A DNA stretch of 64,000 nt from Acutalibacteraceae bacterium (GTDB taxonomy: Bacteria; Bacillota; Clostridia; Oscillospirales; Acutalibacteraceae). Shown piece after piece: positions 1 to 64,000 of this stretch. The stretch spans positions 5,940 through 69,939 of the forward strand of contig JAZPYN010000009.1 of NCBI GenBank assembly GCA_045544155.1, read 5' to 3'. A model generated the notes under the pieces. The model had not been told where the DNA came from and searched no databases. It worked only from the letters and a program-made list of their open reading frames with translations. Both the position numbers and the translations under genes were made by a program. Numbering within the stretch: position 1 is the first letter of the stretch; each line of letters opens with the position of its first letter.

Positions 1-1525
1 CCGCACACAGCTTCTGCTGCTCACCGCCCGAAAGACCTATACCTTTTTCGTCAAACTCACGTGTGAAAACCGTCTGCTCTTTTTCGGGCATCGACATAAC
101 ACGCTTGTATACGCCTGCCGCCTTAAGTGAATCGGTTACAAGTTCATTGTCTTTTTCGGTATTTTCCTCACGGCAAAGCACATTTTCGCTGACCGTAAGC
201 GCAAAAACCTTATAGTCCTGAAATACGGTTGCAAGCCTTTCACGAATAGAGTCAATGCTATATTCTCTTATATCCGCGCCGTTGTAGAGTATGGTGCCGC
301 TGTCGGGATCATAAAATCTTAATAACAGCTTTACGAATGTAGTTTTGCCTGCACCGTTGTGACCTACAACCGCTATGGTTTCGCCTTTGTTGATTCTGAG
401 GTTCAGCCCTGTGAGCGAGGGCTTTTTTGCACCGGGGTAGGTGAAGCATACATCACGGAATTCAATGCTTTCAAATTTCTCCGCTGCTTTGTCACCGCCG
501 GTCACCTTGGATTCGTATTCCATAAAATCCTTAAGGTTGCCGAAGTAAGCGGCCTCCTTACGTATAAAAGAAACAGCACGTCCGAGGTCGTTGAGTACGT
601 CCTTAAGGTTGCTCATAGCTGTCATAATAACGGAAAAATCCGAAATTGCAAGATTCTTTTTTACAACAAAGCGGTAGGTTGCATAGGTGTATGTAACCGC
701 TACGGGTAAAGCCTTGCCGAAGATGCCTGCAACAAGCTCAAGAAGCATCATTTTGATGCCGTATTTCCTTATTATTTCTCTGTTTTTTTCTACCGCGGTT
801 TCAAATCGGTTGTACATTACGCCGAATATGCCAGAGGTCCTGATATCTTTTGCAAAATCCTTGAGGAAAACGGTGCGCTTGACATATTCCTTTGAGCGCT
901 TGTGCGTGGTCATTTCTTGGTCTTTTTTTACTTCAAGCTTGCCCTTTACCGTTTCCGCAATAACGACTGCAAGCACAATGAGCATTATCAGCAGTATCTT
1001 AGGATCGATAGATACGACATAGATAACGAGAAATATGCCCGTGAGACCGCCTGCAAAAACGCTTGCAAGGTGGTAGGCAAATTCGCTCGAATGGTCGTTT
1101 GTGATTATTTCCGTTGCACGCTTGTACTTGTCATAAAATTCGGGGTTTTCAAAGCAAGCCATATCGACACTGACCGCCTTTTGAAATATACGGTCGTTGA
1201 GATTTTTGTAAAAATGCTTCATCCTCGTGCACACAAGGTAATCCGTGAAACAGTCTGTTGCCTTTGCAAGCAGACCTGATACCGCAAACATAATAACGAG
1301 CATTACATATTCTTTATAGCTGCCGCCGCTTTCAATCAGCGATAACAGCAGCTTAAGAAACAGTATCTCCTGTATAAAGCCCGTGAAAAACCAGTATGCG
1401 GTCTGCGTGAGGATAAAGGAGGTGAGCAGTAACGGTGCACACCTGTGAATCGTCTTTATAGCATAAAAAGTGTTTTTGAGGTTTACAAAACGCTCCTTAT
1501 GCTCTTTAGGTGTTCTTTTTTTCAA
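1..1525 (-). CDS. ABC transporter, fused permease/ATP-binding protein (C-terminal end runs off the window)
   Basis: Hand translation of the minus strand. TTG start at 1525 lies behind AGGAGG (rc of 1532-1537). N-terminal half is hydrophobic. Walker A GHNGAGKTT is rc of 338-364 and signature LSGGEQQK is rc of 11-34. The frame stays open to position 1, which is why it is absent from the ORF track. Confidence 0.85.
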   Translation of the reverse strand, partial: MKKRTPKEHKERFVNLKNTFYAIKTIHRCAPLLLTSFILTQTAYWFFTGFIQEILFLKLLLSLIESGGSYKEYVMLVIMFAVSGLLAKATDCFTDYLVCTRMKHFYKNLNDRIFQKAVSVDMACFENPEFYDKYKRATEIITNDHSSEFAYHLASVFAGGLTGIFLVIYVVSIDPKILLIMLIVLAVVIAETVKGKLEVKKDQEMTTHKRSKEYVKRTVFLKDFAKDIRTSGIFGVMYNRFETAVEKNREIIRKYGIKMMLLELVAGIFGKALPVAVTYTYATYRFVVKKNLAISDFSVIMTAMSNLKDVLNDLGRAVSFIRKEAAYFGNLKDFMEYESKVTGGDKAAEKFESIEFRDVCFTYPGAKKPSLTGLNLRINKGETIAVVGHNGAGKTTFVKLLLRFYDPDSGTILYNGADIREYSIDSIRERLATVFQDYKVFALTVSENVLCREENTEKDNELVTDSLKAAGVYKRVMSMPEKEQTVFTREFDEKGIGLSGGEQQKLCA

Positions 1526-1581
1526 ATTCAGCCTCCTGAAAGTGGGTGAGTTTCCGCTTTTAAGCTGTCAGCCGTGACAAC

Positions 1582-1617
1582 AAAAAACACCCGAAAAACT
1601 AAAACGCTTTTCGGGTG
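1582..1617 (-). terminator. Intrinsic terminator / attenuator hairpin in the leader of the ABC exporter
   Basis: Minus-strand RNA reads CACCCGAAAA-GCGUUUUAGU-UUUUCGGGUG followed by UUUUUU. The stem is a perfect 10 bp. It lies between the 20-codon leader ORF and the ABC start codon. Confidence 0.75.
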
Positions 1618-1639
1618 ACGGTTAGTTTGCAAAAGTGCC

Positions 1640-1702
1640 TCAGCGGACAGAAGCGGACACAATTACCCGAAATTTGTTTTTGTCAAAAGTATTCATCATC
1701 AT
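1640..1702 (-). CDS. 20-aa leader peptide (MMMNTFDKNKFRVIVSASVR) upstream of the ABC exporter
   Basis: ATG at 1702 sits 8 nt behind GAAAGGAGA (rc of 1711-1719); stop TGA is rc of 1640-1642. Codons 11-13 (UUU CGG GUA) contain UUUCGGGU, which is complementary to the 5' arm of the downstream terminator. Confidence 0.6.
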   Translation of the reverse strand: MMMNTFDKNKFRVIVSASVR

Positions 1703-1758
1703 TATGTCCGTCTCCTTTCTTTGAAATATTCTTTGCATTTACACGGAATGCAAAAATA

Positions 1759-1787
1759 AAGTATCACATCTCAACTGCATTTGTCAA
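1759..1787 (-). promoter_or_regulatory. Sigma-A-type promoter for the leader peptide / ABC exporter
   Basis: Minus strand reads TTGACA (rc 1782-1787), a 17-nt spacer, then ATACTT (rc 1759-1764). A TG lies 1 nt upstream of the -10. Confidence 0.55.
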
Positions 1788-1811
1788 GGTGTAATTATAC
1801 TATAAATATAA

Positions 1812-1883
1812 AAATGTCATTCTGAACGAAGTGAAGAATCTCAGGTTGACTGAGATCTTTCGCTTACGCTCAGGATGACATTT
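1812..1883. repeat. Imperfect palindromic element (AAATGTCATyCTGArCG... family); probably also the terminator of the metallophosphoesterase gene
   Basis: Arms AAATGTCATTCTGAACGAAGTGAAGAATCTCAG and CTGAGATCTTTCGCTTACGCTCAGGATGACATTT flank the GTTGA centre. The rc of the right arm shares the 16-mer AATGTCATCCTGAGCG with 29578-29593. On the minus strand the hairpin is followed by a T-run. Confidence 0.7.
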
Positions 1884-1915
1884 GCTTTATATATTTTTTT
1901 CGTATTCCGGATGAA

Positions 1916-3538
1916 TTACGGCTGAACCGTAATCGGTTTGTCTTCACTCTCGTGCTCGACGAGTATGAAGTTGTTACGCTTTGCGTAAGCCCAGCGCATA
2001 TCAAACAGCTTTACTGCATCCATCGGTATAAACAGCTGGTTTTTCTTTTCGGCGTTTCGGTAAACCGCATTTTCAAGCTCAACTGTGCCGCGGTCGGTTT
2101 CAACTGTTTTACTGTCCTGTGTGAATCTTGCCCAGTGGTCATAGCCTTCGAGATAAACCTGATTCTCCGTCTTCTCAACACGACCGCCGAAGTATGAGAA
2201 AAGTACACTCAGACAGCCGTACCATACGCCGTCGATATTTTCGCAGGTTGTCTGATACTGGCAGAGTCCGAGGTCAGCACCCTTGTACATCATACGTGTA
2301 CGGTTGAAGTAGGGCGCAAGAGCACGGGGCTCGATAACGTCATTTTCCTTATCTATAACACAGCGGTCTGCAATTCTGCCATCCTCAAGTGACGCAGTGA
2401 TTGTAAGCTTCTTGCCGTCAACCTCTGCGATTGCAATCATAGAGGTTCTGTCCTCCATAGTGTAGAACGCACTGTGCCATACCTTGCTGAGTGATCGTGT
2501 ACCGGGCGGATTCTGGTTTGAATTACCGAGTACGTAGTTAATCATACCCTTTGACGGCTCTTCAAACAGCTCTTCATTCTTTCTCGGGAAGCTTCTGCCG
2601 AAGCTGTGCTCATGACCCGAGAAGAGCAGGTCGAGCATTTCCATGCTTTCTGTCATAACAGGGTAGCAGTCGTAATTCTGGCAGTCACTGCCCGTGTAGC
2701 ATACGGGGAAGTGGTAAGTACCGATTTTCCAGTCGGCTGTGCACTTTTCAAGGTCAGCTTTGAGCCAATCGTTTACATCTTCGGGGCCGTTGACGCCGAG
2801 CACCGTAAAGTGAGCATTGCCGTAGTCAAATGCATAGTTTTCCGTTTCCCAGCCCTTGGGGCCGTTGTAGGGATAGCTGCCCTTGAGCTGCTTGCAGAAA
2901 AATTCGGCAGGCTCGGAGTAGAATCGGCCGATACCGTTTCTGTAGTCTTTGAAGCCTCGAGTATCGTGGTTACCTTCGGTGAACATTACGGGTACATATT
3001 CTGCAATGCCTTCCCAGCCGAGGAATGCACCGTTCCACTGCTGCTCGTGCATACCGCAGTCGGTGTTGTCGCCTGCAGTGAGGATAAATGCAGTGTCGGG
3101 ATGTTCCTTGAGATAACGCTTGATAAGTGAGTTGAAATATGAATAATCGGGTGCATCAAACGGGTCGCCCTTCTGCTGGTCTGATACGCAAAGGAACTTG
3201 AACTTTGTCAGACCTTCGGGCTGAGTTGTAAAAAAGTATTCTTCACTGCGGTTTGTGTCGTTGCCGCAGGTGTAGTAGTATTTTGTGCCGGGTTTGAGAT
3301 CTTCAAGGTGTGCCCAGAACATATTGCTGATGTCGATATCGCTTTCAAAAACTTCGGTTGCAGCTTCGGTACGAATTAAGGTATCTGTGCCGTCTTCACG
3401 GTAGAGTACATAGCCGTTTGTGACATCGGTGCTTGTACGCCAGGTGACAGCCATTGTTGTTTTTGCATCGTCGAAAATGCTTATCATTATATGGTCGGGC
3501 TGAGGTGTTGAGCCTCTTACGGGCTTTGTTCTTTCCAT
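1916..3538 (-). CDS. Calcineurin-like metallophosphoesterase with a purple-acid-phosphatase-type N-terminal domain
   Basis: 540-aa ORF. Motifs GDNTD, GNHD and GHEHS occur in the order typical of the family. The N-terminal MAVTWRTS region resembles the PAP N-domain. Confidence 0.75.
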   Translation of the reverse strand: MERTKPVRGSTPQPDHIMISIFDDAKTTMAVTWRTSTDVTNGYVLYREDGTDTLIRTEAATEVFESDIDISNMFWAHLEDLKPGTKYYYTCGNDTNRSEEYFFTTQPEGLTKFKFLCVSDQQKGDPFDAPDYSYFNSLIKRYLKEHPDTAFILTAGDNTDCGMHEQQWNGAFLGWEGIAEYVPVMFTEGNHDTRGFKDYRNGIGRFYSEPAEFFCKQLKGSYPYNGPKGWETENYAFDYGNAHFTVLGVNGPEDVNDWLKADLEKCTADWKIGTYHFPVCYTGSDCQNYDCYPVMTESMEMLDLLFSGHEHSFGRSFPRKNEELFEEPSKGMINYVLGNSNQNPPGTRSLSKVWHSAFYTMEDRTSMIAIAEVDGKKLTITASLEDGRIADRCVIDKENDVIEPRALAPYFNRTRMMYKGADLGLCQYQTTCENIDGVWYGCLSVLFSYFGGRVEKTENQVYLEGYDHWARFTQDSKTVETDRGTVELENAVYRNAEKKNQLFIPMDAVKLFDMRWAYAKRNNFILVEHESEDKPITVQP

Positions 3539-3743
3539 AATTAATTCTCCTTCTGAAAAAAAGTCGCTGTTTAGAGTATATCACGCAGAAATTGATTTTT
3601 CAATCGGTTTGATGAATTTGACAGCGGTCAGAATTTTTTGTTGAAAATTCATAAAATTAATACATAACTTCAAACAAAATGACTATTGTTTTTATTTATG
3701 AAAATTTTATAATTAAGGTAAAATGTTGAACGGAGCATAACAA

Positions 3744-4253
3744 ATGAAAGAAATAATCGGCCAGATTGTAGGCTTTGTCGCAATGGCAATTATCGTGTTT
3801 TCATACCAGCAAAAATCGCATAAAAATATTCTGACTTTTCAGATGATATCGGGTCTGCTCTTTACTGTGCATTTTCTGCTTATCGGTGCATATACGGGCT
3901 GCGTGTCAAACCTTATCGGTGCGCTTCGTTCGTTGATATATGCTAACCGCGGTAAAAATAAATTTACCGACTTCAAGCTGTGGCCGGTTATTTTCAGCGT
4001 GGTATTTACTGTTTCGGGTATTATGACATGGGATAATATCTTTTCCGTTTTCCCGATAATAGCTATGGTTGCATCGTCTGTTGTGCTGTGGATCGATTCG
4101 CCTAAAATCAACCGTGCTTTTTCAATGCCCACCTCTGCGTGCTGGCTTGTTTACAATATCCCTAACCGCTCTTTTTCGGGTGTGGCGACAGAAATTTTTG
4201 TACTTTCTTCAATTGTTATCGGTATGCTTCGTCTGGACAGAAATAAAAAGTAA
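3744..4253 (+). CDS. YgjV-like small multi-pass inner membrane protein
   Basis: 169-aa ORF, hydrophobic throughout, with an N-terminus resembling the YgjV family (recognised by eye). Confidence 0.55.
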   Translation: MKEIIGQIVGFVAMAIIVFSYQQKSHKNILTFQMISGLLFTVHFLLIGAYTGCVSNLIGALRSLIYANRGKNKFTDFKLWPVIFSVVFTVSGIMTWDNIFSVFPIIAMVASSVVLWIDSPKINRAFSMPTSACWLVYNIPNRSFSGVATEIFVLSSIVIGMLRLDRNKK

Positions 4254-4320
4254 ATGCTTTGTTGTTGAAAATGACCAATAAAACATTATAATATTTTACA
4301 ACTCAAATGACGGAAAAGTG

Positions 4321-4348
4321 TTGATTTTAAAAAAGCATTTTATATAAT
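4321..4348 (+). promoter_or_regulatory. Sigma-A-type promoter of the oxidoreductase/TIM-barrel cluster
   Basis: TTGATT (4321-4326), a 16-nt spacer, then TATAAT (4343-4348), about 50 nt upstream of the ATG at 4398. Confidence 0.55.
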
Positions 4349-4397
4349 TAAGTTGTAGTTTATCGTCGCTTTTGTCAGCGGCAGAAAGGAATATATT

Positions 4398-5498
4398 ATG
4401 GATAAAAAACTCAGAGTCGGTATTATCGGTTGCGGCGGTATTGCCAACGGTAAGCATATGCCCTCTATTGCAAAAATTAAAGAGGCTGAAATGGTTGCTT
4501 TCTGCGACATCGTTATCGAAAAAGCACAGGCAGCTGCTGAGAAATACGGTGTTGAGGGTGCAAAGGTATATGAGGATTATAAAGAGCTTCTCAAGGATGA
4601 GAGCATCGATGTAGTTCACGTCTGCACACCCAACCGTTCACACAGCTTTATTACTGTTGATTCTCTTGAGGCAGGCAAGCACGTTATGTGCGAGAAGCCT
4701 ATGGCTAAAACATATGCCGATGCTAAGAAGATGCTTGAAGCTGCACAGCGTACAGGCAAGAAGCTTACGATCGGCTACCAGCAGCGTTGGAGAGATGATT
4801 CCATCTACCTTAAAGAGGCTTGCGACAACGGCGACCTCGGCGATATCTACTATGCTAAGGCTATTGCACTTCGTCGCCGTGCAGTTCCGACATGGGGCGT
4901 TTTCCTCAACGAGTATGAGCAGGGTGGCGGTCCGCTTATAGATATCGGTACTCACGCTCTTGACCTTACTCTTTATATGATGAACAACTACAAGCCCAAG
5001 ATGGTTGTCGGTACAACCTTTAAAAAGCTCGGTCAGCAGAAGCGTGCCGCTAACTCATGGGGCGATTGGGATCCCGAGAAGTTTACTGTTGAAGATTCTG
5101 CTTTCGGATTTATCGTTATGGAAAACGGCGCAACTATCACTCTTGAGTCTGCATGGGCACTCAATGTTGCCGACCCGAGAGAGGCTGTATGTATGCTCTG
5201 CGGTGACAAGGCAGGTGCTGATTTTGACGGTCCCGACGAGAGCCTTCGCTTCAACTATGTCAAGTACGGCAGACAGGTTATCGAAACACCCAATTTTGAT
5301 GCGGGCGGCGTAGCCTTCTATGAGGGTGACCGTCATCCCGACCCGAAGGATGTTGAATGCCGTCTGTGGTATGATGCAATTATCAACGATACAGAGGTTA
5401 AGACAAAGCCTGAGCAGGCACTTGTTGTAACTCAGATTCTCGAAGCTATCTATGAGTCAGCAAAAACAGGTGCTCCCGTATACATAAACAACGACTAA
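4398..5498 (+). CDS. Gfo/Idh/MocA family NAD(P)-dependent oxidoreductase
   Basis: 366-aa ORF with an N-terminal Rossmann motif (VGIIGCGGIANGKH) and the EKP motif (MCEKPMA). Confidence 0.85.
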   Translation: MDKKLRVGIIGCGGIANGKHMPSIAKIKEAEMVAFCDIVIEKAQAAAEKYGVEGAKVYEDYKELLKDESIDVVHVCTPNRSHSFITVDSLEAGKHVMCEKPMAKTYADAKKMLEAAQRTGKKLTIGYQQRWRDDSIYLKEACDNGDLGDIYYAKAIALRRRAVPTWGVFLNEYEQGGGPLIDIGTHALDLTLYMMNNYKPKMVVGTTFKKLGQQKRAANSWGDWDPEKFTVEDSAFGFIVMENGATITLESAWALNVADPREAVCMLCGDKAGADFDGPDESLRFNYVKYGRQVIETPNFDAGGVAFYEGDRHPDPKDVECRLWYDAIINDTEVKTKPEQALVVTQILEAIYESAKTGAPVYINND

Positions 5499-5522
5499 CA
5501 GATTAAAAAGGTGATTTGAATT

Positions 5523-6239
5523 ATGAAAATAGCAGTTCAGCTTTACAGCGTACGCGACTGTATAAACAGTGCGGACGATTTTATGAAGGTTCTTGAAGAA
5601 GTCAAGGCTATGGGCTACGACGGCGTTGAGTTTGCAGGTTATCACGGCGTTGATGCAGCAACTATCCGTGCAAAGCTCGATGAGCTCGGTCTTGTCCCCG
5701 TAGGCACACATCTCGGTATTAACGATTTCCTCCCCGAGAATATTGAAAAAACAGTTGAGTTTAATAAGGTTCTCGGCTGCCTTAACTGCGGTGTAGGCGG
5801 TGCGGCACACGACACTGTTGAGGAATGTGAATATGCCGCCAAGGCTCTTGCTTACGGCGCAGAAAAGCTCGGTGTGCCCACATATTACCACAATCACACA
5901 GAGGAGTTTACTCCTCTTGAAAACGGCAAAATCGGTATGCAGATTTTTGCTGAGCACACATATCTTGAGGTTGATACATACTGGAGCCACTGTGCAGGTG
6001 TAGATAACTACAACTTCATTATGGAGAATAAGGACAGAATCTGTCTGCTTCACGTTAAGGACGGTCTTGACCGTAAGCCTCTTTCACTCGGTGATGGCGA
6101 CTGTGACGTTGCAAAGGTAGTAAAGGCCGCAAAGGATGCAGGCATCGAATGGCTTGTCGTAGAAAACGACGATCCCGTACCTAACGGACTTGAGGACGTT
6201 AAGCGCAGTATCGCTTACCTTAAAACACTTGTAGGCTGA
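5523..6239 (+). CDS. Sugar phosphate isomerase/epimerase (xylose-isomerase-like TIM barrel)
   Basis: 238-aa ORF starting 24 nt after the previous gene. Sequence resembles the AP_endonuc_2/TIM-barrel family (YDGVEF..., LHVKD). Confidence 0.65.
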   Translation: MKIAVQLYSVRDCINSADDFMKVLEEVKAMGYDGVEFAGYHGVDAATIRAKLDELGLVPVGTHLGINDFLPENIEKTVEFNKVLGCLNCGVGGAAHDTVEECEYAAKALAYGAEKLGVPTYYHNHTEEFTPLENGKIGMQIFAEHTYLEVDTYWSHCAGVDNYNFIMENKDRICLLHVKDGLDRKPLSLGDGDCDVAKVVKAAKDAGIEWLVVENDDPVPNGLEDVKRSIAYLKTLVG

Positions 6240-6253
6240 GAGGAGAAAAGAAA

Positions 6254-7219
6254 ATGAAAATTGGTGTTATTACAAACCTTCTCGGTAACCTTCCTCTTGA
6301 AGAGGCTCTTGAGTACTTTGTATCAAAGGGCATTGAGATGGTAGAGATCGGTTGCGGAGGCTATCCGGGCGATGCTCACGCAAATCCCGATATTCTTCTT
6401 AATGATGAAGCAAAGCTTGAGGAGTTCAAAGCTCTTATAAAAAAATACAACGTTGAAATCAGCGCACTCAGCTGCCACGGCAACCCCGTTCATCCCGACA
6501 AGGCGGTTGCAAAAGAATTTGACGAAGCAATGCGCAAGACAGTTCTTCTTGCAGAGAAGCTCGGAGTTCATCAGATCAATACTTTTTCCGGCTGCCCCGG
6601 CGACAGTGAGAATGCAAAGTATCCCAACTGGGTAACCTGCCCGTGGCCCAACGAGTTCGGCGAGATGCTCGAATGGCAGTGGAATGAAGTGCTTATTCCT
6701 TATTGGAAGGAGTTTGTTGCTTTTTCGAAGGCTCACGGTGTAGATAAGATAGCTCTCGAGATGCATCCCGGTTTCTGCGTATACAATCCCGAAACTCTGC
6801 TCAAGTTTCGTGCGGCTGTCGGTCCTGAGATCGGTGCGAACTTTGACCCGAGCCACCTTATCTGGCAGGGTATTGAGCCTGTTGCAGCTATCCGTGCGCT
6901 TGAGGGCGCAATCTTCCACTTCCACGCAAAGGATACAAAGGTTGACAAGTACAACACAGCAGTCAACGGTGTGCTTGATACCAAGCCCTACGGTGACGAG
7001 ATCCATCGCTCATGGGTATTCCGCTCCGTCGGCTACGGCAACGATGAAACCTACTGGAAGGATATCATCTCCAATCTTCGTATGGTCGGTTACGATTATG
7101 CAATCAGTATTGAGCACGAGGATTCGCTTATGAGCCAGAATGAAGGCTTTACAAAGGCAATCGATATGCTTAAGCGTGCAGTTATCCGCGAAGAGCCCTG
7201 CACAATGTGGTGGGTGTAA
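6254..7219 (+). CDS. Sugar phosphate isomerase/epimerase (xylose-isomerase-like TIM barrel), larger paralogue
   Basis: 321-aa ORF with RBS GAGGAG upstream. TIM-barrel family features seen by eye (IALEMHPG, FHFHAKD, SIEHED). Confidence 0.65.
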   Translation: MKIGVITNLLGNLPLEEALEYFVSKGIEMVEIGCGGYPGDAHANPDILLNDEAKLEEFKALIKKYNVEISALSCHGNPVHPDKAVAKEFDEAMRKTVLLAEKLGVHQINTFSGCPGDSENAKYPNWVTCPWPNEFGEMLEWQWNEVLIPYWKEFVAFSKAHGVDKIALEMHPGFCVYNPETLLKFRAAVGPEIGANFDPSHLIWQGIEPVAAIRALEGAIFHFHAKDTKVDKYNTAVNGVLDTKPYGDEIHRSWVFRSVGYGNDETYWKDIISNLRMVGYDYAISIEHEDSLMSQNEGFTKAIDMLKRAVIREEPCTMWWV

Positions 7220-7222
7220 TAG

Positions 7223-7383
7223 GCAGATGATAATTAAATCTGCGGCACGGTTATCAGTGGATATTTTCCCGTAAAACTTTGTGAAAATGCTCAGCAATAC
7301 ACCAAGTATTGCTTGTGCTTTTCACTTTGCCTTACGAAAAAATCTCTCACTGCTAACCATACCTCGCTTTAATCATCAACTGC
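7223..7383. repeat. Long imperfect inverted repeat (about 78-nt arms) inside the sugar cluster
   Basis: The rc of the left arm (7223-7300) aligns with the right arm (7306-7383) in blocks: GTATTGCT, TTTTCAC, TTACG, AAAAT, CACTG, TAACC, TTTAAT, ATCA, CTGC. About two thirds of positions match by hand alignment. The loop is ACCAA and a T5 run (7385-7389) follows. Confidence 0.7.
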
Positions 7384-7470
7384 ATTTTTGTGACTGAGAA
7401 TTTACAGTGTTTTTATTAAGCTATAAAATGGATATTTTAGCTTTCAATTTTGCTTTTATTTAAGAAGGTA

Positions 7471-8526
7471 ATGGTTATGGGTAAAAAAATAGGTCACGCC
7501 GTTATAGGCTATGGCGGAATGGGTCACTTCCATGGCAGACGCTGTCAGAGCATTGATTCGCTCGACTTCATCGGCTTTTACGATATCGACCCCGAGGTAC
7601 AGAAAAAAGGTGCGGAGGAGGGTGCGCACAGTTACGCAAGCCGTGCCGAGCTTCTCGCGGATGAGAAAATTGATCTTGTAACAGTTGCTACTCCGAATGA
7701 CGTTCACAAAGAAATCGTTATTGATGCTCTGCGTGCCGGTAAAAACGTTATTTGTGAAAAGCCTGTCACAATGTCGAGCGAAGATCTTGAAGAGATGATA
7801 GCCGTTGCAAACGAAACAGGTAAGATGTTTACTGTTCATCAGAACAGACGCTGGGATGGCGACTATAGACGTATTAAGAAAATCTACGAAGACAACACGC
7901 TTGGTAAAATTCACTGCTTTGAGCACCGTGTGCACGGGTCACGCGGTATACCGAGTGGCTGGCGCGGTGAAAAGGAGCACGGCGGCGGTATGGTGCTTGA
8001 TTGGGGCGTTCATTTGCTCGACCAGATGCTTACCCTGATGGCAGATAAAAAGATGCTTTCTGTTTATGCAGAGTGTACCAATATCACTAATTTTGAGTGT
8101 GATGACGGCTTTAAGGCGATAATTAAGTTTGAGGGTGATGTCAGCTGGCAGATCGAGGTTATGACAAATAACTTTATTGAAATGCCTCTGTGGTATGTCT
8201 GCGGCGAAAACGGTACCGCAATAATCAAAGACTGGAACGGTAACGGAGAGATAGTAATGGTCTCCGATTGGGAAAATCGCGACTCTGTGCCGATAAAAGC
8301 TGGTGTAGGTCTTACAAAAACAATGGCACCGCGTACTGACGAATCGATAAAGCATTTTCCGCTTCCCGACGGTGAGGATGATTGGAATGCCTATTATCTT
8401 GATATCTGCGATGCACTTGCAAACGGCAGAACACCAAATGTAACTCACGACCAGCAACGTAAGCTTGTCAAGCTTATTGAAGCAATTTTTGAATCTGCCG
8501 AAAAGAACGAAGTAATAAAATTCTGA
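7471..8526 (+). CDS. Gfo/Idh/MocA family oxidoreductase
   Basis: The ORF track opens at 7450, but I prefer the ATG at 7471, a few nt after GAAGG. Motifs are IGHAVIGYGGMG (Rossmann) and ICEKPV. Confidence 0.8.
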   Translation: MVMGKKIGHAVIGYGGMGHFHGRRCQSIDSLDFIGFYDIDPEVQKKGAEEGAHSYASRAELLADEKIDLVTVATPNDVHKEIVIDALRAGKNVICEKPVTMSSEDLEEMIAVANETGKMFTVHQNRRWDGDYRRIKKIYEDNTLGKIHCFEHRVHGSRGIPSGWRGEKEHGGGMVLDWGVHLLDQMLTLMADKKMLSVYAECTNITNFECDDGFKAIIKFEGDVSWQIEVMTNNFIEMPLWYVCGENGTAIIKDWNGNGEIVMVSDWENRDSVPIKAGVGLTKTMAPRTDESIKHFPLPDGEDDWNAYYLDICDALANGRTPNVTHDQQRKLVKLIEAIFESAEKNEVIKF

Positions 8527-8539
8527 ATACACTAAAAAA

Positions 8540-8576
8540 CAGCAGAAGCTTTGGTTTGCTTCTGCTGTACTTTTTT
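8540..8576. terminator. Bidirectional intrinsic terminator between convergent genes
   Basis: CAGCAGAAGC (8540-8549) pairs with GCTTCTGCTG (8558-8567). An A-run lies upstream and a T-run (8571-8576) downstream. Confidence 0.75.
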
Positions 8577-9744
8577 ATTCAAATCTGTCAGGAAAGGCAA
8601 CTTTGAGTGCGTTGAGCATTCTTACATCGGGTCGCACGAATTCGTTGTAGTAGCGGAAGTTGTTGTCTTCCATTCTGTGTATCAGGTCAACGTCCTCTGT
8701 CAAAGCTGTTGCACAGCTCAAGACTTCTTCGGGCGAAGAGTATTTAAGGTAGTTTTTGCCCTCTTTGAGTCCGCCTATCGGCTCGTATACAAACGGGTCA
8801 GTTATAAGTGCTCTGCCTGCGGCAAAGGTTTCGCCGTAGCGTGCACCGACACAGCCGTGAAGCCCTTTTGAAAGTATATGTATATAGTTGCTTTTGAGTG
8901 TGTCGATGTAGCCTGTCCTTGTGCATATCCTCGGGTCATCGGTTATCAGATCGGGGGCTTCTCTGCGGCTTGTTTCGCTGTTGCTGAGTCCACCCGTAAA
9001 TCGGTCTCCGAAGGCTTCACGGAGCATACGTACAGTGCGTATTCTTTCTTCGTTTGTTGCTCTGAGCATTTCACGCTGCTGCTCGGCTTTTTCGTTTGCT
9101 TGCTCTTCTGTAAGTTTCGGGTAAGCGGCAAGGAGGGTGTCTTTGGTTACCCGGTCGCAGTCCCAAAGCCTTGTCCAGATCAGCAGATTATAGTTATCGT
9201 AATGCTTGTTGCTCTCGAAAATTTTATAATTGACCGCCTTACGGTAACGTTGGGCAAGCAAAAGAGAATACACAAATCCCTTTGTATCTTTTCTTGTCAG
9301 TGCATCTTTTATGCAGGCTGTTTCAAAGTAATTTCCCTTACAAGAGCAATGGTATGACATGGCAAGGTTTTTAAATTTGTCGCGGTTTTTAAGCTTTGCG
9401 GCAAACTCTTCGCTGTAGCTTGATTTAAAATAATAGTCGATAATATCAAGCTGTCTGTCAAAATCCTCAGGGAAATCAAAATCCTGGTATCCGTCAGATA
9501 CATCAAATACAAGTACCTTGCCTTCTGCACGAAGCTCCACAACATAGCTGAGCGGATACTTTTCCTTCGGTGCAAAGTCGGGTGACATCTGTATGTTTTT
9601 AATTTTTATTTTGCCGCTGTCCTCCAAAATTTTCAGCCCTGCAAAAAGCGATGAAAGCGAAAAAACGGTGCAGCATTTGTTGTTAAAAGCAATTGTACAT
9701 TCGAGTGGCTTCAAAACAATATCACTCCATAATTTTCTTTGCAA
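8575..9744 (-). CDS. Hypothetical protein with a CgeB / Glyco_trans_1_2-like C-terminal domain
   Basis: 389-aa ORF. The C-terminal roughly 90 aa (GARYGETFAAGRALITDP...LKEGKNYLKYSSPEEV) resemble the CgeB-type glycosyltransferase C-domain. The start overlaps the stop of the upstream synthase by 23 nt; an alternative ATG is at 9588. Confidence 0.45.
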   Translation of the reverse strand: MQRKLWSDIVLKPLECTIAFNNKCCTVFSLSSLFAGLKILEDSGKIKIKNIQMSPDFAPKEKYPLSYVVELRAEGKVLVFDVSDGYQDFDFPEDFDRQLDIIDYYFKSSYSEEFAAKLKNRDKFKNLAMSYHCSCKGNYFETACIKDALTRKDTKGFVYSLLLAQRYRKAVNYKIFESNKHYDNYNLLIWTRLWDCDRVTKDTLLAAYPKLTEEQANEKAEQQREMLRATNEERIRTVRMLREAFGDRFTGGLSNSETSRREAPDLITDDPRICTRTGYIDTLKSNYIHILSKGLHGCVGARYGETFAAGRALITDPFVYEPIGGLKEGKNYLKYSSPEEVLSCATALTEDVDLIHRMEDNNFRYYNEFVRPDVRMLNALKVAFPDRFE

Positions 9745-10597
9745 GTGTTGCCATATCCTGCGGCAGGGGAGCGGAGAAAACCATTTTTTTGTTTGTTACA
9801 GGGTGCGGCATTTCGAGCTTTGAACAGTGAAGAGCGTGTCTGCCTATTTTTTCTGTGCTTCCCGAATACATTTCGTCACCTGCAAGCGGTGTGCCCTGAG
9901 ATGCAAAGTGCACCCGTATCTGATGTGTGCGGCCTGTTTCAAGTGTAATTTCGAGCAATGACAGCGAGCCGTTACAGCCGAGTGAAGTCCAGTGTGTGAT
10001 TGCCTCTTCGCCGCCTTCGCCTACGGCACGCAGTGTTTTCATCGGGTCGGGTCTGATTATCGGCGCATCGATCGTGCCGCATCCTTCATATTTACCCTCA
10101 ACTATTGCGAGGTAAGTTTTATCGTAATTACCGTTGAGTTTTGATGCTGCCATTTTATGCAGAGCACATACCACAAGCCCTGATGTGCCTTTGTCAAGTC
10201 TGCCTGCAACTCTGAAAACCGCATCTTTACCCTTTTGCGTAAGGTAGTAGGCAACAGCGTTTGCAAGCGTGTCGCCCTGGTGATTGTGTGTAGGATGCAT
10301 AGCAAGCCCTGCAGGCTTGTTGATAACAAGTATGTCATCATCCTCGTACATTACCTCGAAGTCTGCCGCTTGAGGCTCAGCCGTGCTTTTATCCTGCGGC
10401 AGGTTTAGTGTCAGCACCGCACCAGCACGCAGTCTGTCTATCGTGCGTACAGGCTCACCGTCGAGCAGCATAGAGCCGCGTATCTGCTTGAGCGAACGCA
10501 CCATGCGATAGGATAACCCTATACCGCCTCGCAGATAGTTGTTCACTTTTTCACCGTCAAATTCTTGGGGTACGGTGTATGTAAGTGTTCTGTTCAA
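9722..10597 (-). CDS. RluA-family (RluD-like) 23S rRNA pseudouridine synthase
   Basis: 291-aa ORF with an S4-like N-terminus, the catalytic Asp motif GRLDKGTSGL, and GRTHQIRVH. Confidence 0.85.
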   Translation of the reverse strand: MNRTLTYTVPQEFDGEKVNNYLRGGIGLSYRMVRSLKQIRGSMLLDGEPVRTIDRLRAGAVLTLNLPQDKSTAEPQAADFEVMYEDDDILVINKPAGLAMHPTHNHQGDTLANAVAYYLTQKGKDAVFRVAGRLDKGTSGLVVCALHKMAASKLNGNYDKTYLAIVEGKYEGCGTIDAPIIRPDPMKTLRAVGEGGEEAITHWTSLGCNGSLSLLEITLETGRTHQIRVHFASQGTPLAGDEMYSGSTEKIGRHALHCSKLEMPHPVTNKKMVFSAPLPQDMATLAKKIME

Positions 10598-10709
10598 ATA
10601 TTATCACCAAAGAAATATTAACATATAATATGGTTTATGTAAAGTAAATTAGGAATACTGAATCAGAAATGTATAATTCCTGATTGGCGATTCCTAATTT
10701 ATAATTAAA

Positions 10710-11399
10710 TTATGATGCTCGGTTCATAGCCGCGAGCGGGTCAACTATCACACCGTTTACGGTTATTTCAAGGTGAAGGTGGGGCTTGTCTGCTTGCTCT
10801 ACAGGTATAATTCCGAGCTTACCTAATGTGCCGCCCTTCTTTACCGTATCGCCTTTTTTAACTGTTGTGCCGCTTTTAAATCCGCAGTATTTTGCAGTCA
10901 TCGTGTTTCCGTGGTCTATTTCAACCACAAGTCCCCACATAGGGTCATCATAAACATCTGTGACCTTGCCGGACTGGATTGCGAACACATTATCCGACTC
11001 TTTGCCCGTAAAATCAATACCGTTGTGTACTCGCCAGTCGCCCATTGTTTTGGAGCTTACCATTTCTCCGTTTGAATAGTCCTTGAGTATTTCCGTACCC
11101 ATAGGCAGTGCAAATGACCCTGTAAATGGCAGGTTTTCGGACTTGGTTGTTGTTTCCTGTGTTACGGTTTCTTCTTCTGTTTGCGGTACGGTTACCTTTG
11201 TTGCAGGTACGTCTGCTTCAAGCCGTCCTCCCTGATTATCCCAGTCAATTGAAGTTTCGTGCTCGCCGACTGCATTCAGGCTTTTTTTGATAAACGAATA
11301 TGCGCCTATTCCCGATGCGGCAACGCAAATGGCGACTGCAGTGTAAATTCCGGATTTAAACATTGAAAACTTATTTGCTTTTTTAAATTTAATGTCCAT
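10710..11399 (-). CDS. M23 family metallopeptidase with an N-terminal membrane anchor
   Basis: 229-aa ORF with a TM segment near the N-terminus. Motifs HNGIDF (HxxxD) and HLHLE (HxH). Confidence 0.8.
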   Translation of the reverse strand: MDIKFKKANKFSMFKSGIYTAVAICVAASGIGAYSFIKKSLNAVGEHETSIDWDNQGGRLEADVPATKVTVPQTEEETVTQETTTKSENLPFTGSFALPMGTEILKDYSNGEMVSSKTMGDWRVHNGIDFTGKESDNVFAIQSGKVTDVYDDPMWGLVVEIDHGNTMTAKYCGFKSGTTVKKGDTVKKGGTLGKLGIIPVEQADKPHLHLEITVNGVIVDPLAAMNRAS

Positions 11400-11640
11400 T
11401 TTCTATCCCTCCGTACCTATTTTTGACGGTACAGAGAGCGTTTATACAGCAAAAGGAAAACACGCCCGGCATAACACCGAGCGTTTTTCCACAAATTTGA
11501 GGGGGTAAAAAACACGTTAAAAACAATGCGGCTTTGTTTTTAAGTGCAAGTGTATAATAGCAATATGCTTTGTAATTGGTATGAACAATTTGTTAAAACA
11601 TCTTGTTTTTCAGATTGCAATAAAATTTTTTCAAAAAATT

Positions 11641-11654
11641 CAAACAAATGTTTG
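11641..11654. promoter_or_regulatory. SOS-box-like palindrome 1 (CAAACAAATGTTTG)
   Basis: Palindrome with AAAC-N4-GTTT geometry, a degenerate form of the Firmicute LexA box GAAC-N4-GTTC. It overlaps the -35 region of the lexA promoter. Confidence 0.5.
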
Positions 11655-11671
11655 CTTTTTTGAAAATAGTG

Positions 11672-11680
11672 TGCTATAAT
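11672..11680 (+). promoter_or_regulatory. Extended -10 (TGCTATAAT) of the lexA promoter
   Basis: TGnTATAAT lies 60 nt upstream of the lexA ATG and is bracketed by the two SOS-box-like palindromes. Confidence 0.55.
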
Positions 11681-11685
11681 CAAAT

Positions 11686-11699
11686 CAAACATATGTTCT
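11686..11699. promoter_or_regulatory. SOS-box-like site 2 (CAAACATATGTTCT)
   Basis: AAAC-ATAT-GTTC has one mismatch to GAAC-N4-GTTC. It sits immediately downstream of the -10, the classical autoregulatory position. Confidence 0.6.
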
Positions 11700-11740
11700 G
11701 TATGCGGTGTAATATTAAAATAAATCGGGAGGTTAGCTTT

Positions 11741-12331
11741 ATGTTAAACGATACCCAACGAAAAATATATGAATTTTTACTGGAGCGTCTGCAGGACGGT
11801 GTGCCGCCCTCGGTTCGCGAGATTGGTGCTTATGTAGGTCTTAAGTCTACTTCCTCGGTCCAGGCGTGCCTCGATGCTCTCGAGCGTGAGGGCTTTATAT
11901 CGCGTGATCCTATGCTCAAGCGTTCTATCCGTATAGTAGGTCAGGAGGATACTGCTAATATCAAGCAGGTGCCGATTTTAGGTACTGTTACCGCAGGTGC
12001 GCCAATACTTGCTGTTGAACAGGTCGAGGGATATCTTGCTTATACAGGCTATGCTGCTGCCGATAAATCGCTTTTTGCTCTTCGTGTCAAGGGTGAAAGT
12101 ATGCTCAATGCAGGTATTTACGATGGCGATCTTGTTGTTGTTGAGCGTACGCCTGTCGCACGCAATGGCGAAATCGTTGTAGCTCTGGTCGAGGATGAAG
12201 CCACGGTCAAAACCTTTTATAAAGAAAACGGCCATTTCAGACTGCAGCCCGAAAATGATGCCTACGAGCCAATTATAGTCGATGAGGCAGTAATTCTCGG
12301 CAAGGTTGTTGCTCTTCATCGCTATTATTGA
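11741..12331 (+). CDS. lexA: LexA repressor (S24 peptidase)
   Basis: The ORF track opens at 11648, but I prefer the ATG at 11741, 8 nt after GGGAGG. The protein has a wHTH N-terminus, an Ala-Gly cleavage site (VTAGAP), the Ser motif GESM and a downstream Lys. Confidence 0.9.
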   Translation: MLNDTQRKIYEFLLERLQDGVPPSVREIGAYVGLKSTSSVQACLDALEREGFISRDPMLKRSIRIVGQEDTANIKQVPILGTVTAGAPILAVEQVEGYLAYTGYAAADKSLFALRVKGESMLNAGIYDGDLVVVERTPVARNGEIVVALVEDEATVKTFYKENGHFRLQPENDAYEPIIVDEAVILGKVVALHRYY

Positions 12332-12396
12332 TTTTTTAAACAAATACTTACGAGAAATGTTGTAAATATTTTATTAAGATTTATTTCAAGTTAGTA

Positions 12397-13930
<1,534 letters not shown>

Positions 13931-13956
13931 TTTTTTAAGAAAGGTATGATGACGGG

Positions 13957-14829
13957 ATGAACAGACTGCGTTTGATTCTGCTTATGGGGATGTGCATATT
14001 TATTGCACTGCTCAGCATAGGCTATATCACAGTCGGTATGGATGACGGTACATCGGACGAGCCCGTTGTCACAACAGACGCTGAGGTTTATACGCAGCCA
14101 TCAACGGCAGCTTCCGGTGACGATGTTGCGGCCACAACAGCTTCACCGAGCCCGACCGAGAATACAACTTCCGAAAAAACCACTGCTCCGAAGGAGGAGA
14201 TTACAGTATCCGATTACGAGTACGCATATGCAGGCTTCAATCCTTCAGTTGCTGTCGTGAGTGAAGAAAACTGGAATCTTCTCCTTGTCAACAGAAATTA
14301 TATCCTGCCCGATGGTTTTTCAGTTAAAACTGTTCCCGTTAAGGGCGGTGGTCAGTCGCTCGATTATCGTGTGGCACCGCATTATGACGATATGGTTTCT
14401 GCTGCTGAGGCAGACGGTATATCTCTTATCCCCGTTTCGGGCTACCGTTCCGTTGAACGCCAGCGTACAAACTTCGAGCGAAAAATAAATTACTACAGAG
14501 GTCTCGGCTACTCCAAGGCAGAGGCAACTCGTCTTGCTTCTCAGATCGTGCTTATGCCTTCAACAAGTGAGCATAATGCGGGCCTTGCTATGGATTTCGG
14601 TACAAACGGCAATTATACTCTCGATGAGAATTTTGCCAAGACCGATGCGTTTAAGTGGCTTAGTGAAAATGCGGCTGACTACGGCTTTATTCTCCGCTAT
14701 CCCGAGGATGCGCAGGATATCACTATGGTTACCTATGAGCCGTGGCACTGGCGTTATGTCGGCACTAAGGCTGCAAAAGAAATCAAGACTTCGGGTGTAA
14801 CTCTTGAAGAATATTTAGGAATGGAATAA
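13957..14829 (+). CDS. VanY / M15B-family D-alanyl-D-alanine carboxypeptidase, membrane-anchored
   Basis: 290-aa ORF with an N-terminal TM segment and a Ser/Thr/Pro-rich linker. Motifs SEHNAGLAMD and EPWHWRYVG. Confidence 0.8.
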   Translation: MNRLRLILLMGMCIFIALLSIGYITVGMDDGTSDEPVVTTDAEVYTQPSTAASGDDVAATTASPSPTENTTSEKTTAPKEEITVSDYEYAYAGFNPSVAVVSEENWNLLLVNRNYILPDGFSVKTVPVKGGGQSLDYRVAPHYDDMVSAAEADGISLIPVSGYRSVERQRTNFERKINYYRGLGYSKAEATRLASQIVLMPSTSEHNAGLAMDFGTNGNYTLDENFAKTDAFKWLSENAADYGFILRYPEDAQDITMVTYEPWHWRYVGTKAAKEIKTSGVTLEEYLGME

Positions 14830-14832
14830 ACC

Positions 14833-15483
14833 ATGAAGAAAAAAACTCTCAATCCCATTCCCCGTATGCCAAAAAAGACAATAGGTCTTTGGTGGGCTTG
14901 CAGAGCAGCATTGCTGATATGGGGTATAAACGGTCTCTTCAGAGGCTATACATCTGAATTTTTACAAGGCCTTTTTGCAATTGCGTTTACACATCTGTGG
15001 GATCTTTTTCAGATTCTCGGCGGTAAGTCGTTCATTACAAGGCTTCCGTGGCAGTTTCAGACTCACCTTACGCTGTTTATAACACTCGGCGTGTGTATAG
15101 GCTCTACTCTCAACAACCGTACAGATTTTACTTATTCTGATGTTGTAACTCATTTCTTTGCCGGCTTCATTTCCGCAGGCTGGAGTGCAAGACTTCTTGT
15201 AATAATGCAGGAAAAGAAAAAGATTCCGCTTGCTCCGTCGATTGCCGCTATGGCAGGCTTCGGAATGGGTGTTGCGATACTTGTCGGCTGGGAATTCTAC
15301 GAGTTCACAATGGATAAGATATACGGCTTCAATCTGCAGGTGTCAAGCCCCTTTACTAACGAGGGCCTTATAGACACAATGTGGGATTTCATCCTTGGTG
15401 CAGGCGGTGCTCTCACGGGCATGTTCTGCTTTGCCTTTGCAGATGCAAAGAAAAGGAAGAAGCAGACCGAGCTCAACAACTGA
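14833..15483 (+). CDS. Multi-pass membrane protein, function unknown
   Basis: 216-aa hydrophobic ORF starting 3 nt after the VanY-like gene. No family recognised with confidence. Confidence 0.5.
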   Translation: MKKKTLNPIPRMPKKTIGLWWACRAALLIWGINGLFRGYTSEFLQGLFAIAFTHLWDLFQILGGKSFITRLPWQFQTHLTLFITLGVCIGSTLNNRTDFTYSDVVTHFFAGFISAGWSARLLVIMQEKKKIPLAPSIAAMAGFGMGVAILVGWEFYEFTMDKIYGFNLQVSSPFTNEGLIDTMWDFILGAGGALTGMFCFAFADAKKRKKQTELNN

Positions 15484-15488
15484 ATTTT

Positions 15489-15532
15489 ATCCGCTTAATG
15501 AGCCGTTTGTGTTCAATTAAGCGGATTTTTTT
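15489..15532 (+). terminator. Intrinsic terminator
   Basis: ATCCGCTTAAT (15489-15499) pairs with ATTAAGCGGAT (15516-15526), followed by a T6 run. Confidence 0.8.
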
Positions 15533-15576
15533 ACGAACTTAAACATATGCTTTATTATTTGGAACGGAGTGAGCGT

Positions 15577-16299
15577 ATGTTTTCGGTTCTTTGTATCAAT
15601 GAAGTCAGACGTCGCAGATTACCGAGGAAGTGTGCCGTAGAAGCACTTCTCAGCCCTGTGAAAGGTGCGGCACCTTATAAGGTGATAAACGTAGCACCCG
15701 GTAAAAAGGGCATAGACTGGAGAATGGTCAGCCTGGCAGCAGGTTGCAGCCGCCGCAGTATGCTCTTGCCCGAATCGGTTGCGGTGCCGTTGAGTGTGCC
15801 GATTGTAAGATTTGAGCCTCAGGTCTTACCGTTGCTTATCGCTCTGAATACGGCTGTTTTTCACGCTGATAAGAAAGAGGCGTATAAGCGCAGTCTGCTT
15901 GTTTGTGACGTAAAAGCCGTGCTCACCGATTATCTGTCGAGGGCGGTACCTTATGCATCTAAAATAACTGTCGTTACGGATTTTCCCGAGCTGTATCTTG
16001 GATGTGCGGCTGAAATAATGGACACCTACGGTGCGGTAATAAAAATCAGCAGTCAGGCAGCATTGTCTGCAGAGTACGATATTGGCGTAAGTGACGGCGA
16101 AAAAATCAATGCTGCTATCTGTGTAACGGCTGAAGATATAAAGCGTGATGCTGATAAAATAAATTTCCCGGATGAATATGTAAGGATGTGCCCGCCACAT
16201 ATCGATGCTTTCAGCTTTATCTGTGCACTGTTTGAGTGCAGCGGAGTTAAAGAATTAGGAGAAATATATTATGAAAACGGTTGTACCGAACTATTATAA
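15577..16299 (+). CDS. Hypothetical protein
   Basis: The ORF track opens at 15547, but I prefer the ATG at 15577 behind GGAGTGAG. No family recognised. Confidence 0.5.
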   Translation: MFSVLCINEVRRRRLPRKCAVEALLSPVKGAAPYKVINVAPGKKGIDWRMVSLAAGCSRRSMLLPESVAVPLSVPIVRFEPQVLPLLIALNTAVFHADKKEAYKRSLLVCDVKAVLTDYLSRAVPYASKITVVTDFPELYLGCAAEIMDTYGAVIKISSQAALSAEYDIGVSDGEKINAAICVTAEDIKRDADKINFPDEYVRMCPPHIDAFSFICALFECSGVKELGEIYYENGCTELL

Positions 16300-17176
16300 T
16301 GAGTTTTCGTGTGTTGCTTCGGCTTGCCGACACAGCTGTTGCACAGGATGGGAGATTGACATTGACCCCGACACATACAGCTTATACTGCGGTATCGGCG
16401 GTGAGCTTGGCGAGAGGCTTCACAAAAATATAGCTGTTGAAGACGGGCAACCTTATTTTGTTCTCGACTCAAATGAGCGCTGTCCTTTTCTTAATCAAAG
16501 CGGACTTTGCGATATTATATTGACGTGCGGTGAGGAGAGTTTGTGCGATATATGTGCAGATCATCCTCGTTTTCGTAACTTTTTTTCTGACCGCACGGAA
16601 ATAGGATTGGGGCTCTGCTGTGAAGCGGCGGCAGAGCTGATAATTAACTTCGAAAAACCGTTTGAGCTTATGGTACTTGAAGATGACGGCTTTGTTGAAG
16701 CACTTAATGAAGAAGAAAAAGAGATACTTGAACTGCGAAATCTTGCGTTGAAAATTGCTGCTGACAGTAAGCATAATTTTGCAGAACGGGTAAATGTATT
16801 ATGTGAAAAATTCAATGTAAAAACAGATGAAAAATCACCTGAATTGTGGGCACAGCACCTTTCGTCGCTGGAGAGACTTGATCCTCAGTGGGACAGCTGT
16901 CTTGATTTCATTTCACGTAATACGGTGATGAAAGCTTCGCTGACAAATGAAAAGTCTGCTGAAAATCTTCTGTGTTATTTTATATACCGTCATCTTTCGT
17001 CTGCACTTAATAAAGAGGAGGCACAAAGCCTTATCGCATTTGCTATGTTCAGCTGCAGAGTTATTTTTACTCTTTCAGCTTTTGTACCCCTTGAAGAAGC
17101 TGCGAGGATGTATTCAGCCGAAATTGAGTATTCTGATGAGAATATAAATTCGGTTTTAAATCTTTTATGTAATTGA
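16271..17176 (+). CDS. Cys-rich FliB-like protein (family annotated as flagellin lysine-N-methylase)
   Basis: 301-aa ORF with N-terminal FSCVASACRHSCCTGWEI, then ERCPFLNQSGLCDI and CDICADHPRF, the pattern typical of this family as I recall it. Confidence 0.5.
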   Translation: MKTVVPNYYNEFSCVASACRHSCCTGWEIDIDPDTYSLYCGIGGELGERLHKNIAVEDGQPYFVLDSNERCPFLNQSGLCDIILTCGEESLCDICADHPRFRNFFSDRTEIGLGLCCEAAAELIINFEKPFELMVLEDDGFVEALNEEEKEILELRNLALKIAADSKHNFAERVNVLCEKFNVKTDEKSPELWAQHLSSLERLDPQWDSCLDFISRNTVMKASLTNEKSAENLLCYFIYRHLSSALNKEEAQSLIAFAMFSCRVIFTLSAFVPLEEAARMYSAEIEYSDENINSVLNLLCN

Positions 17177-17238
17177 CAATTTTTTTTGGCTGTAGTATCA
17201 TATTTATCGTATTTTGTAAAAAAGGGGGTGCCTTTCTC

Positions 17239-18684
17239 GTGAAAAAGTTTAATGAGCAGAGCTTGAACAATGCAGGCAAAAAGCTCTATGAAAAGGTTTG
17301 CACTGCTTCGGACAAGCTCGAAAAAAGCAATCGGCTCAATCTCACGTTGATAGCTTTAATTTGCGCTGTAACCTTTGGCGTTATGCTTTTTTTTAATATG
17401 TCTACACATCTTGCGGCGGACGATTATGCGTATAATTTCGTATTTGTTGAGGACGGCACCAACGTAGCGGGTAATTTTGTAACGGGGGAGCGGCTTTCAA
17501 GCGTAGGTGATATCCTACGTTCCATGCAGGCTCATTACAACACTGTAAACGGCAGGGTAGTTATACATTTTCTCGTGCAGCTGATGATGCTTATAGGCAA
17601 GCCTGTGTTTAATGTAATCAATTCGTTGATGTACGTTATGCTTATTATGCTTATGTATCTTCATTGCAAGGGTAGAGCAAAAGAGCATAACGCAACTCTG
17701 TTCACTATGCTTTCTCTTGCCGTATGGAGCTTTGCACCGGGTCTCGGTGTAACAGTTTTCTGGCTTGACGGCAGCATTAACTATCTCTGGGGCTCAGTTA
17801 TACGTCTGGCTGTGCTGTTGCCGTTTCGCTTTTATTACGATTCGGGTAAATGCACCAAGCCTGTGCTCAAGGCAGTTTTTATGCTTCTTGTTTCATTTAT
17901 CGCGGGCGCGACTAACGAGAATACCTCAGCAGCATTTGTCGGGCTTTGCGTGCTGTTTATGGTTCTGTACAAGCTTAAAGGCTATAAGTTACCCGTTTGG
18001 AGCTTTGTGTCAATTATCAGTGCCGTATGCGGCTATGCTTTTATGGTTTTTGCTCCGGCAACCTTCGGCAGAATGAACGATATGGGCGGTATTCTTAAGC
18101 TTAAGTATATTGCCGTGCTTGTTTGTAAATCGGTCGAGGTCTTCTGCCCGTATGCAGCAGTGTTTATTGTTGTTGCGCTTGTGCTTTATTTTACAAGCCG
18201 TGAAAAATCAAAGGTAGATATTAAGCTGCCTGTATGTTATATGCTTACGGCTTTAGCAGGCGATGCAGTTATGGTTTTTTCTCCGTATTTTCCGGTGCGT
18301 GCGTGGTTTGGTATGCACATAGCGGCAATCGTTTCTATAGGTATTTTGGTCTACAGGCTTAAGTTTTCTGAGAGATTTGTTAAGCAGTGTGTCAGCGTAG
18401 TGGCCGCTTTTTGGGTGATATGGGGCTCTTATTCGGTTGCCCGTACAGCGCTTGATGCTTATATTGTTGACGGCAAGTTCGATGCAAGAGAAGCTTATAT
18501 CGAGCAGCAGATGTCTCAAGGCAATTATGACTTGACGGTCAGGCTTATAATGCCTGATGAGAAACGATCGCCTCATTACGGTGTTGCCGATCTGAGTGAT
18601 GATCCGAATAATCGTCGCAATAAAGATATGGCAAAATATTACGGTCTCAACTCAATTGTTGAGGGAAAAAATAACAGCTATTAA
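17239..18684 (+). CDS. Large multi-pass membrane protein (DUF6056 / GT-C-like?)
   Basis: The ORF track opens at a TTG at 17173, but I prefer the GTG at 17239, 10 nt after GGGGG. About 11 predicted TM segments and an AADDYAYNF motif. The family call is tentative. Confidence 0.5.
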   Translation: MKKFNEQSLNNAGKKLYEKVCTASDKLEKSNRLNLTLIALICAVTFGVMLFFNMSTHLAADDYAYNFVFVEDGTNVAGNFVTGERLSSVGDILRSMQAHYNTVNGRVVIHFLVQLMMLIGKPVFNVINSLMYVMLIMLMYLHCKGRAKEHNATLFTMLSLAVWSFAPGLGVTVFWLDGSINYLWGSVIRLAVLLPFRFYYDSGKCTKPVLKAVFMLLVSFIAGATNENTSAAFVGLCVLFMVLYKLKGYKLPVWSFVSIISAVCGYAFMVFAPATFGRMNDMGGILKLKYIAVLVCKSVEVFCPYAAVFIVVALVLYFTSREKSKVDIKLPVCYMLTALAGDAVMVFSPYFPVRAWFGMHIAAIVSIGILVYRLKFSERFVKQCVSVVAAFWVIWGSYSVARTALDAYIVDGKFDAREAYIEQQMSQGNYDLTVRLIMPDEKRSPHYGVADLSDDPNNRRNKDMAKYYGLNSIVEGKNNSY

Positions 18685-18725
18685 AAAATCCGTTATACTC
18701 GACACAGAGTATAACGGATTTTTTG
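18683..18725. terminator. Bidirectional intrinsic terminator
   Basis: ATCCGTTATACTC (18688-18700) pairs with GAGTATAACGGAT (18707-18719). An A-run lies before it and a T-run after it, between convergent genes. Confidence 0.8.
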
Positions 18726-18727
18726 GT

Positions 18728-19387
18728 TTATTTAAGATGTGATGTATTGTTTGCAGTGCGAAGTAACGGCGGCTCATTTTTCCTTAGAGCTACGACTGTA
18801 ACGGCAGAGTTGTCGATTTGCGAGTTGAAGCAGCTTTCACCCTCGGCATTAAGTGCTGCCCTCACAAGGTAGCTGAAAAACGTACCGTGAGTTGCGACTG
18901 CAACTGTCTCACCGCCCGAGTATTTGCGTGAGAGGAAATCGACAAATCGCTTTGCTCTCATCTGTGTCTGCGTTTTTGTTTCGGGTACTGGCAACAGTAA
19001 AGTTCCGCCCGCAATGCTTGGTTCGGTAAGGCAGGGGATACATAGCGGAAAGTTTGCCATGAGTTTATCTGCATCAGCACCTCCCGTTACAGAACCTACC
19101 TCGAGCAGGTCAGGCAAAAGCTCAATGGTCTTACCGAGCTTTTGAGCAGTTGGGTATATTGTTTGTACGGTGCGTGTGAAAGGGCTTGCATATATATGGG
19201 CTATGTCAGTGCCGTCAAACCAATAATCTGCCAATGCCCGAGCCTGACTGAGACCGTGTTCGGTCAGCGGAGTGTCCTCCTCACTGTAGCCTTCGGGAGC
19301 AGGCAGACCTATATTGCCGTAGGATTCGCCGTGACGGATAAAGACGATTTGCACCGTCATATCTTCTCTTGGCGTAAGCTTATCCAT
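18728..19387 (-). CDS. Histidine phosphatase (phosphoglycerate mutase) family protein
   Basis: 219-aa ORF with the RHG motif (FIRHGES) and a second His motif (VATHG). Confidence 0.8.
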   Translation of the reverse strand: MDKLTPREDMTVQIVFIRHGESYGNIGLPAPEGYSEEDTPLTEHGLSQARALADYWFDGTDIAHIYASPFTRTVQTIYPTAQKLGKTIELLPDLLEVGSVTGGADADKLMANFPLCIPCLTEPSIAGGTLLLPVPETKTQTQMRAKRFVDFLSRKYSGGETVAVATHGTFFSYLVRAALNAEGESCFNSQIDNSAVTVVALRKNEPPLLRTANNTSHLK

Positions 19388-19388
19388 A

Positions 19389-21053
19389 TCAGTCGAAGTA
19401 ATAAACTCTTGTTTCGTACGGTCTTGTTGTGAAGCCGTTGTCGCTTATGGGGTTACTTTCGTGGCTGCAGAGTATTGCCTTGCCCTTTGTGAGGTCGTAG
19501 CCCGCAGGAGCTGTGAACTTAACAGCCTTCTCGGTATATGAGCAGATTACGAGCAGCTTCTTTCCCTCATATGTACGCTCATATACATAAAGGTCCTTGC
19601 TTGATTTGTTGTACTCTTTATATGCACCGTGTATCGCAATCGGGTTTTCCTTTCGGAATTTTATGAGAGCCTTGTAGTGGTTGTATATAGAGTTGGGGTC
19701 AGCCATCTCGGCCTTTGAGTTGATTCCGTCCTTATAGTTGGGGTTTACGGGCATCCAGGGCTCGCCTGTTGTGAAGCCTGCATTCTCGCTGTCGTCCCAC
19801 TGTACGGGTGTACGTGCATTACCTCTGCTGGAGGTCTTAAGACGCTGTTTTGCCTTTTCCTCAGAAAAACCGAGCATACGCAGTGTCTTGTAGTTGTTGA
19901 TTGCAAAAACGTCCTGGTAGTCCTCAACTTCTGGCAGATGAATGTTTACCATACCGATTTCCTGACCCTGGTAGATAAAGGGTGTACCGCACTGAAGCAT
20001 ATATGAGTTTGCAATTGACTTGCCGCTTGCGTTTCTGTATTTTTCAGAGCCGTAGCGTGAAATAATTCTGGGATGGTCGTGGTTTTCCATATAGAGTGCG
20101 TTCCATGCCTTACCGTAAAGTCCGTCCTGCCACTTGGAAAAGGCACCCTTGAGTCTCTTGAGACTAAAAGGCATTGCCATGAAGTCTGTGAAGAGACAGT
20201 CAGCTTCCATATGCTGGAAGTGGAACATCATATCAAGCTCCATACCGTCGCCCTCTTTGATATATTTGAGAGCCTTTTTAGGTGTCATCATCGGTGCTTC
20301 GCCGACTACGAAGCAATCGTACTCGTTGAGGACCTCGCGGAACTCCTGTAAGTATTCATGGATATGCGGGCCGTCCATATAATGCTCCATACCGCAAGCC
20401 TGAGGAATGGGGAGACCGTTGGGCAGACCTTCACGCTTTGATACAAAGGTGATAACGTCTTCACGGAAGCCGTCAATGCCCATGTCAAGCCAGAAACGCA
20501 TAATATCCTTAACTTCCTGACGTACCTCGGGGTTATCCATGTTCAGGTCGGGCTGCTTCTTGGAGAAGAGGTGAAGGTAGTACTGTCCGTTTTCCTTGTT
20601 ATACTCCCAAGCCTTGCCCTCAAAGAGCGATGACCAGTTGTTGGGGCGCTTTTTGCCCTTGCCGTTACGCCAGATGTAGTAGTCGTGATATTTGCTGTTT
20701 TTGTCAATACCCTGTTTAAACCACTCGTGCTCATCTGAGGAGTGGTTGACAACAAGGTCCATAATTACCTTTATTCCGCGCTTGTGAGCTTCATCAAGAA
20801 CCTTCTTGAAAAGCTCGTTGTTGCCGTAGTCGGGGGATATGTTTCTGTAATCGGAAATATCGTATCCGAAGTCAGCGTTTGGTGAGCAGTAGAGAGGGGA
20901 GAACCATATGCAGGTTATGCCCAACTCCTGAAGATAGTCGAGCTTTGAAAGCACGCCTTCAAGGTCGCCTATACCATCGCCGTTGCCGTCGCAGAACGAA
21001 CGAGGCCATATCTGATAGCATACAGCGTCTTTGTACCAGTTGGTTTTTTTCAT
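19389..21053 (-). CDS. GH13 alpha-glucosidase / oligo-1,6-glucosidase
   Basis: 554-aa ORF containing the GH13 conserved regions DLVVNHSS, DGFREDV, VGEAP and MENHDHPR. Confidence 0.9.
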   Translation of the reverse strand: MKKTNWYKDAVCYQIWPRSFCDGNGDGIGDLEGVLSKLDYLQELGITCIWFSPLYCSPNADFGYDISDYRNISPDYGNNELFKKVLDEAHKRGIKVIMDLVVNHSSDEHEWFKQGIDKNSKYHDYYIWRNGKGKKRPNNWSSLFEGKAWEYNKENGQYYLHLFSKKQPDLNMDNPEVRQEVKDIMRFWLDMGIDGFREDVITFVSKREGLPNGLPIPQACGMEHYMDGPHIHEYLQEFREVLNEYDCFVVGEAPMMTPKKALKYIKEGDGMELDMMFHFQHMEADCLFTDFMAMPFSLKRLKGAFSKWQDGLYGKAWNALYMENHDHPRIISRYGSEKYRNASGKSIANSYMLQCGTPFIYQGQEIGMVNIHLPEVEDYQDVFAINNYKTLRMLGFSEEKAKQRLKTSSRGNARTPVQWDDSENAGFTTGEPWMPVNPNYKDGINSKAEMADPNSIYNHYKALIKFRKENPIAIHGAYKEYNKSSKDLYVYERTYEGKKLLVICSYTEKAVKFTAPAGYDLTKGKAILCSHESNPISDNGFTTRPYETRVYYFD

Positions 21054-21134
21054 TTTTGTTCAAGCTCCCTTCGAGTTTGATTATTAAATTTAATTATAGC
21101 AAATATATGAAAATATATCAATAGTTTAAACCAA

Positions 21135-21170
21135 TAAAAAGCGGATGTAAAGCGAGTACTTTACATCCGC
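21135..21170 (-). terminator. Intrinsic terminator after the large LRR protein gene
   Basis: GCGGATGTAAAG (21141-21152) pairs with CTTTACATCCGC (21159-21170). On the minus strand it is followed by TTTTTATT. Confidence 0.75.
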
Positions 21171-21177
21171 TGAAATT

Positions 21178-24100
21178 TTATTTTCTTCTGAAAAGCTTGG
21201 CAATAAAGTTTATTACGCTTGATATAGCACGCAGTGCATTGTTTGTAAGATTTGTAAAAAAGTCCTCAACCTTTTGTATAAATGTCTTTTCGGTGTCAAT
21301 ATCATCTGAGTCAATTACGTATTTGAAAGCATCATAATCGCCGCTTTCGAGCAACTCAAGCATTTCTTCAAAGGTTATGTTTTCCTGCGTGTCACCTTTA
21401 ACAACTGCAAGGTTTACGTAAAGATTTGTGAGCGTGAGCTGCTGTGCGCTCGAATCCGCACCTTCAAAGTCGGGCAGTATTATGTCGGGCTCAACACCGT
21501 CAAATACCAGCTTTTCAAAGTATATGTAGCTTGCATTAAGGTGCTCGGCAAGGAATTTGCTCAGGAAGCTGTACCGCGGTGCTGAGTAAACCGTAAGCTC
21601 GCCGTTGAAGCTGAGGATTTTTTTCTCTCCGTCAAAGCTTACAGTTATACAAGCGGCATTTTCGCTGCCTGCAACCGAAATAAGGCTGATGTTTTCCGAC
21701 GGGCATATAAACGTAAGGTTGGCAGCGTGTCCTTTAAGTGCAGTGTCTGCGATGCTTATATTGCTTGCGTGAGACGTAAATACACTGAGACTTTCGCATG
21801 AAGCAAATGCATTGTCTCCGACGCTTGTAACATTCTTTCCGAGATAAACCTCATTGAGCAACGGGCAGCCTGTAAATGCATTTGCAGGTATGTTTTCAAT
21901 GCCGTCATAAGCTTCAATATATCTAATACTGTCTTTAAAGCTGTACCAGCCGTATTCCTCAAAGCTTGCTTTTTCTTCAACGGTACCGTTGCCGCTTATT
22001 GTAAGCGTTCCGTTTATTTCGTTAAAGCTCCATTCGGTGTTTTCACCGCAGCTGCCCGTTACGGCACCGTAGTTAAAGTGGATTTCAGCGTTGAGTAAGT
22101 TTTGGTTGTACGCTTCGTATATGGTTATATTGTTCCAGCTTTCCTCTGAAGAAGTGTAGTAAATGCTTTTCAGATTTGCACAGTATGCAAATGCCATAGC
22201 GTCAATGCTGAGAATAGAGTCTGGAATAATGATGCTTTCAAGCTTTTCACAGCTTTGGAACGCTTTGACGGGGATGTTGACAAGTCCGTCGGACAGCTTG
22301 ATCGATTTAAGCTTTTTACAGCCTGAAAATGCTTCTATATCCCATGATACGACGGAGTCGGGCATATTAACGGCTTCAATTTCGGTGCATCCGTAAAAAG
22401 CGCTGCCTATGTCTGTAACCGAGTCGGGGATAATGATTTCTTCAGAAGAGCACATAGATGGTACAGTTATAAGAACGGTCTTTTTTTTGTCAAAAAGCAT
22501 ACCGTCTTCGTTACTGCTGAAGTAAGGATTACTTTGGCTGACTTCTATTTTTTCAAGCGATTTAACGTATTTGAAGTTGCTTTCAATTTCTTTTGTGTTT
22601 TCGGTAACGGTTATAGTTTTGAGTGCAGTAATATTGCCTCCTGCCTCAATTGTACCAAAAGGAGAGGATATGTTTTCTACCTCAGAAGGTACTGTGAAAT
22701 GTTCAAGCTCACAGCCTTGAGGATAGAGCACGAGAGTTTTCATATCCTTGCTGTAAAGTATGCCGTTTTCGTCGTTGCAGAAGTGCGTGTTTTCGGGTGA
22801 AACAGTTATTCTTTTCAGCCCGTTTGTGTTGTAAAAAGCAGGTGCATAGTTGTTGGAGGAGTGTGTTTCTTCAACACCTTTGCCTATGTATATTTCGCCT
22901 ATACGGCAGTTGTTGAAGGCGCAGCTCTCAAGTTTGGTTACCGTGTCAGGAATAGTGATGCTCTCAAAACTGCAGTTTTTAAAGACGTACCTGTCTATTA
23001 CTGTGATTGACGGTGAAATGTCAATAGTTTTAAGTGCGGTACAGCGCTCGAATGCATCTCTTGCAATTTTTTTGACATTTGTCGGTATTGTGTAGTGTGT
23101 CTGCGTATTTGTACTCGGGTATTTTATAAGCTCTGTTTTATCCTTGTTGAACAGTATACCGCTTTCGTCGCTTGAAAAAGCAGGATTTGCTGATGATACT
23201 TCGTATGGTGCATTCAGAATATCGCTGAGCGTAACAAGATACTCCGGAATGTATACTGACGTGATTTTGTAATTGTTAACATTTTTGAAGGCTTGGTCTG
23301 CAATTGCAATAACCGGACAGCCTGAGATTTTTTCGGGGATGATCAGCTCACCCTCAGCAGATGGGTCAACATAGGTTATTGTGGCTTTGCCGTCAGCTGT
23401 TTTGAATGTGAAAAAGCCTTCGGTTCCTCCAAGCGGAGCTTCATCCGGGTCAGCTGTGTTACAGTTGATCTCAAGGTCTGTCAGTGCGGTGTTGCCGCTG
23501 CTGATACTGATATTGTTCCATTGCTCCTGCGTGCCTGTGTAATTAACCGTTGAGAGCGAAGAGCATCCCTTGAATGCATCAACACTTATAGAGGTTACTG
23601 AGCGTGGAATGGTTATTTCTTCAAGTGCGGTGCAGTTCATAAAGGATTCGGTGCGTATGATCTCTACACCGTACGGAATCTTTACTGAAGCCGCGGGGTT
23701 GTTAGGGGGACAAAGTATGAGAAGCGTTTTAAACTCGTTATACAAAATACCGTTTGAGTCACTGCTGTATGCTGTGTTGTCTGCATCAACTGTAATTCTT
23801 TTTAGCTTTGTGCACTCTTCAAAGCAATATGTGTCTATTTGTGTTACCGATGCAGGAATCGATAACTCTTCAAGAGAAGAGGGCAAAGTTATGCTTTTGA
23901 GCGTAGTTATGCCGTCGGGGATTTGGTAGTCTTGTATCTTCAGCCTTTGGGGAAGTATGGTGATAAGTCCGTTGTTGCTGTCATATATAATGCCGTTTGC
24001 ATCAGCGAAGAAAACGGTGTTGTTATTTGAAACTGTTGCACTCTCAAGCCTTGTGCAGTAATCAAAAGCAGATATGCCTATTGAGTTTACACCCGCACCG

Positions 24101-24879
24101 ATATGTACTGTCTTCAGGCCGGAACCCTGAAAAGCATATCTTCCTATAGATTCAGTGCTGTCGGGTATTGTTATGCTCGAGAGTCTTGAGCAGGAGCGAA
24201 AGGATTCTTCGCCTATTACTTTTACGCTTTGCGGAATGGTTACTGCTTCAAGCTTTTTTGCGTCCATAAAAGCGTAGTTTGCAATATCCGTTACGCTGTC
24301 AGGTATGGTGTATGCGGTAATAGTGCTTGCAAGGGGATATTGAACGAGAGTTTTCATATCTTTTGTGAAAAGCACACCGTATTCGTCAGCCGTATAATAT
24401 TGGTTGCTGTCAGATACTGAGAACGCCGTTACGGACGTACCCGCGAATGCACGCTCGGTTATGTCCTTTAGCGTGTCGGGCAAATCAATATTTTTGAGAA
24501 GTTTGCAATCGTAAAAAAGGAAAGAGCCGAGCTTTTCCAAGCCGCTGTTAAGATTTATGCTTTCAAGCGCATTGCAATACTCAAAAGCCTCCATTCCTAT
24601 TTCACGTACGGTTGAGGGTACTGTTACCGAGGTTATATATTTGCAGAGTCTGAAAGCCTGCTCATCGATTACGGTTACGGGCAGCCCTTCAATCTGTTCA
24701 GGTATTGATATATCACCCGAAAGGGAAGTGTCACAGTCTGTTATTGTGATCTCATCTCTGATTACGGAATAAGTGAGATACTCTGTAATATCTTGTGCAT
24801 AAGCATAAAACGGCAGCATTCCCGCAAGCAGGAATGTTGCCGTAATTATCGAAACAGCTTTGGTGAAAAACTTATTCAT
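21178..24879 (-). CDS. Very large secreted BspA-type leucine-rich-repeat surface protein
   Basis: The ORF track opens at 24909, but I prefer the ATG at 24879 behind AAAGGAGA. That start gives the signal peptide MNKFFTKAVSIITATFLLAGMLPFYAYAQ. Dozens of IP.SV..IG..AF..C..L repeats. Confidence 0.8.
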   Translation of the reverse strand: MNKFFTKAVSIITATFLLAGMLPFYAYAQDITEYLTYSVIRDEITITDCDTSLSGDISIPEQIEGLPVTVIDEQAFRLCKYITSVTVPSTVREIGMEAFEYCNALESINLNSGLEKLGSFLFYDCKLLKNIDLPDTLKDITERAFAGTSVTAFSVSDSNQYYTADEYGVLFTKDMKTLVQYPLASTITAYTIPDSVTDIANYAFMDAKKLEAVTIPQSVKVIGEESFRSCSRLSSITIPDSTESIGRYAFQGSGLKTVHIGAGVNSIGISAFDYCTRLESATVSNNNTVFFADANGIIYDSNNGLITILPQRLKIQDYQIPDGITTLKSITLPSSLEELSIPASVTQIDTYCFEECTKLKRITVDADNTAYSSDSNGILYNEFKTLLILCPPNNPAASVKIPYGVEIIRTESFMNCTALEEITIPRSVTSISVDAFKGCSSLSTVNYTGTQEQWNNISISSGNTALTDLEINCNTADPDEAPLGGTEGFFTFKTADGKATITYVDPSAEGELIIPEKISGCPVIAIADQAFKNVNNYKITSVYIPEYLVTLSDILNAPYEVSSANPAFSSDESGILFNKDKTELIKYPSTNTQTHYTIPTNVKKIARDAFERCTALKTIDISPSITVIDRYVFKNCSFESITIPDTVTKLESCAFNNCRIGEIYIGKGVEETHSSNNYAPAFYNTNGLKRITVSPENTHFCNDENGILYSKDMKTLVLYPQGCELEHFTVPSEVENISSPFGTIEAGGNITALKTITVTENTKEIESNFKYVKSLEKIEVSQSNPYFSSNEDGMLFDKKKTVLITVPSMCSSEEIIIPDSVTDIGSAFYGCTEIEAVNMPDSVVSWDIEAFSGCKKLKSIKLSDGLVNIPVKAFQSCEKLESIIIPDSILSIDAMAFAYCANLKSIYYTSSEESWNNITIYEAYNQNLLNAEIHFNYGAVTGSCGENTEWSFNEINGTLTISGNGTVEEKASFEEYGWYSFKDSIRYIEAYDGIENIPANAFTGCPLLNEVYLGKNVTSVGDNAFASCESLSVFTSHASNISIADTALKGHAANLTFICPSENISLISVAGSENAACITVSFDGEKKILSFNGELTVYSAPRYSFLSKFLAEHLNASYIYFEKLVFDGVEPDIILPDFEGADSSAQQLTLTNLYVNLAVVKGDTQENITFEEMLELLESGDYDAFKYVIDSDDIDTEKTFIQKVEDFFTNLTNNALRAISSVINFIAKLFRRK

Positions 24880-24880
24880 A

Positions 24881-26167
24881 TCAGTTATCTCCTTTGAACA
24901 TAAGTCCAATCTCGATTGTAAACAAGCCGCTGCTGCAGCTCAGGTTTACAAATCCGTCATGTTTTTTGGCTACGGATTTTATGTTTGCTATTCCGAAGCC
25001 GTGGTTTGTTTTATCTTTTTTTGATGTTTTTACAGAGTTGTTTACTATTTCCACGTTGCCCGCAACGGGGTTGCTTACGGTTATGAGTACGCCGTTGCTT
25101 TGCTCTGCTGAGATTATGCTTATCGGCTTTTCAGCACCCTTCGGGCAGGCGGTTATAGCGTTGTCGAGCACGTTTGAGAGTATGGTGCATATGTCGTTGT
25201 TACTGATTTTGGCATAAGGTATCGTGCCGCTGAAATCAATTGTAATACTTTTTTCTGCTGCGTCTGTTGCCTTTGCCGTGATTATTGCATCAGCCAGGTA
25301 GTTGCCTGTTGCATACCGTGTTTGTGTAAGTGCAGGCAGGTCGTTCATTTTAGCAATAAACTCCTTGGCTTCATCGGTACGGTTTTGTTCAAGCAGCAGA
25401 TTTAAAGCAAAAATATTGTTGGTGTAGTCATGTCGGAATCGCCTTATATCTGCATTGTGCTTCATTATCTGTTCGTTATGTTCAAGCTGAGCGTTGAGCA
25501 TCATTTCGGTTTCCTTGTGCTTGTCCGAAAGCAGATAGTAACGGAATATAATGAAAGCTATGCAGGCAACCACGAGTACGGCTGAGAGTATCATAAGGAA
25601 GTTTGAAATGTCCTTTATGTATTCCGTGTTTGTCGCAAGGGTTACCGTATAGTAAGTTGAAAGGTCGGCAAGCAGAATTACCACGTAAACAATGGTCGGA
25701 ATGTTTTCGAAGAAGTTACGGGGCGGTATTACTTTTTGCTTTGCTTTTGCTATGCAGATTACGAGTATGCATGCTGCATAGAGTGCACAGAACAGCAGGG
25801 CAGTAACGGTTTGTGATGTTATTCCGAAGGTGGTCGTTATAATAAGTACCGCAAAGTCAGCCGTTGCGTTCATAATTATACCGAACAGCATAAAAGTCAG
25901 CTTCTTCTTTGATTTGAAGAGCAGATAAGGGAACAGGATAAAAGCACCGAGCGAAACAAAATCCGTTATATCTGCGGCAGATGTACTATCTTGTATAAGT
26001 ATGTGAGGCAGTACGCTTGCTGCGGTGAACAGTATGCCGGTTATTATTACTGCGGCCTTGCGTACGTTGAGTCTGTAGCCGAATATATCCTTGAGCATCA
26101 GTGTAACGGCAACTATTCCGAGTACGTTCTTACCAAGCTCGGTTATGCAGTTGAGAGCGGTTGTCAT
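24881..26167 (-). CDS. AgrC/ComD-type (HPK10) membrane sensor histidine kinase
   Basis: 428-aa ORF with about 6 N-terminal TM segments, H-box FRHDYTNN, N-box LSNVLDNAI and G-box NHGFGI. Confidence 0.8.
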   Translation of the reverse strand: MTTALNCITELGKNVLGIVAVTLMLKDIFGYRLNVRKAAVIITGILFTAASVLPHILIQDSTSAADITDFVSLGAFILFPYLLFKSKKKLTFMLFGIIMNATADFAVLIITTTFGITSQTVTALLFCALYAACILVICIAKAKQKVIPPRNFFENIPTIVYVVILLADLSTYYTVTLATNTEYIKDISNFLMILSAVLVVACIAFIIFRYYLLSDKHKETEMMLNAQLEHNEQIMKHNADIRRFRHDYTNNIFALNLLLEQNRTDEAKEFIAKMNDLPALTQTRYATGNYLADAIITAKATDAAEKSITIDFSGTIPYAKISNNDICTILSNVLDNAITACPKGAEKPISIISAEQSNGVLITVSNPVAGNVEIVNNSVKTSKKDKTNHGFGIANIKSVAKKHDGFVNLSCSSGLFTIEIGLMFKGDN

Positions 26168-26943
26168 TTGTCGTTATCCTCTTCGGTTTCGTTGTTGTGA
26201 GGCGGCTTGCAGTATTGCTTCGGCTTTGATGAAATCGGCTTTTTGAGCATTATCTCACAAAGCTGCGGGTATTTTTTGGGGCTTATAAAAAGCTTTGTGC
26301 CGTTGTCAAGCGTTACATATTTGCTGTTGTAGGTTTTAATGTGGGCTAAGTTTATTATAAATGAGCGGTGGATTCGGAAAAAACGGAAGGGAGTCAGCTC
26401 ATCTTCAAACGAAGCTATTGTTTTGTGGCATTTGAATGTGCCCTGCTTTGTGTGAACAAAGGTGTTTTTGAGAGAGACCTCAAGGTAGTATATATCACTT
26501 GTTCTGAATACCTGTGCTTCATCGTTGGTTTTGATTACTACTGTACCGTTTGCCGCATTTGAGCTTATATATTCGTCAAGTGCTTCAAACAGCTTTTCGC
26601 GGTTTATCGGCTTTTTAAGGAAGCGGTGAGCCCTTACCTCAAACGCTTCGTATACAAATTCGTCGTACGCGGTAATAAAAATTATATTTTTTTCCGCACC
26701 GTGTTTCTGACGTATAAGCCTTGCAAACTCCATACCGTCCGTTTCGCCCTTTTTGCCGCTTACGTCGTCCATTTTGTAGTCAAGCAAAAATACGTCAAAA
26801 TCATCGGTCCTCTTGATGATATCTCCGTAACTTTCGAAAGTTTCAAAGGTGATCTTTACCGTTGACCTGTCTGCGTAATCGCAGAGCATTTCGCAAACAA
26901 GTTCGCGTATTGTTTTGTCGTCGTCGCAGACCGCAATATGCAT
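26164..26943 (-). CDS. LytTR-family (AgrA-like) response regulator
   Basis: The receiver domain starts MHIAVCDDD, so I prefer the ATG at 26943 to the track start at 26955. The C-terminus has LytTR features (FFRIHRSFIINL). The stop overlaps the kinase start. Confidence 0.8.
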   Translation of the reverse strand: MHIAVCDDDKTIRELVCEMLCDYADRSTVKITFETFESYGDIIKRTDDFDVFLLDYKMDDVSGKKGETDGMEFARLIRQKHGAEKNIIFITAYDEFVYEAFEVRAHRFLKKPINREKLFEALDEYISSNAANGTVVIKTNDEAQVFRTSDIYYLEVSLKNTFVHTKQGTFKCHKTIASFEDELTPFRFFRIHRSFIINLAHIKTYNSKYVTLDNGTKLFISPKKYPQLCEIMLKKPISSKPKQYCKPPHNNETEEDNDK

Positions 26944-27084
26944 ATTATAATACATCCTTTCGACATAATATAATAATTATATTGTATTTTTTATACGTTT
27001 TCAAGCATTAAAAATTTTAAAAGCAACTTTTCATACCCCTAAAATCGCTTTCTGTACCTTTTGACGGTTTTTGTCATTTTTTTG

Positions 27085-27093
27085 TGCTATAAT
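27085..27093 (+). promoter_or_regulatory. Extended -10 (TGCTATAAT) upstream of the PPC/LRR protein gene
   Basis: TGnTATAAT lies 60 nt upstream of the ATG at 27153, with no good -35 at 17 nt. Confidence 0.45.
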
Positions 27094-27152
27094 GTCGGCA
27101 AATTACGTGTTTGCTTTAAAACGCAAAAACAATTGACTCGGGAGGTAAAATT

Positions 27153-28535
27153 ATGAGAAGAATCACATCTTTTTTTATTGCGGGCATTTTACTGATAACA
27201 TGCTTTAATTTTGCTGTCAATGCCGCCGGCACAAGTATGGACAACGCGACACCGATAAACTTCGGCTCAAGCTATTCGGGTACAATTACAGACAGCGATT
27301 GTGATCATTATTATAAATTCACACTTTCATCTTCTGGCAGAATTGATCTGCGTTTTTCAGGTGACATCGGAAGTGCATATCTGTATGTTTATTCTGCTGA
27401 CGGAGATCTGATTTGGAATGACGATGATGCCATAGCAGGTTATAATCAGGCAACATTGAATTACACTGATACATTGGATCTGGCATCGGGTACATATTAT
27501 TTTCATGTGCACGAACGTTATAGCGGTTGTACCGGTAACTACAGCTTTACGATGAATTATACAGATGCAAAAGAAAGCTTTAAAGATATATACGGCGGTG
27601 CAGATAATTTCATCGAGTATGCAAATGATATATCGTTTAATCAAAAATATAACGGACAGATAGCAATCGGAGACAAGGATGATTATTATGCTTTCACTCT
27701 TTCATCGTCCGGCAGAATAAATCTTCAGTTTTCAGGTAATATCGGAAGTGCATATCTGTATATTTATTCTGCTGACGGAGACCTAATTTGGAATGACGAT
27801 GATGCCATAGCAGGTTCTAATCAGGCAACATTGAATTATAAAGATACATTGGATCTGGCATCAGGTACATATTATTTTCATGTGCACGAACGTTATAGCG
27901 GCTGTACCGGTAACTACAGTTTCAGCATATCGAACGACTCAACGCCTCCCCCTGCCGAACATAATACTACACCTTCTGTCGACCGTCCCACACAATCGCC
28001 CGATAGCGATCCCATCTACGATGCTCCCGAGGATGTAACCGATCCGCCTGTCGACATTGTCGAACCGGATGATGACTACATAATCCCTGACACCGATTCC
28101 GATATAGATATTACCATCAATATCTATCTTGATTTTGAGTATACGGTTATCAATAATTACGTTGTTATTGTCAACTATATCGGCGGCGACACATATGTCA
28201 CTATTCCGGAGTATATTGAAAACTATACCGTTATCGGCGTAGGCAAGCGTGCCTTTAAGGATAAAGGGGTTCAGACCGTCAATATTCCCTCTACCGTTAC
28301 TCAGTTCGGTGCTGAGGCATTTGATGATGAAGTAGTGCTCGAGTGTATCTCAGGCTCCGCAGCTGAAACTTATGCACTGAACAACGGCTTTGCTCATACT
28401 TTGACAAGCAACGAGATTGATGACAACCCGAGTCCCATAGGTCCGATAATACTTGTAGCGGCTGTTGTTGTTATTGTAGCTGTTGCAGGCGTAGTCGCCG
28501 TTATCATAATCGGCAAGAAAAAATCTGTTGCATAA
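27153..28535 (+). CDS. Secreted protein with two pre-peptidase C-terminal (PPC)-like domains, a BspA-type LRR segment and a C-terminal TM anchor
   Basis: 460-aa ORF with a signal peptide, a duplicated domain (DxYYxFTLSSSGRI...YLY.YSADGDLI), a Pro/Asp-rich linker, LRR-like IPEYIENYTVIGVGKRAF, and a hydrophobic tail followed by KKK. Confidence 0.7.
   Translation: MRRITSFFIAGILLITCFNFAVNAAGTSMDNATPINFGSSYSGTITDSDCDHYYKFTLSSSGRIDLRFSGDIGSAYLYVYSADGDLIWNDDDAIAGYNQATLNYTDTLDLASGTYYFHVHERYSGCTGNYSFTMNYTDAKESFKDIYGGADNFIEYANDISFNQKYNGQIAIGDKDDYYAFTLSSSGRINLQFSGNIGSAYLYIYSADGDLIWNDDDAIAGSNQATLNYKDTLDLASGTYYFHVHERYSGCTGNYSFSISNDSTPPPAEHNTTPSVDRPTQSPDSDPIYDAPEDVTDPPVDIVEPDDDYIIPDTDSDIDITINIYLDFEYTVINNYVVIVNYIGGDTYVTIPEYIENYTVIGVGKRAFKDKGVQTVNIPSTVTQFGAEAFDDEVVLECISGSAAETYALNNGFAHTLTSNEIDDNPSPIGPIILVAAVVVIVAVAGVVAVIIIGKKKSVA
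27249..27935 (+). repeat. Tandem in-frame duplication (375-bp period) encoding the two PPC-like domains
   Basis: TTC at 27318 and TTC at 27693 are equivalent codons, an offset of 375 nt. The stretches from about 27363 and 27738 onward are nearly identical over roughly 190 nt, with about a dozen differences by eye. Confidence 0.85.
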
Positions 28536-28552
28536 ATAAAGAGGTAAGTTTT

Positions 28553-29533
28553 ATGAAAAAGATTATAATAACAGTGCTGTGTGCAGCGTTGGCGATATCC
28601 GGTGCTGCGACAGCAGCAGTGTTTATGCTTATGGGCGATAAGACCGCATCAATGCTTGAAGATGGTTGTTGGATAAGCGATGCGTCTTATATGCTTGACG
28701 ATGTTGAAGACTACGGTCTCGGCTTTGTATTCAAACCCTATGATAAAGAATCGGGCGTTGCCGTTTCTCTTGACAGAGAAGAATTTCCTTACGTTATCCG
28801 CGACGGTGTGATAATGATGTTCAGATACAACGTTGATGATGGATGTTATGACCATATGTTCAACGCACGTATCGAAAAACCTGAGGCTCAGTATATGGAG
28901 GGTTATTATTTGATTATTACACCTGCTAAAGCAGGCTGTGATTATATAAATGTGTGGCCTCCCGAAGAGGCGAGTGACGTGTATCTTCGCCATATCGAAA
29001 GAAATTCCGATACGGATTTTACTATCAAGTGCTACTTCGACTATTGGAGCTCGGTTCAGAACGATAAAACACGCTACACCAACGGCTTCTCACGTGGCGG
29101 CTTTACGGCAAACGGTGCCGAGTATAAGGCTTTCCGTGAAGAGCTGTTGAGCCTCGACCGTAATATCGTAATATACGAGTTTCTGAATCAGACTGTTGAG
29201 TTTGACGACAGTTACGGTAATATGAAGGGCTTTTACTACGATATGTATGATGAAAAGTGGTATTATACTCCGGGTAGCTTGTCGCATTATGATGAAAGCG
29301 ATGCTATGAATATCAGCTTTGCACACACAGGCGTGTTATCATCAACAGGCTGTGAGGGTGAGTATGAATACGATGCTTCACTTGATGCGCTGGTAAAGAG
29401 CGACTCAAGTAATGCCGCTTTCTACCGTGTTACAAGCTTTTCCGATAACGATATCGTACAGCCGCTCTCTTCCGAACAGCAGATGATGCTTGATGAGGCA
29501 ATAACAAAAGCAGAGCTTTCGACTATCGATTGA
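28553..29533 (+). CDS. Secreted/membrane-anchored hypothetical protein
   Basis: 326-aa ORF with the N-terminal hydrophobic signal/anchor MKKIIITVLCAALAISGAATAAVF. No family recognised. Confidence 0.55.
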   Translation: MKKIIITVLCAALAISGAATAAVFMLMGDKTASMLEDGCWISDASYMLDDVEDYGLGFVFKPYDKESGVAVSLDREEFPYVIRDGVIMMFRYNVDDGCYDHMFNARIEKPEAQYMEGYYLIITPAKAGCDYINVWPPEEASDVYLRHIERNSDTDFTIKCYFDYWSSVQNDKTRYTNGFSRGGFTANGAEYKAFREELLSLDRNIVIYEFLNQTVEFDDSYGNMKGFYYDMYDEKWYYTPGSLSHYDESDAMNISFAHTGVLSSTGCEGEYEYDASLDALVKSDSSNAAFYRVTSFSDNDIVQPLSSEQQMMLDEAITKAELSTID

Positions 29534-29576
29534 CAGAATATCTGAAAATTGTCAATAAATATTAGGTCGCAACTTA

Positions 29577-29608
29577 AATAATGTCATCCTGAGCGCGAGC
29601 TAAGAATC
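29577..29608. repeat. Half-copy of the AATGTCATCCTGAGCG palindromic element family
   Basis: AATGTCATCCTGAGCG (29578-29593) is identical to the rc of 1867-1882. No matching second arm follows. A small TTATCAC/GTGATAA hairpin lies at 29609-29640. Confidence 0.6.
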
Positions 29609-29750
29609 TTATCACACACCACGCAGATAATCCGTGATAAAACCTATATCACCGTAAATTACCGCTTTTTGCAAAAAACGGTTGAATTAAAAAACCCACA
29701 GTAATATAATAAAAAGCAATTAATTTCTACAATAACGGAGGTAAAAAGTT

Positions 29751-30854
29751 ATGTATTGTCCCGAATGCGGCAGCAGTATTGACGATAATTGCTTGTTTTG
29801 TACTGAATGCGGAACAAAGCTCGGTGTTCCTGAAGAGCCGGCTGTTCCCGAAGGGCCGATTCCTCAGCCGCCTGCTCCTTCTCCCGTCCCTTCAAACACA
29901 CCCGATGCACCTAAAAAGAAGTTCCCCGTCTGGCTGATAATCGTGCTTGCTGTCGTCGGCGTTGCGGTTATAGTTTTCGCATCGGTTTTTGCTTTGAAGG
30001 CGTTGGTCGGTAATAAAAAAGATGCGTATGACGGAACAGCAGATTCGTCCTATGCTGATGTTAACGGTGATATGAGCGAAGAAACAGGTACGCTTCCTTC
30101 GGAGTCCGATACGGAAACTACGGCTGTTCAAGCAACTGCTGAGGCACCTACAGCAGCACATACCAAAAGCTCTACTACGCAGAAAATAGTTGTCACAAAA
30201 GCACCTACTCCAAAACCCGAGTCTACCAAAGCTCCTGCAACTGCGGCGCCGCCTTCGTATGATGACGGCTTTAACGCAGGTTATAACCAAGGTTATGATG
30301 ACGGCTATGACAGCGGTTACGACAGCGGTTATGACAGCGGATATAATGACAATGACGATGATTGGTGGTATGACGAGGATTATTATCCTCCCGTAAACGG
30401 CTATACTCTCGATGAGTTAGAGGTTGCTATGAATGAGTTCCTCTATACCGGAAGCTGGAGCGACCTGAGCGAATACATACTTCCCGGCAGTGCCGATATC
30501 CTCGAAATTATGTACGATATCGAGGAGGAAGAAGGCTACGATGATTACGCCTTTTATTACGGTTACTTAGGTGTTAATGAATATTATTACGGATATGATG
30601 ATATTCCGACTATTTATGATACCGATTATGATTATCATTCTCTTGATTTTGAGGATGAGGATTATCGAGAGAATACATCGTACGGTCTTTACGAAATGGT
30701 CGAGTATGCTTTTGATGAAGTTTACGGCGGTAATATGGAGTATTATGATATTTGTTATATGGAAACATTTGCCTATGACGCATTATACGATGATTACGGA
30801 TTCTATGTATTCGTAATCGAAACCGATTACGGTTGTTTCTTCCTTTGTGAATAA
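29751..30854 (+). CDS. Zinc-ribbon membrane protein with an extremely Tyr/Asp/Glu-rich C-terminal region
   Basis: 367-aa ORF with N-terminal CPECG...CTECG, a Pro-rich linker, one TM segment (VWLIIVLAVVGVAVIVFASVFAL), a Ser/Thr/Ala-rich linker, then GYDDGYDSGYDSGYDSGYND and a Y/D/E-rich tail. Confidence 0.65.
   Translation: MYCPECGSSIDDNCLFCTECGTKLGVPEEPAVPEGPIPQPPAPSPVPSNTPDAPKKKFPVWLIIVLAVVGVAVIVFASVFALKALVGNKKDAYDGTADSSYADVNGDMSEETGTLPSESDTETTAVQATAEAPTAAHTKSSTTQKIVVTKAPTPKPESTKAPATAAPPSYDDGFNAGYNQGYDDGYDSGYDSGYDSGYNDNDDDWWYDEDYYPPVNGYTLDELEVAMNEFLYTGSWSDLSEYILPGSADILEIMYDIEEEEGYDDYAFYYGYLGVNEYYYGYDDIPTIYDTDYDYHSLDFEDEDYRENTSYGLYEMVEYAFDEVYGGNMEYYDICYMETFAYDALYDDYGFYVFVIETDYGCFFLCE
30291..30350 (+). 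repeat. Imperfect 12-nt tandem repeat x5 (encodes GYD[DS] units)
   Basis: The five units are ggttatgatgac, ggctatgacagc, ggttacgacagc, ggttatgacagc and ggatataatgac. Confidence 0.8.
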
Positions 30855-30864
30855 ACAGTATTAT

Positions 30865-30897
30865 AAAAAACAGGATGTATTTTACATCCTGTTTTTT
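30865..30897. terminator. Bidirectional intrinsic terminator
   Basis: ACAGGATGTA (30870-30879) pairs with TACATCCTGT (30883-30892), flanked by A6 and T6 runs, between convergent genes. Confidence 0.8.
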
Positions 30898-30924
30898 GCG
30901 CTTTATAGATAATTTTATGTGAAA

Positions 30925-31701
30925 TTAGCACTCTTTGCTTTCGCCGCAGGCAATGTAATTTAACTGCGGCATATATTTTTTCATAAACTCATACTGCTCA
31001 ACTCCTGTACAGTGGCAGGTAAAGTATGTCATATTGTGTGATGCGAGCTTTGCTGCGTATCCGGTGAGCTTTTCATCAAGGGCGAGCTTTGAGTAATGAA
31101 AACCGCCGACGAGTGCATCGGGCTCAAACCATTCGACAATATCCATTATACCTTTGTGTGAGCAACCGCTGATAAGTACACGTTTACCGTTTTCGTTAAT
31201 AAGAAGATATTGCTCGTGCTTAAAATCGTCAGGCATAAATTCTCCGTTGCACTTCATATTCAGACCGAAGCTGCCGAGGTAGTGATTCCTTACATTTTTA
31301 TTACATGAATAAAGACTGAGCTCATCATCGATTTCAAGAATATCATCGACAAAAATAATTCTTTTTTCAGTTTGCAAGGCTTTGTCGAGACCTATATATT
31401 TTTCAGTGCCGTTGTAATAGTCGCCGAAAGCGTAACGGCTGATGTATACGGGTGCGGTTGTGTTTATTTCAAGGAATCTGCCGAGACCTCCGCCGTGGTC
31501 ATAATGTCCGTGAGAGAGCACTGCAATATCAACCTTCGTCAGGTCAATGCCGAGCTTGATTGCATTTTCAGCAAAGAGTGAGGTCTGACCCATATCAAAG
31601 AGTATGTTGTGTTTCTGTGTTTCAATATAAAGGCTCAGCCCGTGCTCTGCGCTAATGCGACTGTTGTGTGATATGTTTTCTGTTAATGATGTTATTTTCA
31701 T
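30925..31701 (-). CDS. MBL-fold metallo-hydrolase
   Basis: 258-aa ORF with the HxHxDH motif (SHGHYDHGGG). Confidence 0.8.
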   Translation of the reverse strand: MKITSLTENISHNSRISAEHGLSLYIETQKHNILFDMGQTSLFAENAIKLGIDLTKVDIAVLSHGHYDHGGGLGRFLEINTTAPVYISRYAFGDYYNGTEKYIGLDKALQTEKRIIFVDDILEIDDELSLYSCNKNVRNHYLGSFGLNMKCNGEFMPDDFKHEQYLLINENGKRVLISGCSHKGIMDIVEWFEPDALVGGFHYSKLALDEKLTGYAAKLASHNMTYFTCHCTGVEQYEFMKKYMPQLNYIACGESKEC

Positions 31702-32195
31702 TACTGTTTATCTGCCTTTTCTTTATATTTGTTAAGTACTGTGTATTCACGAAGATAGAGACTCATATGGTCCTGCGGTTTGGTCGGGTAGGCTGAAAAA
31801 ACTTCAACAGCTTTATCAATTTCGAGCCATACTGGCATTACGCCGTGGCTGATTTCGGTTTCAGTCAGGCTTTGTTCACATCTGCCTGTGATTTCGCACA
31901 GAAAATAGTTGCTGATATACAGCGTTTCAAAGCTGTATTCGTTTACTGTAATAAACGGTTTTATCGGCTTTACCGTGTATCCCGCTTCTTCACGAAGCTC
32001 ACGCATACAGCAAGCTTCAAGTGTTTCGCCCGGCTCAACACCGCCGCCCGGCGACATATATACATCCTTGTTTTTTTCGTATGTAAGAAGCACTTTGCCG
32101 TCTTTTATTATAAGAGCTCGGCTCGATTCGCGTACTTTTTCCGGCGGGTCTGTATAAACTTCCATATATTGATTTACTGTTTCGACTTTGCTCAT
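31701..32195 (-). CDS. NUDIX hydrolase
   Basis: 164-aa ORF with the Nudix box GGGVEPGETLEACCMRELREEAGY. It overlaps the MBL gene start by 1 nt. Confidence 0.85.
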   Translation of the reverse strand: MSKVETVNQYMEVYTDPPEKVRESSRALIIKDGKVLLTYEKNKDVYMSPGGGVEPGETLEACCMRELREEAGYTVKPIKPFITVNEYSFETLYISNYFLCEITGRCEQSLTETEISHGVMPVWLEIDKAVEVFSAYPTKPQDHMSLYLREYTVLNKYKEKADKQ

Positions 32196-32260
32196 ATCAA
32201 ATCTCCATTCATAACAGCATATAAATGTGACATACTAATTTCCAAAAGGAGGTATGATTT

Positions 32261-32641
32261 ATGTGTGAATCAAGGTTTTATCTTTGCCGTAAATGCGGCA
32301 ATATTGTTGGACTTATACACGGTGCAGGTGTGCCGATAATGTGCTGCGGCAGCGAGATGGAGCATCTGCAGGCTTCGACTGAAAACGAGGGCGGCGAAAA
32401 GCACAGCCCTGCCGTAACGGTTGAGGGTGACAGCGTAAAAGTAAAGATAGGCAGTGTGCCGCACCCTATGGAGAATGATCACAGCATAAACTGGGTGTAT
32501 ATGCAGACTGACATCGGCGGTCAGCGTAAATGTCTTATCAGCGGTGACAAACCTGAGGCCGAGTTTAAGCTATGCGGCGAGAAGCCGACAGCGGTATACA
32601 GCTACTGCAACAAGCACGGACTTTGGAAGACCATACTGTAA
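32261..32641 (+). CDS. dfx: Desulfoferrodoxin (2Fe superoxide reductase)
   Basis: 126-aa ORF with strong RBS AAAGGAGG. N-terminal desulforedoxin Cys4 (CRKCGN...CCG). SOR centre residues EKH, HPMENDH and CNKHG. Confidence 0.9.
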   Translation: MCESRFYLCRKCGNIVGLIHGAGVPIMCCGSEMEHLQASTENEGGEKHSPAVTVEGDSVKVKIGSVPHPMENDHSINWVYMQTDIGGQRKCLISGDKPEAEFKLCGEKPTAVYSYCNKHGLWKTIL

Positions 32642-32648
32642 AATTAGT

Positions 32649-32688
32649 GGGTTGCAGCTGATTTTTGTCAGCTGCAACCCTTATTTTT
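32649..32688. terminator. Bidirectional intrinsic terminator
   Basis: GGGTTGCAGCTGA (32649-32661) pairs with TCAGCTGCAACCC (32668-32680), followed by TTATTTTT. Confidence 0.8.
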
Positions 32689-33446
32689 CATCCTAACAGC
32701 ACATCCGAAACCAGCATTACACAAAAGCCGACGAGCAATGCATAGGTTGCACCTCGCTGACTGCCGTGAGCGTGGGTTTCGGGTATCATTTCGTCGCTTA
32801 CAACATAAAGCATTGTACCGCCTGCAAAGCTGAGAGCAAAGGGAAGGATTGCAACAGAAACGCTGACAGCAAAGTAGCCGATAAGCGTACCGATAACCTC
32901 AACGAGACCTGTTATAAGCGCACTGATAAACGTTTTCTTAGGGCTTACGCCTGCGGCAAGCATAGGTCCGATTATTACCATACCTTCGGGTATATTCTGA
33001 AGCGCTATACCGCCTGCGATAAGCAGAGCTTGGGTTGTATCACCCGAACCGAAGCCGACACCTGCAGCGATGCCTTCGGGCAGATTGTGTATTGCTATTG
33101 CAGTTACAAAAAGCAACACCTTGCTGAGGTTTGCGTTATGATGCGCCTCTGTGTCGGGACCGACAAGCTTATGCAGGTGAGGCACAAGCTTATCAATAAG
33201 GTTAAGACACAGCGCACCCGCAAAAATGCCTGCAACGGTGATAAGTATACCGAATTTTCCGCCGTACTCGATCGACGGAAGAATCAGACCGAGAACTGCG
33301 GCGGCAAGCATAACGCCTGCGGCAAAGCTGAGAACAATGTCAGAAAATTTATGAGAAATTCTTTTGAAAATAAAACCGATTACGGAGCCGATAAGTGTAG
33401 CGCCGCCGACTCCGAGTGCGGTCAGTAAAACCATGGTCATATGCAA
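32688..33446 (-). CDS. ZIP family (ZupT-like) metal transporter
   Basis: 252-aa hydrophobic ORF with motifs AIHNLPEGIA and LQNIPEG. Confidence 0.85.
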   Translation of the reverse strand: MHMTMVLLTALGVGGATLIGSVIGFIFKRISHKFSDIVLSFAAGVMLAAAVLGLILPSIEYGGKFGILITVAGIFAGALCLNLIDKLVPHLHKLVGPDTEAHHNANLSKVLLFVTAIAIHNLPEGIAAGVGFGSGDTTQALLIAGGIALQNIPEGMVIIGPMLAAGVSPKKTFISALITGLVEVIGTLIGYFAVSVSVAILPFALSFAGGTMLYVVSDEMIPETHAHGSQRGATYALLVGFCVMLVSDVLLG

Positions 33447-33461
33447 TTCACCGCCTTTAAG

Positions 33462-34193
33462 TTATATTTCGGGCTTGAAACAGGGCATAAACTGCAGTTT
33501 AAAGAGGTTTGCCTTATGCTTGCGGTCGATAAGCTCTTTCTTTGCTTCGTCGGCAATATAGCCTGTGCGTATATAAACGTCAAGCTCAGCATAGGTAAAG
33601 CCGAGGTTTTCCTCGTCTGTTTTGCCGCAGAGGCCGTCGATCGGAGTTTTGTCAACGAGCTCACGGGGTAAACCGAGCTCATAACCGATCTGTTTTGCTT
33701 CTGTTACTGTGATAAATGACAGGGGAGAGAAATCACCTACAGAATCGCCGTAGCGTGTTGAGTAGCCCACCCAGTCCTCAGAGAGGTTGCAGGTGTTGGC
33801 AACACGTCCGTTACAGCTCTGGGAAACGGCATAGAGGGTGGACATCCTTATTCTCGGCGGCAGGTTGACCCTTGTCATATTATTTATTTCAAGCTCTTCG
33901 GGGAAGTTGTTTAGCACAGCATCTATAGCGGCTTTGACATTTATTTCGTAATGCCTGATTCCGAGGTGGTTTACAAGCAGGTAAGCCATATCAATATCGT
34001 GCTGCTCACCCTGAGGCATAAGCACGCCGATAACTCTGTCCTTGCCGAGGGCTTCAACGCAAAGTGCGGCAACAATAGAGCTGTCCTTACCGCCGGATAT
34101 ACCGACTACTGCGTTACAGCCTTTGCCGTTTTTTTCAAAGAAATCCCTTATCCACTGAACACATTCGTTTTTAACCTTAACTGCATCAAACAT
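33462..34193 (-). CDS. nadE: Ammonia-dependent NAD+ synthetase
   Basis: 243-aa ORF with the PP-loop GISGGKDSS and overall NadE-like sequence. Confidence 0.85.
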   Translation of the reverse strand: MFDAVKVKNECVQWIRDFFEKNGKGCNAVVGISGGKDSSIVAALCVEALGKDRVIGVLMPQGEQHDIDMAYLLVNHLGIRHYEINVKAAIDAVLNNFPEELEINNMTRVNLPPRIRMSTLYAVSQSCNGRVANTCNLSEDWVGYSTRYGDSVGDFSPLSFITVTEAKQIGYELGLPRELVDKTPIDGLCGKTDEENLGFTYAELDVYIRTGYIADEAKKELIDRKHKANLFKLQFMPCFKPEI

Positions 34194-34560
34194 CAGATTA
34201 TCACCTCGCGATAAATTTCTTTTATATTATACCATGAGTGAAGCTTCAAGTAAATATACTTTTGAAACCATATTCGTTCAGATCCTTTTTATGCGGTATA
34301 AAGCCGCAGTTGCTTTTGTCACTCGTTACAAAAGCAACCAAAAGAACTTTTGAGGTTATAAGTACTCCGCTACGGCTGACGGTTTTAAAATCCGCTCGCT
34401 TAAGCGAAATGCAAAAGCGCATTCAGCTTACCATTACGGCTATTTAAGTAAATCTGATTCTTAAGGTTTATTTACTGCCTATGGTCGCCCGCTTTTATCT
34501 CATAAAGCGGCTGCAGGATATAACGAAGGTAAACAGATATTTTATACATTGGTTTCTCAT

Positions 34561-34603
34561 GAAAAATTAACAGGCAACACGGAAAGAACCGTGTTGCCTG
34601 TTT
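34561..34603 (-). terminator. Intrinsic terminator after the 409-aa LRR protein gene
   Basis: AACAGGCAACACGG (34569-34582) pairs with CCGTGTTGCCTGTT (34589-34602). On the minus strand it is followed by TTAATTTTT. Confidence 0.75.
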
Positions 34604-34610
34604 GGTCAAT

Positions 34611-35840
34611 TTATTTTATTTCTTCTCTTGTGACCCCGTAATTTACGTTTACGCTCTTTTTGAACAGCATATAGTCGTACTGCGGCTTCCACTGGTCGCC
34701 AAGGTGAATTTCTTCAAGCTCCGCTTCGCTCAGTGCTGCGTTGATCTCTGCAAGACCTTTGAGCTCTTTATCCTCTTTGTACACATTATCCCAGAATGCG
34801 TGGTGACCTATATAGGTGACGCTTGAGGGAATGTATACGTAAGTCATAGCTTGGTTATAGCTGAGAGCATCTGAGCCGATATATTCAAGACCTTCCGGCA
34901 GTGAAAGATAAATCTCGCTGAAGCTGTTGACCGATTTGAAGCTTGTGTCGGATATTTCACTCTCTACTTTATAGGTATAGATGTTTTCGAGTGAGGGAGT
35001 GTTGCCCCATTGGTCCTTGGGCTCGTGAAGCTTGAAAACAGAGAGTGTTTCCATCTTCTTGAGACCTTCGGGCAGATAGATATCTCTGAGATTTACATAG
35101 CTGAAGCAAAGCTCGCCGAGTGTTGTTACGGTAGAGGGTACGACGTACGTTTGAATATCAAGTTTGTACTGCTCTGTCACATCTTCACGGTACATTTCGG
35201 TTTCATATCCGTATTTTTTTCTCAGGTATTCGTCGTGGTTACACGGATAGTTAATGAGCACGGTCTTATCTTTATTGTAAAGTACGCCGTCGATGTCACA
35301 GTAGTATGGATTGTTTTCGTCTACCTCGATATTCTGCAGTGCCCAGCAGGAGTAAAACGCTTTGCTTTGTATAATCTGAACATCGGGACCGATATAAATA
35401 GTTGTAATTTTATCGTCGCAGTTGAGCGCATACTCGCGTATTTCGGTTACTTTTTTACTTTTGTCCTTTGTGAAAACATATTCCTTGGTTATCTGGTCGT
35501 AGTCAACTGTTGTTACGTAGTCAACGTTAAGCTCGGTTATTTCACCCGTGTTACTGAATTTGGTCAGACGGTATGTGCCGCTGCCTGTGTCTTCATACTG
35601 ATATGTATCTTTGTTTGCTATGGCAAGGATACTGAAGTAGCAGGAGAGACTGACAGCAATAACTATCGTAACTATGAAAATAATCTTCTTGAGAGTGAAA
35701 TGTTTATAAGGCTTATTGATATGCGGCGCGGCAAGACCCGGCACCTGATACGTCCATATTTCGTCCTCGGGAATGTTGAGAGTTACCTCCGGTTCGTTGA
35801 CGGGAGGCACAGGGATGTCTTTTTTGTTCTTTTTACTCAT
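34611..35840 (-). CDS. Membrane-anchored BspA-type leucine-rich-repeat protein
   Basis: 409-aa ORF with an N-terminal TM segment (IIFIVTIVIAVSLSCYFSILAI) and LRR units such as VPSTVTTLGELCF and IPSSVTYIGHHAF. Confidence 0.7.
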   Translation of the reverse strand: MSKKNKKDIPVPPVNEPEVTLNIPEDEIWTYQVPGLAAPHINKPYKHFTLKKIIFIVTIVIAVSLSCYFSILAIANKDTYQYEDTGSGTYRLTKFSNTGEITELNVDYVTTVDYDQITKEYVFTKDKSKKVTEIREYALNCDDKITTIYIGPDVQIIQSKAFYSCWALQNIEVDENNPYYCDIDGVLYNKDKTVLINYPCNHDEYLRKKYGYETEMYREDVTEQYKLDIQTYVVPSTVTTLGELCFSYVNLRDIYLPEGLKKMETLSVFKLHEPKDQWGNTPSLENIYTYKVESEISDTSFKSVNSFSEIYLSLPEGLEYIGSDALSYNQAMTYVYIPSSVTYIGHHAFWDNVYKEDKELKGLAEINAALSEAELEEIHLGDQWKPQYDYMLFKKSVNVNYGVTREEIK

Positions 35841-35858
35841 TATCTGTTGCCTCCTTTC

Positions 35859-37628
35859 TTAGCCTTTATATCCGCCCGAAACCTTTTCGTTGGCTTCAGC
35901 GGCTTTCTTTTCTGTTACTTCGGCACGTCGTTTGAGTACTTCCATAACCTGGTTCTGTTTTTTGCTGTCGTAGTCCCAAAAGAAATAGGGTATTGTCATA
36001 AGCACAAAGCCTATTATGTCTACAATAAGCGGAATTGCGATAATGTTTCTTCGTGAAGCATCGACAAAAAGTATCTCCCAGTTACTGTTGAAGCCGTAAC
36101 GGAGCAGGAAGAGCGGAATAAGCAGACCGATAAACGAAACTATAGGTCCTGTAAACCAGCCGAATACGCCTGCAAAGCTTTCAAGTCTTTCGCCTGAGAT
36201 ATACATCTGATAGTCTGCAATGCGAACATCCATATCGTGACCTGCAGTTGTAGGAACGGTTTTTGTCATTTCCATAAAGAAAAGCACGACAACGCATATT
36301 GTACCGCAGAGCACAAGGTTGTCGCCGCAGAACCAGATTGCGGCAACTATTGCAGCGTTACCTAATGCACGGGTGAGTTGGTAGAATATCATGATCTGCT
36401 TATATGAGAACCGCTTGAGGAAGTAAGGCGAAAGCAGATCGGGCGGAGTACCCGCAAACGAAATCAGCATAACGATAAGACTGTAGGGCAGACCGCTCAA
36501 ACGGAATGTGTAGAAATACAGAACCGTTACAAACGGCAGCATACCGTTGCCGAGAGCATCTATCAAACCGACAACGTTCTTGATAAGCAGATATTTGTTC
36601 TTGAGAACGCCGAACATACCGTCCCAGAATTTGATCTGCACCTTTTTCTCAACGGGCGGCTGAGGGATACGCTCCTTGATTCTGCCGGCAAAAATCATTG
36701 TCATTGCCGCAAGAATGATGAATGTTATCGGAATTACATAGCGGTAAACATTGATGTCTGCCCACTCGTTACGGAGCATACCGATTGCAATCGGCATAAC
36801 GATACCTACTATCGTGTTGAAAAAGTGTGATATCTTTACGGGATAGCTTCGTACATAAATTCTTTCCTGCAGGTTAGGACTTATGCTCTTTGTACAGGTT
36901 TCGAGGTTGTTTGCAAAGCCGAATACGTTGTATGTAGCGAAAAGAAGGTTTGCAACCCATACACGTGTTGCAACGTCGGCTATATTGTAAACGGGAATCC
37001 AGCCGATGAGTATTACCATTATACACTTGGGTACAACGTCACAGTAGAGAGAGTACTTGTATCTGCCGTATTTCGGGAGCAGCTTTTTACGCCAGAATAT
37101 GTTACGTGCGCCAACCCATCCGGTGTACAGGAAATGCGTACCGAAGGTTTTGAAGCACGCCGTGGCGTTCATTCCCTCAAGGCTGTTGAGGTATCGTATA
37201 AATCCGCTGCTTGGGTCGAACAGCGACGCAAAGTCGAAGACAAGCGTCGATATACCGAACAGAATCATCGCAAAGTATACGCCGTAAAATTTCTTTTCCG
37301 TACGTTTTGGCAAAAATCCGAGATTGTCGCATACAAGCCACCACATGAGTGCCGATATGTAGCCGAGCGGCATATTGATAATGCTTATAATAGAGAAGGT
37401 GAGGTAAGGCAGCTTGTAGTGGTGCATAATGAGGTAACAGGCTGAGGCAAAGCTTATGTATTCAAGTACCTTTGAGCCTGCATAGTTACTGCCTACAGCA
37501 AGTACAACATCCTTATACTCTTTGTACGGTACGTACTTGCCTTCTGCCGGGGTGTTCCAATGGGTTTTGATTTCGGTGACGAAGTTTTTGACCTTATCCA
37601 TAGACAAGGTTCTTTTTTTATCGCTCAT
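35859..37628 (-). CDS. MFS / GPH-type (glycoside-pentoside-hexuronide-like) transporter
   Basis: 589-aa ORF with about 12 or more TM segments and resemblance to GPH symporters by eye. Specificity unknown. Confidence 0.55.
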   Translation of the reverse strand: MSDKKRTLSMDKVKNFVTEIKTHWNTPAEGKYVPYKEYKDVVLAVGSNYAGSKVLEYISFASACYLIMHHYKLPYLTFSIISIINMPLGYISALMWWLVCDNLGFLPKRTEKKFYGVYFAMILFGISTLVFDFASLFDPSSGFIRYLNSLEGMNATACFKTFGTHFLYTGWVGARNIFWRKKLLPKYGRYKYSLYCDVVPKCIMVILIGWIPVYNIADVATRVWVANLLFATYNVFGFANNLETCTKSISPNLQERIYVRSYPVKISHFFNTIVGIVMPIAIGMLRNEWADINVYRYVIPITFIILAAMTMIFAGRIKERIPQPPVEKKVQIKFWDGMFGVLKNKYLLIKNVVGLIDALGNGMLPFVTVLYFYTFRLSGLPYSLIVMLISFAGTPPDLLSPYFLKRFSYKQIMIFYQLTRALGNAAIVAAIWFCGDNLVLCGTICVVVLFFMEMTKTVPTTAGHDMDVRIADYQMYISGERLESFAGVFGWFTGPIVSFIGLLIPLFLLRYGFNSNWEILFVDASRRNIIAIPLIVDIIGFVLMTIPYFFWDYDSKKQNQVMEVLKRRAEVTEKKAAEANEKVSGGYKG

Positions 37629-37844
37629 GGAATCCGCTCCTTGATTTTAATGAATAACATTATATCATATCTAAAAGCCCTTTTACAAGCGATAAATACA
37701 TTTTTTGATTCGTTATTTAAATAAAAACTGTTGAAATCGACTATAAATTGTGCTGAATCTTTATTTTTAAACATAAAATTTATTGACAACGAAATCTAAC
37801 AGATATATAATATATTAAAATAATAAATATCGGAGGACTACGAT

Positions 37845-38600
37845 ATGGATAACAATTTTAACCCTAATTTCAACCCCAATCCTAACCCCGCCCCTGCACC
37901 TGCAGTACAGCAGAGACAGCCTGTATATGTACCGGGTCAGGCACCTGTTACGCCTCCTCCTCCCAAGGCAAAGAAAAAGCTCAATATCAACTTCAAAGAG
38001 TTTCTTACACTTCCTTACATACTTATGGCGGTATGCATTTTTGCAGTTGCTTCTGTGCTCCCCGTAACTCACAACCTTGTACTGACTTTGGTGCGCGAGA
38101 TCTGCGGCGGCAGCAGCTATTATTATTTTGATTCGGATGCTTACAATATTGTAAATGACCTTCTGAATATTGTTTCTCCCTTCTTTTATATTTTGGTTTA
38201 TGCAGTCTGTGCTTTCTTTGCAAACAAAAAGGTTTCGGGTATGTTTGCTTTTGTCGGTGTTGCCTATATTGCGATCCGTTTGAGCGACATTATTGAGAAC
38301 TTCTGCGAAACAGTACTTTCTTTTATTATTTTTGCTATCGAAGGTTACTATGTAAATGCAGCCGGCAATGAGGTAGGTGCTGTTCTTTGCTTCTTTATCG
38401 GCTTCTTCTGCACAATTATCGCTATTGCGCTCGGACTTGCAGGTTTGATGTTTGCCAATAAGTTTGTCAAAGAGATCGACCTTAAGAAAATGGGCAAGAA
38501 AAAGCCCGTTGCTCCGCAGGCTCCCGTTGCTCCGCAAGCTCCCGTTGCACCGCAAGCTCCCGTTGCACCTCAGGCTGACCTTGATGCAAACAACAACTAA
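37845..38600 (+). CDS. Multi-pass membrane protein with Pro/Asn-rich N-terminus and PVAPQA-repeat C-terminus
   Basis: 251-aa ORF with RBS GGAGGA 7 nt upstream, 4-5 hydrophobic segments and low-complexity termini. The antisense 246-aa ORF was rejected. Confidence 0.65.
   Translation: MDNNFNPNFNPNPNPAPAPAVQQRQPVYVPGQAPVTPPPPKAKKKLNINFKEFLTLPYILMAVCIFAVASVLPVTHNLVLTLVREICGGSSYYYFDSDAYNIVNDLLNIVSPFFYILVYAVCAFFANKKVSGMFAFVGVAYIAIRLSDIIENFCETVLSFIIFAIEGYYVNAAGNEVGAVLCFFIGFFCTIIAIALGLAGLMFANKFVKEIDLKKMGKKKPVAPQAPVAPQAPVAPQAPVAPQADLDANNN
38505..38576 (+). repeat. 18-nt tandem repeat x4 (cccgttgc[ta]cc[gt]ca[ag]gct, encodes PVAPQA)
   Basis: Four consecutive 18-nt units with 1-2 synonymous differences each. 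Confidence 0.9.
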
Positions 38601-38627
38601 TCAGTATTATAATACGTAAAAAATCAT

Positions 38628-38666
38628 CAGCAACCCTTTCTTTTTTGGAAAAGGTTGCTGTTTTTT
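38628..38666 (+). terminator. Intrinsic terminator
   Basis: CAGCAACCCTTTC (38628-38640) pairs with GAAAAGGTTGCTG (38648-38660), followed by a T6 run. Confidence 0.8.
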
Positions 38667-38800
38667 GTGGTTTTTTCTGCGAATATCAAAAAAATTGAAT
38701 ATTAATACTCAGTTTGCAATCTGTCAACAGAATTTACATTAATTTTACGGTTGTATTTTTTTTAATTGTGTGATAGTATTAATACTGTATAAGTAAAAAT

Positions 38801-40165
38801 ATGCTCTTTTTTACCGAAAAAGGTGAGATTTTGAAAAAAAACGAAATTTCAGTTGAGAGAAAAAAAGAAAAGAAAAACAAAAAAACAGTTATAGGTATAG
38901 CTGTGGCACTTGTAGTCATTGCAGGCATAGCTTTAGGGTTGATATTGCCGGTTGTTATCAGCTATTACAATAACGCTTACGAAAAGGCTGAAATTGTCGA
39001 GCGCACCGATGAATATGTGCGCCCCGAAATGGATGAGCAACCTTCGGGTTGGGAGGATGTTACTCTCAGTGAGGATGAGCTCGGCGACGATATAACTATT
39101 GAACCGGAAACTTTGCCTAACAGCGTTAATCAGAGCGGAACCGGTAATAACTACAACAGCTCCAATTCGTTCGGAAACTCAGCGAATGCTGTCAGTGTTT
39201 ACGGCAAAACACCGATATACAAGGTGGAGAAAAAGAACCCCGATATCGAAAACATACTTGTTCTCGGTACGGATTCAAGAGATGTTACGCGTGAACGAGG
39301 AAGAAGCGATGCTATTATCATTTTTTCATATAATAAAAAAACTGATGAAGTAAAAATGATATCGGTTCTTCGTGACTCTCTTGTACCTATCGAGGGCCAC
39401 GGATGGAACAGGATAAATGCCGCGTATTCCTTTGACGGCGTAGGTCTTGCAGTCAATACAGTTAATCAGATATTTGACCTTGATATACAGCGGTTTGTGG
39501 TAGTTGATTTCAACGGTGTTAAGGATTTTATTAACAAGGTAGGCGGCGTTGATATAAAACTTACAAAGGCGGAGGCTGAATATTTTAATCGAACAGGTAC
39601 GCTCGGCAAGCAGGTTGAGGAAGGAGTATGTCATCTCAGCGGTGCGCCGGCACTGACATATATGCGTACGCGTAAGGTTGACAGCGATTTTGGCAGGACA
39701 AACCGACAGCAGAAGCTTATACAGGCTTTGGCTAACAAGATACTCAATGAAAAGACATTGCCCGAAATATACGGTCTGACAGATTTTGCATTTAAGCTTA
39801 TTAAAACGAATATCACTCTTCCCGAGCTGACCGGTGTAATATCGGCAATAGCTAAGACAGATAACGCTGACAGCGGCGAGTATGAGCAGTTAACCGAAGA
39901 AAGCACGTCGCTGCAGGAGCATACACAGGTTGAGCAGAATACGATGCGGGAAGATGTTACAGCTTTGGAAGAAGAGATTTCCGCCATAACGGATGAAGCT
40001 GAGGTTGAAAGCACAGCTGCTCAAGCGGGCAAGGAGCTGTATATGCAGGCACAGCACGTACCGTATGACGGTGCTTATTCATATAAAAGATATAACGGGA
40101 TGGCTATAATATCGTTTGATATTGATGATGCCGCACGTCGTATAAACAGATTTATTTACGGTTAA
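38801..40165 (+). CDS. LytR-CpsA-Psr (LCP) family glycopolymer transferase
   Basis: 454-aa ORF with an N-terminal TM segment and LCP core motifs ILVLGTDSRD and GRSDAIIIFS. An alternative TTG start lies at 38831. Acidic C-terminal extension. Confidence 0.85.
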   Translation: MLFFTEKGEILKKNEISVERKKEKKNKKTVIGIAVALVVIAGIALGLILPVVISYYNNAYEKAEIVERTDEYVRPEMDEQPSGWEDVTLSEDELGDDITIEPETLPNSVNQSGTGNNYNSSNSFGNSANAVSVYGKTPIYKVEKKNPDIENILVLGTDSRDVTRERGRSDAIIIFSYNKKTDEVKMISVLRDSLVPIEGHGWNRINAAYSFDGVGLAVNTVNQIFDLDIQRFVVVDFNGVKDFINKVGGVDIKLTKAEAEYFNRTGTLGKQVEEGVCHLSGAPALTYMRTRKVDSDFGRTNRQQKLIQALANKILNEKTLPEIYGLTDFAFKLIKTNITLPELTGVISAIAKTDNADSGEYEQLTEESTSLQEHTQVEQNTMREDVTALEEEISAITDEAEVESTAAQAGKELYMQAQHVPYDGAYSYKRYNGMAIISFDIDDAARRINRFIYG

Positions 40166-40182
40166 CTTTGGAGGCGAGCTCC

Positions 40183-40905
40183 GTGCTTGATATTCATTGC
40201 CATATTTTGCCCGGCGTTGATGACGGCTCGGGTGCTCTCAGCGATTCTCTTGAAATGGCACGCATTGCAGCGGCTTCGGGAATAAGCAGTATTGTTGCAA
40301 CACCTCACTGCAATATACCGGGTCTTTGTAAAAACTACCGCAGTGAAAAATTAATATCAAAGTTCAATGAGCTGCATGATGCACTGGAACGTAATTTGAT
40401 TCCTGTTGATTTGTATTACGGTCAGGAAGTTTTCTTTACGGATGACTTTGAAAAACATTTTGAGCACGGAGATTTTTTAACGCTCAACGGCTCGAAATAT
40501 ATGCTGGTAGAGCTTGATTTTGAGATAAGTGAAGAAGAGGCGATAAAAAGCATAAAGCGCGTTGCTTCAACAGGTGTCGTGCCTGTTGCGGCACACCCTG
40601 AACGGTACGGCTTTATTGTTGAGCAGCCCGACCGTGCAGTGCAGCTCTGCCGCGCAGGTGCCTTGCTCCAGCTCAACCGAAGCAGTATAGTAGGTGAGTT
40701 CGGTCAACGCATATATTCAGCGGCAAAATACATATTGGATAACGGGCTTGCTGATGCGGTTGCAAGCGATGCACACAGCCAATACAGCAGAATACCTGAT
40801 TTTTCCGATGTGCACGAGGCGATATGCGAGAATTGGTCTTATGATTACGCAGATATTCTTCTAAAAATAAATCCGACAAAAATAATTAAAAATGAAACGG
40901 TCTGA
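40183..40905 (+). CDS. CpsB/YwqE-type (PHP family) protein-tyrosine phosphatase
   Basis: I prefer the GTG at 40183, 8 nt after GGAGG; the track opens at a TTG at 40168. The N-terminus is VLDIHCHILPGVDDGS. Confidence 0.85.
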   Translation: MLDIHCHILPGVDDGSGALSDSLEMARIAAASGISSIVATPHCNIPGLCKNYRSEKLISKFNELHDALERNLIPVDLYYGQEVFFTDDFEKHFEHGDFLTLNGSKYMLVELDFEISEEEAIKSIKRVASTGVVPVAAHPERYGFIVEQPDRAVQLCRAGALLQLNRSSIVGEFGQRIYSAAKYILDNGLADAVASDAHSQYSRIPDFSDVHEAICENWSYDYADILLKINPTKIIKNETV

Positions 40906-40937
40906 AGACTGTTGCTTCAAAGAAAGGCGAAAATCGT

Positions 40938-41756
40938 ATGATAAAATGGCTTCAAAAAATAACTCTGCTGCTGTTTTCCGTAACGCTTGTTGCGTTTGTT
41001 GCGTTTTCGGTTATAGACAGGATAAAAACCGATACTACCGTTCCGGTTATCACTGTTGAGTCTGATACGATCGAAATGAGTGTCAGAGACAGCAAGGAGA
41101 TGCTTCTCAGAGGCGTTACGGCGTTTGATGAGAAGGATGGAGATATTACGGATAAGGTGCTTGTAGAGTCGGTATCAAAGTTTATAACTCCCGGTGAATG
41201 TACGGTAACCTATGCTGTTTCTGATTCTGACCGTCACGTTTCCAAGGTCACGCGTACGCTTCGCTATACCGATTACACAACACCGGAATTTTATATGAAG
41301 CGTGCTTTGGTCTACTCGGTGGATGAGGATGTTGATATACGCTCGGCCATCGGTGCGAGAGACTGTATTGACGGTGATATCAGCGACAAGGTCACCATAA
41401 CCGCGACTGATTTTGTTGAGAATACGGCAGGAGTTTTCACTGTGTCCGTATCGGCGGCAAACAGTATGGGCGATATGATATATCTTGATGTTACCGTGCA
41501 CGTTGAAGGTAATGAGACGATGGCACCTCAGATTCAGCTTGAAAAGAGCCTTATATATGTTAAGAAGGGCGAAACACCTATATTTGAAGACTATATAAAA
41601 GAGGTCACGGTCAACGGTGTGCTTATGAAAAATTACAATCTTCTTGTTTCAACTAACTATGACTGTGACAAGGAAGGTACATATAACGTACATTTCTATA
41701 TTTCCACCAATGAGGGTTACGAGGGCCACTCTATACTTACGGTTGTTGTTGAATAA
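40938..41756 (+). CDS. Membrane-anchored protein with Ig-like (DUF5011-type) domains
   Basis: 272-aa ORF with an N-terminal TM segment and repeated D..DGDI[ST]DKV signatures (AFDEKDGDITDKV, ARDCIDGDISDKV). Confidence 0.55.
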   Translation: MIKWLQKITLLLFSVTLVAFVAFSVIDRIKTDTTVPVITVESDTIEMSVRDSKEMLLRGVTAFDEKDGDITDKVLVESVSKFITPGECTVTYAVSDSDRHVSKVTRTLRYTDYTTPEFYMKRALVYSVDEDVDIRSAIGARDCIDGDISDKVTITATDFVENTAGVFTVSVSAANSMGDMIYLDVTVHVEGNETMAPQIQLEKSLIYVKKGETPIFEDYIKEVTVNGVLMKNYNLLVSTNYDCDKEGTYNVHFYISTNEGYEGHSILTVVVE

Positions 41757-41799
41757 TAATGATTATTTTGTTTCGCCTTAGTGCGAGAGGTGATGAGAT

Positions 41800-43308
41800 T
41801 TGAAGAGTAACAGATCGTGGTTTACGATAACTTTTGAATTGAACAGCCTGATAAGAGACCTGGTAAGAAATATATGGGCGATTCTGCTTGCAGGTCTGAT
41901 TGCGGCTATGGGAGTAAGCATTTTTGAAAAAAGTATATATACACCCAGCTATACAAGCAGCGCGGTGCTTGTAGTACGCTCTAAGGTGAGCAGCAGCGGT
42001 GCTTACAGTAACCTGTCGGCCTCGAGTGAAATGGCTACGATATTTACGAAGGTTTTTGATCAGGTATCGATGAAGAATCTTGCGGCTGAGAATCTTGGGC
42101 TTGATTCGTTTGACGGCGATATTACCGCAGAGGTAAACGGTTCGACAAACCTGCTGAATATATCCGTCAAGTCGGATGAGCCGGAGCTTGCATTTAAGCT
42201 GCTGACATCTGTGCTGGAGGTTTACCCGGAAATATCAGATGCGGTATTTACCAATGCGGTAATTGACGTTATTTCTTCACCTAAAATGCCGACTGCTCCG
42301 TCAAATTCCGTGCTTACGAGATACCGTAACCATATCGTATTGTTTGCAATGCTCTTTGAGGCTGGTCTCATAGTGCTGCTGTCGCTGCTTCGCGAAACGG
42401 TCAAGGAGGAAAAGGGATTTTCGGAAAAGATAGATTCGCACATTATTTCGACGATCTCGCACGAGCGTCCGCATCTCTCTCTTAAGGAGAGACTTCACCG
42501 AAAGAAAAGGTCACTGCTTATAAATGATGCATATTCAAGTCTGAGATTTACCGAGGATTACCAGAAGCTTGCAACCAAGCTTGAATATATGCATAAAAAT
42601 AAGGGACATAAGGTGTTTGTTGTTACAAGCGTTGCTGAGAATGAAGGTAAGTCTACGGTAGCCGCCAATACGTCATTGGCACTTGCCGGCAGAGGATACC
42701 GCGTTGCGCTTATAGACCTTGATGTCCATAAACCGTCAATGTATAAAATATTTGACTACGGTAAGGAAATGAAAAATGAGTTTTCGGACGTGCTTACAAA
42801 CCGTGTCACGCTTGACGATTTCAGCTTTGTACGTTACAGAAAGACTGATCTTATAATTGCTTTTAACAAAAAATCTCATACAAATAAAAACAGTGAATAT
42901 GACGCCACTGCACTGAAAAACTGCATTACCGCGCTTCGCGAAAAGGTTGACTTTGTAATTATAGATACTCCTCCGTCATCTGTTTCGGCAGACAGTGTTA
43001 TGGCATCGGCTTTTGTTGACAGAACGCTGCTTGTTGTAAGGACGGATTGCGTTGCGGTACGTGATATTAACGATGCGATACTCGCTGTATCCGACGCGGG
43101 CGGTAAGCTTGCAGGCTGTGTGCTCAACGATGTTTATAAGCCGTTTACACTTTTCGGACAGATAGGAATTGACGAAACCGGTTATCACGGCTACGCGGCA
43201 TATTACCGCGGTTACTCTAAATACGGCAGAGGCAATTTTGCCGTAGGAGATGCAGATGTGTTTACGGAAGAATCACTCGAAGATAAAACAGATAAAAAAC
43301 AGGGATAA
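41800..43308 (+). CDS. Fused Wzz-like chain-length domain and BY-kinase (protein-tyrosine kinase), paralogue 1
   Basis: TTG start behind GAGAGGTGA. Two TM segments bracket an extracytoplasmic domain. Walker A SVAENEGKST, Walker A' ALIDLDVHKP, Walker B VIIDTPP. C-terminal Tyr cluster GYHGYAAYYRGYSKYG. Confidence 0.8.
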   Translation: MKSNRSWFTITFELNSLIRDLVRNIWAILLAGLIAAMGVSIFEKSIYTPSYTSSAVLVVRSKVSSSGAYSNLSASSEMATIFTKVFDQVSMKNLAAENLGLDSFDGDITAEVNGSTNLLNISVKSDEPELAFKLLTSVLEVYPEISDAVFTNAVIDVISSPKMPTAPSNSVLTRYRNHIVLFAMLFEAGLIVLLSLLRETVKEEKGFSEKIDSHIISTISHERPHLSLKERLHRKKRSLLINDAYSSLRFTEDYQKLATKLEYMHKNKGHKVFVVTSVAENEGKSTVAANTSLALAGRGYRVALIDLDVHKPSMYKIFDYGKEMKNEFSDVLTNRVTLDDFSFVRYRKTDLIIAFNKKSHTNKNSEYDATALKNCITALREKVDFVIIDTPPSSVSADSVMASAFVDRTLLVVRTDCVAVRDINDAILAVSDAGGKLAGCVLNDVYKPFTLFGQIGIDETGYHGYAAYYRGYSKYGRGNFAVGDADVFTEESLEDKTDKKQG

Positions 43309-43317
43309 GGATACCGT

Positions 43318-44799
43318 ATGAAAAACAACAAAAACAACGATGTGAATAGCTCTAATTCACCCGTGGAAATAAGGGTGCTTATCAGTGATATTTGGCGCGG
43401 AGTAATCAAGTTCGGCTGGATTGCTCTGGCTCTTGCCGTGCTTTTCGGAGGTATACAGTTTTACAGGAGCTATGTGCGGTATAAACCTGAATACACCGTT
43501 TCAGCAACGTTTACGGTGCATACGGAAAACGCTGTGCTTTCGGGTGACAACGGCGTTTCTGCATATTCGTTCTACTATAATAAAAATACCGCTGACCAGC
43601 TTGCAAATGTTTTTCCGCACGTTGTCAATAACTCGTTGCTGAAAAATCAGGTGTGCAATGAGCTTGGTGTTAAGTCGATGCCTGCTGCGGTTACGGCAAA
43701 ATGTATTGCAGATACGAATATGGTAACTCTCACAGCCAAGGGTTCAGATCCCCAAATGACCTATGATGTTCTTATGAGTGTTATCAATAACTACTCTTCC
43801 GTTGCCGATTATATTATCGGCCGTACCAAGCTTGTTATGATAAATGAACCTGATATGCCTGACGGGCCTTCCAATACACTGGCGTGGCGTTCTGCTGTGC
43901 TAAGGGCAGCGTTGATAGGTCTCGTAATTGGTGTTGCATGGATAATGGTTTATGCAATACTTCGCAAGACGATACGTACTAAGGAAGATATACACACGAT
44001 ACTGAATCAGCACTGTGTAGGCATACTGCCGCAGGTCATTTTCAAAAAGTACCGTCGCCAGATTAACTCTGACATAATACTTACAAATCCCCTTATCGGA
44101 AACCATTTTCTTGAAGCCTTAAGACTTCTCAGAGGCTCTGTACAGCAGTGCCTTGATGAAAAGGACAGGGTTGTAATGATAACAAGTACTGCTCCGGGTG
44201 AGGGCAAGTCTGTTGTAACGTTTAATATTGCGGCATCTTTTGCTAAAAGCGGCAGCAAAGTGCTTGTGGTTGACTGTGACCTGCGCGACTCCGGAATCGA
44301 TACAATACTTTCCGGAGATGATTACGGAGTGAAGGTAACAGATGAAAAGAAAACATATACAGTAAGCAGTATTGAAGCGTTGGGCTTCGATATACTCAGT
44401 TTTAAAAACGGTGAGGATAATTTGCAGGAGATCATACGTACCTCACAGCTCAAGAATCTTTTTGAACAGATGAAGCAGGAATATGACCTTGTATTTGTTG
44501 ACACTCCGCCTTGCGGAATTATTTCGGATGCAACAATAATTGCCGGTGCTGCGGACACGCTGCTCTATGTTATAAGACAGGATGCTGTTTTGCAGACCAG
44601 CATCAGGGCAGGTATAAATTCCATGCTCGAAACAGAGATAAAATTTGCCGGCTGTGTTCTTAACGGTGCAACAGGTGGCTTTGGCGGCTACGGCAGCTAT
44701 AACGGGTATTCAGGCTATAACAAGTATTATCGCAGCAGTTATTCACGCAGATACGGTTACGGATACAGTAAAACCCAAAAAACAAAAGCAAACAAATAA
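43318..44799 (+). CDS. Fused Wzz-like chain-length domain and BY-kinase, paralogue 2
   Basis: 493-aa ORF with two TM segments. Walker A STAPGEGKS, Walker A' VLVVDCDLRDS, Walker B VFVDTPP. C-terminal Tyr cluster GGYGSYNGYSGYNKYYRSSYSRRYGYGYS. Confidence 0.8.
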   Translation: MKNNKNNDVNSSNSPVEIRVLISDIWRGVIKFGWIALALAVLFGGIQFYRSYVRYKPEYTVSATFTVHTENAVLSGDNGVSAYSFYYNKNTADQLANVFPHVVNNSLLKNQVCNELGVKSMPAAVTAKCIADTNMVTLTAKGSDPQMTYDVLMSVINNYSSVADYIIGRTKLVMINEPDMPDGPSNTLAWRSAVLRAALIGLVIGVAWIMVYAILRKTIRTKEDIHTILNQHCVGILPQVIFKKYRRQINSDIILTNPLIGNHFLEALRLLRGSVQQCLDEKDRVVMITSTAPGEGKSVVTFNIAASFAKSGSKVLVVDCDLRDSGIDTILSGDDYGVKVTDEKKTYTVSSIEALGFDILSFKNGEDNLQEIIRTSQLKNLFEQMKQEYDLVFVDTPPCGIISDATIIAGAADTLLYVIRQDAVLQTSIRAGINSMLETEIKFAGCVLNGATGGFGGYGSYNGYSGYNKYYRSSYSRRYGYGYSKTQKTKANK

Positions 44800-44834
44800 G
44801 CGGCTGTAATTCTTTTCGGGAGGTGAGTGAGCGA

Positions 44835-46571
44835 ATGAAAAAGCCCGGCGAGTATAATGAGCTGTTTCGCTCTCTCGGCTCTGAGTGGAAATGGCTTCTC
44901 GGATATATCTCACGTTATAAGCTTCATATTGCGGTTTATGTGATAATGGGCATTGTTGCTGCAGCGATGGGGCTGGGCGTGAGCGTTTCGTCAAAATATC
45001 TTATAGATGCGGTTCTTGACAAAAATGTACATACCATTGTGACCAGTGCGGCTGCTGCAGTTTTTCTGGGGCTGGCACAGATAGTCATAAACGCCGTAAT
45101 ATCAAGGGTTGCTGCAATGGCTGGCACCAAGATAAGCAGTGAAATACGTGAGAATATATACGAGCATATTGTGTTTTCGAAATGGGAGTCTGTAAGACGT
45201 TACCATTCGGGTGATCTGCTTAACAGAATTGAAGGCGATGCCGGTGCTGTGGCAAGCAGCATAGTTACTTTTATACCGGGTGTTTTTACCAAGCTTACTC
45301 AGTTTGTCGGCTGTCTTGCGCTTGTGCTTTATTATGATCCGACAATGGCGATCTTTGCGTTTTTGAGCACTCCTTTTCTTGCCCTTTCTTCACGTATTAC
45401 TGCCAAAATGACACGTAAATACAACAAAGAGAGTCGTGAAATGAACGGTAAGCTGATAAGCTTTTATTCTGAGTCTATACAAAACTTGCAGATGATAAAG
45501 GCTTTTGATATTACCTCACGATATGTAGAGCAGATACGCCGAAATCTTGCACTTTACAGAAAAATAAGGCTCGATCACGACAAATTCGCTACAATAATGA
45601 CGGCTTGTATGGCTGTAATAGGTCTTATAGTCTCGTATGCTTGCTACGGATGGGGTGTATGGAGGCTTTGGAACGGCATAATAAGCTTTGGTACGATGAC
45701 ACTGTTTTTGCAGATATCCGGCAAGCTGACAGCCTCATTTTCTTCGCTCGTTTCACTTGCACCGAGTGCAATCTCAATAGCCACTGCTGCCGGCAGAATT
45801 ATGGAGATCACACAGATGCCTCTTGAAAACGGCGGCGATGCGGATAAGGCGGCTCAAATGAGCGATTCCGTAAGAAAAAACGGGATTACAATAGAATGCG
45901 AAAATCTGACATATACTTATGATGACGGCACGGAACCCGTTGTGAAAGATGTTTCATTTATTGCCCGTGCAGGAGAAACAATAGCCTTCGTAGGTCCTTC
46001 GGGAGAAGGCAAAACGACGGTTCTACGGCTTGTTTTAGGCTTGCTTGAGCCGGATTCAGGCTCGATTATAATGCGTACGGATGACGGTGAGGCTATCAAG
46101 GCTTCAGAGAGCACGAGGCGGTTTTGTTCCTATGTACCGCAGGAGAATGCGGTGTTTTCGGGCTGTATTGCGGATAATCTGCGCATCGTCTGCCCTGAGG
46201 CAAGTGATGATGATTTGAAATGCGTTCTTGAAGCGGCAGATGCGTGGAGTTTTATTGAGAGACTGCCGCTCGGCATTTACACATCTGTTGATGAAAAAGG
46301 TGTTAATTTTTCAGAGGGACAGATTCAGCGTATATCAATTGCACGTGCTCTTTTGCGTGATGCAGCTGTTATTGTTATGGATGAGGCTACAAGTGCACTT
46401 GATGCCGCTACGGAGGAGAGGGTGCTTGCAAATATGATGAAGGCATATCCTAACCGCACACGAATTATAACAACGCACAGACCCAGTATGCTCAGGTATT
46501 GTACGCGTATTTACCGAATAAGCACAGACGGCACGCTGACTCAGGTGAGTGCTGAGGAAGCTGCAGGATAA
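44835..46571 (+). CDS. ABC exporter, fused permease/ATP-binding protein
   Basis: I prefer the ATG at 44835, 12 nt after GGGAGG; the track opens at a GTG at 44823. Six-TM N-terminal half. Walker A GPSGEGKTT, signature FSEGQIQR, Walker B VIVMDEATS. No C39 peptidase domain. Confidence 0.85.
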   Translation: MKKPGEYNELFRSLGSEWKWLLGYISRYKLHIAVYVIMGIVAAAMGLGVSVSSKYLIDAVLDKNVHTIVTSAAAAVFLGLAQIVINAVISRVAAMAGTKISSEIRENIYEHIVFSKWESVRRYHSGDLLNRIEGDAGAVASSIVTFIPGVFTKLTQFVGCLALVLYYDPTMAIFAFLSTPFLALSSRITAKMTRKYNKESREMNGKLISFYSESIQNLQMIKAFDITSRYVEQIRRNLALYRKIRLDHDKFATIMTACMAVIGLIVSYACYGWGVWRLWNGIISFGTMTLFLQISGKLTASFSSLVSLAPSAISIATAAGRIMEITQMPLENGGDADKAAQMSDSVRKNGITIECENLTYTYDDGTEPVVKDVSFIARAGETIAFVGPSGEGKTTVLRLVLGLLEPDSGSIIMRTDDGEAIKASESTRRFCSYVPQENAVFSGCIADNLRIVCPEASDDDLKCVLEAADAWSFIERLPLGIYTSVDEKGVNFSEGQIQRISIARALLRDAAVIVMDEATSALDAATEERVLANMMKAYPNRTRIITTHRPSMLRYCTRIYRISTDGTLTQVSAEEAAG

Positions 46572-46581
46572 TAGTTGTTTT

Positions 46582-46620
46582 AAGCAGGAGGTGTATATGG
46601 CCTTCTGCTTATTTTTTTTA
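46582..46620 (+). terminator. Strong intrinsic terminator after the ABC exporter
   Basis: AAGCAGGAGG (46582-46591) pairs with CCTTCTGCTT (46601-46610): 10 bp including one G-U pair. It is followed by ATTTTTTTT. Confidence 0.8.
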
Positions 46621-46651
46621 AAGTGAATTACTGTATATTTATATATATATA

Positions 46652-46680
46652 TTGCTTTATTTTTCTTGACGTGATATAAT
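46652..46680 (+). promoter_or_regulatory. Sigma-A-type promoter of the RiPP-like cassette
   Basis: TTGCTT (46652-46657), a 17-nt spacer ending in TG-A, then TATAAT (46675-46680). Confidence 0.6.
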
Positions 46681-46725
46681 CAATTTGGTTTATTATGATT
46701 TATGATAAAATGTGGTGTTGCAGTT

Positions 46726-46992
46726 ATGTTTAAGATCAAGGATGGCTTTATTGTACGGCGTATAGGTCCGCAGACGATGGCTGTACCTACGGGTAAAATG
46801 ACATCGGAGATACACGGTATGATAGCACTCAGCGAGAGTGCAGTCTGCTTGTGGTCGGCACTTGAAAAGGGCGCGGAAGCACATGAGCTTGCGAAATTGC
46901 TGACAGATCAATATGAAACGGATTACGACACTGCGCTTGCTGATGTCGAAAAATTTATTGAAGGCTTGCGTGAGCAGGGGGCTCTTGAATAA
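46726..46992 (+). CDS. PqqD-family protein (RiPP recognition element / peptide chaperone)
   Basis: 88-aa product from the ATG at 46726; the track opens at 46702. MFKIKDGFIVRRIG...ALSESAVCLWSAL...ELAKLL...YETDYDTALADVEKFIEGLREQGAL fits the PqqD family pattern by eye. Confidence 0.7.
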   Translation: MFKIKDGFIVRRIGPQTMAVPTGKMTSEIHGMIALSESAVCLWSALEKGAEAHELAKLLTDQYETDYDTALADVEKFIEGLREQGALE

Positions 46993-48044
46993 TGGAATGC
47001 GACAGCTTTAATTCAAAATATACGGATTTGCTGGGGAGCTGGGCTAAGGAAAACCGTGTGCCGCTTACAGTAAATTTTGAGCTGACTCCGTTTTGTAACT
47101 TCAGCTGTGTAATGTGCTATGTTCGGCTCGATAAAAAGTCGGCAGAAGTTCAGGGCAGAATGCTGACAGCCGATGAATGGCTCGATATTGCTGCACAGGC
47201 TAAGGCTATGGGCACACTCAACCTTGCACTTACGGGCGGTGAGCCGCTTACTCATCCCGATTTCTGGTATATATACAGCAGGCTCAACAAAATGGGCTTT
47301 CTTCTTTCAATACTGACAAACGGTTCACTTATAGATGAAGCTGTTATAGAAAAGTTTCGTATGTACGGTATGCCGTACAGGGTGAAAATTACTCTTTACG
47401 GTGCGAGCGACGAAACATATCTGCGCACCTGCGGCTCACACGACGGCTTTACAAGGATTTCAAAAGCGATAGATCTTCTCAAAGCAGAGGGTGTGCCGCT
47501 TACGCTTACCTCTACTGTTGTACACGAAAACGCAGATGACCTGCAGGCGATGTACAGATTTGCGGCAGGAAAGGGTCTCAGACTTCAGCATACGGTCAGT
47601 GTGCTTAAATCCTCGCGCGGCTCTGTTAACTCGGTTGCGTCTTCTCGTTTTGCTTTGAGCGATTTCCCCGATGAGCTTTCACTCGAGCAGCTTGAGCGCA
47701 GTAAATTTCCTCCGCTTGCCTCTCCGTTTGCCTGGTGTGCGAGTAAGGATGTGTCATTCTGGATGACTTGGCACGGCCATATGCAGCTTTGTGCCTTTAT
47801 GTGTAAGCCGTATATCAAATATTCGGGCGACATTTCGCATGATTATGAACGTATGCTGTCCTTGCTCGACGACATAAAAAGTCCGTTGGAATGCAGCAAC
47901 TGCGAATGGGCGGATTTTTGTCAGCGGTGTCCGGGTATTCTCTGTGCAGAGAGCTCGGATCCGGAGAAAACAGAAAAAGGTCTTTGTGATATGGCAAAAA
48001 GGCTTTATGAAATATATTTAACTAAAAAAGGAGAAAAGGTATGA
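46992..48044 (+). CDS. Radical SAM / SPASM-domain peptide-modifying enzyme
   Basis: 350-aa ORF with CNFSCVMC (CX3CX2C), LTGGEPL, and a C-terminal Cys cluster (CAFMC...CSNCEWADFCQRCPGILC). The start overlaps the PqqD stop (TAATG). Confidence 0.8.
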   Translation: MECDSFNSKYTDLLGSWAKENRVPLTVNFELTPFCNFSCVMCYVRLDKKSAEVQGRMLTADEWLDIAAQAKAMGTLNLALTGGEPLTHPDFWYIYSRLNKMGFLLSILTNGSLIDEAVIEKFRMYGMPYRVKITLYGASDETYLRTCGSHDGFTRISKAIDLLKAEGVPLTLTSTVVHENADDLQAMYRFAAGKGLRLQHTVSVLKSSRGSVNSVASSRFALSDFPDELSLEQLERSKFPPLASPFAWCASKDVSFWMTWHGHMQLCAFMCKPYIKYSGDISHDYERMLSLLDDIKSPLECSNCEWADFCQRCPGILCAESSDPEKTEKGLCDMAKRLYEIYLTKKGEKV

Positions 48045-48307
48045 AGAAAAAGTATATTGCTCCCGAAAGCAGACTTTTTGCGATCAACCTGAGTGAAAGT
48101 ATTGCGGTTTCCGGCGGTACATCTGAAATTTCAGGCTCGGCCGTTATCCAGTTTACCGATGCTATGGACGGCTGCAGAACTTACTATTCCGGTATTCAGT
48201 CCGCTAAAGTTGAAACTACAGGTACCGGCTTTATTGATTATTATAACGAGCTTATGGGCTACGGCGCAGAGGCGTATTTTAACTGCTTCCGCTATAAGTT
48301 CGGATGA
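48041..48307 (+). CDS. 88-aa hypothetical peptide; candidate RiPP precursor/scaffold
   Basis: AAGGAG (48028-48033) lies 7 nt before the ATG, and ATGA overlaps occur at both ends. No TM segment or signal peptide. The sequence starts MKKKYIAPESRLFAINLSESIAVSGG, followed by a Gly/Tyr/Ser/Thr-rich region with 2 Cys. Confidence 0.6.
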   Translation: MKKKYIAPESRLFAINLSESIAVSGGTSEISGSAVIQFTDAMDGCRTYYSGIQSAKVETTGTGFIDYYNELMGYGAEAYFNCFRYKFG

Positions 48308-49074
48308 GGATCGGGCTGTGCGGTCTGCCGTTTGAGTGGCAGGCGGATAATACGGATTTTGTAAAAGATTTTGCCTCGGAAGATGAAGCAAGTCCGGTTA
48401 TGAAGCTAAGCTTTGCTGATGCTATGCCCGAGGGATACGGTATACAGTATGCCGATACGCCGACTTCACATCTTCTCAGACTGTCCGGCGGTGAGCTGCT
48501 GTGCGCCGCAGATGATTGGAGCGAGGCCACTGTTTATTTCGACAATGACAACAGTGAGTATGCCTTGCCGCTTGCAGCTGTGTGCTCAAGGCTTGCTTAT
48601 TTCGGCGGACTTCTTTTTCACGCTTCGTGTGTTGAGCTCGACGGTGAGGGTGTTGTGTTTGCAGGATTTTCGGGAGCAGGCAAAACAACTCAGGCAAGGC
48701 TGTGGAAAGAGTATCTCGGCGCAGAGATTATAAACGGAGACAAGGTGCTTGTGCGCTTGGCAGAAGGTGAAGTTTTGGCATACGGTCTTCCGTGGAAGGG
48801 CTCGTCTGAATACTGCCTGAACCGCAGGACAAGGTTAAAGGCGATAGTAATACCGATGCACTCTTCAGTAAATAAGATAACAAGGCTTGATACGCTCGGT
48901 ATAGTTGAGAAGCTTATGCCGCACGTTTTTCTCCCGCATTGGGACAAGCGTTGCCTTGAGCTTGCACTTTCTGCTTTTGACACACTGCAGACTGAGATAT
49001 CGGTATGGCTTCTTGAGTGCAGGCCCGATAAAGAGGCTGTGAAATTGACTTACGGTACGGTTTTTGACAAGTGA
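48304..49074 (+). CDS. HprK C-terminal-domain-like P-loop kinase
   Basis: 256-aa ORF. LFHASCVELDGEGVVFAGFSGAGKTT matches the HPr-kinase-like catalytic core pattern (HA..V...G.GVL..G.SG.GKS/T). Confidence 0.65.
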   Translation: MRIGLCGLPFEWQADNTDFVKDFASEDEASPVMKLSFADAMPEGYGIQYADTPTSHLLRLSGGELLCAADDWSEATVYFDNDNSEYALPLAAVCSRLAYFGGLLFHASCVELDGEGVVFAGFSGAGKTTQARLWKEYLGAEIINGDKVLVRLAEGEVLAYGLPWKGSSEYCLNRRTRLKAIVIPMHSSVNKITRLDTLGIVEKLMPHVFLPHWDKRCLELALSAFDTLQTEISVWLLECRPDKEAVKLTYGTVFDK

Positions 49075-49523
49075 TGGAAAAATTAGTTTGTTCTGCATCT
49101 GACTTTACGCAGATGCTTGAGGATACCTTAAACGACGGTGCTGTTGTACCGCTTTGTGTTACCGGTACAAGTATGCGTCCGTTTCTGCTTGAGGGCAGGG
49201 ATACAGTGTGGCTGAGCCGCTGCTGCAGCGAAGATATAAAGCGTGGCAGTATAGTGCTTTTCAGACGCAGTGACGGAACGCTCGTGCTTCACAGGATACG
49301 CCGTGTAAAGTCTGACGGTGAACTGACAGTTAACGGTGATGCTCAGAGATGGTGCGAAGCTGTTGAGGCATCAAGGGTTATTGCTGTTGTGCGTTATATT
49401 GAGCGTAACGGCAGCAAAATAAACTGTTCAGGCGGCGGCTTCAGATTTCGCAGTGAAATATGGCAGATTTCCAAGCCCTGCAGACCCTTTTTGCTCAAGG
49501 TTTGGAGAAAGCTGACAAAATGA
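49074..49523 (+). CDS. S24/S26-family (signal-peptidase-like) serine peptidase with no TM segment
   Basis: 149-aa product from the ATG at 49074 (a GTG lies at 49071). Motifs GTSMRP (Ser box), RGSIVLF, VLHRIRRV (His in the position of ER/archaeal/SipW-type enzymes) and NGD. No hydrophobic run of 18 aa or more. Confidence 0.6.
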   Translation: MEKLVCSASDFTQMLEDTLNDGAVVPLCVTGTSMRPFLLEGRDTVWLSRCCSEDIKRGSIVLFRRSDGTLVLHRIRRVKSDGELTVNGDAQRWCEAVEASRVIAVVRYIERNGSKINCSGGGFRFRSEIWQISKPCRPFLLKVWRKLTK

Positions 49524-50686
49524 ATTGGAGTAACGGTATGGATGCTCTGAAAACCGAGGTGCTGATATCCTTAATATCGGGCGCGGTGCACGGCTGTGAG
49601 CCTGTATTGCCTGACGGATGTGAGTTGAGTGAAGATTTACTTCTTGAGCTGTACAATGTTTCAAGAAACCATGATGCAGCTCATCTTGTCGGTGCGGCGC
49701 TTGGCTATGTTGATTGCGTAACTGTACCGAGCATTTACGGAGACAGTACTTTTTTTGCGATATACCGATATGAAAATATGAGCTTTACGCTAAAGAATGT
49801 TTCAGCTGCTCTTGAATCGGCAGGTATACCGTTTATACCTCTTAAGGGTGCTGTTATTTCAGAGCTCTATCCCGAGCCGTGGATGAGGACGAGCTGTGAT
49901 ATCGATATCCTTGTGCACGAACAGGATACGGAACGCGCAGTTGATGAACTGACAGAGAAGCTCGGATTCAGTTTAGGTAAAAAGGGAAGACACGATGTGG
50001 TGCTTACATCAGCAGAAGGAATTTCGCTTGAGCTTCACTTTACCTTGCTTGAGGATGATGATTTCCGCGATGCATCGCAGGTGCTGTCCGAAGTATGGAG
50101 CTACGCTTTGCCCGTTAAAGAAGGCAGTTCTGAGCACAGGCTCAGCAGTGAGATGCTTTGCTTTTACCATATCGTGCATATGGCACGGCATTTTATTTGC
50201 GGCGGCTGCGGTATACGTCCGTTTCTTGATTTGTATTTGATAACTGATAAAAATACCGAAAGGTTGCCCTACGGTCTGCTGAAAAGGGCAGGTCTTGTTA
50301 AATTCGGTGAGAGCGTGACGAAACTCAGTAATGTGTGGTTCGGGAACGGCGAGCACGATGAGGTAACGCTTGAAATGCAGGAATTTATCATTGACGGCGG
50401 TAAATTCGGCTCGGGTGAAAGTCGCCTTGCCGCATGGGAAAGCGTTGCGGGCGGCAAGAAAAAATATGTTGCTTCACGTATATTTCTTCCGTACGACAAG
50501 CTCAAATATCAGTATCCCGTATTGGAAAAACACCGTTTTTTGACCCCTGCCTGCGAAATTTGTCGTTTGTTTTCACTTGTGGCAGGAAAAAAGAAAAAAG
50601 TGAGAAAAAAGCAATTTGACAGAATAAATAAGCTGTCTGAAGGCTATGCCGAAAAAACAGCGGCATTGTTTGAAAAAATATTTTGA
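49520..50686 (+). CDS. PF14907-like (NTP_transf_5) nucleotidyltransferase-fold protein
   Basis: I prefer the ATG at 49520, which overlaps the peptidase stop (ATGA); the track opens at 49460. PLKGAVISELYPEPWMRTSCDIDILV fits the family motif by eye. Confidence 0.6.
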   Translation: MNWSNGMDALKTEVLISLISGAVHGCEPVLPDGCELSEDLLLELYNVSRNHDAAHLVGAALGYVDCVTVPSIYGDSTFFAIYRYENMSFTLKNVSAALESAGIPFIPLKGAVISELYPEPWMRTSCDIDILVHEQDTERAVDELTEKLGFSLGKKGRHDVVLTSAEGISLELHFTLLEDDDFRDASQVLSEVWSYALPVKEGSSEHRLSSEMLCFYHIVHMARHFICGGCGIRPFLDLYLITDKNTERLPYGLLKRAGLVKFGESVTKLSNVWFGNGEHDEVTLEMQEFIIDGGKFGSGESRLAAWESVAGGKKKYVASRIFLPYDKLKYQYPVLEKHRFLTPACEICRLFSLVAGKKKKVRKKQFDRINKLSEGYAEKTAALFEKIF

Positions 50687-50723
50687 TAAAATCAAACTGT
50701 TGTGTAGAAAGAGCGATAGATAT

Positions 50724-51377
50724 ATGGATAAAAAGGTTCAGACCGGTAATCAAAGCGGATATCGTGTCATCAAAAGATTTTTTGATATAGTGCTGTCGTT
50801 TATCGGCATAGTTATACTGCTTGTGCCTATGTTGTTAATTATGCTGATAGTAGTTATTGATGATCCGGGCAGCCCAATATTTTCGCAGAAGCGTGTAGGC
50901 AGAAACGGTGAGCTGTTTAATGTTTACAAGCTGAGAACCATGAAAAAGCACACGCCGAAATACCTTGCGACCAAGGATGTGGATGACCCGGATAAGTATA
51001 TCACAAGAACTGGCAGGCTTCTGCGTAAGCTTTCGATAGACGAGCTGCCTCAGCTTTTCAATATACTCAAGGGTGATATGAGTATTGTGGGCCCGAGACC
51101 GCTCATCCCCGATGAAAAAGAGATACATATTCTTCGTGAGCAATGCGGTGTATACAGCCTACGCCCCGGTCTGACGGGTCTTGCACAAATAAACGGCAGA
51201 GATCTGGTGTCTGCGCAGAAAAAAGTGGCTTGGGATGAAAAGTATCTGAATAATATCAGCTTTAAAACAGATATAAAGATTCTTTTGGCAACGATTCCAA
51301 AGGCTCTTGGCGGTAAGGATGTTTCAGAAGCCTTTGACAGCACCGAAAAAGATGGAGCAACGGAAGGGAATAACTAA
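50724..51377 (+). CDS. Small (PglC/WcaJ C-domain-like) polyprenyl-phosphate phosphoglycosyltransferase
   Basis: 217-aa product from the ATG at 50724; the track opens inside the previous gene. One N-terminal hydrophobic helix, PIFSQKRVG, and DELPQLFNILKGDMSIVGPRP. Confidence 0.85.
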   Translation: MDKKVQTGNQSGYRVIKRFFDIVLSFIGIVILLVPMLLIMLIVVIDDPGSPIFSQKRVGRNGELFNVYKLRTMKKHTPKYLATKDVDDPDKYITRTGRLLRKLSIDELPQLFNILKGDMSIVGPRPLIPDEKEIHILREQCGVYSLRPGLTGLAQINGRDLVSAQKKVAWDEKYLNNISFKTDIKILLATIPKALGGKDVSEAFDSTEKDGATEGNN

Positions 51378-51402
51378 TAAAAAAAGAAAGAGCGGTGTTA
51401 CT

Positions 51403-52800
51403 GTGAGCAAGAAAAAGAATAGCCTCAAGGACAAAAATTTTGCTTGCATTACTATTATTAGATTTTGCAAATTAATTCACATACTTCTTAATATCGGAAT
51501 ATTTGCTGTTTGTCTTGACTTTTACAATTCAAGGTATAACGATTATGGCGTAGGCGATATTAGGTTTATGATATTTGTAGGTTTGTATACGTTAGTACTC
51601 TTGTTTTCTTTGAGAACATATAAAGCATATGATTTCGGTATGACAGATAACGGTATATTGATTTATTCGCAGGCACTTGCAGGATTAGTAACAAACATTG
51701 CATTTTATGTGGTGTTTGTTGTTGCAAACTCAAAAGTATTTAATCCTTTGCCGTTAGCAGGATTTTTCTTGATTCAGATTATTGCTGATTGTATTTGGAC
51801 CTGCATAGTAAACCAAATTTATTTCCGGCTTAATGCACCTAAAAAGTCAGTTGTTTTCTATCGTGCACAAGAGAATGTCAGCCATCTTGAAGAAGTTTAC
51901 AAGCGTGAGAAAAATTTTGAAATTACCGAAGTTGTAGAATGCACGGCGGATTGGGTTGAGCATATAAAAAACTGTGAGGTTGTTTTCTTGGTTGATCTGT
52001 CCAAAAGAGACCGCAATCAGATTTTTGAATATTGCATTAAAAATAACATTCAGTGCTATGCATCACCGCATATAGGTGACATTATTATGATGGGTGCAAC
52101 ACATCTTGATATGTTTAGTGTGCCTGTTTTTGAAATCTCAAGAGTAACATTAAATATTGAGTACCTGATTATCAAACGCATAGTAGATATTGTATTTTCT
52201 CTGTTTGGAATTGTTGTTCTCAGTCCTGTTATGGTTGTGACTGCGATTGCGATACGTATGTATGATAAGGGTCCGGCATTATATAAGCAGGTAAGACTTA
52301 CAAAAGATGGTAAGGAATTTAAAATACTTAAATTCCGAAGTATGCGTGTGAACGCGGAGAGTGACGGTGTTGCAAGACTTGCAACAAGCCACGATGATCG
52401 CATAACACCTATAGGTAAAATCATCCGTGCTTGTAGAATTGATGAGCTTCCTCAGCTTTTCAATATACTGAAAGGTGATATGTCGATTGTCGGTCCGCGT
52501 CCAGAGAGGCCTGAGATTGCAAAGCAATATCTTGAGGAACTTCCTGCATTTGATCTTCGTTTGCAGGTACAGGCAGGTCTTACGGGACTTGCACAGGTTT
52601 ACGGAAAATACAATACCGAACCGCTGGACAAGCTTCAAATGGACTTGATGTATATAAATAATATGTCAATACTCCAGGATTTTAAGCTTATAATGGCTAC
52701 TATAAAGGTTCTCTTTATGAAGGAAAGCACCCACGGAACCGCCGAAGGTCAGACTACGGCACTCGTAAAAAAAAATGAGAAGGATTTTGAAAACAAATGA
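51403..52800 (+). CDS. Large (WbaP/EpsB-like) polyprenyl glycosylphosphotransferase
   Basis: Multi-TM N-terminus, central nucleotide-binding-like domain and C-terminal DELPQLFNILKGDMSIVGPRPERP. The start is uncertain: GTG at 51403 is chosen, with an alternative ATG at 51352. Confidence 0.8.
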   Translation: MSKKKNSLKDKNFACITIIRFCKLIHILLNIGIFAVCLDFYNSRYNDYGVGDIRFMIFVGLYTLVLLFSLRTYKAYDFGMTDNGILIYSQALAGLVTNIAFYVVFVVANSKVFNPLPLAGFFLIQIIADCIWTCIVNQIYFRLNAPKKSVVFYRAQENVSHLEEVYKREKNFEITEVVECTADWVEHIKNCEVVFLVDLSKRDRNQIFEYCIKNNIQCYASPHIGDIIMMGATHLDMFSVPVFEISRVTLNIEYLIIKRIVDIVFSLFGIVVLSPVMVVTAIAIRMYDKGPALYKQVRLTKDGKEFKILKFRSMRVNAESDGVARLATSHDDRITPIGKIIRACRIDELPQLFNILKGDMSIVGPRPERPEIAKQYLEELPAFDLRLQVQAGLTGLAQVYGKYNTEPLDKLQMDLMYINNMSILQDFKLIMATIKVLFMKESTHGTAEGQTTALVKKNEKDFENK

Positions 52801-53990
52801 AAATTCTTATCCACACAGATGAATATTATCCTACTTGTGCAGCATGTGCATACAGGATTAAGTCTTTTGCAGATACTTTTACAGATAACGGTAATGAGGT
52901 TACCGTTATTACAAGCTCTGCAAATAAGCACAACGGTAAACTCGAAGCTCATAGTGAAAGAATACTTTTTTCTCCTACTGTAAGGATGAAAAAGAAAACC
53001 ACATTAATGAGATTGCTCAATAATCTTAGTTTTGCGTTTACATCGGTGTTAACAGCATTCAGAGCGGGAAAAGCTGATGTCGTTATAACAACATCACCGC
53101 CTCCGCTTGTAAGCATATCCGGATGGTTGATTTCTAAAATCAAGCGTGCAAAACTGGTATATGATGTCCGCGATATCTGGCCTGATGTTGCTATTGAAAT
53201 GAATAGCTTCGGAGAAAATAGTTTCTACTGCAAACTGTTTACAGCAATAACATCTTTTATGTATAAGCATGCCGATATGGTAACCACAGTTTCTCCCGGC
53301 AAAGTTGAAAAAATCAAAGGTAAACTGCCGGCAGACGATGCGAATAAAACCATATTAGTGGGAAACGGTTTTGACGAGAATATTCTGAACAGCAAAACCG
53401 ATGAAGATATTATAAACAAATACGATCTTGACAGCGGCTTTACATGTGTTTATATCGGCAATATAGGTCTCGCACAGGGTCTTGATTCCATTCTTGAAAT
53501 TGCGGCTGAGACAAGGCATAAAGATGTCAGATTCCTTTTGTTTGGTACAGGTGCAGAAAAAGATTCACTTGAACAAGCGGCTAAGGAAGCAGGGCTTGAT
53601 AACGTGTCTTTCTGTGGAGTCATTCCTCATGACAAGGTGTACACGATACTTATCGGGGCTAAACTTAGTTTTATTCCACTCAAAAGCGCAAAGATGAAGG
53701 ACAGTATACCCACAAAAATATATGAAGCACTCGGTGTAGGCTGCCCTGTGTTCCTTGTAGCCGAAGGTGATGCATGCGATATTGTTAATGAAAGCTGTAT
53801 GGGATACTGTGTTTCGCCTGAACAAAACAGCAAGTTAATTGAAACATTTGACAGAATGGTTGATTTTTATGATGAAATATGCGTTAATCGTTTATTTGCT
53901 CAAAATTTGATAAAGAATAAGTATTCGCGTCGCTCTATTGCTGATGAGTTTGAAATGCAGTTAAAAAAATTGGTGAATGAAAAAGGGTGA
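52797..53990 (+). CDS. GT4-family (WbuB-like) glycosyltransferase
   Basis: 397-aa ORF with ATGA overlap to the previous gene. GT-B fold features include the E-x7-E region (PTKIYEALGVGCPV). Confidence 0.75.
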   Translation: MKILIHTDEYYPTCAACAYRIKSFADTFTDNGNEVTVITSSANKHNGKLEAHSERILFSPTVRMKKKTTLMRLLNNLSFAFTSVLTAFRAGKADVVITTSPPPLVSISGWLISKIKRAKLVYDVRDIWPDVAIEMNSFGENSFYCKLFTAITSFMYKHADMVTTVSPGKVEKIKGKLPADDANKTILVGNGFDENILNSKTDEDIINKYDLDSGFTCVYIGNIGLAQGLDSILEIAAETRHKDVRFLLFGTGAEKDSLEQAAKEAGLDNVSFCGVIPHDKVYTILIGAKLSFIPLKSAKMKDSIPTKIYEALGVGCPVFLVAEGDACDIVNESCMGYCVSPEQNSKLIETFDRMVDFYDEICVNRLFAQNLIKNKYSRRSIADEFEMQLKKLVNEKG

Positions 53991-53996
53991 ATATAT

Positions 53997-55223
53997 ATGG
54001 TAAATGTTATTGGTCTGGGTTACATAGGTCTTCCTACAGCGCTTATGATGGCGGCACACGGCGTAAAGGTTGTCGGAACTGATTATAATCCCGAGCTGGT
54101 TGCTACGCTTAAGAGCGGAAAGACTACATTTAAAGAGGATGGACTTGATGAGCTTTTTGCTGATGCGGTAAAGGGCGGAATTGAGTTTTCAACCGAGTAT
54201 CAGGTTACGGATACATACATTGTTTCTGTTCCGACTCCGTATGATAAGTTCTCAAAGAAAATAGATGCGTGCTATGTTATATCAGCTGTTCAGAGCGTAA
54301 TGGCTGTGTGTCCCAAGGGTGCGGTAGTTGTTATTGAATCAACTGTTTCCCCCGGTACTATTGACAAGTATGTGCGTCCTGCAATTGAGGCAAACGGATT
54401 TGAAATAGGAAAGGATATTCATCTTGTTCACGCTCCGGAGAGAATTATTCCCGGTAATATGATTTATGAGCTCCTTCACAACAACCGTACTGTTGGTGCA
54501 GACGACAGGTCAGTAGGTGAAAAGGTCAAAGAGCTGTATGCTTCCTTCTGTCAGGGCGAAATAGTAGTTACCGACATAAGAACAGCAGAAATGACAAAGG
54601 TCGTTGAGAATACATTCCGTGCGGTCAATATAGCCTTTGCAAACGAGCTTGCAAAGATATGTATGCACGATGATATGGATGTTTATGAAATAATAAGAAT
54701 ATGCAATATGCACCCGAGAGTAAATATCCTTCAGCCCGGTCCGGGTGTCGGAGGCCACTGTATCAGCGTTGACCCGTGGTTCCTTGTCGGTGATTATCCG
54801 GGGCTTACAAAGGTAATAGGGCAGGCTATGGCTGTTAACGACAGTATGCCGGAGTTTGTACTCGACAGAATACACGAGATAATGATTGAAAACCATATGA
54901 GTGATCTCAGCCGTGTCGGTCTCTACGGCCTTACATACAAAGAAAATGTTGACGATTGCAGAGAGTCACCGACTCTTCAGCTGCTTGAAAGTCAGAGCCG
55001 TCACCTTGCAGAGCCTCTTAAAACTTACGATCCGTATGTTACAGAGGAAATGGTTGAGCATCAATACTATGATTTTGATGAATTTATTGACAGCGTAGAT
55101 ATGGTTGTTGTAATGGTAGGCCACGATGAAATAAAGCAGAATCAGCACAAGCTTCATGGCAAAATTGTGCTTGATACACGCAAAGTCTGCTCACCCGATA
55201 TCGGTAAGGTTTACTATATCTGA
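53997..55223 (+). CDS. wecC: UDP-N-acetyl-D-mannosamine dehydrogenase (Cap5O/WecC-like)
   Basis: 408-aa ORF with N-terminal VIGLGYIGLPTA and the catalytic Cys region GGHCIS. It lies next to a UDP-GlcNAc 2-epimerase gene. Confidence 0.75.
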   Translation: MVNVIGLGYIGLPTALMMAAHGVKVVGTDYNPELVATLKSGKTTFKEDGLDELFADAVKGGIEFSTEYQVTDTYIVSVPTPYDKFSKKIDACYVISAVQSVMAVCPKGAVVVIESTVSPGTIDKYVRPAIEANGFEIGKDIHLVHAPERIIPGNMIYELLHNNRTVGADDRSVGEKVKELYASFCQGEIVVTDIRTAEMTKVVENTFRAVNIAFANELAKICMHDDMDVYEIIRICNMHPRVNILQPGPGVGGHCISVDPWFLVGDYPGLTKVIGQAMAVNDSMPEFVLDRIHEIMIENHMSDLSRVGLYGLTYKENVDDCRESPTLQLLESQSRHLAEPLKTYDPYVTEEMVEHQYYDFDEFIDSVDMVVVMVGHDEIKQNQHKLHGKIVLDTRKVCSPDIGKVYYI

Positions 55224-55251
55224 AGAAAATTATAATTTCTGAGGTCTTTCA

Positions 55252-56346
55252 ATGAAAAAAGTAATGCTTGTTTTCGGTACAAGACCGGAAGCGATAAAAA
55301 TGTGTCCTCTTGTAAATGAACTCAAAAAACGCAGTGAGCTTCAGACGATTGTCTGTGTAACCGGTCAGCACCGCCAGATGCTTGACAGTGTGCTCAATGC
55401 TTTTAATGTAGTGCCTGATTACGACCTTTCGATAATGAAAGAGAGGCAGACTCTTTTTGATGTCACTACCAATATTCTCGAGCGTATCAAGTCTGTGCTT
55501 GAGAGCGAGAAGCCCGATGTCGTGCTTGTGCACGGTGATACATCCACAACTTTTGTTACGGCACTTGCCTGCTACTATCTGCAGATCCCCGTCGGTCATG
55601 TTGAAGCAGGTCTGCGTACTTATAATATTTATTCTCCTTATCCCGAGGAGTTTAACCGCCAGGCGGTAAGCATTATTTCAAAGTATAATTTTGCTCCTAC
55701 CGAGATGTCAAAGCAGAATCTTCTGAGAGAGGGCAGATGCGAAGACAATATATATGTTACCGGTAATACGGCTATAGATGCGCTTAAAACAACAGTGCGT
55801 GAAAGCTACACGCATCCTGAGCTTGAGTGGGCATCGGACAGAAGACTTATAATGCTCACTGCGCACCGCAGAGAAAATCTCGGTGAGCCTATGCGTAATA
55901 TGTTCCGTGCGATCAAGCGCATTGTTGATGAGCATAAAGATCTTAAGGTTATTTACCCGATTCACATGAATCCTGCTGTGCGTCAGGCTGCTGCAGAGAT
56001 TTTTGGTGAACATGACAGATTCCATATTATCGAGCCTCTCGATGTGCTTGATTTTCATAATTTCCTTGCACGAAGCTATCTTATCCTTACGGACAGCGGC
56101 GGAATACAGGAAGAGGCGCCCAGCCTTGGTAAACCCGTTCTTGTAATGCGTGACACAACAGAGCGCCCCGAAGGTATTGCTGCAGGTACGCTCAGGCTTG
56201 TCGGAACAAACGAGGAAACAATTTATAACGAGTTCAAACGTCTGCTTACCGATGAGCAGGCTTATGAATCGATGTCAAAGGCATCGAACCCGTACGGCGA
56301 CGGCAACGCCTGCAAACGAATTGCCGATATATTAATCAATTCCTGA
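55252..56346 (+). CDS. wecB: UDP-N-acetylglucosamine 2-epimerase (non-hydrolysing)
   Basis: 364-aa ORF with MKKVMLVFGTRPEAIKM, VHGDTSTT, HVEAGLRT and DSGGIQEEAP. Confidence 0.9.
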   Translation: MKKVMLVFGTRPEAIKMCPLVNELKKRSELQTIVCVTGQHRQMLDSVLNAFNVVPDYDLSIMKERQTLFDVTTNILERIKSVLESEKPDVVLVHGDTSTTFVTALACYYLQIPVGHVEAGLRTYNIYSPYPEEFNRQAVSIISKYNFAPTEMSKQNLLREGRCEDNIYVTGNTAIDALKTTVRESYTHPELEWASDRRLIMLTAHRRENLGEPMRNMFRAIKRIVDEHKDLKVIYPIHMNPAVRQAAAEIFGEHDRFHIIEPLDVLDFHNFLARSYLILTDSGGIQEEAPSLGKPVLVMRDTTERPEGIAAGTLRLVGTNEETIYNEFKRLLTDEQAYESMSKASNPYGDGNACKRIADILINS

Positions 56347-56363
56347 CAGAGAGGTGTACCCCG

Positions 56364-57152
56364 ATGACGGTGCAGACCCTTATACCCACAATGCATCAAA
56401 CGGATTTTTCAATTCTTGATAAAATGAATATTCAGACCGATGCAATTGTTGTTAATCAGTGCGATGCTTTTTCAAAAGATGTCTTTGAGCACAGAGGAAG
56501 ACAGGTTGAGTTTTATTCTCTTCCCGAAAGAGGAATAGGTCAGAGCAGAAACTTCTCACTTATAAGAGCGAGCGGAGACATTGTTCTGTTTGCTGATGAT
56601 GACGTGCGTTATTATGACGGATATGAGGAAATGATAATAAAGGCGTTCGAGGAGAATCCCGATGCCGATATGATAGCCTTCAATCTCGATTTCAAGGGTG
56701 GCACAAGGAAGAGGACAAAAATACAGAAAAATAAACGCATCCGATGGTTCAACTGCGGCAGATACGGTGCACCGAGAATGGCAGTCAAGCTTGAAAGTGC
56801 ACGAAGACATAACCTTTGCTTCAGTCTGCTGTTCGGTGGCGGAGCGAGATATTCTGCCGGCGAAGACGTTATATTTGCCAATCAGGCGGTAAAATCGGGT
56901 ATGCATTTTTATGCTGTGCCGATAACGGTTGCAGAAATTGACGATTCAACATCTACTTGGTTTGAGGGAAACAACGCCAAGCTTTTCTATGATAAAGGTG
57001 CACTTTTTGCGGCGATAAATCCGAAAACAGCAGTTTTGCGAAGCATACGTTTTGCAATCAGATATTCCAACCTTTGTAAAGAGGAGCTTACCGTAGCTGA
57101 TGCATTTAAATTGATGCTCAAAGGCAGCAGCGATTTTAAAAACAACCGATAA
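56364..57152 (+). CDS. GT2-family (GT-A fold) glycosyltransferase
   Basis: 262-aa ORF with DxD-type motif FADDDVRY and GT-A-like N-terminal strands. Confidence 0.65.
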   Translation: MTVQTLIPTMHQTDFSILDKMNIQTDAIVVNQCDAFSKDVFEHRGRQVEFYSLPERGIGQSRNFSLIRASGDIVLFADDDVRYYDGYEEMIIKAFEENPDADMIAFNLDFKGGTRKRTKIQKNKRIRWFNCGRYGAPRMAVKLESARRHNLCFSLLFGGGARYSAGEDVIFANQAVKSGMHFYAVPITVAEIDDSTSTWFEGNNAKLFYDKGALFAAINPKTAVLRSIRFAIRYSNLCKEELTVADAFKLMLKGSSDFKNNR

Positions 57153-57157
57153 CGGAG

Positions 57158-58360
57158 ATGAGTATAGTGGAAAATCCGAAAAAGAAGATTCTTTTAATAA
57201 ATAACCATTTCGGAGTCGGCGGAATTGAAACATCGCTTGTTAATATGGCTAATGCACTTTGTGATGATTATGATGTGGATTTGTTGATATATTATCCCGA
57301 AGGTGTTATTAAAGAAAGATTAAACCCTGATGTAAGAATACTTGAGACATCACTCTTTTTAAAAGCAATGGCTATGAATTTCAACGAGGCTCTTCGCTCG
57401 AAAAATCCTTTGATTATTCTGTTTAAGGTATTCGGTTCCGTGTGGACTAATGTTTTTGATAACAGATTCCCTATATGGATTGCTACTAAAGTGCAGCGTA
57501 AGCATAAAGGATATGATCTTGCCATAGCTTATAGACAAGAACCCAAAAACAAGCATTTTATGTCCGGGTTTGTCAGGGTGCTTAATCGTTGCGTAGATGC
57601 AAAAATTAAAGCGGCATGGATTCATATTGATGCAACTAAGTACCCTGATTATATTGAGTTCAATAAAAGATATTATAGAGATGTCGATAAAATAATCGGT
57701 GTTTCCAAATCTGTTGCTGAAGCTTATAAATCAGTTAATCCTGATTTTGCGGATAAAGTTGATTATTGTTATAACTTTATGAACTACGATACAATTATCG
57801 AAAAAAGTCTTGAGGAGCAGAGTGTAGAATATCCTAACGATAAATTCATTTGCTTTTCTGCCTGCCGACTTGAAGAGAAGCAAAAGCGTGTAGTAAGGGC
57901 TGTGAAAGCGATTGCTCCCGTGTTAAGAGAACATAATGATGTTATCTGGTATATCGCAGGCGACGGTCCGGATCGCACAAGTGTGGAAAACGCCATTGCT
58001 CAGGAAGGGATGCAGGATAGAATAATTCTTCTCGGTAATCTGAGCAATCCATATCCGTATATGAAAAACTCTGACCTTGTAATGCTTCTTTCGTATCATG
58101 AAGCAGCTCCTATGGTTTATATGGAAGCAAAGGCTCTTCATGTTCCGGTATTTAGTACGAAGGTTCTGTCAACGGACGAGATGCTGAAAGACGGAATTGA
58201 AGATTTTATCTGTGAGAATTCCGAAGAGGGAATAAGAGAAAAATTCAGACAGATAATCGAAAACAGGGCAATGGTTGCTAATGCCAAAGAAGCGTTGGAG
58301 ACTTATATTTCAGATAATCATCTTTCACTTGAAAAAATCAACGGAATTTTAAACGGATAA
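57158..58360 (+). CDS. GT4-family glycosyltransferase
   Basis: 400-aa ORF with N-terminal GVGGIETSL and C-terminal SYHEAAPMVYMEAKALHVPV (E-x7-E). Confidence 0.75.
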   Translation: MSIVENPKKKILLINNHFGVGGIETSLVNMANALCDDYDVDLLIYYPEGVIKERLNPDVRILETSLFLKAMAMNFNEALRSKNPLIILFKVFGSVWTNVFDNRFPIWIATKVQRKHKGYDLAIAYRQEPKNKHFMSGFVRVLNRCVDAKIKAAWIHIDATKYPDYIEFNKRYYRDVDKIIGVSKSVAEAYKSVNPDFADKVDYCYNFMNYDTIIEKSLEEQSVEYPNDKFICFSACRLEEKQKRVVRAVKAIAPVLREHNDVIWYIAGDGPDRTSVENAIAQEGMQDRIILLGNLSNPYPYMKNSDLVMLLSYHEAAPMVYMEAKALHVPVFSTKVLSTDEMLKDGIEDFICENSEEGIREKFRQIIENRAMVANAKEALETYISDNHLSLEKINGILNG

Positions 58361-58394
58361 ATTATTAATAAAGCAGACAGGAGGTGAGCTGATA

Positions 58395-59708
58395 TTGATT
58401 AAGATTACAAGTCCGAAAATCCGTTGGGGAATATCAGCTTTACTTGCCTTGCTTATACTTTTTGGCACATATCGCAGTGTGTTTTCTTTGGCGGCTTTCT
58501 TGATCTGCTGCCTGATGACCTTTTTTTGTGACCGTGAGTCAACATTGCTGCAATTCTTTTTTGTTATGCCGATGGCGAATATTTTCAGAATAACGCCAAC
58601 AACACAATCTTTCTTTACAATTCTGATTTTGCTTTATGTAGTGCTGAATTTTGTGTTGCCACGCAAAGCGACACTGTTTGTCGTGCTTTTTGCCGCTTAT
58701 GTTGTCGTAGGAGAACTGCTGGGCGGAGCTTTTAATTTATTCAGAACAATTAAACTTGTTTTCAATTTGCTGTTTCTTTCAAGTGTTCTGAACAGCGAAG
58801 TGAACATCAGACACAAAGAAATATTTTTAAGCTTTATTACGGGAAATATTCTGGCATCGGTTTTTAAATTGTTTGATTCTGATGTTTTTAAGATTTCTTC
58901 ATATATAGAATTGGAAACAATGGGAAATCCGAATTTAGATAATGTGGTTATTCGTTTTTCCGGCCTCTATAGCGACCCTAATTATTATGCTGTTGGCATG
59001 ATAATATCGTTGTGCCTTCTTATCGTTTTATTTTACAGAGAGGAAATAAAATCTTTTGGGGCAATTTTGTTTGCAGTGCCTGTTGTATATTTCCTGATTC
59101 AAACTTACAGCAAATCTGCGATTATAATGGTTGTTGTCGCAGTTGGCTTCCTTGTTTATTCTTTTCATAAAAAACGCAATTATTTTGCTGTGCTGCTTAT
59201 TGTTGCAGCAACTGTTATTGTTATTATACTTGCTTTTTCAGGGCGGATACCTGCTTTGCAGACGGTAGTTGATAGATTCCTGGCCAGTGACACTGCAGAA
59301 GGAATGGATGTAAGCGGTCTGACAACGGGTCGTGCAGATTTGTGGAGAATTTATCTTAAACATGTAATAACCAATATGGATGTAGGTCTGTTCGGTGAAG
59401 GAATAAGTTCTGCGCAGTTGATTTCTCAACCTCCGCATAACACGTATCTTGATGTTCTGTATTATCTTGGAGCTGTGGGCGGAAGTTTGCTTTTGCTGTC
59501 TCTTGGGGCGATTCTGGAGCAAAGCAGACTTGTTGCGCTCAGACGAAATTTCCTGAATTACAGTGTGCTGATCTGCATAACCGTTATGTATTTCTTCCTC
59601 AGCGAATTGTTTTACTTTGACCCGCCGTTTCAAATATTTTTAGCGTTTACGGTTTTGAATTTGCCGCTTGAATCACACACCAAAAACGAATTGAAGGAAG
59701 GTCAGTAA
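58395..59708 (+). CDS. wzy: O-antigen ligase / Wzy-like polysaccharide polymerase
   Basis: TTG start behind AGGAGGTGA. 437 aa with about 10-11 TM segments and one larger loop (Wzy_C-like region around SGLYSDPNYY...HNTYLDVLYYLG). Confidence 0.7.
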   Translation: MIKITSPKIRWGISALLALLILFGTYRSVFSLAAFLICCLMTFFCDRESTLLQFFFVMPMANIFRITPTTQSFFTILILLYVVLNFVLPRKATLFVVLFAAYVVVGELLGGAFNLFRTIKLVFNLLFLSSVLNSEVNIRHKEIFLSFITGNILASVFKLFDSDVFKISSYIELETMGNPNLDNVVIRFSGLYSDPNYYAVGMIISLCLLIVLFYREEIKSFGAILFAVPVVYFLIQTYSKSAIIMVVVAVGFLVYSFHKKRNYFAVLLIVAATVIVIILAFSGRIPALQTVVDRFLASDTAEGMDVSGLTTGRADLWRIYLKHVITNMDVGLFGEGISSAQLISQPPHNTYLDVLYYLGAVGGSLLLLSLGAILEQSRLVALRRNFLNYSVLICITVMYFFLSELFYFDPPFQIFLAFTVLNLPLESHTKNELKEGQ

Positions 59709-59712
59709 TATC

Positions 59713-60936
59713 GTGAAAAGATATTTTGAAATACTGTGCAGATGGATTCCGATATTAACCAAATATTTTTTAGGTTTTTTGTCGCTTAATCTGTTCCATC
59801 GTGACCTGCTGAAAAAAGATATATGGCTTATTACGGAAAAATACGGTGAGGCACGTGATAACGGATATCATTTCTTTAAATATGTCAGGACAAATCATCC
59901 TGATATAAATGCCTTTTTTGTCATAACTGACGATTCACCGGACAGAGAAAAAGTGGCTTGTTACGGTAATATAATATCGCAGGATTCAAAAGAGCATATG
60001 CTTTATTTTCTTGCGGCAAAGTACAGTATAAGTTCGCAGGTTGCCGGTGCACATTTGTATAATAAGATGATACCGGAAATTTTCAGGCTGTTATCTTTGC
60101 TTACCAGAAAAGATCAGAAATGTGTATTTCTGCAGCATGGCATTATGCAGAATGCTATGTCAGATAAAAGGTTTTTTTTCAAAGAAAAGATGAATGACCT
60201 GTTTGTAACCTCTACACGCAGAGAGCAGGAATTTGTTGCCAAAGAGTACGGATATCCGCCGGGATACGTTCAGGAATTAGGTCTCTGTAGGTTTGATAAC
60301 CTTCATCACATAAATGCAGGCGATGAAAAGCTGGTTCTTGTAATGCCGACATGGAGAAGCTGGCTGAAAACTCATACGGGTACAGATGAGGAAAAGCAGG
60401 CGTTCTATGAGAGTGAGTATTGCCGGACATATGTAAGTCTGCTCAAGAGTGAAAAGTTAAAAAACACATTGAAAAGAAGCGGGTATAAGCTTATCTTTTA
60501 TCCGCATTACGGTGCTCAACGCTATATTGAGGCTTTTACGCAGTGTAACAGTGAGTGTATAACAGTTGCGTCAAAAGATAATTATGATGTCCAGGATCTG
60601 CTCATAAGGAGCAAGGTTCTGATAACAGATTTCTCGAGTGTTTATTTTGATTTTGCCTATATGGGCAAACCGGTTATTTATTATCAGTTTGATGAAGAAA
60701 AGTTTTTTGCAGGGCATTATCAACGAGGTTATTTTTCCTATCGTGATGACGGATTCGGTAAAGTGATTGATAACGAAGATGAAGTTATCGATGAACTGAA
60801 TGCGATTCTGGAACGGGGATGTGTACCGGAGGATAAGTATGTCGTGCGCAGGAAAGATTTCTTTGATCTGATTGATGATAAAAACTGCGAAAGAAACTTC
60901 AATGCAATTCTGGCATTGGATAAAAAAGACAGATAA
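59713..60936 (+). CDS. CDP-glycerol glycerophosphotransferase (TagB/TagF family)
   Basis: GTG start. 407 aa with motifs VLVMPTWR, FYPHY and ITDFSSVYFDFAYMGKPVIYY, typical of the family. Confidence 0.75.
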   Translation: MKRYFEILCRWIPILTKYFLGFLSLNLFHRDLLKKDIWLITEKYGEARDNGYHFFKYVRTNHPDINAFFVITDDSPDREKVACYGNIISQDSKEHMLYFLAAKYSISSQVAGAHLYNKMIPEIFRLLSLLTRKDQKCVFLQHGIMQNAMSDKRFFFKEKMNDLFVTSTRREQEFVAKEYGYPPGYVQELGLCRFDNLHHINAGDEKLVLVMPTWRSWLKTHTGTDEEKQAFYESEYCRTYVSLLKSEKLKNTLKRSGYKLIFYPHYGAQRYIEAFTQCNSECITVASKDNYDVQDLLIRSKVLITDFSSVYFDFAYMGKPVIYYQFDEEKFFAGHYQRGYFSYRDDGFGKVIDNEDEVIDELNAILERGCVPEDKYVVRRKDFFDLIDDKNCERNFNAILALDKKDR

Positions 60937-60954
60937 GTTGAAAAGGGGATTCCC

Positions 60955-62454
60955 ATGTCTGACAGAGCAAAAAAAGCTAAACTTAATATTGTTTCTGTTT
61001 TGTTGATGGAGTTGGCAACAGTAGTCAGCGGCTTGATTTTGCCCCGCTTGATTCTGTCTGAGTTCGGTTCGGCAACAAATGGTCTGGTTACATCGGTAAA
61101 TCAGTTTATTGCTTGTGTAACGCTTCTGCGTGCCGGCGTAGGCGGTGTTACCAGAGCGGCGCTTTACAAGCCTCTTGATGATTGGAATGTGCAGTCAATA
61201 AGCGGTATTGTAAGTGCGACAAGCAAATTCATGAGGAAACTGACCTGGCAGTTTACAATAGCACTTTTTATTTTTGCTGCTGTATATCCGTTTTTTGTAA
61301 AAGAAGAGTTTAGTTGGTTTTATTCTTTTGCAATGGTTTTGATACTCGGAATGAGTACATTTTTTGATTGCGGTTTCGGTGTATCATATCAGTTTCTTTT
61401 GCAGGCTGATCAAAAGAGATATATCATTTCGTTCCTGAATATTTTCGGAGTTATTGTTAATGTAATCGTAGCAGTGATACTGATAAAGCTTGGTGCAAAT
61501 ATTCATATAGTAAAGCTTGGCAGTTCACTTGTTTATTCGGCAAAGCCTTTGATATTGTGGCTGTATGTGCGTAAGAAATACAAGCTCAACTGGAAGGCTG
61601 CACCGGATAACCTTGCAATCAAGCAACGTTGGGATGCTTTTGCTCACAATGTTGCAGCTTTTGTCACAAACAACACTTCGGTTATGGTTCTTACCGTATT
61701 CACAGATATCAAGCTCGTATCGGTTTTTTCTGTTTACAATATGGTTACGGCACCGCTGCGCACCATGATTGCTTCTATGGTAGCAGGTGTCGAGGCTGCC
61801 TTTGGAAATATGGTTGCGCGTGACGAGAAAGAAACGCTTAAAAAAAGCTTTGAAAATTTTGAGTTGGTAGTTTCTGCCGGATCGGCACTGATTTTTATGT
61901 GTGTCGGATTTCTTATTACTCCGTTTGTAAAGGTGTATACCGCCGGCGTAACAGACGCACAGTATTATCAGCCTGTATTCGGTGCGGTTATGGCTCTGGC
62001 TCAGTTTGTTTATTGTATCCGCTTGCCGTATCAGATGATGGTTGATGTTACCGGCCACTTTAAACAGACTAAAAGCGCTGCAATATGGGAATCGGTAATA
62101 AATGTTGCGCTGTCAGTATTACTGGTTAAATTTCTGGGCCTTCTCGGTATTGCAATTGCTTTTCTGGCGGCAACTCTTGTGCGTACTCTGCACTTTGTTA
62201 TCTATTCGAAAAAAAACTTTTTGCCGGATTGTCTGAAAGGCTTTATTAAACATATTGTCTGTTGCTCATTTGCGGTAGTATGTGCCTTTATTGCCATGAG
62301 CTTTATTCCGGATATCAGCGTTAATACATTCCTTGATTGGTTTAAGTACGCTGTAGTAACAGGACTGATATGTCTGTTTTCAGTTGTAGTTTTTTATTTC
62401 TTATTTTTTGGTAAAAAAGTGTTTTCAGCTGTTAGGATGCTGAAAAAGAAATAA
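60955..62454 (+). CDS. wzx: MOP-superfamily polysaccharide flippase (Wzx)
   Basis: 499-aa ORF with about 12-14 TM segments and overall resemblance to the polysaccharide biosynthesis (Wzx) family. Confidence 0.75.
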   Translation: MSDRAKKAKLNIVSVLLMELATVVSGLILPRLILSEFGSATNGLVTSVNQFIACVTLLRAGVGGVTRAALYKPLDDWNVQSISGIVSATSKFMRKLTWQFTIALFIFAAVYPFFVKEEFSWFYSFAMVLILGMSTFFDCGFGVSYQFLLQADQKRYIISFLNIFGVIVNVIVAVILIKLGANIHIVKLGSSLVYSAKPLILWLYVRKKYKLNWKAAPDNLAIKQRWDAFAHNVAAFVTNNTSVMVLTVFTDIKLVSVFSVYNMVTAPLRTMIASMVAGVEAAFGNMVARDEKETLKKSFENFELVVSAGSALIFMCVGFLITPFVKVYTAGVTDAQYYQPVFGAVMALAQFVYCIRLPYQMMVDVTGHFKQTKSAAIWESVINVALSVLLVKFLGLLGIAIAFLAATLVRTLHFVIYSKKNFLPDCLKGFIKHIVCCSFAVVCAFIAMSFIPDISVNTFLDWFKYAVVTGLICLFSVVVFYFLFFGKKVFSAVRMLKKK

Positions 62455-62473
62455 CAATTTTATGAGGTTGAGT

Positions 62474-63943
62474 ATGAGCGGTATGTATTACAGCAGTATC
62501 TTTTCTTTTTGTCTGTGTAAAGAAGGTGCAGTGAAAGGTGAGCTTCTGAAGAGGTTTGAGTCTTCACGCAGATTCGGAGATTATGTACTTTTTACAGATA
62601 ACAGAACACGCATAGATTATGCTGAGTCTGACGGAAGAGCGCTCGCAGTGTTCGGTTATGCTGTCGATGTTTTCAGCGGCAAGAGTGATGGACTTGCAAG
62701 AACTATTCTTGATTCGGCAAGTGATATTGACGGTGTTGTCAGACGTGAAGAAAAACTCGGCGGTAAGTATGTTATTTTCTACGCCGAAAACGGCAAGTGT
62801 TTCTGCCTTGGTGATGCAACTTGCAGTGTTCCTCTTTTTTACGGTAACGGTGTATGTACTTGTTATACCCGTATTATTGCACAGAATTTTGAACTTGAGA
62901 AAGACCCTTATCTCCAGCAGATAAGAGATAGCGGCAAACTGGCTCAACCCATGCCGTATGATACTACTCCTTACAAGGAGATAAAGCGTTTGTTGCCAAA
63001 TCATTATCTTGATATGGATAAGTGCAGATCTGTCCGATTCATAAATTCTTCAGCAAAACAAAAACGTATTACTGCAAAGCAGGCAGCTGATATAACATCG
63101 CCTATGGTTGAGAATATCACTAAAATGTTTAGGTCGGAGTTTAGGCTTTATTGTCCGCTGACCGGTGGTAAGGACAGCCGTGTTATATACGCTTTACTCA
63201 AAAAACTTGATGGCAGCAAAGTGGATTCGTATACCGTATGGCTCGATCACCTTGAAGGTGATCGGCAGGATTGGGATATACCGGTAGCGGTTGCAAAGCG
63301 CGGTAAAACTGAACATAAGCAGTTGAATCTGGAAGAAATTACACCTGATGAAATTTCGGCGATAGATGATTTGCTTGGTGAAGGCGGATATCCTCCTGAA
63401 GCATTTTCTCTTTCCGTTACCATAAATAAACATTATGGGGATGGAGCAATACTGGAGGGTGACATACTCGGTCAGTTGGCACAGTGTCACGTACATCGCA
63501 ATGTTCCTGCATGGCTGGCAAGCCCACGCTATTTCCGCTGCAAAGTTCATAATTACAGCGACGGTGCGCGTGCATTTATGAAAGAGTGGATGGATGAAGT
63601 AAAAGCTTCGGATGAAAAGATTAATATAATGGATCTGTTTTCTGTTGAAAATCGTCTTGGCGTATGGGCTGCCTACACGCATCTGGTGCGCAATTCAATA
63701 GGCCTTGTAAACCTGAATAATTTCAATTCGCGAAGTATTATATATGTTTGGACGGCTATCAGCACCAAAGAGCGTATGAGGGGCGATCTTAATGTTGAGC
63801 TTATAAAAAACGCCGATCCTGATGCATTGTTTGTGCCGTTTGGTCAGGACAGTAGGATGGTAAAACTTGCAAAATCAAGTGCACTTGCGTACTATCTTTC
63901 AACATTTTTGAAGTACTATATTCAAAAGAGAAAATTTAGGTGA
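62474..63943 (+). CDS. Asparagine-synthetase-like PP-loop ATPase lacking the N-terminal catalytic Cys
   Basis: I prefer the ATG at 62474, 6 nt after GAGG; the track opens at 62462. The N-terminus is MSGMYY rather than MCG. AsnB-like GDATCSVPLFY and TPYKEIKRLLPNHYL, plus the PP-loop CPLTGGKDSRV. Confidence 0.6.
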   Translation: MSGMYYSSIFSFCLCKEGAVKGELLKRFESSRRFGDYVLFTDNRTRIDYAESDGRALAVFGYAVDVFSGKSDGLARTILDSASDIDGVVRREEKLGGKYVIFYAENGKCFCLGDATCSVPLFYGNGVCTCYTRIIAQNFELEKDPYLQQIRDSGKLAQPMPYDTTPYKEIKRLLPNHYLDMDKCRSVRFINSSAKQKRITAKQAADITSPMVENITKMFRSEFRLYCPLTGGKDSRVIYALLKKLDGSKVDSYTVWLDHLEGDRQDWDIPVAVAKRGKTEHKQLNLEEITPDEISAIDDLLGEGGYPPEAFSLSVTINKHYGDGAILEGDILGQLAQCHVHRNVPAWLASPRYFRCKVHNYSDGARAFMKEWMDEVKASDEKINIMDLFSVENRLGVWAAYTHLVRNSIGLVNLNNFNSRSIIYVWTAISTKERMRGDLNVELIKNADPDALFVPFGQDSRMVKLAKSSALAYYLSTFLKYYIQKRKFR

Positions 63944-64000
63944 TTGTTTTGGTGGTGATGTTTTTTGAGTGCCAGTAATCTTGCCATAAACAGCCCAAAA

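What the first reader, a model, noticed from the sequence alone, without database searches (positions are those of the whole stretch)
1582..1787. Leader-peptide transcription attenuator upstream of an ABC exporter
SEEN (minus strand): The order is a promoter (TTGACA-17-ATACTT), then GAAAGGAGA, then 8 nt, then a 20-codon ORF (MMMNTFDKNKFRVIVSASVR, three consecutive AUG). A perfect 10-bp terminator (CACCCGAAAA/UUUUCGGGUG + U6) follows 22 nt after the stop, and then the RBS and TTG start of the exporter. The octamer UUUCGGGU in codons 11-13 of the leader ORF is identical to the core of the terminator 3' arm. It can therefore pair with the 5' arm (ACCCGAAA) as an anti-terminator. The leader also contains a direct repeat, GTCCGCT-TCT-GTCCGCT. 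ESTABLISHED: Ribosome-mediated attenuation by short leader peptides controls antibiotic-responsive genes, including the B. subtilis bmrCD ABC exporter (leader BmrB) and the erm/cat/vml-type genes. INFERENCE: Ribosome stalling early in the leader, for example by a translation inhibitor, would free the anti-terminator and induce the exporter.
Basis: partly seen in the sequence, partly recalled or inferred. Interest (0 to 1): 0.6.

Follow-up and report, generated by a model that had tools for sequence, protein, structure and literature searches.

The report
Ribosome-sensing attenuator before ABC exporter
A 20-codon leader reading frame and three competing RNA hairpins upstream of a two-gene ABC exporter form a conserved on/off transcription switch that is probably read by the ribosome; this is an unannotated member of a known kind of control in uncultured gut Clostridia.

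Summary

It is not chance.
- The same leader precedes orthologous ABC exporter pairs in about 50 Acutalibacteraceae (Oscillospirales) genomes.
- A second copy in this genome precedes a GNAT acetyltransferase.
- The terminator shows compensatory changes.
- The anti-terminator segment tracks each terminator's 5' arm, also where the sequences are unrelated.

The leader's own SD, spacer and AU of the AUG (1715-1701) pair with leader codons 14-18 (1663-1649). This helix covaries strongly and explains the conserved "VSVS" peptide tail at the RNA level.

The layout is a trp/vmlR-type 1:2 / 2:3 / 3:4 switch in which region 1 is the leader's initiation site. The most likely logic: a ribosome held at the start or first ~5 codons, for example by an antibiotic, gives read-through. 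Normal translation or no translation gives termination.

The signal is untested, and a pseudoknot variant (untranslated = ON) is not excluded.

This is a new member of a known kind. The scan noted related leaders before on other DNA (e1-2203128, e1-2217971).

The parts
1760..1787 (-). Sigma-A type promoter: -35 TTGACA (1787-1782), 16-nt spacer, extended -10 TGnGATACT (1768-1760). The TSS is inferred at about 1753-1751.
   Evidence: 10/12 matches, TG present. TTGACA and the TGnTA..T -10 are conserved in related loci.
1732..1754 (-). 5'-terminal hairpin. The stem is 1754-1747 with 1739-1732 and the loop is CCGUGUA (1746-1740). It is probably an mRNA 5' stabiliser; the role of the loop is unexplained.
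   Evidence: -6.1 kcal/mol, z -3.45. The stem covaries among relatives (GCAUU/AAUGC, GCACCU/AGGUGC, GUACCU/AGGUAC). The loop CCGUGU is kept in classes 1 and 3 and lost in class 2.
1701..1715 (-). Region 1 (S1a): leader SD GGAG, spacer ACGGACAUA and the A and U of the start codon. This is the 5' strand of the anti-anti-terminator helix.
   Evidence: RNAalifold picks this helix. On 36 leaders 94.3% of cells pair, against 52.6% or less when slid. On 57 CM-aligned rows 10 of its 15 pairs show compensatory changes.
1640..1702 (-). Leader ORF: 20 codons plus TGA, MMMNTFDKNKFRVIVSASVR.
   Evidence: Frame 0 has no stop in 41 distinct homologous ORFs, while frame +1 averages 2.98 stops. Indels are multiples of 3. 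The stop always lies 1-3 codons after the anti-SD strand.
1665..1680 (-). Region 2a, the anti-terminator strand. The core UUUCGGGU (1672-1665) pairs with ACCCGAAA (1616-1609). AAAAC (1680-1676) pairs with GUUUU in the terminator loop.
   Evidence: -14.3 kcal/mol duplex; the folded 2:3 state is -18.3. The position is conserved directly 5' of region 2b.
1649..1663 (-). Region 2b (S1b): the anti-SD strand AUUGUGUCCGCUUCU, codons 14-18. It contains the first GTCCGCT repeat and pairs with region 1.
   Evidence: (S1 hairpin -19.8 kcal/mol, z -4.25). In L081 and L134 the same RNA motif lies in a different reading frame, so the conservation is at the RNA level.
1637..1654 (-). Weak alternative hairpin P2: GCUUC (1654-1650) pairs with GAGGC (1641-1637) across the stop codon. 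It spans the second GTCCGCT copy (1648-1642). It would hold the freed anti-SD strand inside the anti-terminator state.
   Evidence: It is weak in this window (z about 0). In relatives it is strong, because a mimic of region 1 follows the stop (AACAGGCAU, AACGGACAU, AACGGAUAA; z down to -3.5).
1582..1617 (-). Regions 3 and 4, the intrinsic terminator: 5' arm 1617-1606, loop 1605-1600, 3' arm 1599-1588, U6 at 1587-1582.
   Evidence: -19.1 kcal/mol, z -7.2. All 12 terminator pairs show compensatory changes on A3.
1..1537 (-). RBS AGGAGG (1537-1532) and TTG start (1525) of ABC half-transporter 1 (608 aa), which runs off the window. On the contig it is followed by ABC half-transporter 2 (598 aa), a 354-aa secreted protein of no known family, and a terminator.
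   Evidence: ABC-2 follows ABC-1 in 70 of 80 related loci.

Best explanation
This is a ribosome-dependent (leader-peptide) transcription attenuator that controls a heterodimeric ABC exporter operon.

A constitutive-looking promoter makes a leader RNA with four interacting regions:
- Region 1 is the leader's own Shine-Dalgarno sequence, spacer and the AU of its AUG.
- Region 2 is one contiguous strand inside the leader ORF. It consists of the anti-terminator segment (codons 9-13) directly followed by an anti-SD segment (codons 14-18).
- Region 3 is the terminator's 5' arm, preceded by a short post-stop segment.
- Region 4 is the terminator's 3' arm plus the U-tract.

Inferred logic:
- If no ribosome is on the leader, 1:2 forms as soon as codon 18 is transcribed. 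The terminator 3:4 then forms and transcription stops at about 1582.
- If a ribosome translates normally, it covers region 2 and stops at the UGA just behind it. 3:4 forms again and transcription stops.
- If a ribosome is held on the initiation site or the first ~5 codons, region 1 is occupied and region 2 is free. Region 2 pairs with region 3, the terminator cannot form, and RNA polymerase reads into the exporter genes.

The most plausible holding agent is a translation inhibitor that traps initiating or early-elongating ribosomes.

Shown: the existence, conservation and covariation of the ORF and of helices 1:2, 2:3 and 3:4.
Inferred: translation of the ORF, the direction of the switch and the nature of the signal.
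For: Anatomy: verified. The three states have balanced energies in this window: 1:2 is -19.8, 2:3 is -18.3 and 3:4 is -19.1 kcal/mol.

Conservation:
- The leader DNA matches in 17/31 genomes of the genus.
- About 40 of 80 orthologous ABC loci carry a 19-23-codon leader, in three sequence classes.
- The covariance model finds 53 leaders.

Helix 1:2:
- 94.3% of cells pair, against 52.6% or less when slid.
- Class 2 changes ACGGAC/GUCCGU to ACAGAC/GUCUGU.
- Distant 30-40-codon leaders keep the helix with unrelated spacers (GCGAACAAAA, GUGAACACAA, GUGAAUAUAACG).
- Overall 22 of 27 modelled pairs show compensatory change.

Helix 2:3:
- The best partner of the terminator's 5' arm lies at the same leader site in 39/42 leaders.
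- It ends within a few nt of the anti-SD strand in 40/52 leaders, against about 17% by chance.
- Unrelated pairs occupy that same place: AUCAGA:UCUGAU in L106, GGAUGU:ACAUCC in L128, CCGGGA:UCCCGG in L083.
- Native pairs are better than swapped ones (-9.8 vs -8.2 kcal/mol).
- The R, P or G codon at that site changes with the terminator, so the RNA is what is constrained, not the peptide.

Translation:
- The GGAG side of the helix is invariant while its partner varies.
- The ORF is open in 41 variants.
- Indels are multiples of 3.
- The stop is fixed just after region 2.

Direction of the switch:
- Masking a ribosome at codons 1-5 raises 5'-arm pairing in nearly all variants.
- The freed anti-SD strand then has a conserved alternative partner after the stop.

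Context: the same leader type precedes ABC exporters and three different GNAT acetyltransferases, which are typical inducible resistance genes.

Precedents: vmlR (uORF inside an anti-anti-terminator, PMC9226507) and bmrB-bmrCD (PMC4191407).
Against: - Translation, premature 3' ends and inducibility are therefore unshown.
- The anti-terminator core is short: 8 bp here and only 5-6 bp (UCCGG-type) in classes 2 and 3. The terminator state is about 12 kcal/mol more stable at equilibrium, so the switch must act kinetically.
- A column-wise covariation count for 2:3 was inconclusive because the register shifts between classes.
- The anti-terminator and anti-SD segments are adjacent but do not share nucleotides. 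Helix 1:2 therefore does not strictly exclude 2a:3, and an H-type pseudoknot is sterically possible.
- P2 is weak in this window.
- Some close ABC orthologs have no leader at all.
- The exporter's substrate is unknown.
Confidence: 0.6

Rival explanations
1. Same parts, opposite default: a sensor of ribosome loading. Because the anti-terminator segment abuts the anti-SD strand (gap 0-1 nt), helix 1:2 and helix 2a:3 can coexist as a coaxially stacked H-type pseudoknot. An untranslated leader would then read through. Only a ribosome that loads in the short window before codon 18 is transcribed, and that then translates through region 2, would restore termination. The exporter would be ON whenever initiation on the leader fails or lags, and also when a ribosome stalls early.
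For: - The gap between the anti-terminator site and the anti-SD strand is 0-1 nt in most of 52 leaders, which is canonical H-type geometry.
- The two segments share no nucleotides, so they are not strictly exclusive.
- The loops are long enough: about 28 nt and 32 nt in the window.
- Long 30-40-codon leaders make more sense if stalls anywhere before region 2 induce.
Against: - A conserved post-stop mimic of region 1 gives the anti-SD strand an alternative partner. This is needed only if region 1 is occupied in the induced state.
- Experimentally studied analogues are OFF when the leader is not translated (vmlR, bmrB).
- No pseudoknot-capable folding or probing was available.
Confidence: 0.18
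2. There is no conditional regulation. The terminator is a leaky, constitutive attenuator or insulator. The SD:anti-SD helix merely silences and stabilises abundant short leader transcripts. The complementarity between leader and terminator has no switching role.
For: - The anti-terminator core is short, and the terminator is much more stable at equilibrium.
- The column-wise count is inconclusive.
- There are no expression data.
Against: - The anti-terminator site keeps its position while its sequence follows unrelated terminators in independent copies.
- An ORF with a fixed stop position is maintained in 41 variants.
- A purely structural element needs neither of these.
Confidence: 0.08
3. 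The small ORF encodes a functional secreted peptide (a pheromone or RiPP-like product with a C-terminal Cys), and the ABC pair is its exporter.
For: - A small ORF with a strong SD lies next to an ABC exporter.
- The peptide has a conserved hydrophobic C-terminus, VS[AV]S[AV]C.
Against: - The conserved tail is explained by RNA pairing. In L081 and L134 the same RNA motif is read in another frame.
- The residue at the anti-terminator site is R, P or G, depending on the terminator.
- An intrinsic terminator separates the ORF from the exporter in all copies.
- Neither ABC protein has a peptidase domain.
- The same leader type precedes GNAT genes.
Confidence: 0.04
4. A ligand- or protein-binding leader (riboswitch or RNA-binding regulator) in which the ORF is incidental. 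The conserved 5' hairpin loop CCGUGU or the large loop of helix 1:2 would be the binding site.
For: - The hairpin loop is conserved in classes 1 and 3.
- The full leader has a strong overall fold, z -4.25.
Against: - No Rfam family matches.
- The large loop is the most variable part of the leader, both in sequence and in length.
- Class 2 lacks the loop motif.
- The SD, AUG, open frame and stop are all maintained.
Confidence: 0.05

Closest known systems
Bacillus subtilis vmlR leader (and the Listeria lmo0919 type): a uORF inside an anti-anti-terminator hairpin (PMC9226507)
   Same: [quoted passage not shown]
- The start region of a short upstream ORF is part of the anti-anti-terminator, so a ribosome arrested at initiation opens it and lets the anti-terminator form.
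- No dependence on a particular peptide sequence is expected.
   Different: - Here the ORF has 19-23 codons (up to 40 in relatives), not 3.
- The SD itself is in the helix, whereas in vmlR it is single-stranded.
- The 3' strand of the helix is the end of the same ORF.
- The anti-terminator strand abuts the anti-anti-terminator rather than overlapping it.
- The regulated genes are a membrane ABC exporter pair (or GNATs), not an ABC-F ribosome-protection factor.
- There is no sequence similarity, and inducers have not been tested.
Bacillus subtilis bmrB-bmrCD ribosome-mediated attenuator (PMC4191407)
   Same: - A translated leader ORF, an anti-terminator weaker than the terminator and a predicted anti-anti-terminator.
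- It controls a heterodimeric ABC exporter operon.
- It is induced by ribosome-targeting drugs, and a start-codon mutant is uninducible.
   Different: - BmrB has 53 aa and its terminator lies inside the ORF. Here the ORF has 20 codons and ends 22 nt before the terminator.
- Self-sequestration of the SD is not described for bmrB.
- Orthology of the ABC pair to BmrCD was not established here.
Enterobacterial trp/his-type leader-peptide attenuators
   Same: - The 1:2 / 2:3 / 3:4 logic.
- A ribosome at the stop codon covers region 2, which favours the terminator.
   Different: - Region 1 here is the initiation site, not a run of regulatory codons.
- There is no enrichment of any one amino acid in the leader, so it is not an amino-acid supply sensor.

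Membership tests
Ribosome-dependent leader-peptide transcription attenuators (general class) | Short ORF with SD and start codon in the 5' leader, conserved as an ORF | tested here: met
   The ORF is open in 41 variants and its indels are multiples of 3. The SD side of the helix is invariant.
Ribosome-dependent leader-peptide transcription attenuators (general class) | Intrinsic terminator between the leader ORF and the regulated gene | tested here: met
   All 12 terminator pairs show compensatory change.
Ribosome-dependent leader-peptide transcription attenuators (general class) | An alternative anti-terminator that uses the terminator's 5' arm and lies where a ribosome can cover it | tested here: met
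   Per-sequence duplex analysis supports it. The column-wise count was inconclusive.
Ribosome-dependent leader-peptide transcription attenuators (general class) | The leader is translated and read-through changes with ribosome position in vivo | not testable with these tools
Only in-silico ribosome masking was done.
vmlR/lmo0919-type uORF-in-anti-anti-terminator attenuators | The uORF initiation region forms part of an anti-anti-terminator helix | tested here: met
   The SD, spacer and AU of the AUG pair with codons 14-18.
vmlR/lmo0919-type uORF-in-anti-anti-terminator attenuators | The anti-anti-terminator and the anti-terminator overlap, i.e. share nucleotides | tested here: inconclusive
   The strands are contiguous (gap 0-1 nt) but not shared. 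Exclusivity would act through hairpin P2, and a pseudoknot is not excluded.
vmlR/lmo0919-type uORF-in-anti-anti-terminator attenuators | The regulated gene is an ARE ABC-F ribosome-protection ATPase | tested here: not met
   The downstream genes are membrane half-transporters with a transmembrane domain plus one NBD each, or GNATs in paralogous copies.
bmrB leader family | A roughly 53-aa leader with the terminator inside its coding region | tested here: not met
   The leader has 20 codons and the terminator starts 22 nt after the stop. The bmrB layout is taken from PMC4191407.
bmrB leader family | The downstream genes are orthologs of BmrC/BmrD | not tested
   A heterodimeric ABCB-like pair is present. 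The PDB sequence search lists were dominated by ABCB1 and MsbA and did not resolve BmrCD.
Any curated Rfam cis-regulatory family | A match at or above the family's gathering score | tested here: not met
   One search returned only sub-threshold chance matches in 1300-2100.
Exported peptide gene with a dedicated ABC exporter (bacteriocin/pheromone type) | Peptide-level conservation independent of RNA structure, and a peptidase (C39) domain on the exporter | tested here: not met
   The anti-SD motif lies in a shifted frame in L081 and L134. There is no peptidase domain.

The most novel reading that the evidence does not exclude
The leader is a 'one-shot' sensor of translation-initiation capacity. 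Its SD is open only until codon 18 is transcribed. If no ribosome loads in that window, the SD:anti-SD helix and the abutting anti-terminator helix lock into a coaxial pseudoknot that both blocks later ribosomes and prevents termination. Exporter and acetyltransferase genes would then switch on whenever free initiating ribosomes become scarce, whatever the drug class. This self-closing leader-ORF module would be a portable device reused in front of different resistance-type genes across Oscillospirales.
Probability: 0.18. Interest if true: 0.65.

Novelty: new member of a known kind. Interest (0 to 1): 0.42.

Why it matters
If the reading is right, uncultured ruminant and animal gut Clostridia (Acutalibacteraceae and neighbours) use one portable RNA module to switch on ABC exporters and GNAT acetyltransferases when translation is disturbed.

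- It flags these otherwise anonymous genes as candidate inducible antibiotic-response determinants in gut microbiomes.
- It gives annotators a covariance-model-ready RNA family that is not in Rfam.
- It offers a clean natural variant of the vmlR logic, in which the leader ORF sequesters its own ribosome-binding site. This variant is useful for studying how ribosome loading and RNA folding compete during transcription.

It does not change the known picture of attenuation.

Tried and rejected
- **Rfam scan of 1300-2100.** Only chance sub-threshold hits appeared. The best, mir-670, falls on the neighbouring palindromic repeat and not on the leader.
- **Column-wise covariation count for the anti-terminator on A2.** 62.8% of cells paired, against 60.8% and 66.8% when slid. 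The result is inconclusive because the pairing register differs between classes. I replaced it with per-sequence duplex mapping and a swap test (not corrected for phylogeny).
- **PDB sequence searches to place the ABC pair next to BmrCD.** The lists were saturated by ABCB1 and MsbA, so no conclusion follows.
- **NCBIfam.** All matches scored far below their cut-offs. Tet(46) scored 97 against a cut-off of 1250, so the pair is not a named resistance family.
- **Amino-acid sensing and macrolide-type arrest motifs in the peptide.** I considered these and rejected them. The N-terminal half is variable and merely A-rich. A stall at the KNK motif (codons 8-10) would cover the anti-terminator rather than free it.
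- **A stall at the stop codon that lets the anti-terminator form.** I rejected this on steric grounds, because the two strands would flank the ribosome footprint.
- **Order-level covariance-model search.** It found only 3 weak hits outside the family, one of them real (L134).
- **The 354-aa third gene.** It is present only in the 3 closest relatives, so it is not a core part of the operon.
Full report
**1.

I read the minus strand. It shows, in order:
- TTGACA at 1787-1782.
- A 16-nt spacer and an extended -10, TGnGATACT, at 1768-1760. The consensus scan scores this 10/12.
- A 5'-terminal hairpin at 1754-1732.
- GAAAGGAGA at 1719-1711, then 8 nt.
- A 20-codon ORF at 1702-1640 (MMMNTFDKNKFRVIVSASVR, TGA), then 22 nt.
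- A 12-bp terminator at 1617-1588 with U6 at 1587-1582 (-19.1 kcal/mol, z -7.2).
- AGGAGG at 1537-1532 and the TTG start at 1525 of an ABC protein.

UUUCGGGU (1672-1665) copies the core of the 3' arm and is complementary to ACCCGAAA (1616-1609). The direct repeat GTCCGCT lies at 1658-1652 and 1648-1642.

**2. Genomic context**

- The window is contig 9, positions 5940-69939, of a 2.65-Mb draft genome.
- On the contig the leader is followed by two ABC half-transporters of 608 and 598 aa. Each has a transmembrane domain and one NBD.
- After them come a 354-aa secreted protein with no family match and a terminator.
- Record titles of the closest relatives name Acutalibacteraceae (Oscillospirales) MAGs from sheep, goat, cattle, deer and other animal guts.
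- ABC-2 follows ABC-1 in 70 of 80 related loci. The 354-aa gene is present only in the three closest.
- Neither ABC protein reaches any curated NCBIfam cut-off.

**3. The leader is conserved, so it is not a chance arrangement**

- BLAST of 301 nt of leader DNA finds it in 17 of 31 genomes of the same genus, at 68-82% identity. The ORF is the best-conserved stretch.
- Upstream of 80 orthologous ABC genes I found leader ORFs of 19-23 codons in about 40 loci. They fall into three classes:
  - MM..[FI][RP]V[IA]VS[AV]S[AV][CR]-UGA, which is this window's class.
  - MTR..YP[VA]VVSVSA-UAA.
  - MMKMV..N[NY]PVIVSASC-UGA.
- Every one of them is followed by an intrinsic terminator 17-30 nt after its stop.
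- A covariance model built from 36 of them (R1) recovers 53 leaders in the loci held.
- R1 also finds a second copy in this same genome, on contig 28, in front of a GNAT acetyltransferase.
- It finds further copies in other genera in front of ABC exporters and of two more, different GNAT genes.
- Outside the family it is rare in the genomes sampled: 3 weak hits in 150.
- No Rfam family matches.

**4.

- RNAalifold on the same-genus alignment predicts two helices. One is the terminator. The other pairs the leader's own SD, spacer and the AU of the AUG (1715-1701) with codons 14-18 (1663-1649).
- In the window this hairpin folds at -19.8 kcal/mol, z -4.25.
- On 36 diverse leaders 94.3% of cells pair, against 52.6% or less when one strand is slid.
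- Class 2 has ACAGAC paired with GUCUGU where class 1 has ACGGAC paired with GUCCGU. G-U intermediates occur.
- More distant ABC orthologs have 30-40-codon leaders. They keep the same helix with entirely different spacers: GCGAACAAAA, GUGAACACAA, GUGAAUAUAACG, each with its exact complement at the 3' end of the ORF.
- On the model-fitted alignment of 57 rows, 22 of 27 pairs show compensatory change and 93.9% of cells pair, against 53.8% or less when slid. That alignment leans towards the model.
- The GGAG side is invariant while its partner varies between U and C. This is what one expects if GGAG must also serve as an SD.
- This helix explains the conserved 'VSVS' peptide tail at the RNA level. 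In L081 and L134 the same GUCCG..UC motif is read in another frame, as PVRFLC and VCPTP.

**5. The anti-terminator**

- For each leader I asked where in the whole upstream transcript the terminator's 5' arm pairs best.
  - With the terminator loop included, and over 52 distinct leaders including the distant ones, the site ends within -6 to +12 nt of the anti-SD strand in 40 cases. Chance would give about 17%. The gap is usually 0-1 nt.
- The sequences at that site differ with the terminator:
  - UUUCGGGU:ACCCGAAA here.
  - UUCCGGC:GCCGGAG in L057.
  - CCGGGA:UCCCGG in L083.
  - AUCAGA:UCUGAU in the GNAT copy of this genome.
  - GGAUGU:ACAUCC in L128.
- The codon at the site is accordingly Arg, Pro or Gly, so the RNA is constrained and not the peptide.
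- Native pairs beat swapped pairs (-9.8 vs -8.2 kcal/mol; permutation p < 5e-5, not corrected for phylogeny).
- A column-wise count was inconclusive because the register shifts between classes.
- In the window the anti-terminator is longer than the octamer. AAAAC (1680-1676) pairs with GUUUU in the terminator loop, which closes the loop-proximal toehold. The folded 2:3 state is -18.3 kcal/mol.

**6. Evidence that the ORF is translated (comparative only)**

- A consensus SD lies at 7-9 nt from an AUG in all copies.
- There are zero in-frame stops in 41 distinct ORFs, against a mean of 2.98 in frame +1 and 0.56 in frame +2.
- All indels in the variable N-terminal half are multiples of three.
- The stop codon always lies 1-3 codons after the anti-SD strand.

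**7. How it most likely works**

The parts form a 1:2 / 2:3 / 3:4 attenuator:
- Region 1 is the initiation site.
- Region 2 is the contiguous strand of anti-terminator plus anti-SD.
- Region 3 is the 5' arm.
- Region 4 is the 3' arm.

I folded transcripts truncated before region 4 with a 30-nt ribosome mask. The 5' arm pairs more when the P-site is at codons 1-5 than with no ribosome or with a ribosome at codons 6-18. This holds in nearly all of 22 diverse leaders.

With region 1 masked, the freed anti-SD strand pairs with a post-stop segment that mimics region 1. In relatives the mimic is AACAGGCAU, AACGGACAU or AACGGAUAA. In the window it is only GCUUC:GAGGC. This small hairpin sits under the anti-terminator helix.

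So:
- A ribosome held at or near the start gives read-through.
- An untranslated leader gives termination, because 1:2 forms first.
- A normally translated leader gives termination, because the ribosome covers region 2 and stops just behind it.

This is the logic shown experimentally for vmlR. There a 3-codon uORF lies in an anti-anti-terminator and lincomycin arrests the initiating ribosome (PMC9226507). It is close to bmrB-bmrCD (PMC4191407).

That the signal is an antibiotic is inference. It rests on these precedents and on the genes controlled, which are exporters and N-acetyltransferases.

**8. What remains open**

- The terminator state is about 12 kcal/mol more stable at equilibrium, so the decision must be kinetic, as in bmrB.
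- The anti-terminator and anti-SD segments abut but share no nucleotides. Helix 1:2 and helix 2a:3 could therefore coexist as an H-type pseudoknot. In that case an untranslated leader would read through, and the element would sense failure of ribosome loading. I give this rival 0.18. A G1700C start-codon mutant would separate the two models.
- The conserved CCGUGU loop of the 5' hairpin is unexplained. It is present in classes 1 and 3 and absent in class 2.

**9. Comparison with what is known, and novelty**

- The element works like the vmlR and bmrB leaders but is not a member of either family:
  - It has no sequence similarity to them.
  - The ORF length and terminator placement differ from bmrB.
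  - The regulated genes are not ABC-F genes.
- Its particular feature is that the leader ORF's 3' end sequesters the ORF's own SD and AUG, with the anti-terminator strand directly abutting.
- The scan had already noted leader-ORF attenuators before heterodimeric ABC exporters in gut and rumen Clostridia on other DNA (e1-2203128, e1-2217971). It had also noted one before an exporter/acetyltransferase operon (e1-733683). The 33-codon leader I saw in L088 may belong with these.
- I class the finding as a new member of a known kind: well supported structurally, untested functionally, of moderate interest.

Noticed in passing
window 1812-1883: A 72-nt imperfect palindrome lies just after the metallophosphoesterase gene (1916-3538, minus strand) and is followed by a T-run. 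It is probably that gene's terminator and a repeat-family member. It gives a spurious sub-threshold Rfam mir-670 hit. In L009 a sequence with the same end (TGTCATCCTGG) replaces the 5' part of the leader, including its SD. This suggests the repeat is mobile.
   Followed up: partly
L106:1501-1651 (own genome, contig 28, 32405-32555, minus strand): A second leader of the same architecture lies in this genome. Its ORF is MTMYYLYYSNSHIKSDVVLSAI. Its SD:anti-SD helix is GUGGACAAAAU:GUUUUGUCCGC. Its anti-terminator AUCAGA matches its own terminator arm UCUGAU. It lies in front of a 163-aa GNAT acetyltransferase.
   Followed up: yes
L046, L050, L056, L059 and other class-3 loci, between the leader terminator and the ABC start: These loci have about 100-150 extra nucleotides after the terminator. 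The extra stretch contains a conserved GAGUUCCUCUCAC-like motif that is complementary to a GAGAGGAGG-type RBS. It may be a second, translational layer of control.
   Followed up: no
window 1740-1746, and the same place in L025-L064: The loop of the 5'-terminal hairpin is conserved as CCGUGU(A/U) in leader classes 1 and 3. It is replaced by GAAAA or GUAA in class 2, whose spacer has ACAGAC instead of ACGGAC. The loop could pair with the ACGG of the spacer. Its role is unexplained.
   Followed up: partly
L002:2759-3823 (contig 9, upstream of the window start): The third gene of the operon encodes a 354-aa protein with a signal peptide and no Pfam match. It is present only in the three closest relatives.
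   Followed up: partly
L030, L032, L034, L035, L037: ABC-1 relatives at 72-76% identity lack any leader ORF or terminator upstream. They follow another gene directly or have a plain promoter. The attenuator has therefore been lost or never acquired in some lineages, or these genes are paralogs.
   Followed up: no
L086, L087, L088, L091, L097, L098, L101, L102: More distant ABC orthologs (about 50% identity, labelled Eubacterium sp. or Clostridia MAGs) carry 30-40-codon leaders. These keep the SD:anti-SD helix and the abutting anti-terminator with unrelated sequences. This points to a wider superfamily of self-sequestering leader ORFs.
   Followed up: partly

Follow-up and report, generated by a model that had tools for sequence, protein, structure and literature searches.

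What does a cassette of peptide-modifying genes do inside the capsule/EPS locus of an Acutalibacteraceae bacterium? In the 64-kb stretch of DNA analysed here (the window), six overlapping ORFs occupy 46726-50686 and continue into the gene of the first priming sugar transferase (Bac_transf, 50724..51377; Bac_transf profile 5.7e-58; all features discussed lie on the + strand). A sequence-only reading of this DNA had recognised a RiPP-type cassette but could not match it to a characterised system. The first point is borne out by the family calls and the precursor described below; the second is outdated. The linear polyphosphorylated peptide (LPP) family, first described in 2026 by Popov et al., combines an RRE, an HprK-like kinase, a SpI-like leader peptidase, an NTP_transf_5 protein, an MsbA-like exporter and a YxxP precursor, often in capsule loci, a co-localisation already noted there (PMC13381572). 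Shared with LPP are the ABC exporter and five of the six genes of the cassette; the sixth encodes a radical SAM/SPASM maturase that is absent from the LPP core set. We propose, at a probability of about 0.72, that the cluster makes an LPP-type RiPP of a clostridial sister lineage with this extra maturase, and that it is integrated into the capsule locus and co-expressed with the glycan genes.

The gene junctions fall where the sequence-only reading had placed them: a TAATG overlap (46990-46994) between the PqqD-type RRE and radical SAM genes, ATGA overlaps at 48041-48044, 48304-48307 and 49520-49523, GTGATG (49071-49076) between the kinase and peptidase genes, and 37 nt between the cassette stop (50686) and the Bac_transf ATG (50724). 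The count of six genes stands for the ORFs, but the system also includes the upstream ABC exporter gene (44823-46571). The strong terminator reported ahead of the cassette was recovered by a terminator scan 3' of the ABC gene (46581..46620; 12-bp stem at 46581-46611, 7-nt loop, T8); on the + strand between 50188 and 52063 the scan called no terminator-like sites. Likewise, the TTGCTT-17-TATAAT promoter-like site (46652..46680) can be read from the sequence, with TATAAT at 46675-46680 and a TG at 46672-46673 that makes an extended -10 (TGaTATAAT); it is absent from the scan listing because the -35 has only 3/6 matches. That the cassette heads an operon holds for some lineages only. A hairpin and T-run occupy the terminator position in most of about 22 relatives with a 124-192-nt ABC-PqqD spacer and in one with a 599-nt spacer, the stems differing in sequence, and long-spacer relatives carry TTGA..-N17-TATAAT-like boxes. 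In 11 other relatives the ABC gene abuts PqqD (spacer 3-36 nt) and no hairpin or terminator is found in the spacer. The terminator/promoter boundary between the ABC gene and PqqD is not universal among relatives.

The candidate substrate is the 88-aa product of 48041..48307. It has no family match in Pfam/NCBIfam profile searches; its relatives comprise 58 close clusters, and a set of 1.84 billion proteins yields no more than 51 representatives. Across the family M1, Y5, P8 and E19 are kept at 100%, and the mean top-residue frequency is 0.75 in the leader (residues ~1-20/22; MKKKYIAPESRLFAINLSESIA) versus 0.33 in the core (~66-68 aa, including Cys45 and Cys82). In 97% of the sequences Cys82 is retained, its distance to the C-terminus being 1-9 residues with a single exception, and Ser24 of the VSGG motif is retained in every close-family precursor. 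The register is that of LppA (Y, P at Y+3, E at Y+14), while the LPP motif's VL..HQ..FET stretch is missing. The AF2 pLDDT is only 43.7, hence no stable fold. Because of this contrast between a conserved YxxP leader and a hypervariable core, the LppA register, the near-invariant C-terminal Cys, the lack of a confident fold and the fact that this is the only ORF of its type within the window, we assign the 88-aa ORF as the putative RiPP precursor. Might it be an accessory protein, with the enzymes acting elsewhere, for example on a cps protein or the glycan? With 88 aa it is on the long side for a RiPP precursor, and its whole length is conserved at 46-99% within the close family. Yet across the wider family the core is hypervariable, no fold is predicted, the leader register is common to the proven LppA, every distant cluster has an equivalent small ORF at this position, and LPP precursors span 35 to 200 aa (PMC13381572). 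We consider this reading very improbable.

Recognition would fall to a discrete PqqD-type RRE of 88 aa (46726..46992; Pfam PqqD 1.4e-12), which also has weak lasso B1 matches (lasso_PqqD 5.6e-6 and TbiB1). As previously noted, neither a lasso cyclase nor a B2 protease is encoded within the cassette or next to it. The RRE shares 34-40% identity with the "other" RREs in SSN clusters 4 and 9 of Popov et al., 24-30% with three of four LPP RREs and ~20% with the fourth (E 0.045); its D73 aligns with LppB D70, while S36 stands where LppB has N33. By analogy, its proposed task is to capture the precursor by the YxxP leader and offer it to the enzymes.

The radical SAM/SPASM peptide maturase (46992..48044; 350 aa; Radical_SAM 2.3e-27) has no RRE domain of its own. 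Among NCBIfam models it comes nearest to PqqE, StsB, ScmE and the mycofactocin maturase, with scores well short of every cutoff, and its sequence matches SkfB (2e-10) and PqqE (7e-9) in the PDB. An AF2 model (pLDDT 78) retrieves MoaA, SuiB, SkfB, anSME, PqqE and CteB with Foldseek. The Pfam SPASM profile gave no match to this enzyme; the SPASM call comes from the Cys pattern and the fold matches of the model to the last five of these proteins. An alignment of 39-43 orthologues confirms the motifs read earlier, namely CNFSCVMC (C35/C39/C42), GGEPL (residues 82-86) and CX2CX5CX2C (C301/C304/C310/C313). Further Cys are found at C249-x12-G262-x4-C267, C318 and C332, and all eight C-terminal Cys are conserved. 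The likeness to PqqE (3e-21) and the mycofactocin maturase, the discrete RRE and the single conserved residue near the peptide C-terminus would suit a PQQ/mycofactocin-type pathway for a peptide-derived cofactor that serves a polysaccharide-synthesis enzyme. We give this idea little credence: the scores are far under equivalog cutoffs (for PqqE, 75.7 vs 381 bits), PqqB/C, MftD/E/F and a partner dehydrogenase were not found in the window, and hypervariable 60-aa cores are foreign to cofactor precursors. An exporter, kinase, SpI-like peptidase and NTP_transf_5 enzyme fit an exported-peptide system.

Three further enzymes correspond to LppK, LppS and LppN, and their motifs, too, are confirmed in 39-43 orthologues. 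The HprK-related, ScmC-family P-loop kinase (48304..49074; 256 aa) scores below model cutoffs against HprK_rel_B (3e-7) and ScmC (4.5e-5). The sequence-only reading had also suggested a link of HprK-related kinase/PqqD pairs to PEP-CTERM loci, which is touched here by the NCBIfam model names HprK_rel_A and HprK_rel_B only. The kinase of a 99%-identical cassette is annotated PF27840 ScmC, and HPr kinase/phosphorylase structures rank first with a kinase-family profile (1ko7, 5e-4). Its HASCV...GFSGAGKTT stretch contains the conserved H106 and G121xSGxGKTT129. In LPP the kinase poly-phosphorylates core Ser3 (PMC13381572), and the enzyme described here is predicted to (poly)phosphorylate Ser near the core start. 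The next gene encodes a soluble SipW/archaeal-type signal-peptidase-I homologue (49071..49523; 150 aa) in whose sequence no hydrophobic segment was found. It matches TIGR02228 signal peptidase I (3.8e-8) and Peptidase_S24 (2e-3), both below cutoff, and is 35-38% identical to SSN cluster 4 SpIs (1e-30) vs 21-36% to LPP cluster 1 SpIs (1e-12 to 1e-6). GTSMRP, HRIRR and NGD supply S34/H74/D90, which align with the catalytic S29/H68/D93 of LppS. Leader cleavage by the LPP peptidase requires the RRE (PMC13381572), and we predict an RRE-dependent leader peptidase here. The last gene encodes an NTP_transf_5 nucleotidyltransferase-fold enzyme (49520..50686; 388 aa; PF14907 1.5e-36), also the counterpart of PsmN, with conserved G110, D127 and D129 in KG...SCDIDILV. 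A PsmN-type NTP_transf_5 is needed for hexose on phospho-Ser, and D134A/D136A in PsmN abolished hexose addition (PMC6993621); our enzyme is predicted to decorate phospho-Ser, which in pseudomycoidin carries hexose. In the only LPP reconstitution, LppN was inactive (PMC13381572). Overall, profile-HMM searches show the earlier family calls to be essentially right, with no Pfam match for SPASM and sub-cutoff scores for kinase and peptidase.

The exporter (44823..46571; 582 aa; ABC_membrane 6e-35, ABC_tran 1e-25) is an MsbA-like fused TMD-NBD half-transporter and LppD counterpart, with MsbA_rel (7e-78) and MsbA (2e-74) its best NCBIfam matches, and is predicted to export the mature peptide. In 31 of the 39 loci holding both genes, PqqD follows the ABC gene directly; in the remaining 8 a second, paralogous cassette (SpI-rSAM-precursor-HprK::PqqD fusion) intervenes. 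Pairwise identities of cassette genes and the ABC gene are correlated (Spearman 0.5-0.8), and an ABC-like gene is present in all seven distant clusters.

The gene order PqqD-rSAM-small ORF-ScmC-SpI recurs in 6/7 sampled Clostridia relatives, radical SAM enzymes being carried by Dehalobacter, Clostridium polyendosporum, a Syntrophomonadaceae MAG, a Clostridia MAG and two metagenome contigs. Such an enzyme regularly belongs to the gene set of the sister lineage. The RRE and peptidase do not group with the LPP clade studied by experiment, and on sequence similarity the cassette appears to belong to a clostridial sister lineage of LPP, Popov's SSN cluster 4 (unanalysed there). All 11 rSAM-linked precursors of distant clusters contain at least 2 Cys. 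Cys pairs are common in rSAM-less LPP precursors too, and therefore Cys content is no proof of a thioether; a C-C cross-link, epimerisation or other radical SAM chemistries are equally allowed.

How is the cassette tied to the capsule? It follows a conserved 5' cps block (38801..44799) of LytR-CpsA-Psr, CpsB phosphatase, Ig-like membrane protein and two Wzz::BY-kinase fusions. Among 42 Acutalibacteraceae-type loci, it lies between the CpsC/D-ABC and sugar-transferase genes wherever the contig extends that far. The order Ig-CpsCD-CpsCD-ABC-cassette is kept in 39/42, the exceptions being one locus lacking the ABC gene, one lacking upstream matches and one on too short a contig. Synteny is identical in the 42 loci wherever flanks are reached, with differing glycosyltransferases downstream. 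The set was collected by precursor search within one bacterial family, and this synteny could largely reflect vertical descent. Six of seven distant relatives also adjoin polysaccharide genes, in keeping with the earlier suggestion that the EPS link is not accidental. In most loci five of the six cassette junctions fall within -4 to +4 nt; the one between the peptidase (S24) and NTP_transf_5 genes reaches +54 nt. The proposed co-transcription with the glycan genes is backed comparatively by a Bac_transf start that overlaps or abuts the NTP_transf_5 stop in most of the 39 loci with an NTP_transf_5 gene (gap <=42 nt in 24/39; -4 to +2 nt in 17 loci).

The majority of characterised radical SAM RiPPs and lasso peptides have antimicrobial activity, and the modified peptide could be an independent competition factor for which the cps locus is only a co-regulated parking site. 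The core is hypervariable and bacteriocin-like. Similarity to the window's precursor does not track the downstream glycosyltransferase set. LPP and paeninodin clusters also show a patchy, HGT-like distribution typical of conflict systems (PMC13381572). Against this, the cluster has no obvious immunity gene and keeps its position in the 42 loci, its translation is probably coupled to that of the priming transferase, and Wzz/BY-kinase or glycosyltransferase genes accompany such clusters in distant Clostridia and in Bacilli as well. We regard an independent antimicrobial role as unlikely. The same coupling, the adjoining LytR-CpsA-Psr, Wzz and BY-kinase genes, and an NTP_transf_5 gene that adjoins a Wzz/BY-kinase pair in Dehalobacter and Desulfosporosinus would also suit a structural role of the phospho-Ser peptide in the polysaccharide, whether as acceptor, primer, anchor or cap, with sugar or the whole polymer attached by NTP_transf_5, locus glycosyltransferases or the LCP enzyme. 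This idea is purely inferential, and we know of no peptide-linked capsule of this kind. A hypervariable core is hard to square with a conserved structural role, and the precursor does not co-vary with the glycan genes. In its favour, Ser-O-(P)n-hexose is the known product type of the kinase and NTP_transf_5 pair (PMC6993621), and LppN needed an unidentified partner from outside the core cluster (PMC13381572). We judge such a role improbable.

We therefore return to the LPP-type pathway. Recognition, phosphorylation, leader removal, decoration and export (steps 1 and 4-6) are modelled on the studied LppA/B/K/S/N/D and PsmK/N, and the homologues behind the modifications are only 21-40% identical; the two radical SAM steps (2 and 3) we infer. 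The K-x-Y5-x-x-P8 leader would bind the RRE, which may hand the precursor to the radical SAM enzyme. This enzyme would set one or more core cross-links, likeliest a thioether from Cys82, plus Cys45 where present. The kinase would then add one or several phosphates to Ser in the Ser/Gly-rich post-leader stretch, Ser24 being the candidate, and the Ser34/His74/Asp90 peptidase would cut between E19 and S24 (after S20 by the LppA register). NTP_transf_5 would decorate the phosphate, probably with a sugar, before export. On our best reading, the product is a cross-linked, Ser-phosphorylated, probably glycosylated, leader-cleaved and exported peptide. The cluster is part of a Wzy-type capsule/EPS locus, in its conserved 5' half, and is probably transcribed with the priming phosphoglycosyl transferase gene, with translational coupling in most relatives; we therefore propose that the peptide would be made whenever the glycan is made.

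The six genes of the cassette (46726-50686, + strand) were assigned to families by HMM search, and the annotation made in the sequence-only reading proved accurate. The first gene encodes a PqqD-type RRE (PF05402, 1.4e-12), the second a radical SAM enzyme (PF04055, 2.3e-27), and the last an NTP_transf_5 protein (PF14907, 1.5e-36); the third, an 88-aa ORF (ORF3), belongs to no family in Pfam or NCBIfam. The two remaining proteins match their families under cutoff, the kinase with HprK_rel_B (3e-7) and ScmC (4.5e-5), and the peptidase with TIGR02228, the archaeal-type signal peptidase I (3.8e-8), and Peptidase_S24 (2e-3). In a public MAG, the kinase of a cassette with 99% identity carries a prior annotation as PF27840 ScmC, and the top PDB matches of a kinase profile built from 29 homologues are HPr kinase/phosphorylase structures. 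Among orthologues, the kinase P-loop (G121-T129) and the NTP_transf_5 residues G110 and D127xD129 are conserved. A PDB sequence search with the RRE returned weak lasso B1 matches only. The ORF directly upstream of the cassette, at 44823-46571, encodes an MsbA-like ABC exporter (MsbA_rel, 7e-78).

A protein look-up has no exact match to the radical SAM protein on record, and Pfam SPASM does not match it. Across 43 orthologues, C35/C39/C42 and the C-terminal pattern C249-x12-G262-x4-C267...C301-x2-C304-x5-C310-x2-C313-x4-C318...C332 are conserved, and an AF2 model (pLDDT 78) superposes on SuiB, SkfB, anSME, PqqE, and CteB. PADLOC matches to the defence protein viperin (pVip) are limited to radical SAM core residues 24-195 and involve no other cassette protein; we rejected a defence role, as these matches appear to reflect generic similarity of the core.

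The gene starts that we prefer from the ORF list and sequence are 46726, 46992, 48041, 48304, 49071/49074, and 49520 (all +), the first giving MFKIKDGF in agreement with the MKIKEGF starts of homologous RREs. The overlapping junctions described earlier (TAATG at 46990-46994, ATGA at 48041, 48304, and 49520, and GTGATG at 49071) and the 37-nt gap ahead of the ATG at 50724 are all found in the ORF list and raw sequence, and a scan detects no terminator-like site downstream of the cassette as far as the first sugar transferase gene.

We next asked what ORF3 encodes. The ORF has 58 close clusters and just 51 representatives among 1.84 billion proteins, and conservation was computed over 49 of these sequences. 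In the first 24 residues the mean top-residue frequency is 0.75, with M1, Y5, P8, and E19 at 100% and K2, K3, S10, L12, and I21 at 95% or more. The other 64 positions are hypervariable (0.33) except for Cys82, which is 97% kept and lies 1-9 residues off the C-terminus in all but one sequence. The core measures 66-68 aa, and most family members have one or two Cys only. This pattern, with a leader that is conserved, a core that varies, and a single reactive residue in a fixed place, is the hallmark of a RiPP precursor. A rival view, which we consider very unlikely, is that ORF3 is not a substrate. Its profile retrieves only chance matches from the PDB, and the AF2 model shows no confident fold (pLDDT 43.7), which we read as the absence of an autonomous fold and not as structure. 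Given the conserved leader, variable core, and fixed Cys82, the sequence evidence argues that the 88-aa ORF is a precursor peptide. The window holds no second ORF of this type. The 21 core-profile matches in P0319, a 2912-aa Ser/Thr-rich repeat protein, were dismissed as a compositional or repeat artefact.

The sequence-only reading could not match the cassette to a characterised system, a statement that no longer holds. Five of the six cassette genes and the upstream ABC gene map one-to-one onto the gene set of the linear polyphosphorylated peptides (LPP), a family defined by Popov et al. (Nat Commun 2026; PMC13381572; lppA-K-B-S-D-N of Paenibacillus alginolyticus). The LPP core genes encode a SipW-type signal peptidase I (SpI)-like peptidase with catalytic S29/H68/D93 (LppS), a discrete RRE (LppB), an HprK-like kinase (LppK), an NTP_transf_5 protein (LppN), and an MsbA-like exporter (LppD). 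The precursor leader is YxxPxVLxHQxIxFET|xxS, core Ser3 takes up to four phosphates from LppK, cleavage by LppS requires LppB, and LppN was inactive in a heterologous host. The authors analysed only cluster 1 of their sequence groupings (SSN clusters), and noted that LPP clusters “often co-localise” with capsular polysaccharide loci without going further (PMC13381572). Both systems have a discrete PqqD-type RRE encoded with a soluble SipW-type Ser/His/Asp leader peptidase, an HprK-like kinase, an NTP_transf_5 protein, and an MsbA-like exporter; both lack a macrolactam synthetase and lie within capsule/EPS loci. In the window peptidase, S34/H74/D90 are at least 95% conserved and align with the LppS triad; the protein has no hydrophobic or transmembrane segment and is predicted to be a cytoplasmic enzyme rather than a secretory signal peptidase. 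The precursors of both systems share an N-terminal MKK-x-Y-x-x-P leader, a Glu at Y+14, and a Ser a few residues on, at Y+19 in the window family.

However, the two systems also differ. In the window cluster, a gene for a radical SAM/SPASM maturase is added after that of the RRE and ahead of the precursor gene; the words “radical” and “SAM” are absent from the LPP paper's text and from the part of its domain co-occurrence table that was examined (PMC13381572). The window leader lacks the VL, HQ, and F-E-T elements, its core is 66-68 aa long with a near-invariant C-terminal Cys, its exporter gene is upstream with a terminator between exporter and cassette, and its host belongs to the Clostridia (Acutalibacteraceae) rather than the Bacilli. 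Against the sequences in Supplementary Data 1 of the LPP paper, the window peptidase is closest to SSN cluster 4 (Dehalobacter, Anaerocolumna; 32-38% identity, 1e-21 to 1e-30) and falls outside cluster 1, the LPP cluster (21-36%, 1e-12 to 1e-6). Likewise, the window RRE matches the “other” RREs of clusters 4 and 9 (34-40%, 1e-19 to 1e-21) and lies outside the LPP RRE clade, whose members it matches at 1e-6 to 0.05 only. By these comparisons we place the cassette as a probable sister lineage of LPP and not LPP proper.

Several other known systems share parts of this gene set. The paeninodin and pseudomycoidin lasso peptides have the same type of Ser-phosphorylating HprK-like kinase and NTP_transf_5 protein, a discrete B1-type RRE, a [Y/W]xxP leader, and an ABC exporter; in pseudomycoidin, the NTP_transf_5 protein PsmN is needed to place one or two hexoses on phospho-Ser, and its DxD is essential (PMC6993621). 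In contrast to lasso clusters, a radical SAM enzyme is present here, the leader is predicted to be removed by a serine peptidase, and the Asn-synthase-like C protein and transglutaminase-like B2 cysteine protease are absent from the cassette and flanking genes, so that we rejected a lasso assignment. No B2 protease gene was found in the window. The sacti- and ranthipeptides (SkfB, AlbA, CteB, PapB) share a radical SAM/SPASM maturase, an RRE, and a Cys-bearing precursor with a leader, and the closest sequence and fold neighbors of the window enzyme include SkfB, CteB, and SuiB. Unlike in those classes, the window RRE is a protein of its own instead of being fused N-terminally to the radical SAM enzyme, and the kinase, NTP_transf_5 protein, and SpI-like peptidase are alien to them; by analogy, the window product may carry a thioether.

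The PqqD-type and PqqE-like proteins raise a further alternative, that the cassette is a cofactor pathway. Scores for the maturases of PQQ (PqqE, 75.7 bits against a cutoff of 381) and mycofactocin (65.2 against 265) are low, no partner genes of either pathway (PqqB/C, MftD/E/F) occur at the locus, and we consider both very unlikely. The computation-defined SynChlorMet system (ScmC/D/E/F; TIGRFAMs/NCBIfam) also combines ScmC-family HprK-like, PqqD-family, and PqqE-like radical SAM/SPASM proteins. It differs in having two radical SAM genes rather than one and in occurring in other taxa and another genomic context, whereas the window lies in a capsule polysaccharide (cps) locus and has an identifiable precursor, SpI-like peptidase, NTP_transf_5 protein, and exporter. 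With one radical SAM gene and scores far under cutoff (ScmC 22.9 bits against 125; ScmE 66.5 and ScmF 61.1 against 400), this assignment was rejected. Searches of the literature, mostly outside subscription journals, returned nothing beyond PMC13381572 on ScmC, SynChlorMet, or an architecture of radical SAM enzyme, kinase, and SpI-like peptidase.

To place the radical SAM gene, we read the neighborhoods of seven diverse cluster-4-type peptidases. Six have PqqD-radical SAM-small ORF(s)-ScmC-SpI arrays, in Dehalobacter sp. CF, Clostridium polyendosporum, a Syntrophomonadaceae MAG, a Clostridia MAG (two copies), and two metagenome contigs; all six include an ABC exporter and five an NTP_transf_5 gene. 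Desulfosporosinus meridiei has the same set without the radical SAM gene. The distant small ORFs have a common leader, MKxY[IV]KPxxxxxELRxEER[FL]AG[GS], with Glu at Y+14. All 11 radical SAM-linked ORFs have at least two Cys, a content that we gave little weight as a sign of a radical SAM substrate because many LPP precursors without such an enzyme match it. By these gene arrays, the radical SAM enzyme is a regular member of the cluster-4-type lineage. Polysaccharide genes (Wzz/BY-kinase, Bac_transf, glycosyltransferases, LytR, Polysacc_synt_2) adjoin six of the seven loci and paeninodin-type lasso clusters adjoin two. In Dehalobacter and Desulfosporosinus, a separate Wzz and BY-kinase pair is right beside the RiPP genes, and the NTP_transf_5 gene is divergently oriented. 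In C. polyendosporum and one metagenome contig (L048:10671-14683, L052:12312-16373), the radical SAM cluster is back-to-back with a complete lasso cluster (Asn_synthase, HprK kinase, PqqD, Transglut_core3, and a W-x-x-P precursor), a pairing that parallels the one reported for LPP and lasso clusters in Bacilli.

The cassette of the window lies in a Gram-positive cps locus. Upstream are genes for LytR-CpsA-Psr, CpsB, an Ig-like membrane protein, two Wzz::BY-kinase fusions (CpsCD), and the ABC exporter; downstream are two priming sugar transferases (Bac_transf, the first from 50724), glycosyltransferases, a UDP-sugar dehydrogenase, a UDP-GlcNAc 2-epimerase, Wzy, a TarF-like glycerophosphotransferase, and a polytopic membrane protein. 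Scanning genomes for the precursor profile gave 42 loci, all from ruminant-gut Acutalibacteraceae or unclassified Clostridia MAGs, the best being goat-caecum MAG RGIG1745 with a 100% identical precursor; a 43rd match, in Bacteroidaceae, was set aside as marginal (41% identity over 34 residues). By tblastn, the order Ig-CpsCD-CpsCD-ABC-PqqD-rSAM-ORF3-kinase-SpI-NTP_transf_5 is found in 39/42 loci, a count subject to selection bias as the set was gathered through the precursor itself. The three exceptions are one locus without the ABC gene, one without upstream matches, and one contig that is too short. Of the six cassette junctions, five fall at -4 to +4 nt in most loci, and the gap between the peptidase and NTP_transf_5 genes reaches +54 nt. 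The distance from the NTP_transf_5 stop to the Bac_transf start is -4 to +2 nt in 17 loci and at most 42 nt in 24/39; in loci with a larger gap, a DegT aminotransferase gene or the contig end intervenes. The ABC gene and the cassette genes are correlated in their pairwise identities (Spearman 0.5-0.8), which is consistent with inheritance as one unit. Genes past the priming transferase vary among loci, as in serotype-variable regions. A reverse search with the Ig-like protein against metagenome contigs returned only two distant loci and gave no count of cassette-free cps loci, so that the selection bias stands. Another rival is an independent bacteriocin cluster parked in the cps locus; the shared gene order and short junctions speak against it, and we consider it less likely.

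The terminator and promoter ahead of the cassette are real and recurrent in relatives, yet not universal. A scan recovers the terminator as a 12-bp stem (46581-46611) with a T8 run behind it, and the TTGCTT-17-TATAAT promoter is found in the raw sequence, with a weak -35 box for which a TG extension makes up. Among relatives, the ABC-PqqD spacer comes in three forms. In 11 loci it measures 3-36 nt; about 22 loci have 124-192 nt, and in most of these a hairpin, a T-run, and a promoter box recur with differing sequences; the remaining form, seen in 8 loci, spans 2.7-3.4 kb and has a second cassette inside. Rfam has no match at E<=1 over 38000-52000, so the spacer contains no known riboswitch or leader RNA. 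We conclude that the exporter belongs to the system. The second cassette is paralogous (~30% identity), lies between the ABC gene and the main cassette in eight Acutalibacteraceae relatives (for example L009:5388-8513; also L005, L012, L015, L017, L020, L022, and L040), and is absent from the window. It encodes a radical SAM protein of 387-406 aa, an HprK::PqqD fusion (378 aa), an SpI-like peptidase (seen in L009, L015, and L020), and a 54-63-aa precursor with two Cys (MKKxYxTPVAEKIEFRY...SC...C..VPDSG[FY]).

Several features of the surrounding locus are worth recording. The Ig-like protein (40938-41756, +; 272 aa) has one N-terminal hydrophobic segment and a Bact_surface_Ig-like domain, and in most of the 42 loci its gene is the best conserved (mostly 68-82%, against 45-69% for the cassette enzymes). 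The tandem genes at 41800-43308 and 43318-44799 (+) both encode a Wzz-like chain-length domain joined to a BY-kinase-type P-loop ATPase, and this duplicated pair is conserved in nearly all relatives. The window and MAG RGIG1745 (locus L001) are 96-100% identical through the cassette; past it (50724-53990 against L001:12684-14500 and L049), Bac_transf is 89% and the next glycosyltransferase 45% identical, and compared with L001 an extra 497-aa Bac_transf is present in the window only. This looks like a serotype-style switch point directly after the cassette. A TarF/TagF-like CDP-glycerol glycerophosphotransferase (59713-60936, +; Pfam 6e-43) suggests that the locus polymer contains glycerol-phosphate. 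A 499-aa polytopic membrane protein (60955-62454, +) with at least nine hydrophobic segments and no Pfam or NCBIfam match is the sole candidate for the Wzx flippase assumed in the sequence-only reading; the ABC protein at 44823, which is MsbA/PglK-like, could fill this role instead. At the end of the locus, 12 kb from the cassette and 57 nt before the window ends, a 493-aa ORF (62462-63943, +) has weak matches to Asn_synthase (Pfam, 1e-3), TIGR01536 (5e-6), and an XrtA/PEP-CTERM amidotransferase (4.5e-4), and could encode a sugar amidotransferase, with a relative of the lasso cyclases as the less likely reading; no homologue was found in the 42 related loci. Farther off, at 21178-26955 (-), are an AgrC/LytS-type GHKL histidine kinase (24881-26167), an adjacent 263-aa ORF, and a 1243-aa BspA-type leucine-rich-repeat surface protein, with a second LRR protein at 34611-35840; the proximity (20 kb) of a peptide-sensing two-component system to a cluster that makes a peptide may be due to chance.

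In homologous systems, the RRE binds the leader through [Y/W]xxP, the kinase poly-phosphorylates a Ser near the core start, the SpI-like peptidase cleaves in an RRE-dependent manner, and PsmN is required for adding a hexose to the phosphate (PMC6993621 for PsmN). By analogy, we propose that the same four steps probably operate in the window system. The likeliest phospho-site would be Ser24 (VSGG, Y+19), and the leader would be cut after S20 in the LppA register or after A22 by a small-residue rule. Having no RRE of its own, the radical SAM/SPASM enzyme would use the discrete one, as PqqE uses PqqD, and would cross-link the core, most plausibly via Cys82. An alternative is that a ribosomal peptide is built into capsule assembly, the end product being a peptide-phospho-glycan conjugate and not a free RiPP. 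The exported, cross-linked peptide's Ser-(poly)phosphate would then chemically mimic undecaprenyl-(pyro)phosphate, and the peptide would serve as acceptor, primer, or terminal cap via the NTP_transf_5 protein, the locus glycosyltransferases, or the LytR-CpsA-Psr ligase. We consider this conjugate improbable.

The system can now be recognised as a relative of the LPP family, which was published in 2026. Its novelty lies in the clostridial branch that carries a radical SAM enzyme and in how deeply this branch is integrated into the cps operon. The combination of LPP machinery with a radical SAM/SPASM maturase across this branch predicts a hybrid RiPP carrying both a cross-link and a phospho-(glyco)-Ser, a chemistry for which we found no description in the literature searched. 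The same architecture is present in the cultured organisms Dehalobacter sp. CF and Clostridium polyendosporum. Within a single gut family, the cluster belongs to the conserved cps core, rather than just lying near the capsule genes, and shows translational coupling to the gene of the priming glycosyl transferase; as far as gene order alone can speak, a functional tie could hardly have stronger genomic support.

Follow-up and report, generated by a model that had tools for sequence, protein, structure and literature searches.

An 88-residue protein of gut Clostridia as a likely substrate of a leader-dependent radical SAM maturation cassette in capsule loci

The window, a stretch of 64,000 nucleotides from an Acutalibacteraceae bacterium, carries on its forward strand a chain of six genes that overlap one another by 1-4 nt. 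In order, they encode a PqqD-family protein (46702..46992), a radical SAM enzyme whose C-terminal Cys residues follow a SPASM-type pattern (rSAM, 46992..48044), an 88-aa protein that we refer to as P88 (48041..48307, whole ORF with stop codon), a ScmC-like P-loop protein of the HprK fold (48304..49074), a peptidase of the S24/S26 type (49071..49523) and an NTP_transf_5 nucleotidyltransferase-like protein (49520..50686). Upstream on the same strand, Pfam identifies an Ig-like surface protein and, in tandem, two P-loop proteins of the tyrosine-kinase type that are fused to Wzz and have Tyr-rich C-termini (40938..44799), followed by an ABC exporter (44823..46571). The interval between the ABC gene and PqqD contains a terminator-like hairpin of 12 bp with a T8 run (46581..46619) and, by direct reading, an extended -10 element (TGATATAAT, 46672-46680), both of which are consensus matches only. 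A scan of the window with Rfam returned no RNA family.

Direct reading bears out the basic description of P88 made earlier from the DNA letters alone (the sequence-only reading). The 88-aa translation is exactly as quoted, the ribosome-binding site AAGGAG (48028..48033) lies 7 nt 5' of the ATG, and ATGA overlaps couple the rSAM stop to the P88 start (48041-48044) and the P88 stop to the start of the next ORF (48304-48307). The protein contains Gly25-Gly26, two Cys residues (Cys45, 48173-48175, and Cys82, 48284-48286) and eight Tyr residues. It lacks a TM segment and a signal peptide, as had been stated: the maximum Kyte-Doolittle mean over 15-residue windows is 1.13, and there is no h-region, the N-terminus being broken up by E9, R11, N16 and E19. 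A GGAG-type ribosome-binding site is found at a similar distance 5' of P88 in nearly all of 42 orthologous loci, most of which also show the overlap of the P88 stop with the start of the next gene.

Homologues of P88 number around 140, have lengths of 75-106 aa and come without exception from MAGs of gut Clostridia. Searching with the single sequence yielded 58 clusters (at 90% identity) and with a family profile 117 clusters, and 31 came from phmmer run exhaustively against 1.84 billion representatives. Synonymous sites have reached saturation across 42 species (pS about 0.74), whereas pN is 0.13 for the N-terminal leader and 0.35 for the remaining core. The existence of these homologues and the purifying selection acting on them take P88 far beyond a chance ORF, in agreement with the earlier view that it is a real product, and its dismissal as a spurious ORF is thereby ruled out. 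P88 belongs to no Pfam or NCBIfam family: comparison of P88 and of the related short peptides described below with these libraries gave nothing usable, the sole match covering nine residues of a lasso model (E 0.37). The P88 profile matched only the designed beta-propellers Tako8 and Ika8 among PDB sequences, with no stretch passing alone, and these were discarded as artefacts of repeated weak matches. Foldseek comparison of the P88 model with the PDB had a best E of 3.9, i.e. no known fold. A literature search found neither a description of the cassette nor a paper matching P88.

The most constrained part of P88, as judged by pN across 42 species, is formed by the N-terminal 24 residues (MKKKYIAPESRLFAINLSESIAVS, 48041..48112), which we refer to as the leader. 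M1, K2, Y5, P8 and E19 are invariant, and hydrophobic residues alternate at positions 13, 15 and 17. The question of whether the N-terminus is conserved and the rest variable, or the reverse, is answered by neither option; both parts are conserved, the leader more so. The leader is followed by Gly25-Gly26 (48113..48118), a predicted zone of leader cleavage. Among 42 close loci G26 is conserved in 100% and G25 in 74%, whereas alignment of distant relatives places a Gly/Ser/Asp-rich linker of varying length at this position, so that the junction of the wider family reads I-A-x-S followed by the linker. Of the proposed leader ending in Gly-Gly, the leader stands, and the Gly-Gly is kept only among close relatives. 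Small residues occupy positions -3 and -1 of the predicted cleavage, namely A22 and S24, or S24 and G26. An AF2 model of P88 shows residues 1-26 as coil, with the lowest pLDDT at residues 22-24. Two kinds of leader processing were considered and rejected: cleavage of a double-glycine leader by a C39-type ABC transporter, given that the ABC protein has no C39 domain and that Gly-Gly is not kept in distant relatives, and a Sec signal peptide, given the missing hydrophobic h-region.

The core comprises residues 27-88 (48119..48304) and includes a Cys45-x3-Tyr49 motif (Tyr49 at 48185-48187) and Cys82, six residues from the C-terminus. The first searches gave 87 long-family proteins, of which 78 contain two Cys and no more, and 83 carry an aromatic residue at +4 from the first Cys (background 16%). 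In 135 of 138 long-family proteins the last Cys is found 2-9 residues before the C-terminus, and this is the sole core feature that is universal when relatives with swapped cores are included. Of the Ser/Thr just after Gly-Gly, which the sequence-only reading put forward as possible kinase targets, Ser28 and Ser31 are conserved in close relatives only, and the core has no Ser or Thr that the whole family keeps. In the AF2 model the core forms a small alpha/beta fold (pLDDT around 70-83, with moderate confidence only), and the core, which is long and conserved, is probably also folded. Such a core, conserved along its length and with a predicted fold (pLDDT about 72, pTM 0.51), is atypical of RiPPs; this counts against a precursor model and would suit a partner subunit.

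P88 has a sister family of short peptides of 48-69 aa (141 clusters), in which the leader is invariant and the two-Cys cores are hypervariable. Comparison of the two families by hhalign gives a probability of 88.7% (E 2.6e-6) over 26 columns, covering residues 1-26 only, and the leaders are in identical register (Y5, P8, hydrophobic residues at 13, 15 and 17, an acidic residue at 19, I/V21, S24 and G25). That the homology spans no more than these 26 columns is a point against the precursor model. Exactly two Cys are present in 108 of 118 short members, and an aromatic residue at +4 from the first Cys in 95 of 118 (background 9%). The short peptides are encoded in paralogous cassettes with an S26-like peptidase, an rSAM and an HprK-like~PqqD fusion, and ABC genes also occur alongside them. 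In addition, three relatives (P0259-P0261) keep the P88 leader and carry unrelated cores, one of them, P0260, within the same cassette.

The partner proteins of the cassette have conserved catalytic motifs throughout. The PqqD-family protein is a candidate stand-alone RRE (PF05402, E 1.8e-12) that is present in 43/43 loci and probably starts at ATG 46726, the start backed by homologues; its NCBIfam matches, to lasso-PqqD and PqqD models, are weak and every one is below cut-off. The rSAM (350 aa; PF04055, E 2.3e-27) carries C35-x3-C39-x2-C42 together with a further eight Cys in its C-terminal part, each of them conserved in at least 95% of 43 orthologues, in the pattern C249-x12-G262-x4-C267, C301-x2-C304-x5-C310-x2-C313, C318 and C332. 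This pattern fits the SPASM/twitch auxiliary domain of sactipeptide and ranthipeptide maturases, and the label "SPASM" refers here to the conserved Cys, the Pfam SPASM model having no match at E <= 0.1. The nearest solved structures are those of SkfB (2e-10) and PqqE (7e-9). Since the enzyme falls below every NCBIfam cut-off, and hence into no characterised maturase family (AlbA, SkfB, StsB, CteB/SCIFF), its chemistry is a guess.

The HprK-fold protein is a putative peptide kinase, matching the HprK_rel_B (E 3e-7) and ScmC (E 4.5e-5) models, both below cut-off. A profile of 13 members finds the HPr kinase structures 1ko7 (9e-6) and 1jb1 (3e-5), then PEPCK, and PF07475 matches six of the 13. 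Its sequence contains the conserved His, the G-x-S-G-x-G-K-[ST] motif and the downstream Asp of the HPr kinase fold, with H106, S123, G126, K127 and D146 invariant. The fold assignment comes from these profile searches, as the single-sequence AF2 model is unusable (pLDDT 38.6), and it is possible that the P-loop protein is not a peptide kinase. The next gene probably starts at ATG 49074 and encodes a soluble Ser/His peptidase that is a candidate leader peptidase, matching an archaeal-type signal peptidase I model below cut-off (E 3.8e-8) and Peptidase_S24 (E 0.002). Among 40 orthologues G32-x-S34-M35-x-P37, H74-R75 and G89-D90 are conserved, and no TM segment was found (maximum Kyte-Doolittle 0.99 over 19 residues). 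The NTP_transf_5 protein (PF14907, E 1.6e-36) has a conserved D147-x-D149. Its ORF is open from 49460; with ATG 49520 as the start, it overlaps the stop of the preceding gene by ATGA and codes for 388 aa, the length of a homologue (locus L001). The ABC exporter, a candidate for product export, consists of a TMD (PF00664, from residue 37 of 582) and an NBD (PF00005), with no C39 peptidase domain according to Pfam, and is encoded 5' of PqqD in 40/43 loci.

The sequence-only reading regarded the position of P88, after an rSAM with a separate PqqD, as typical of a precursor, and the PF04055 and PF05402 neighbours are confirmed. Homologues do always adjoin these genes: P88 comes right after PqqD-rSAM in 43/43 species loci, and relatives lie directly 3' of the rSAM in all six other contigs examined. 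The genes for PqqD, rSAM, P88 and the HprK-like protein adjoin one another in this order in 42 of the 43 species loci; the exception is probably L029, where the contig stops within P88. In more than 40 species the chain is flanked by the tandem Wzz/tyrosine-kinase genes with the ABC exporter and by an initiating sugar transferase, and the Ig-Wzz-Wzz module is found in 41/43 loci, as well as in one locus (L057) where the cassette stays beside it with the glycosyltransferase genes absent. P88 identity correlates with the identities of Wzz1, Wzz2 and the ABC protein (r = 0.80-0.85), and the mean identity of the P88 core is 62.5%, compared with 63.6% for PqqD and rSAM. Neither an immunity or regulator gene nor another conserved small ORF was seen in the cassette. 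A link of a peptide-maturation cassette with capsule clusters was not found in papers or family libraries. Because short-family cassettes also occur outside polysaccharide loci, as in one that is accompanied by a C39-ABC transporter (L050), the capsule link of P88 could be positional only.

Of known systems, the closest working analogy is QhpC/QhpD/QhpE/QhpF and not mycofactocin. QhpC, the gamma-subunit of quinohemoprotein amine dehydrogenase, is a protein of about 9 kDa with a 28-residue leader that is needed for interaction with the rSAM; the one operon also encodes an rSAM/SPASM enzyme that cross-links the polypeptide internally by Cys thioethers, a dedicated serine peptidase that takes off the leader in the cytoplasm, and a dedicated ABC exporter that then exports the product (PMC7876137). 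The P88 cassette likewise has a protein-sized substrate candidate with a leader (about 24 residues rather than 28), an rSAM/SPASM enzyme, a peptidase and an ABC exporter. However, P88 has no sequence relationship to QhpC, its peptidase is of the S26 type where that of Qhp is subtilisin-like, and its cassette has a separate PqqD RRE and added HprK-like and NTP_transf_5 genes in a capsule locus of Gram-positive Clostridia. QhpD is not among the best 25 of 68 NCBIfam matches, and the neighbours are capsule genes with no QhpA/B dehydrogenase subunits. The resemblance is one of way of working, not of membership.

Sacti- and ranthipeptide systems (SkfA/SkfB, subtilosin AlbA, CteA/CteB) share with the P88 cassette an rSAM of the SPASM/twitch type, a PqqD-family RRE, a leader-core arrangement with conserved Cys, and ABC export. 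Their known cores are variable and have fewer than about 40 residues, whereas that of P88 has about 62, is conserved and probably folded, and has two Cys only; the leader peptidase candidate is of the S26 type, and a thioether is only predicted. Sactipeptide maturase models score far below cut-off against the rSAM (StsB 73 bits versus 625, AlbA 50 versus 850). Lasso peptide tailoring offers a parallel by kind of protein, as the PadeK/PsmK and PsmN systems of Firmicutes also combine an HprK-fold P-loop protein, a D-x-D nucleotidyltransferase, PqqD and an ABC protein beside a ribosomal peptide. In pseudomycoidin, the HprK-family kinase PsmK phosphorylates the precursor, and PsmN is needed to add hexose to the phosphorylated peptide (PMC6993621). 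P88 differs in having no conserved C-terminal Ser and an rSAM as the core enzyme; the cassette and the rest of the locus contain no lasso cyclase (Asn-synthetase-like C) or B2 cysteine protease, and the lasso PqqD models score 26 and 21 against cut-offs of 70 and 80. The SynChlorMet cassette (ScmC, ScmD, which is a PqqD, and the rSAM/SPASM proteins ScmE and ScmF) unites the same HprK-like, PqqD and rSAM/SPASM kinds of protein, and homologues of the HprK-like protein of the window carry an annotation with Pfam ScmC (PF27840). Against the SynChlorMet models the window proteins nevertheless score far below cut-off (ScmC 22.9 versus 125, ScmE 66.5 versus 400, ScmF 61.1 versus 400), and the SynChlorMet cassette has two rSAMs instead of one and occurs in other taxa. 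We know of no precursor reported for SynChlorMet, whereas one is evident here.

In mycofactocin (MftA/B/C) and PQQ (PqqA/D/E), too, a small ORF adjoins the genes of a PqqD-type chaperone and of an rSAM/SPASM enzyme. The comparison of the P88 C-terminus (NCFRYKFG) with mycofactocin made in the sequence-only reading fails, since relatives do not keep the FRYKFG tail and the scores of the MftC and PqqE models are far under cut-off. P88 is not of the MftA type, as its variable C-terminus is FRYKFG and not Gly-Val-Tyr, MftC reaches 65.2 bits against 265, and no other pathway genes are present; nor is it a member of the PQQ pathway (PqqE 75.7 bits versus 381, PqqD 18.4 versus 46, PqqB/C absent from the locus). 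It has neither the conserved C-terminal Val-Tyr nor the Glu-x3-Tyr of these systems, its core is conserved throughout, and the cassette is accompanied by an exporter. Chemistry near the C-terminus is still plausible from the sequences, because the single universal core residue is a Cys at a distance of 4-7 residues from that end.

Taken together, the comparisons make it likely that P88 is made on ribosomes as the substrate of a maturation cassette that depends on its leader. The proposal of the sequence-only reading that P88 is the precursor of the rSAM-PqqD pair thus gains comparative support from adjacency, the constrained and shared leader and the swapped cores, and the adjoining rSAM is the most likely enzyme to act on it. 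As in RRE-dependent RiPP systems in general, an ORF stands beside a maturase and an RRE, and its leader is more conserved than its core and exchangeable between cores. The PqqD protein would be the recognition element, binding the leader and presenting the core to the rSAM/SPASM enzyme; the leader would probably dock on it as a beta-strand by way of the hydrophobic residues at 13, 15 and 17. The rSAM may then form one or two intramolecular cross-links, most likely thioethers, from Cys82 and/or Cys45-x3-Tyr49. By analogy with PsmK and PsmN acting on a lasso peptide, the HprK-like protein may phosphorylate the peptide and the NTP_transf_5 protein decorate the phosphate. The soluble S26-type peptidase would cut the leader off after A22-x-S24 or S24-G-G26, and the ABC transporter would export the product. 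That this product serves the capsule or cell-envelope system and is not a strain-specific bacteriocin is, we think, indicated by the fixed position of the cassette beside the Wzz/tyrosine-kinase genes, by co-divergence and by the core not being hypervariable, and is the weakest step of the explanation.

It is possible, though not probable, that P88 is instead a conventional secreted RiPP, antimicrobial or signal, whose cassette is merely housed in or inserted into a capsule locus. The list of parts (RRE, rSAM, tailoring enzymes, peptidase and ABC exporter) is that of a bacteriocin system, and the sister peptides have hypervariable cores, like weapons and signals, and C39-ABC transporters away from polysaccharide loci. 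Six species have extra paralogous cassettes between the ABC gene and PqqD, suggesting an insertion hot spot, and the hairpin and -10 element part the cassette from the upstream genes. Against this, the P88 cassette occupies one fixed position across more than 40 species and has diverged together with the Wzz and ABC genes, its core matches the enzymes in conservation, neither an immunity nor a regulator gene is seen, and in a locus without the sugar genes (L057) the cassette still accompanies the Ig-Wzz-Wzz module.

Alternatively, P88 could be an accessory or scaffold subunit for the rSAM, the HprK-like protein or the capsule machinery, the true substrate being elsewhere or not a peptide. In favour of this, P88 is conserved at full length, has a core that is predicted to fold, is coupled on both sides by ATGA overlaps suggestive of stoichiometric synthesis, and with 88 aa is long for a RiPP precursor. 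Nevertheless, we regard a subunit as unlikely, as its first 24 residues share homology with the leader of precursor-like peptides and are retained by relatives in which the folded part is totally replaced, which is unexpected for a subunit; a dedicated RRE and peptidase are also present, and the cassette has no other conserved small ORF. The near-C-terminal Cys, kept even in swapped cores, and the position of PqqE and MftC among the better rSAM model matches could point to a sacrificial scaffold, from which a PQQ- or mycofactocin-style molecule or cofactor is excised around this Cys. This is very unlikely given the large shortfall of both models from their cut-offs, the lack of PqqB/C and of MftD/E-type genes, an accompanying ABC protein of the peptide-exporter type, and purifying selection on the whole core, which an excised dipeptide would not need. 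Least credible, to the point of being nearly dismissible, is an ordinary small Sec-secreted protein with a signal peptide cut by the S26-type signal peptidase. The Lys-rich N-terminus, the A-x-S-like junction and the signal-peptidase-family neighbour would suit it; however, a hydrophobic h-region is missing, E9, R11, N16 and E19 are conserved, the peptidase has no membrane anchor, and the PqqD protein and leader homology point to RRE-guided processing in the cytoplasm.

Returning to P88 as a leader-dependent substrate, a more specific and speculative version, which we consider rather improbable, is that a RiPP-type pathway has been recruited into polysaccharide biogenesis, and that a cross-linked, Tyr-rich mini-protein of about 6.5 kDa is a component of capsule assembly, not an antibiotic or signal. 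The steps would be leader recognition by the RRE, cross-linking by the rSAM, phosphorylation by the HprK-like protein, NTP_transf_5-dependent phospho-glycosylation or nucleotidylation, leader removal by the S26-type peptidase and ABC export. The mini-protein could be a primer or anchor bearing a phospho-sugar, or it could modulate the neighbouring tandem Wzz/tyrosine kinases or serve as their substrate.

To our knowledge, the target of the ScmC/HprK-like proteins beside rSAM-PqqD pairs has not been identified. If our reading of P88 holds, it would supply an evident substrate for these P-loop proteins, and would connect a cassette for peptide maturation with the end of capsule loci at which the conserved Wzz/tyrosine-kinase genes lie. 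It would also define an uncharacterised superfamily of precursors, with around 140 long-core and around 140 short-core clusters that have one common leader, as substrates of the rSAM/SPASM enzymes of uncultured gut Clostridia. As its core is protein-sized and conserved, the long branch of this superfamily would lie between RiPPs and QhpC-type protein maturation.

The ORF at 48041-48307 (+) translates to exactly the 88-aa product (P88) quoted in the sequence-only reading, including Gly25-Gly26, Cys45, Cys82 and eight Tyr. As that reading described, it has its own ribosome-binding site (AAGGAG at 48028-48033, with the ATG 7 nt further on) and is locked by ATGA overlaps to the stop of the upstream radical SAM (rSAM) gene (48041-48044) and to the start of the next gene (48304-48307). 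A GGAG-type site is found at nearly all 42 orthologous loci, and the downstream stop/start overlap at most. The N-terminus has no hydrophobic core (maximum Kyte-Doolittle mean of 1.13 over 15 residues), in agreement with the reported lack of a transmembrane segment or signal peptide. Pfam and NCBIfam scans returned no family for P88. Homologues formed 58 clusters at 90% identity in a single-sequence search, 31 representatives in an exhaustive phmmer search of 1.84 billion proteins, and 117 clusters in a profile search; all are 75-106 aa long, and the few that are named are called "hypothetical protein". Scanning one genome per species placed P88 in 43 gut MAGs, ruminant and other, of Clostridia/Acutalibacteraceae; one of them, the goat-cecum MAG RGIG1745, has an identical copy. 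In a comparison of 42 species, synonymous sites have reached saturation (pS ~0.74), and pN is 0.13 for codons 2-24 versus 0.35 for codons 27-88; of the two patterns considered beforehand, a conserved N-terminus with a variable rest or the reverse, neither applies outright, as both parts are conserved, the N-terminus more strongly. Judged from the homologues, pN/pS and the conservation of the ribosome-binding site and overlap, the ORF is translated and subject to purifying selection, with residues 1-24 the most constrained.

In alignments the N-terminus of the P88 family is almost invariant (MKKKY[IV]xPESxLfxINLxENIAxS) and is followed by a linker that is rich in Gly/Ser/Asp and varies in length; the Gly-Gly proposed to end the leader is present in P88, but is fixed in close relatives only. 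The core is moderately conserved (I36, F38, (D)GC45R, Y49 and Y67-Y68), and the Cys near the C-terminus of the alignments corresponds to Cys82. Exactly two Cys are carried by 78 of 87 members of this long family and by 108 of 118 members of a short family, the 48-69-aa peptides of paralogous cassettes. The residue at +4 from the first Cys is aromatic in 95/118 short (Trp in 93) and 83/87 long members (Tyr49 in P88), against background aromatic frequencies of 9% and 16%, respectively. Of 138 long-family proteins, 135 have their last Cys 2-9 residues before the C-terminus. An AlphaFold2 model built with a 57-sequence alignment gives residues 1-26 as coil, with the pLDDT minimum at 22-24, and residues 27-88 as a small alpha/beta domain (pLDDT ~70-83; mean 72.4, pTM 0.51), to which Foldseek found no solved structure alike.

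Overlaps of 1-4 nt, read at the junctions, link genes for PqqD, rSAM, P88, an HprK-like protein, an S26-like peptidase and NTP_transf_5. For three genes the true start probably lies downstream of the mechanical ORF start: PqqD (46702, possibly ATG 46726), the S26-like gene (ORF 49071-49523, start region 49071-49076, probably ATG 49074) and NTP_transf_5 (ORF opening at 49460, probably ATG 49520, with an ATGA overlap to 49523 and GGAGAA at 49504-49509). Between the upstream ABC gene, whose product is without a C39 peptidase domain, and PqqD (46581-46680) lie a terminator-like hairpin stronger than any other in the region (46581-46611, 12 bp plus T8), directly after the ABC gene, and an extended -10 (TGATATAAT) ahead of PqqD, which suggests that the six-gene cassette has its own promoter.

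The neighbours named earlier are borne out by PF04055 Radical_SAM (E 2.3e-27) and PF05402 PqqD-family (E 1.8e-12) matches, and the SPASM assignment is borne out by a Cys pattern conserved to at least 95% among 43 orthologues, not by the Pfam SPASM model, which gave no match. The rSAM conserves C35-x3-C39-x2-C42 and the C-terminal Cys set; among solved structures it comes closest to the sactisynthase SkfB (2e-10) and PqqE (7e-9), and it falls under the cut-off of every named NCBIfam maturase. The protein at 48304-49074 has an HPr-kinase/PEPCK P-loop core with H106, the P-loop and D146 invariant; its 13-member profile matches HPr kinase structures first (1ko7, 9e-6; 1jb1, 3e-5), and PF07475 matches six of the 13 members. 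The S24/S26-type peptidase (49071-49523) has no membrane segment and conserves GxS34MxP, H74-R75 and G89-D90; SipW and Sec11-type enzymes typically have a Ser/His pair. NTP_transf_5 (PF14907, E 1.6e-36) keeps a D147-x-D149 motif.

The short family comes from a second, paralogous cassette, absent from the window, that separates the ABC gene from PqqD in six related species (L012:5388-8513, L008, L019, L021, L024 and L044) and stands just upstream of the capsule locus in four others (L005, L029, L033 and L042). It encodes an S26-like peptidase (also matching, under cut-off, the model of a cytoplasmic NiSOD maturation protease), an rSAM ~31% identical to that of the window, a 51-59-aa two-Cys peptide (MKKTYETPVAEKIEF...) and an HprK-like~PqqD fusion, and this fusion argues that the HprK-like protein acts on the leader-bearing peptide. 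Such cassettes also occur beside polysaccharide genes in Blautia sp. MSJ-9 and, on another contig, together with C39-ABC transporters in a setting like that of ordinary bacteriocins. Short-family peptides start MKKTYETPVAEKIEFRYxDQVVASG, and the 141 clusters of a profile search combine this essentially invariant leader with freely differing cores, which by sequence is the usual signature of RiPP precursors. In profile-profile comparison only residues 1-26 of P88 align, with residues 1-25 of the short family (probability 88.7%, E 2.6e-6), in exact register (Y5, P8, hydrophobic 13/15/17, acidic 19, I/V21, S24 and G25). Three further relatives of 94-102 aa (P0259-P0261; also L058:7520-7813) join a P88-type leader, at 82-86% identity, to unrelated 70-aa cores whose single Cys stands 3-5 residues before the C-terminus, and P0260 is located in the same Ig-Wzz-Wzz-ABC-PqqD-rSAM-peptide-ScmC-S26-NTP5 arrangement. 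Leader and core are thus separable modules, with which a role of P88 as an enzyme subunit is hard to reconcile.

Two other loci are recorded here. A third kind of ScmC-associated cassette (L050:870-2177) combines a 452-aa rSAM, a 49-aa Cys-rich peptide (MSVMEKPVVEFIDLADIIVTSCPND...) and a stand-alone ScmC-like protein with two ABC transporters, of which one carries a C39 peptidase domain. A Bacteroidaceae 60-aa ORF adjoining a 1194-aa S8-type peptidase (L047:10001-10183; MKKKYIIPECKFF...) has only about the first ten leader residues in common, in a match that may be chance (tblastn, residues 1-34, 41% identity, E 6e-4 within the candidate set).

The cassette is embedded in a capsule or exopolysaccharide locus of the Wzx/Wzy type, preceded by LCP, CpsB, an Ig-like protein (40938-41756), two tandem Wzz-domain/P-loop kinase fusions with Tyr-rich C-termini (41800-43308 and 43318-44799; e.g. 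GGYGSYNGYSGYNKYY...) and ABC genes, and followed by initiating sugar transferases, glycosyltransferases, Wzy and a glycerophosphotransferase. Among 43 loci, Ig, Wzz1 and Wzz2 are kept in 41, ABC in 40, and S26 with NTP5 in 40, some gaps being caused by contig ends. Mean identity to the window copy is 62.5% for P88, on a par with that of PqqD and rSAM (63.6%), and P88 identity correlates with that of Wzz1, Wzz2 and ABC (r = 0.80-0.85). In a more distant genome (L057) the cassette keeps the Ig-Wzz-Wzz-ABC linkage although sugar genes, the glycosyltransferases among them, are lacking after it; in another it stands between pyruvate formate-lyase genes and a sugar transferase. Compared with the species-representative MAG (L004) over 38722-59669, the window is 95.8% identical in nucleotides over 38722-51352, similarity breaks at ~51352 with replacement of the second sugar transferase and a glycosyltransferase, and it returns over 53982-59669 at 82%, so that the capsule-type mosaic begins just past the cassette and first sugar-transferase gene. 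At the 3' end of the locus, two ~495-aa ORFs (60955-62454 and 62462-63943) have no Pfam match; in L001 genes of like size (505 and 497 aa), without Pfam annotation, follow the Wzy gene.

At the sequence level the analysis shows the division into leader and core, the coupling of the genes, the conservation of catalytic residues and the synteny; beyond this, we propose that PqqD would bind the P88 leader and the rSAM/SPASM enzyme would cross-link the core, most likely via Cys82 and/or Cys45-x3-Tyr49. The HprK-like protein would then phosphorylate the peptide, NTP_transf_5 would put a group on that phosphate, the soluble S26-type enzyme would cleave after small residues (A22-x-S24 or S24-G-G26), and the ABC transporter would export a ~6.5 kDa mini-protein. 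No Ser or Thr is invariant in the P88-family core. The pseudomycoidin precursor is phosphorylated by PsmK, and attaching hexose to its phosphorylated form requires PsmN, whose catalytic pair is D134/D136 (PMC6993621). By analogy the closest working precedent is QhpC, a ~9 kDa polypeptide whose 28-residue leader is required to bind the rSAM QhpD, which puts three Cys thioethers into it before leader removal by the serine protease QhpE and export by the ABC transporter QhpF (PMC7876137). No window protein is a member of the Qhp system (among the best 25 of 68 NCBIfam matches for the rSAM), nor, by NCBIfam scores, of the mycofactocin, PQQ, SCM or lasso families, and the analogy once drawn to mycofactocin falls away.

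Since synteny is fixed and the core conserved, a role of the P88 product tied to the capsule/tyrosine-kinase module is weakly favoured over that of a bacteriocin. Literature searches turned up no description of the cassette. We rate the system as RRE-guided rSAM peptide maturation, with a PqqD-type recognition element (RRE), of a kind already known, set apart by its protein-sized conserved core and putative S26-type leader peptidase, and further by predicted HprK-like and NTP_transf_5 tailoring and residence in capsule loci.
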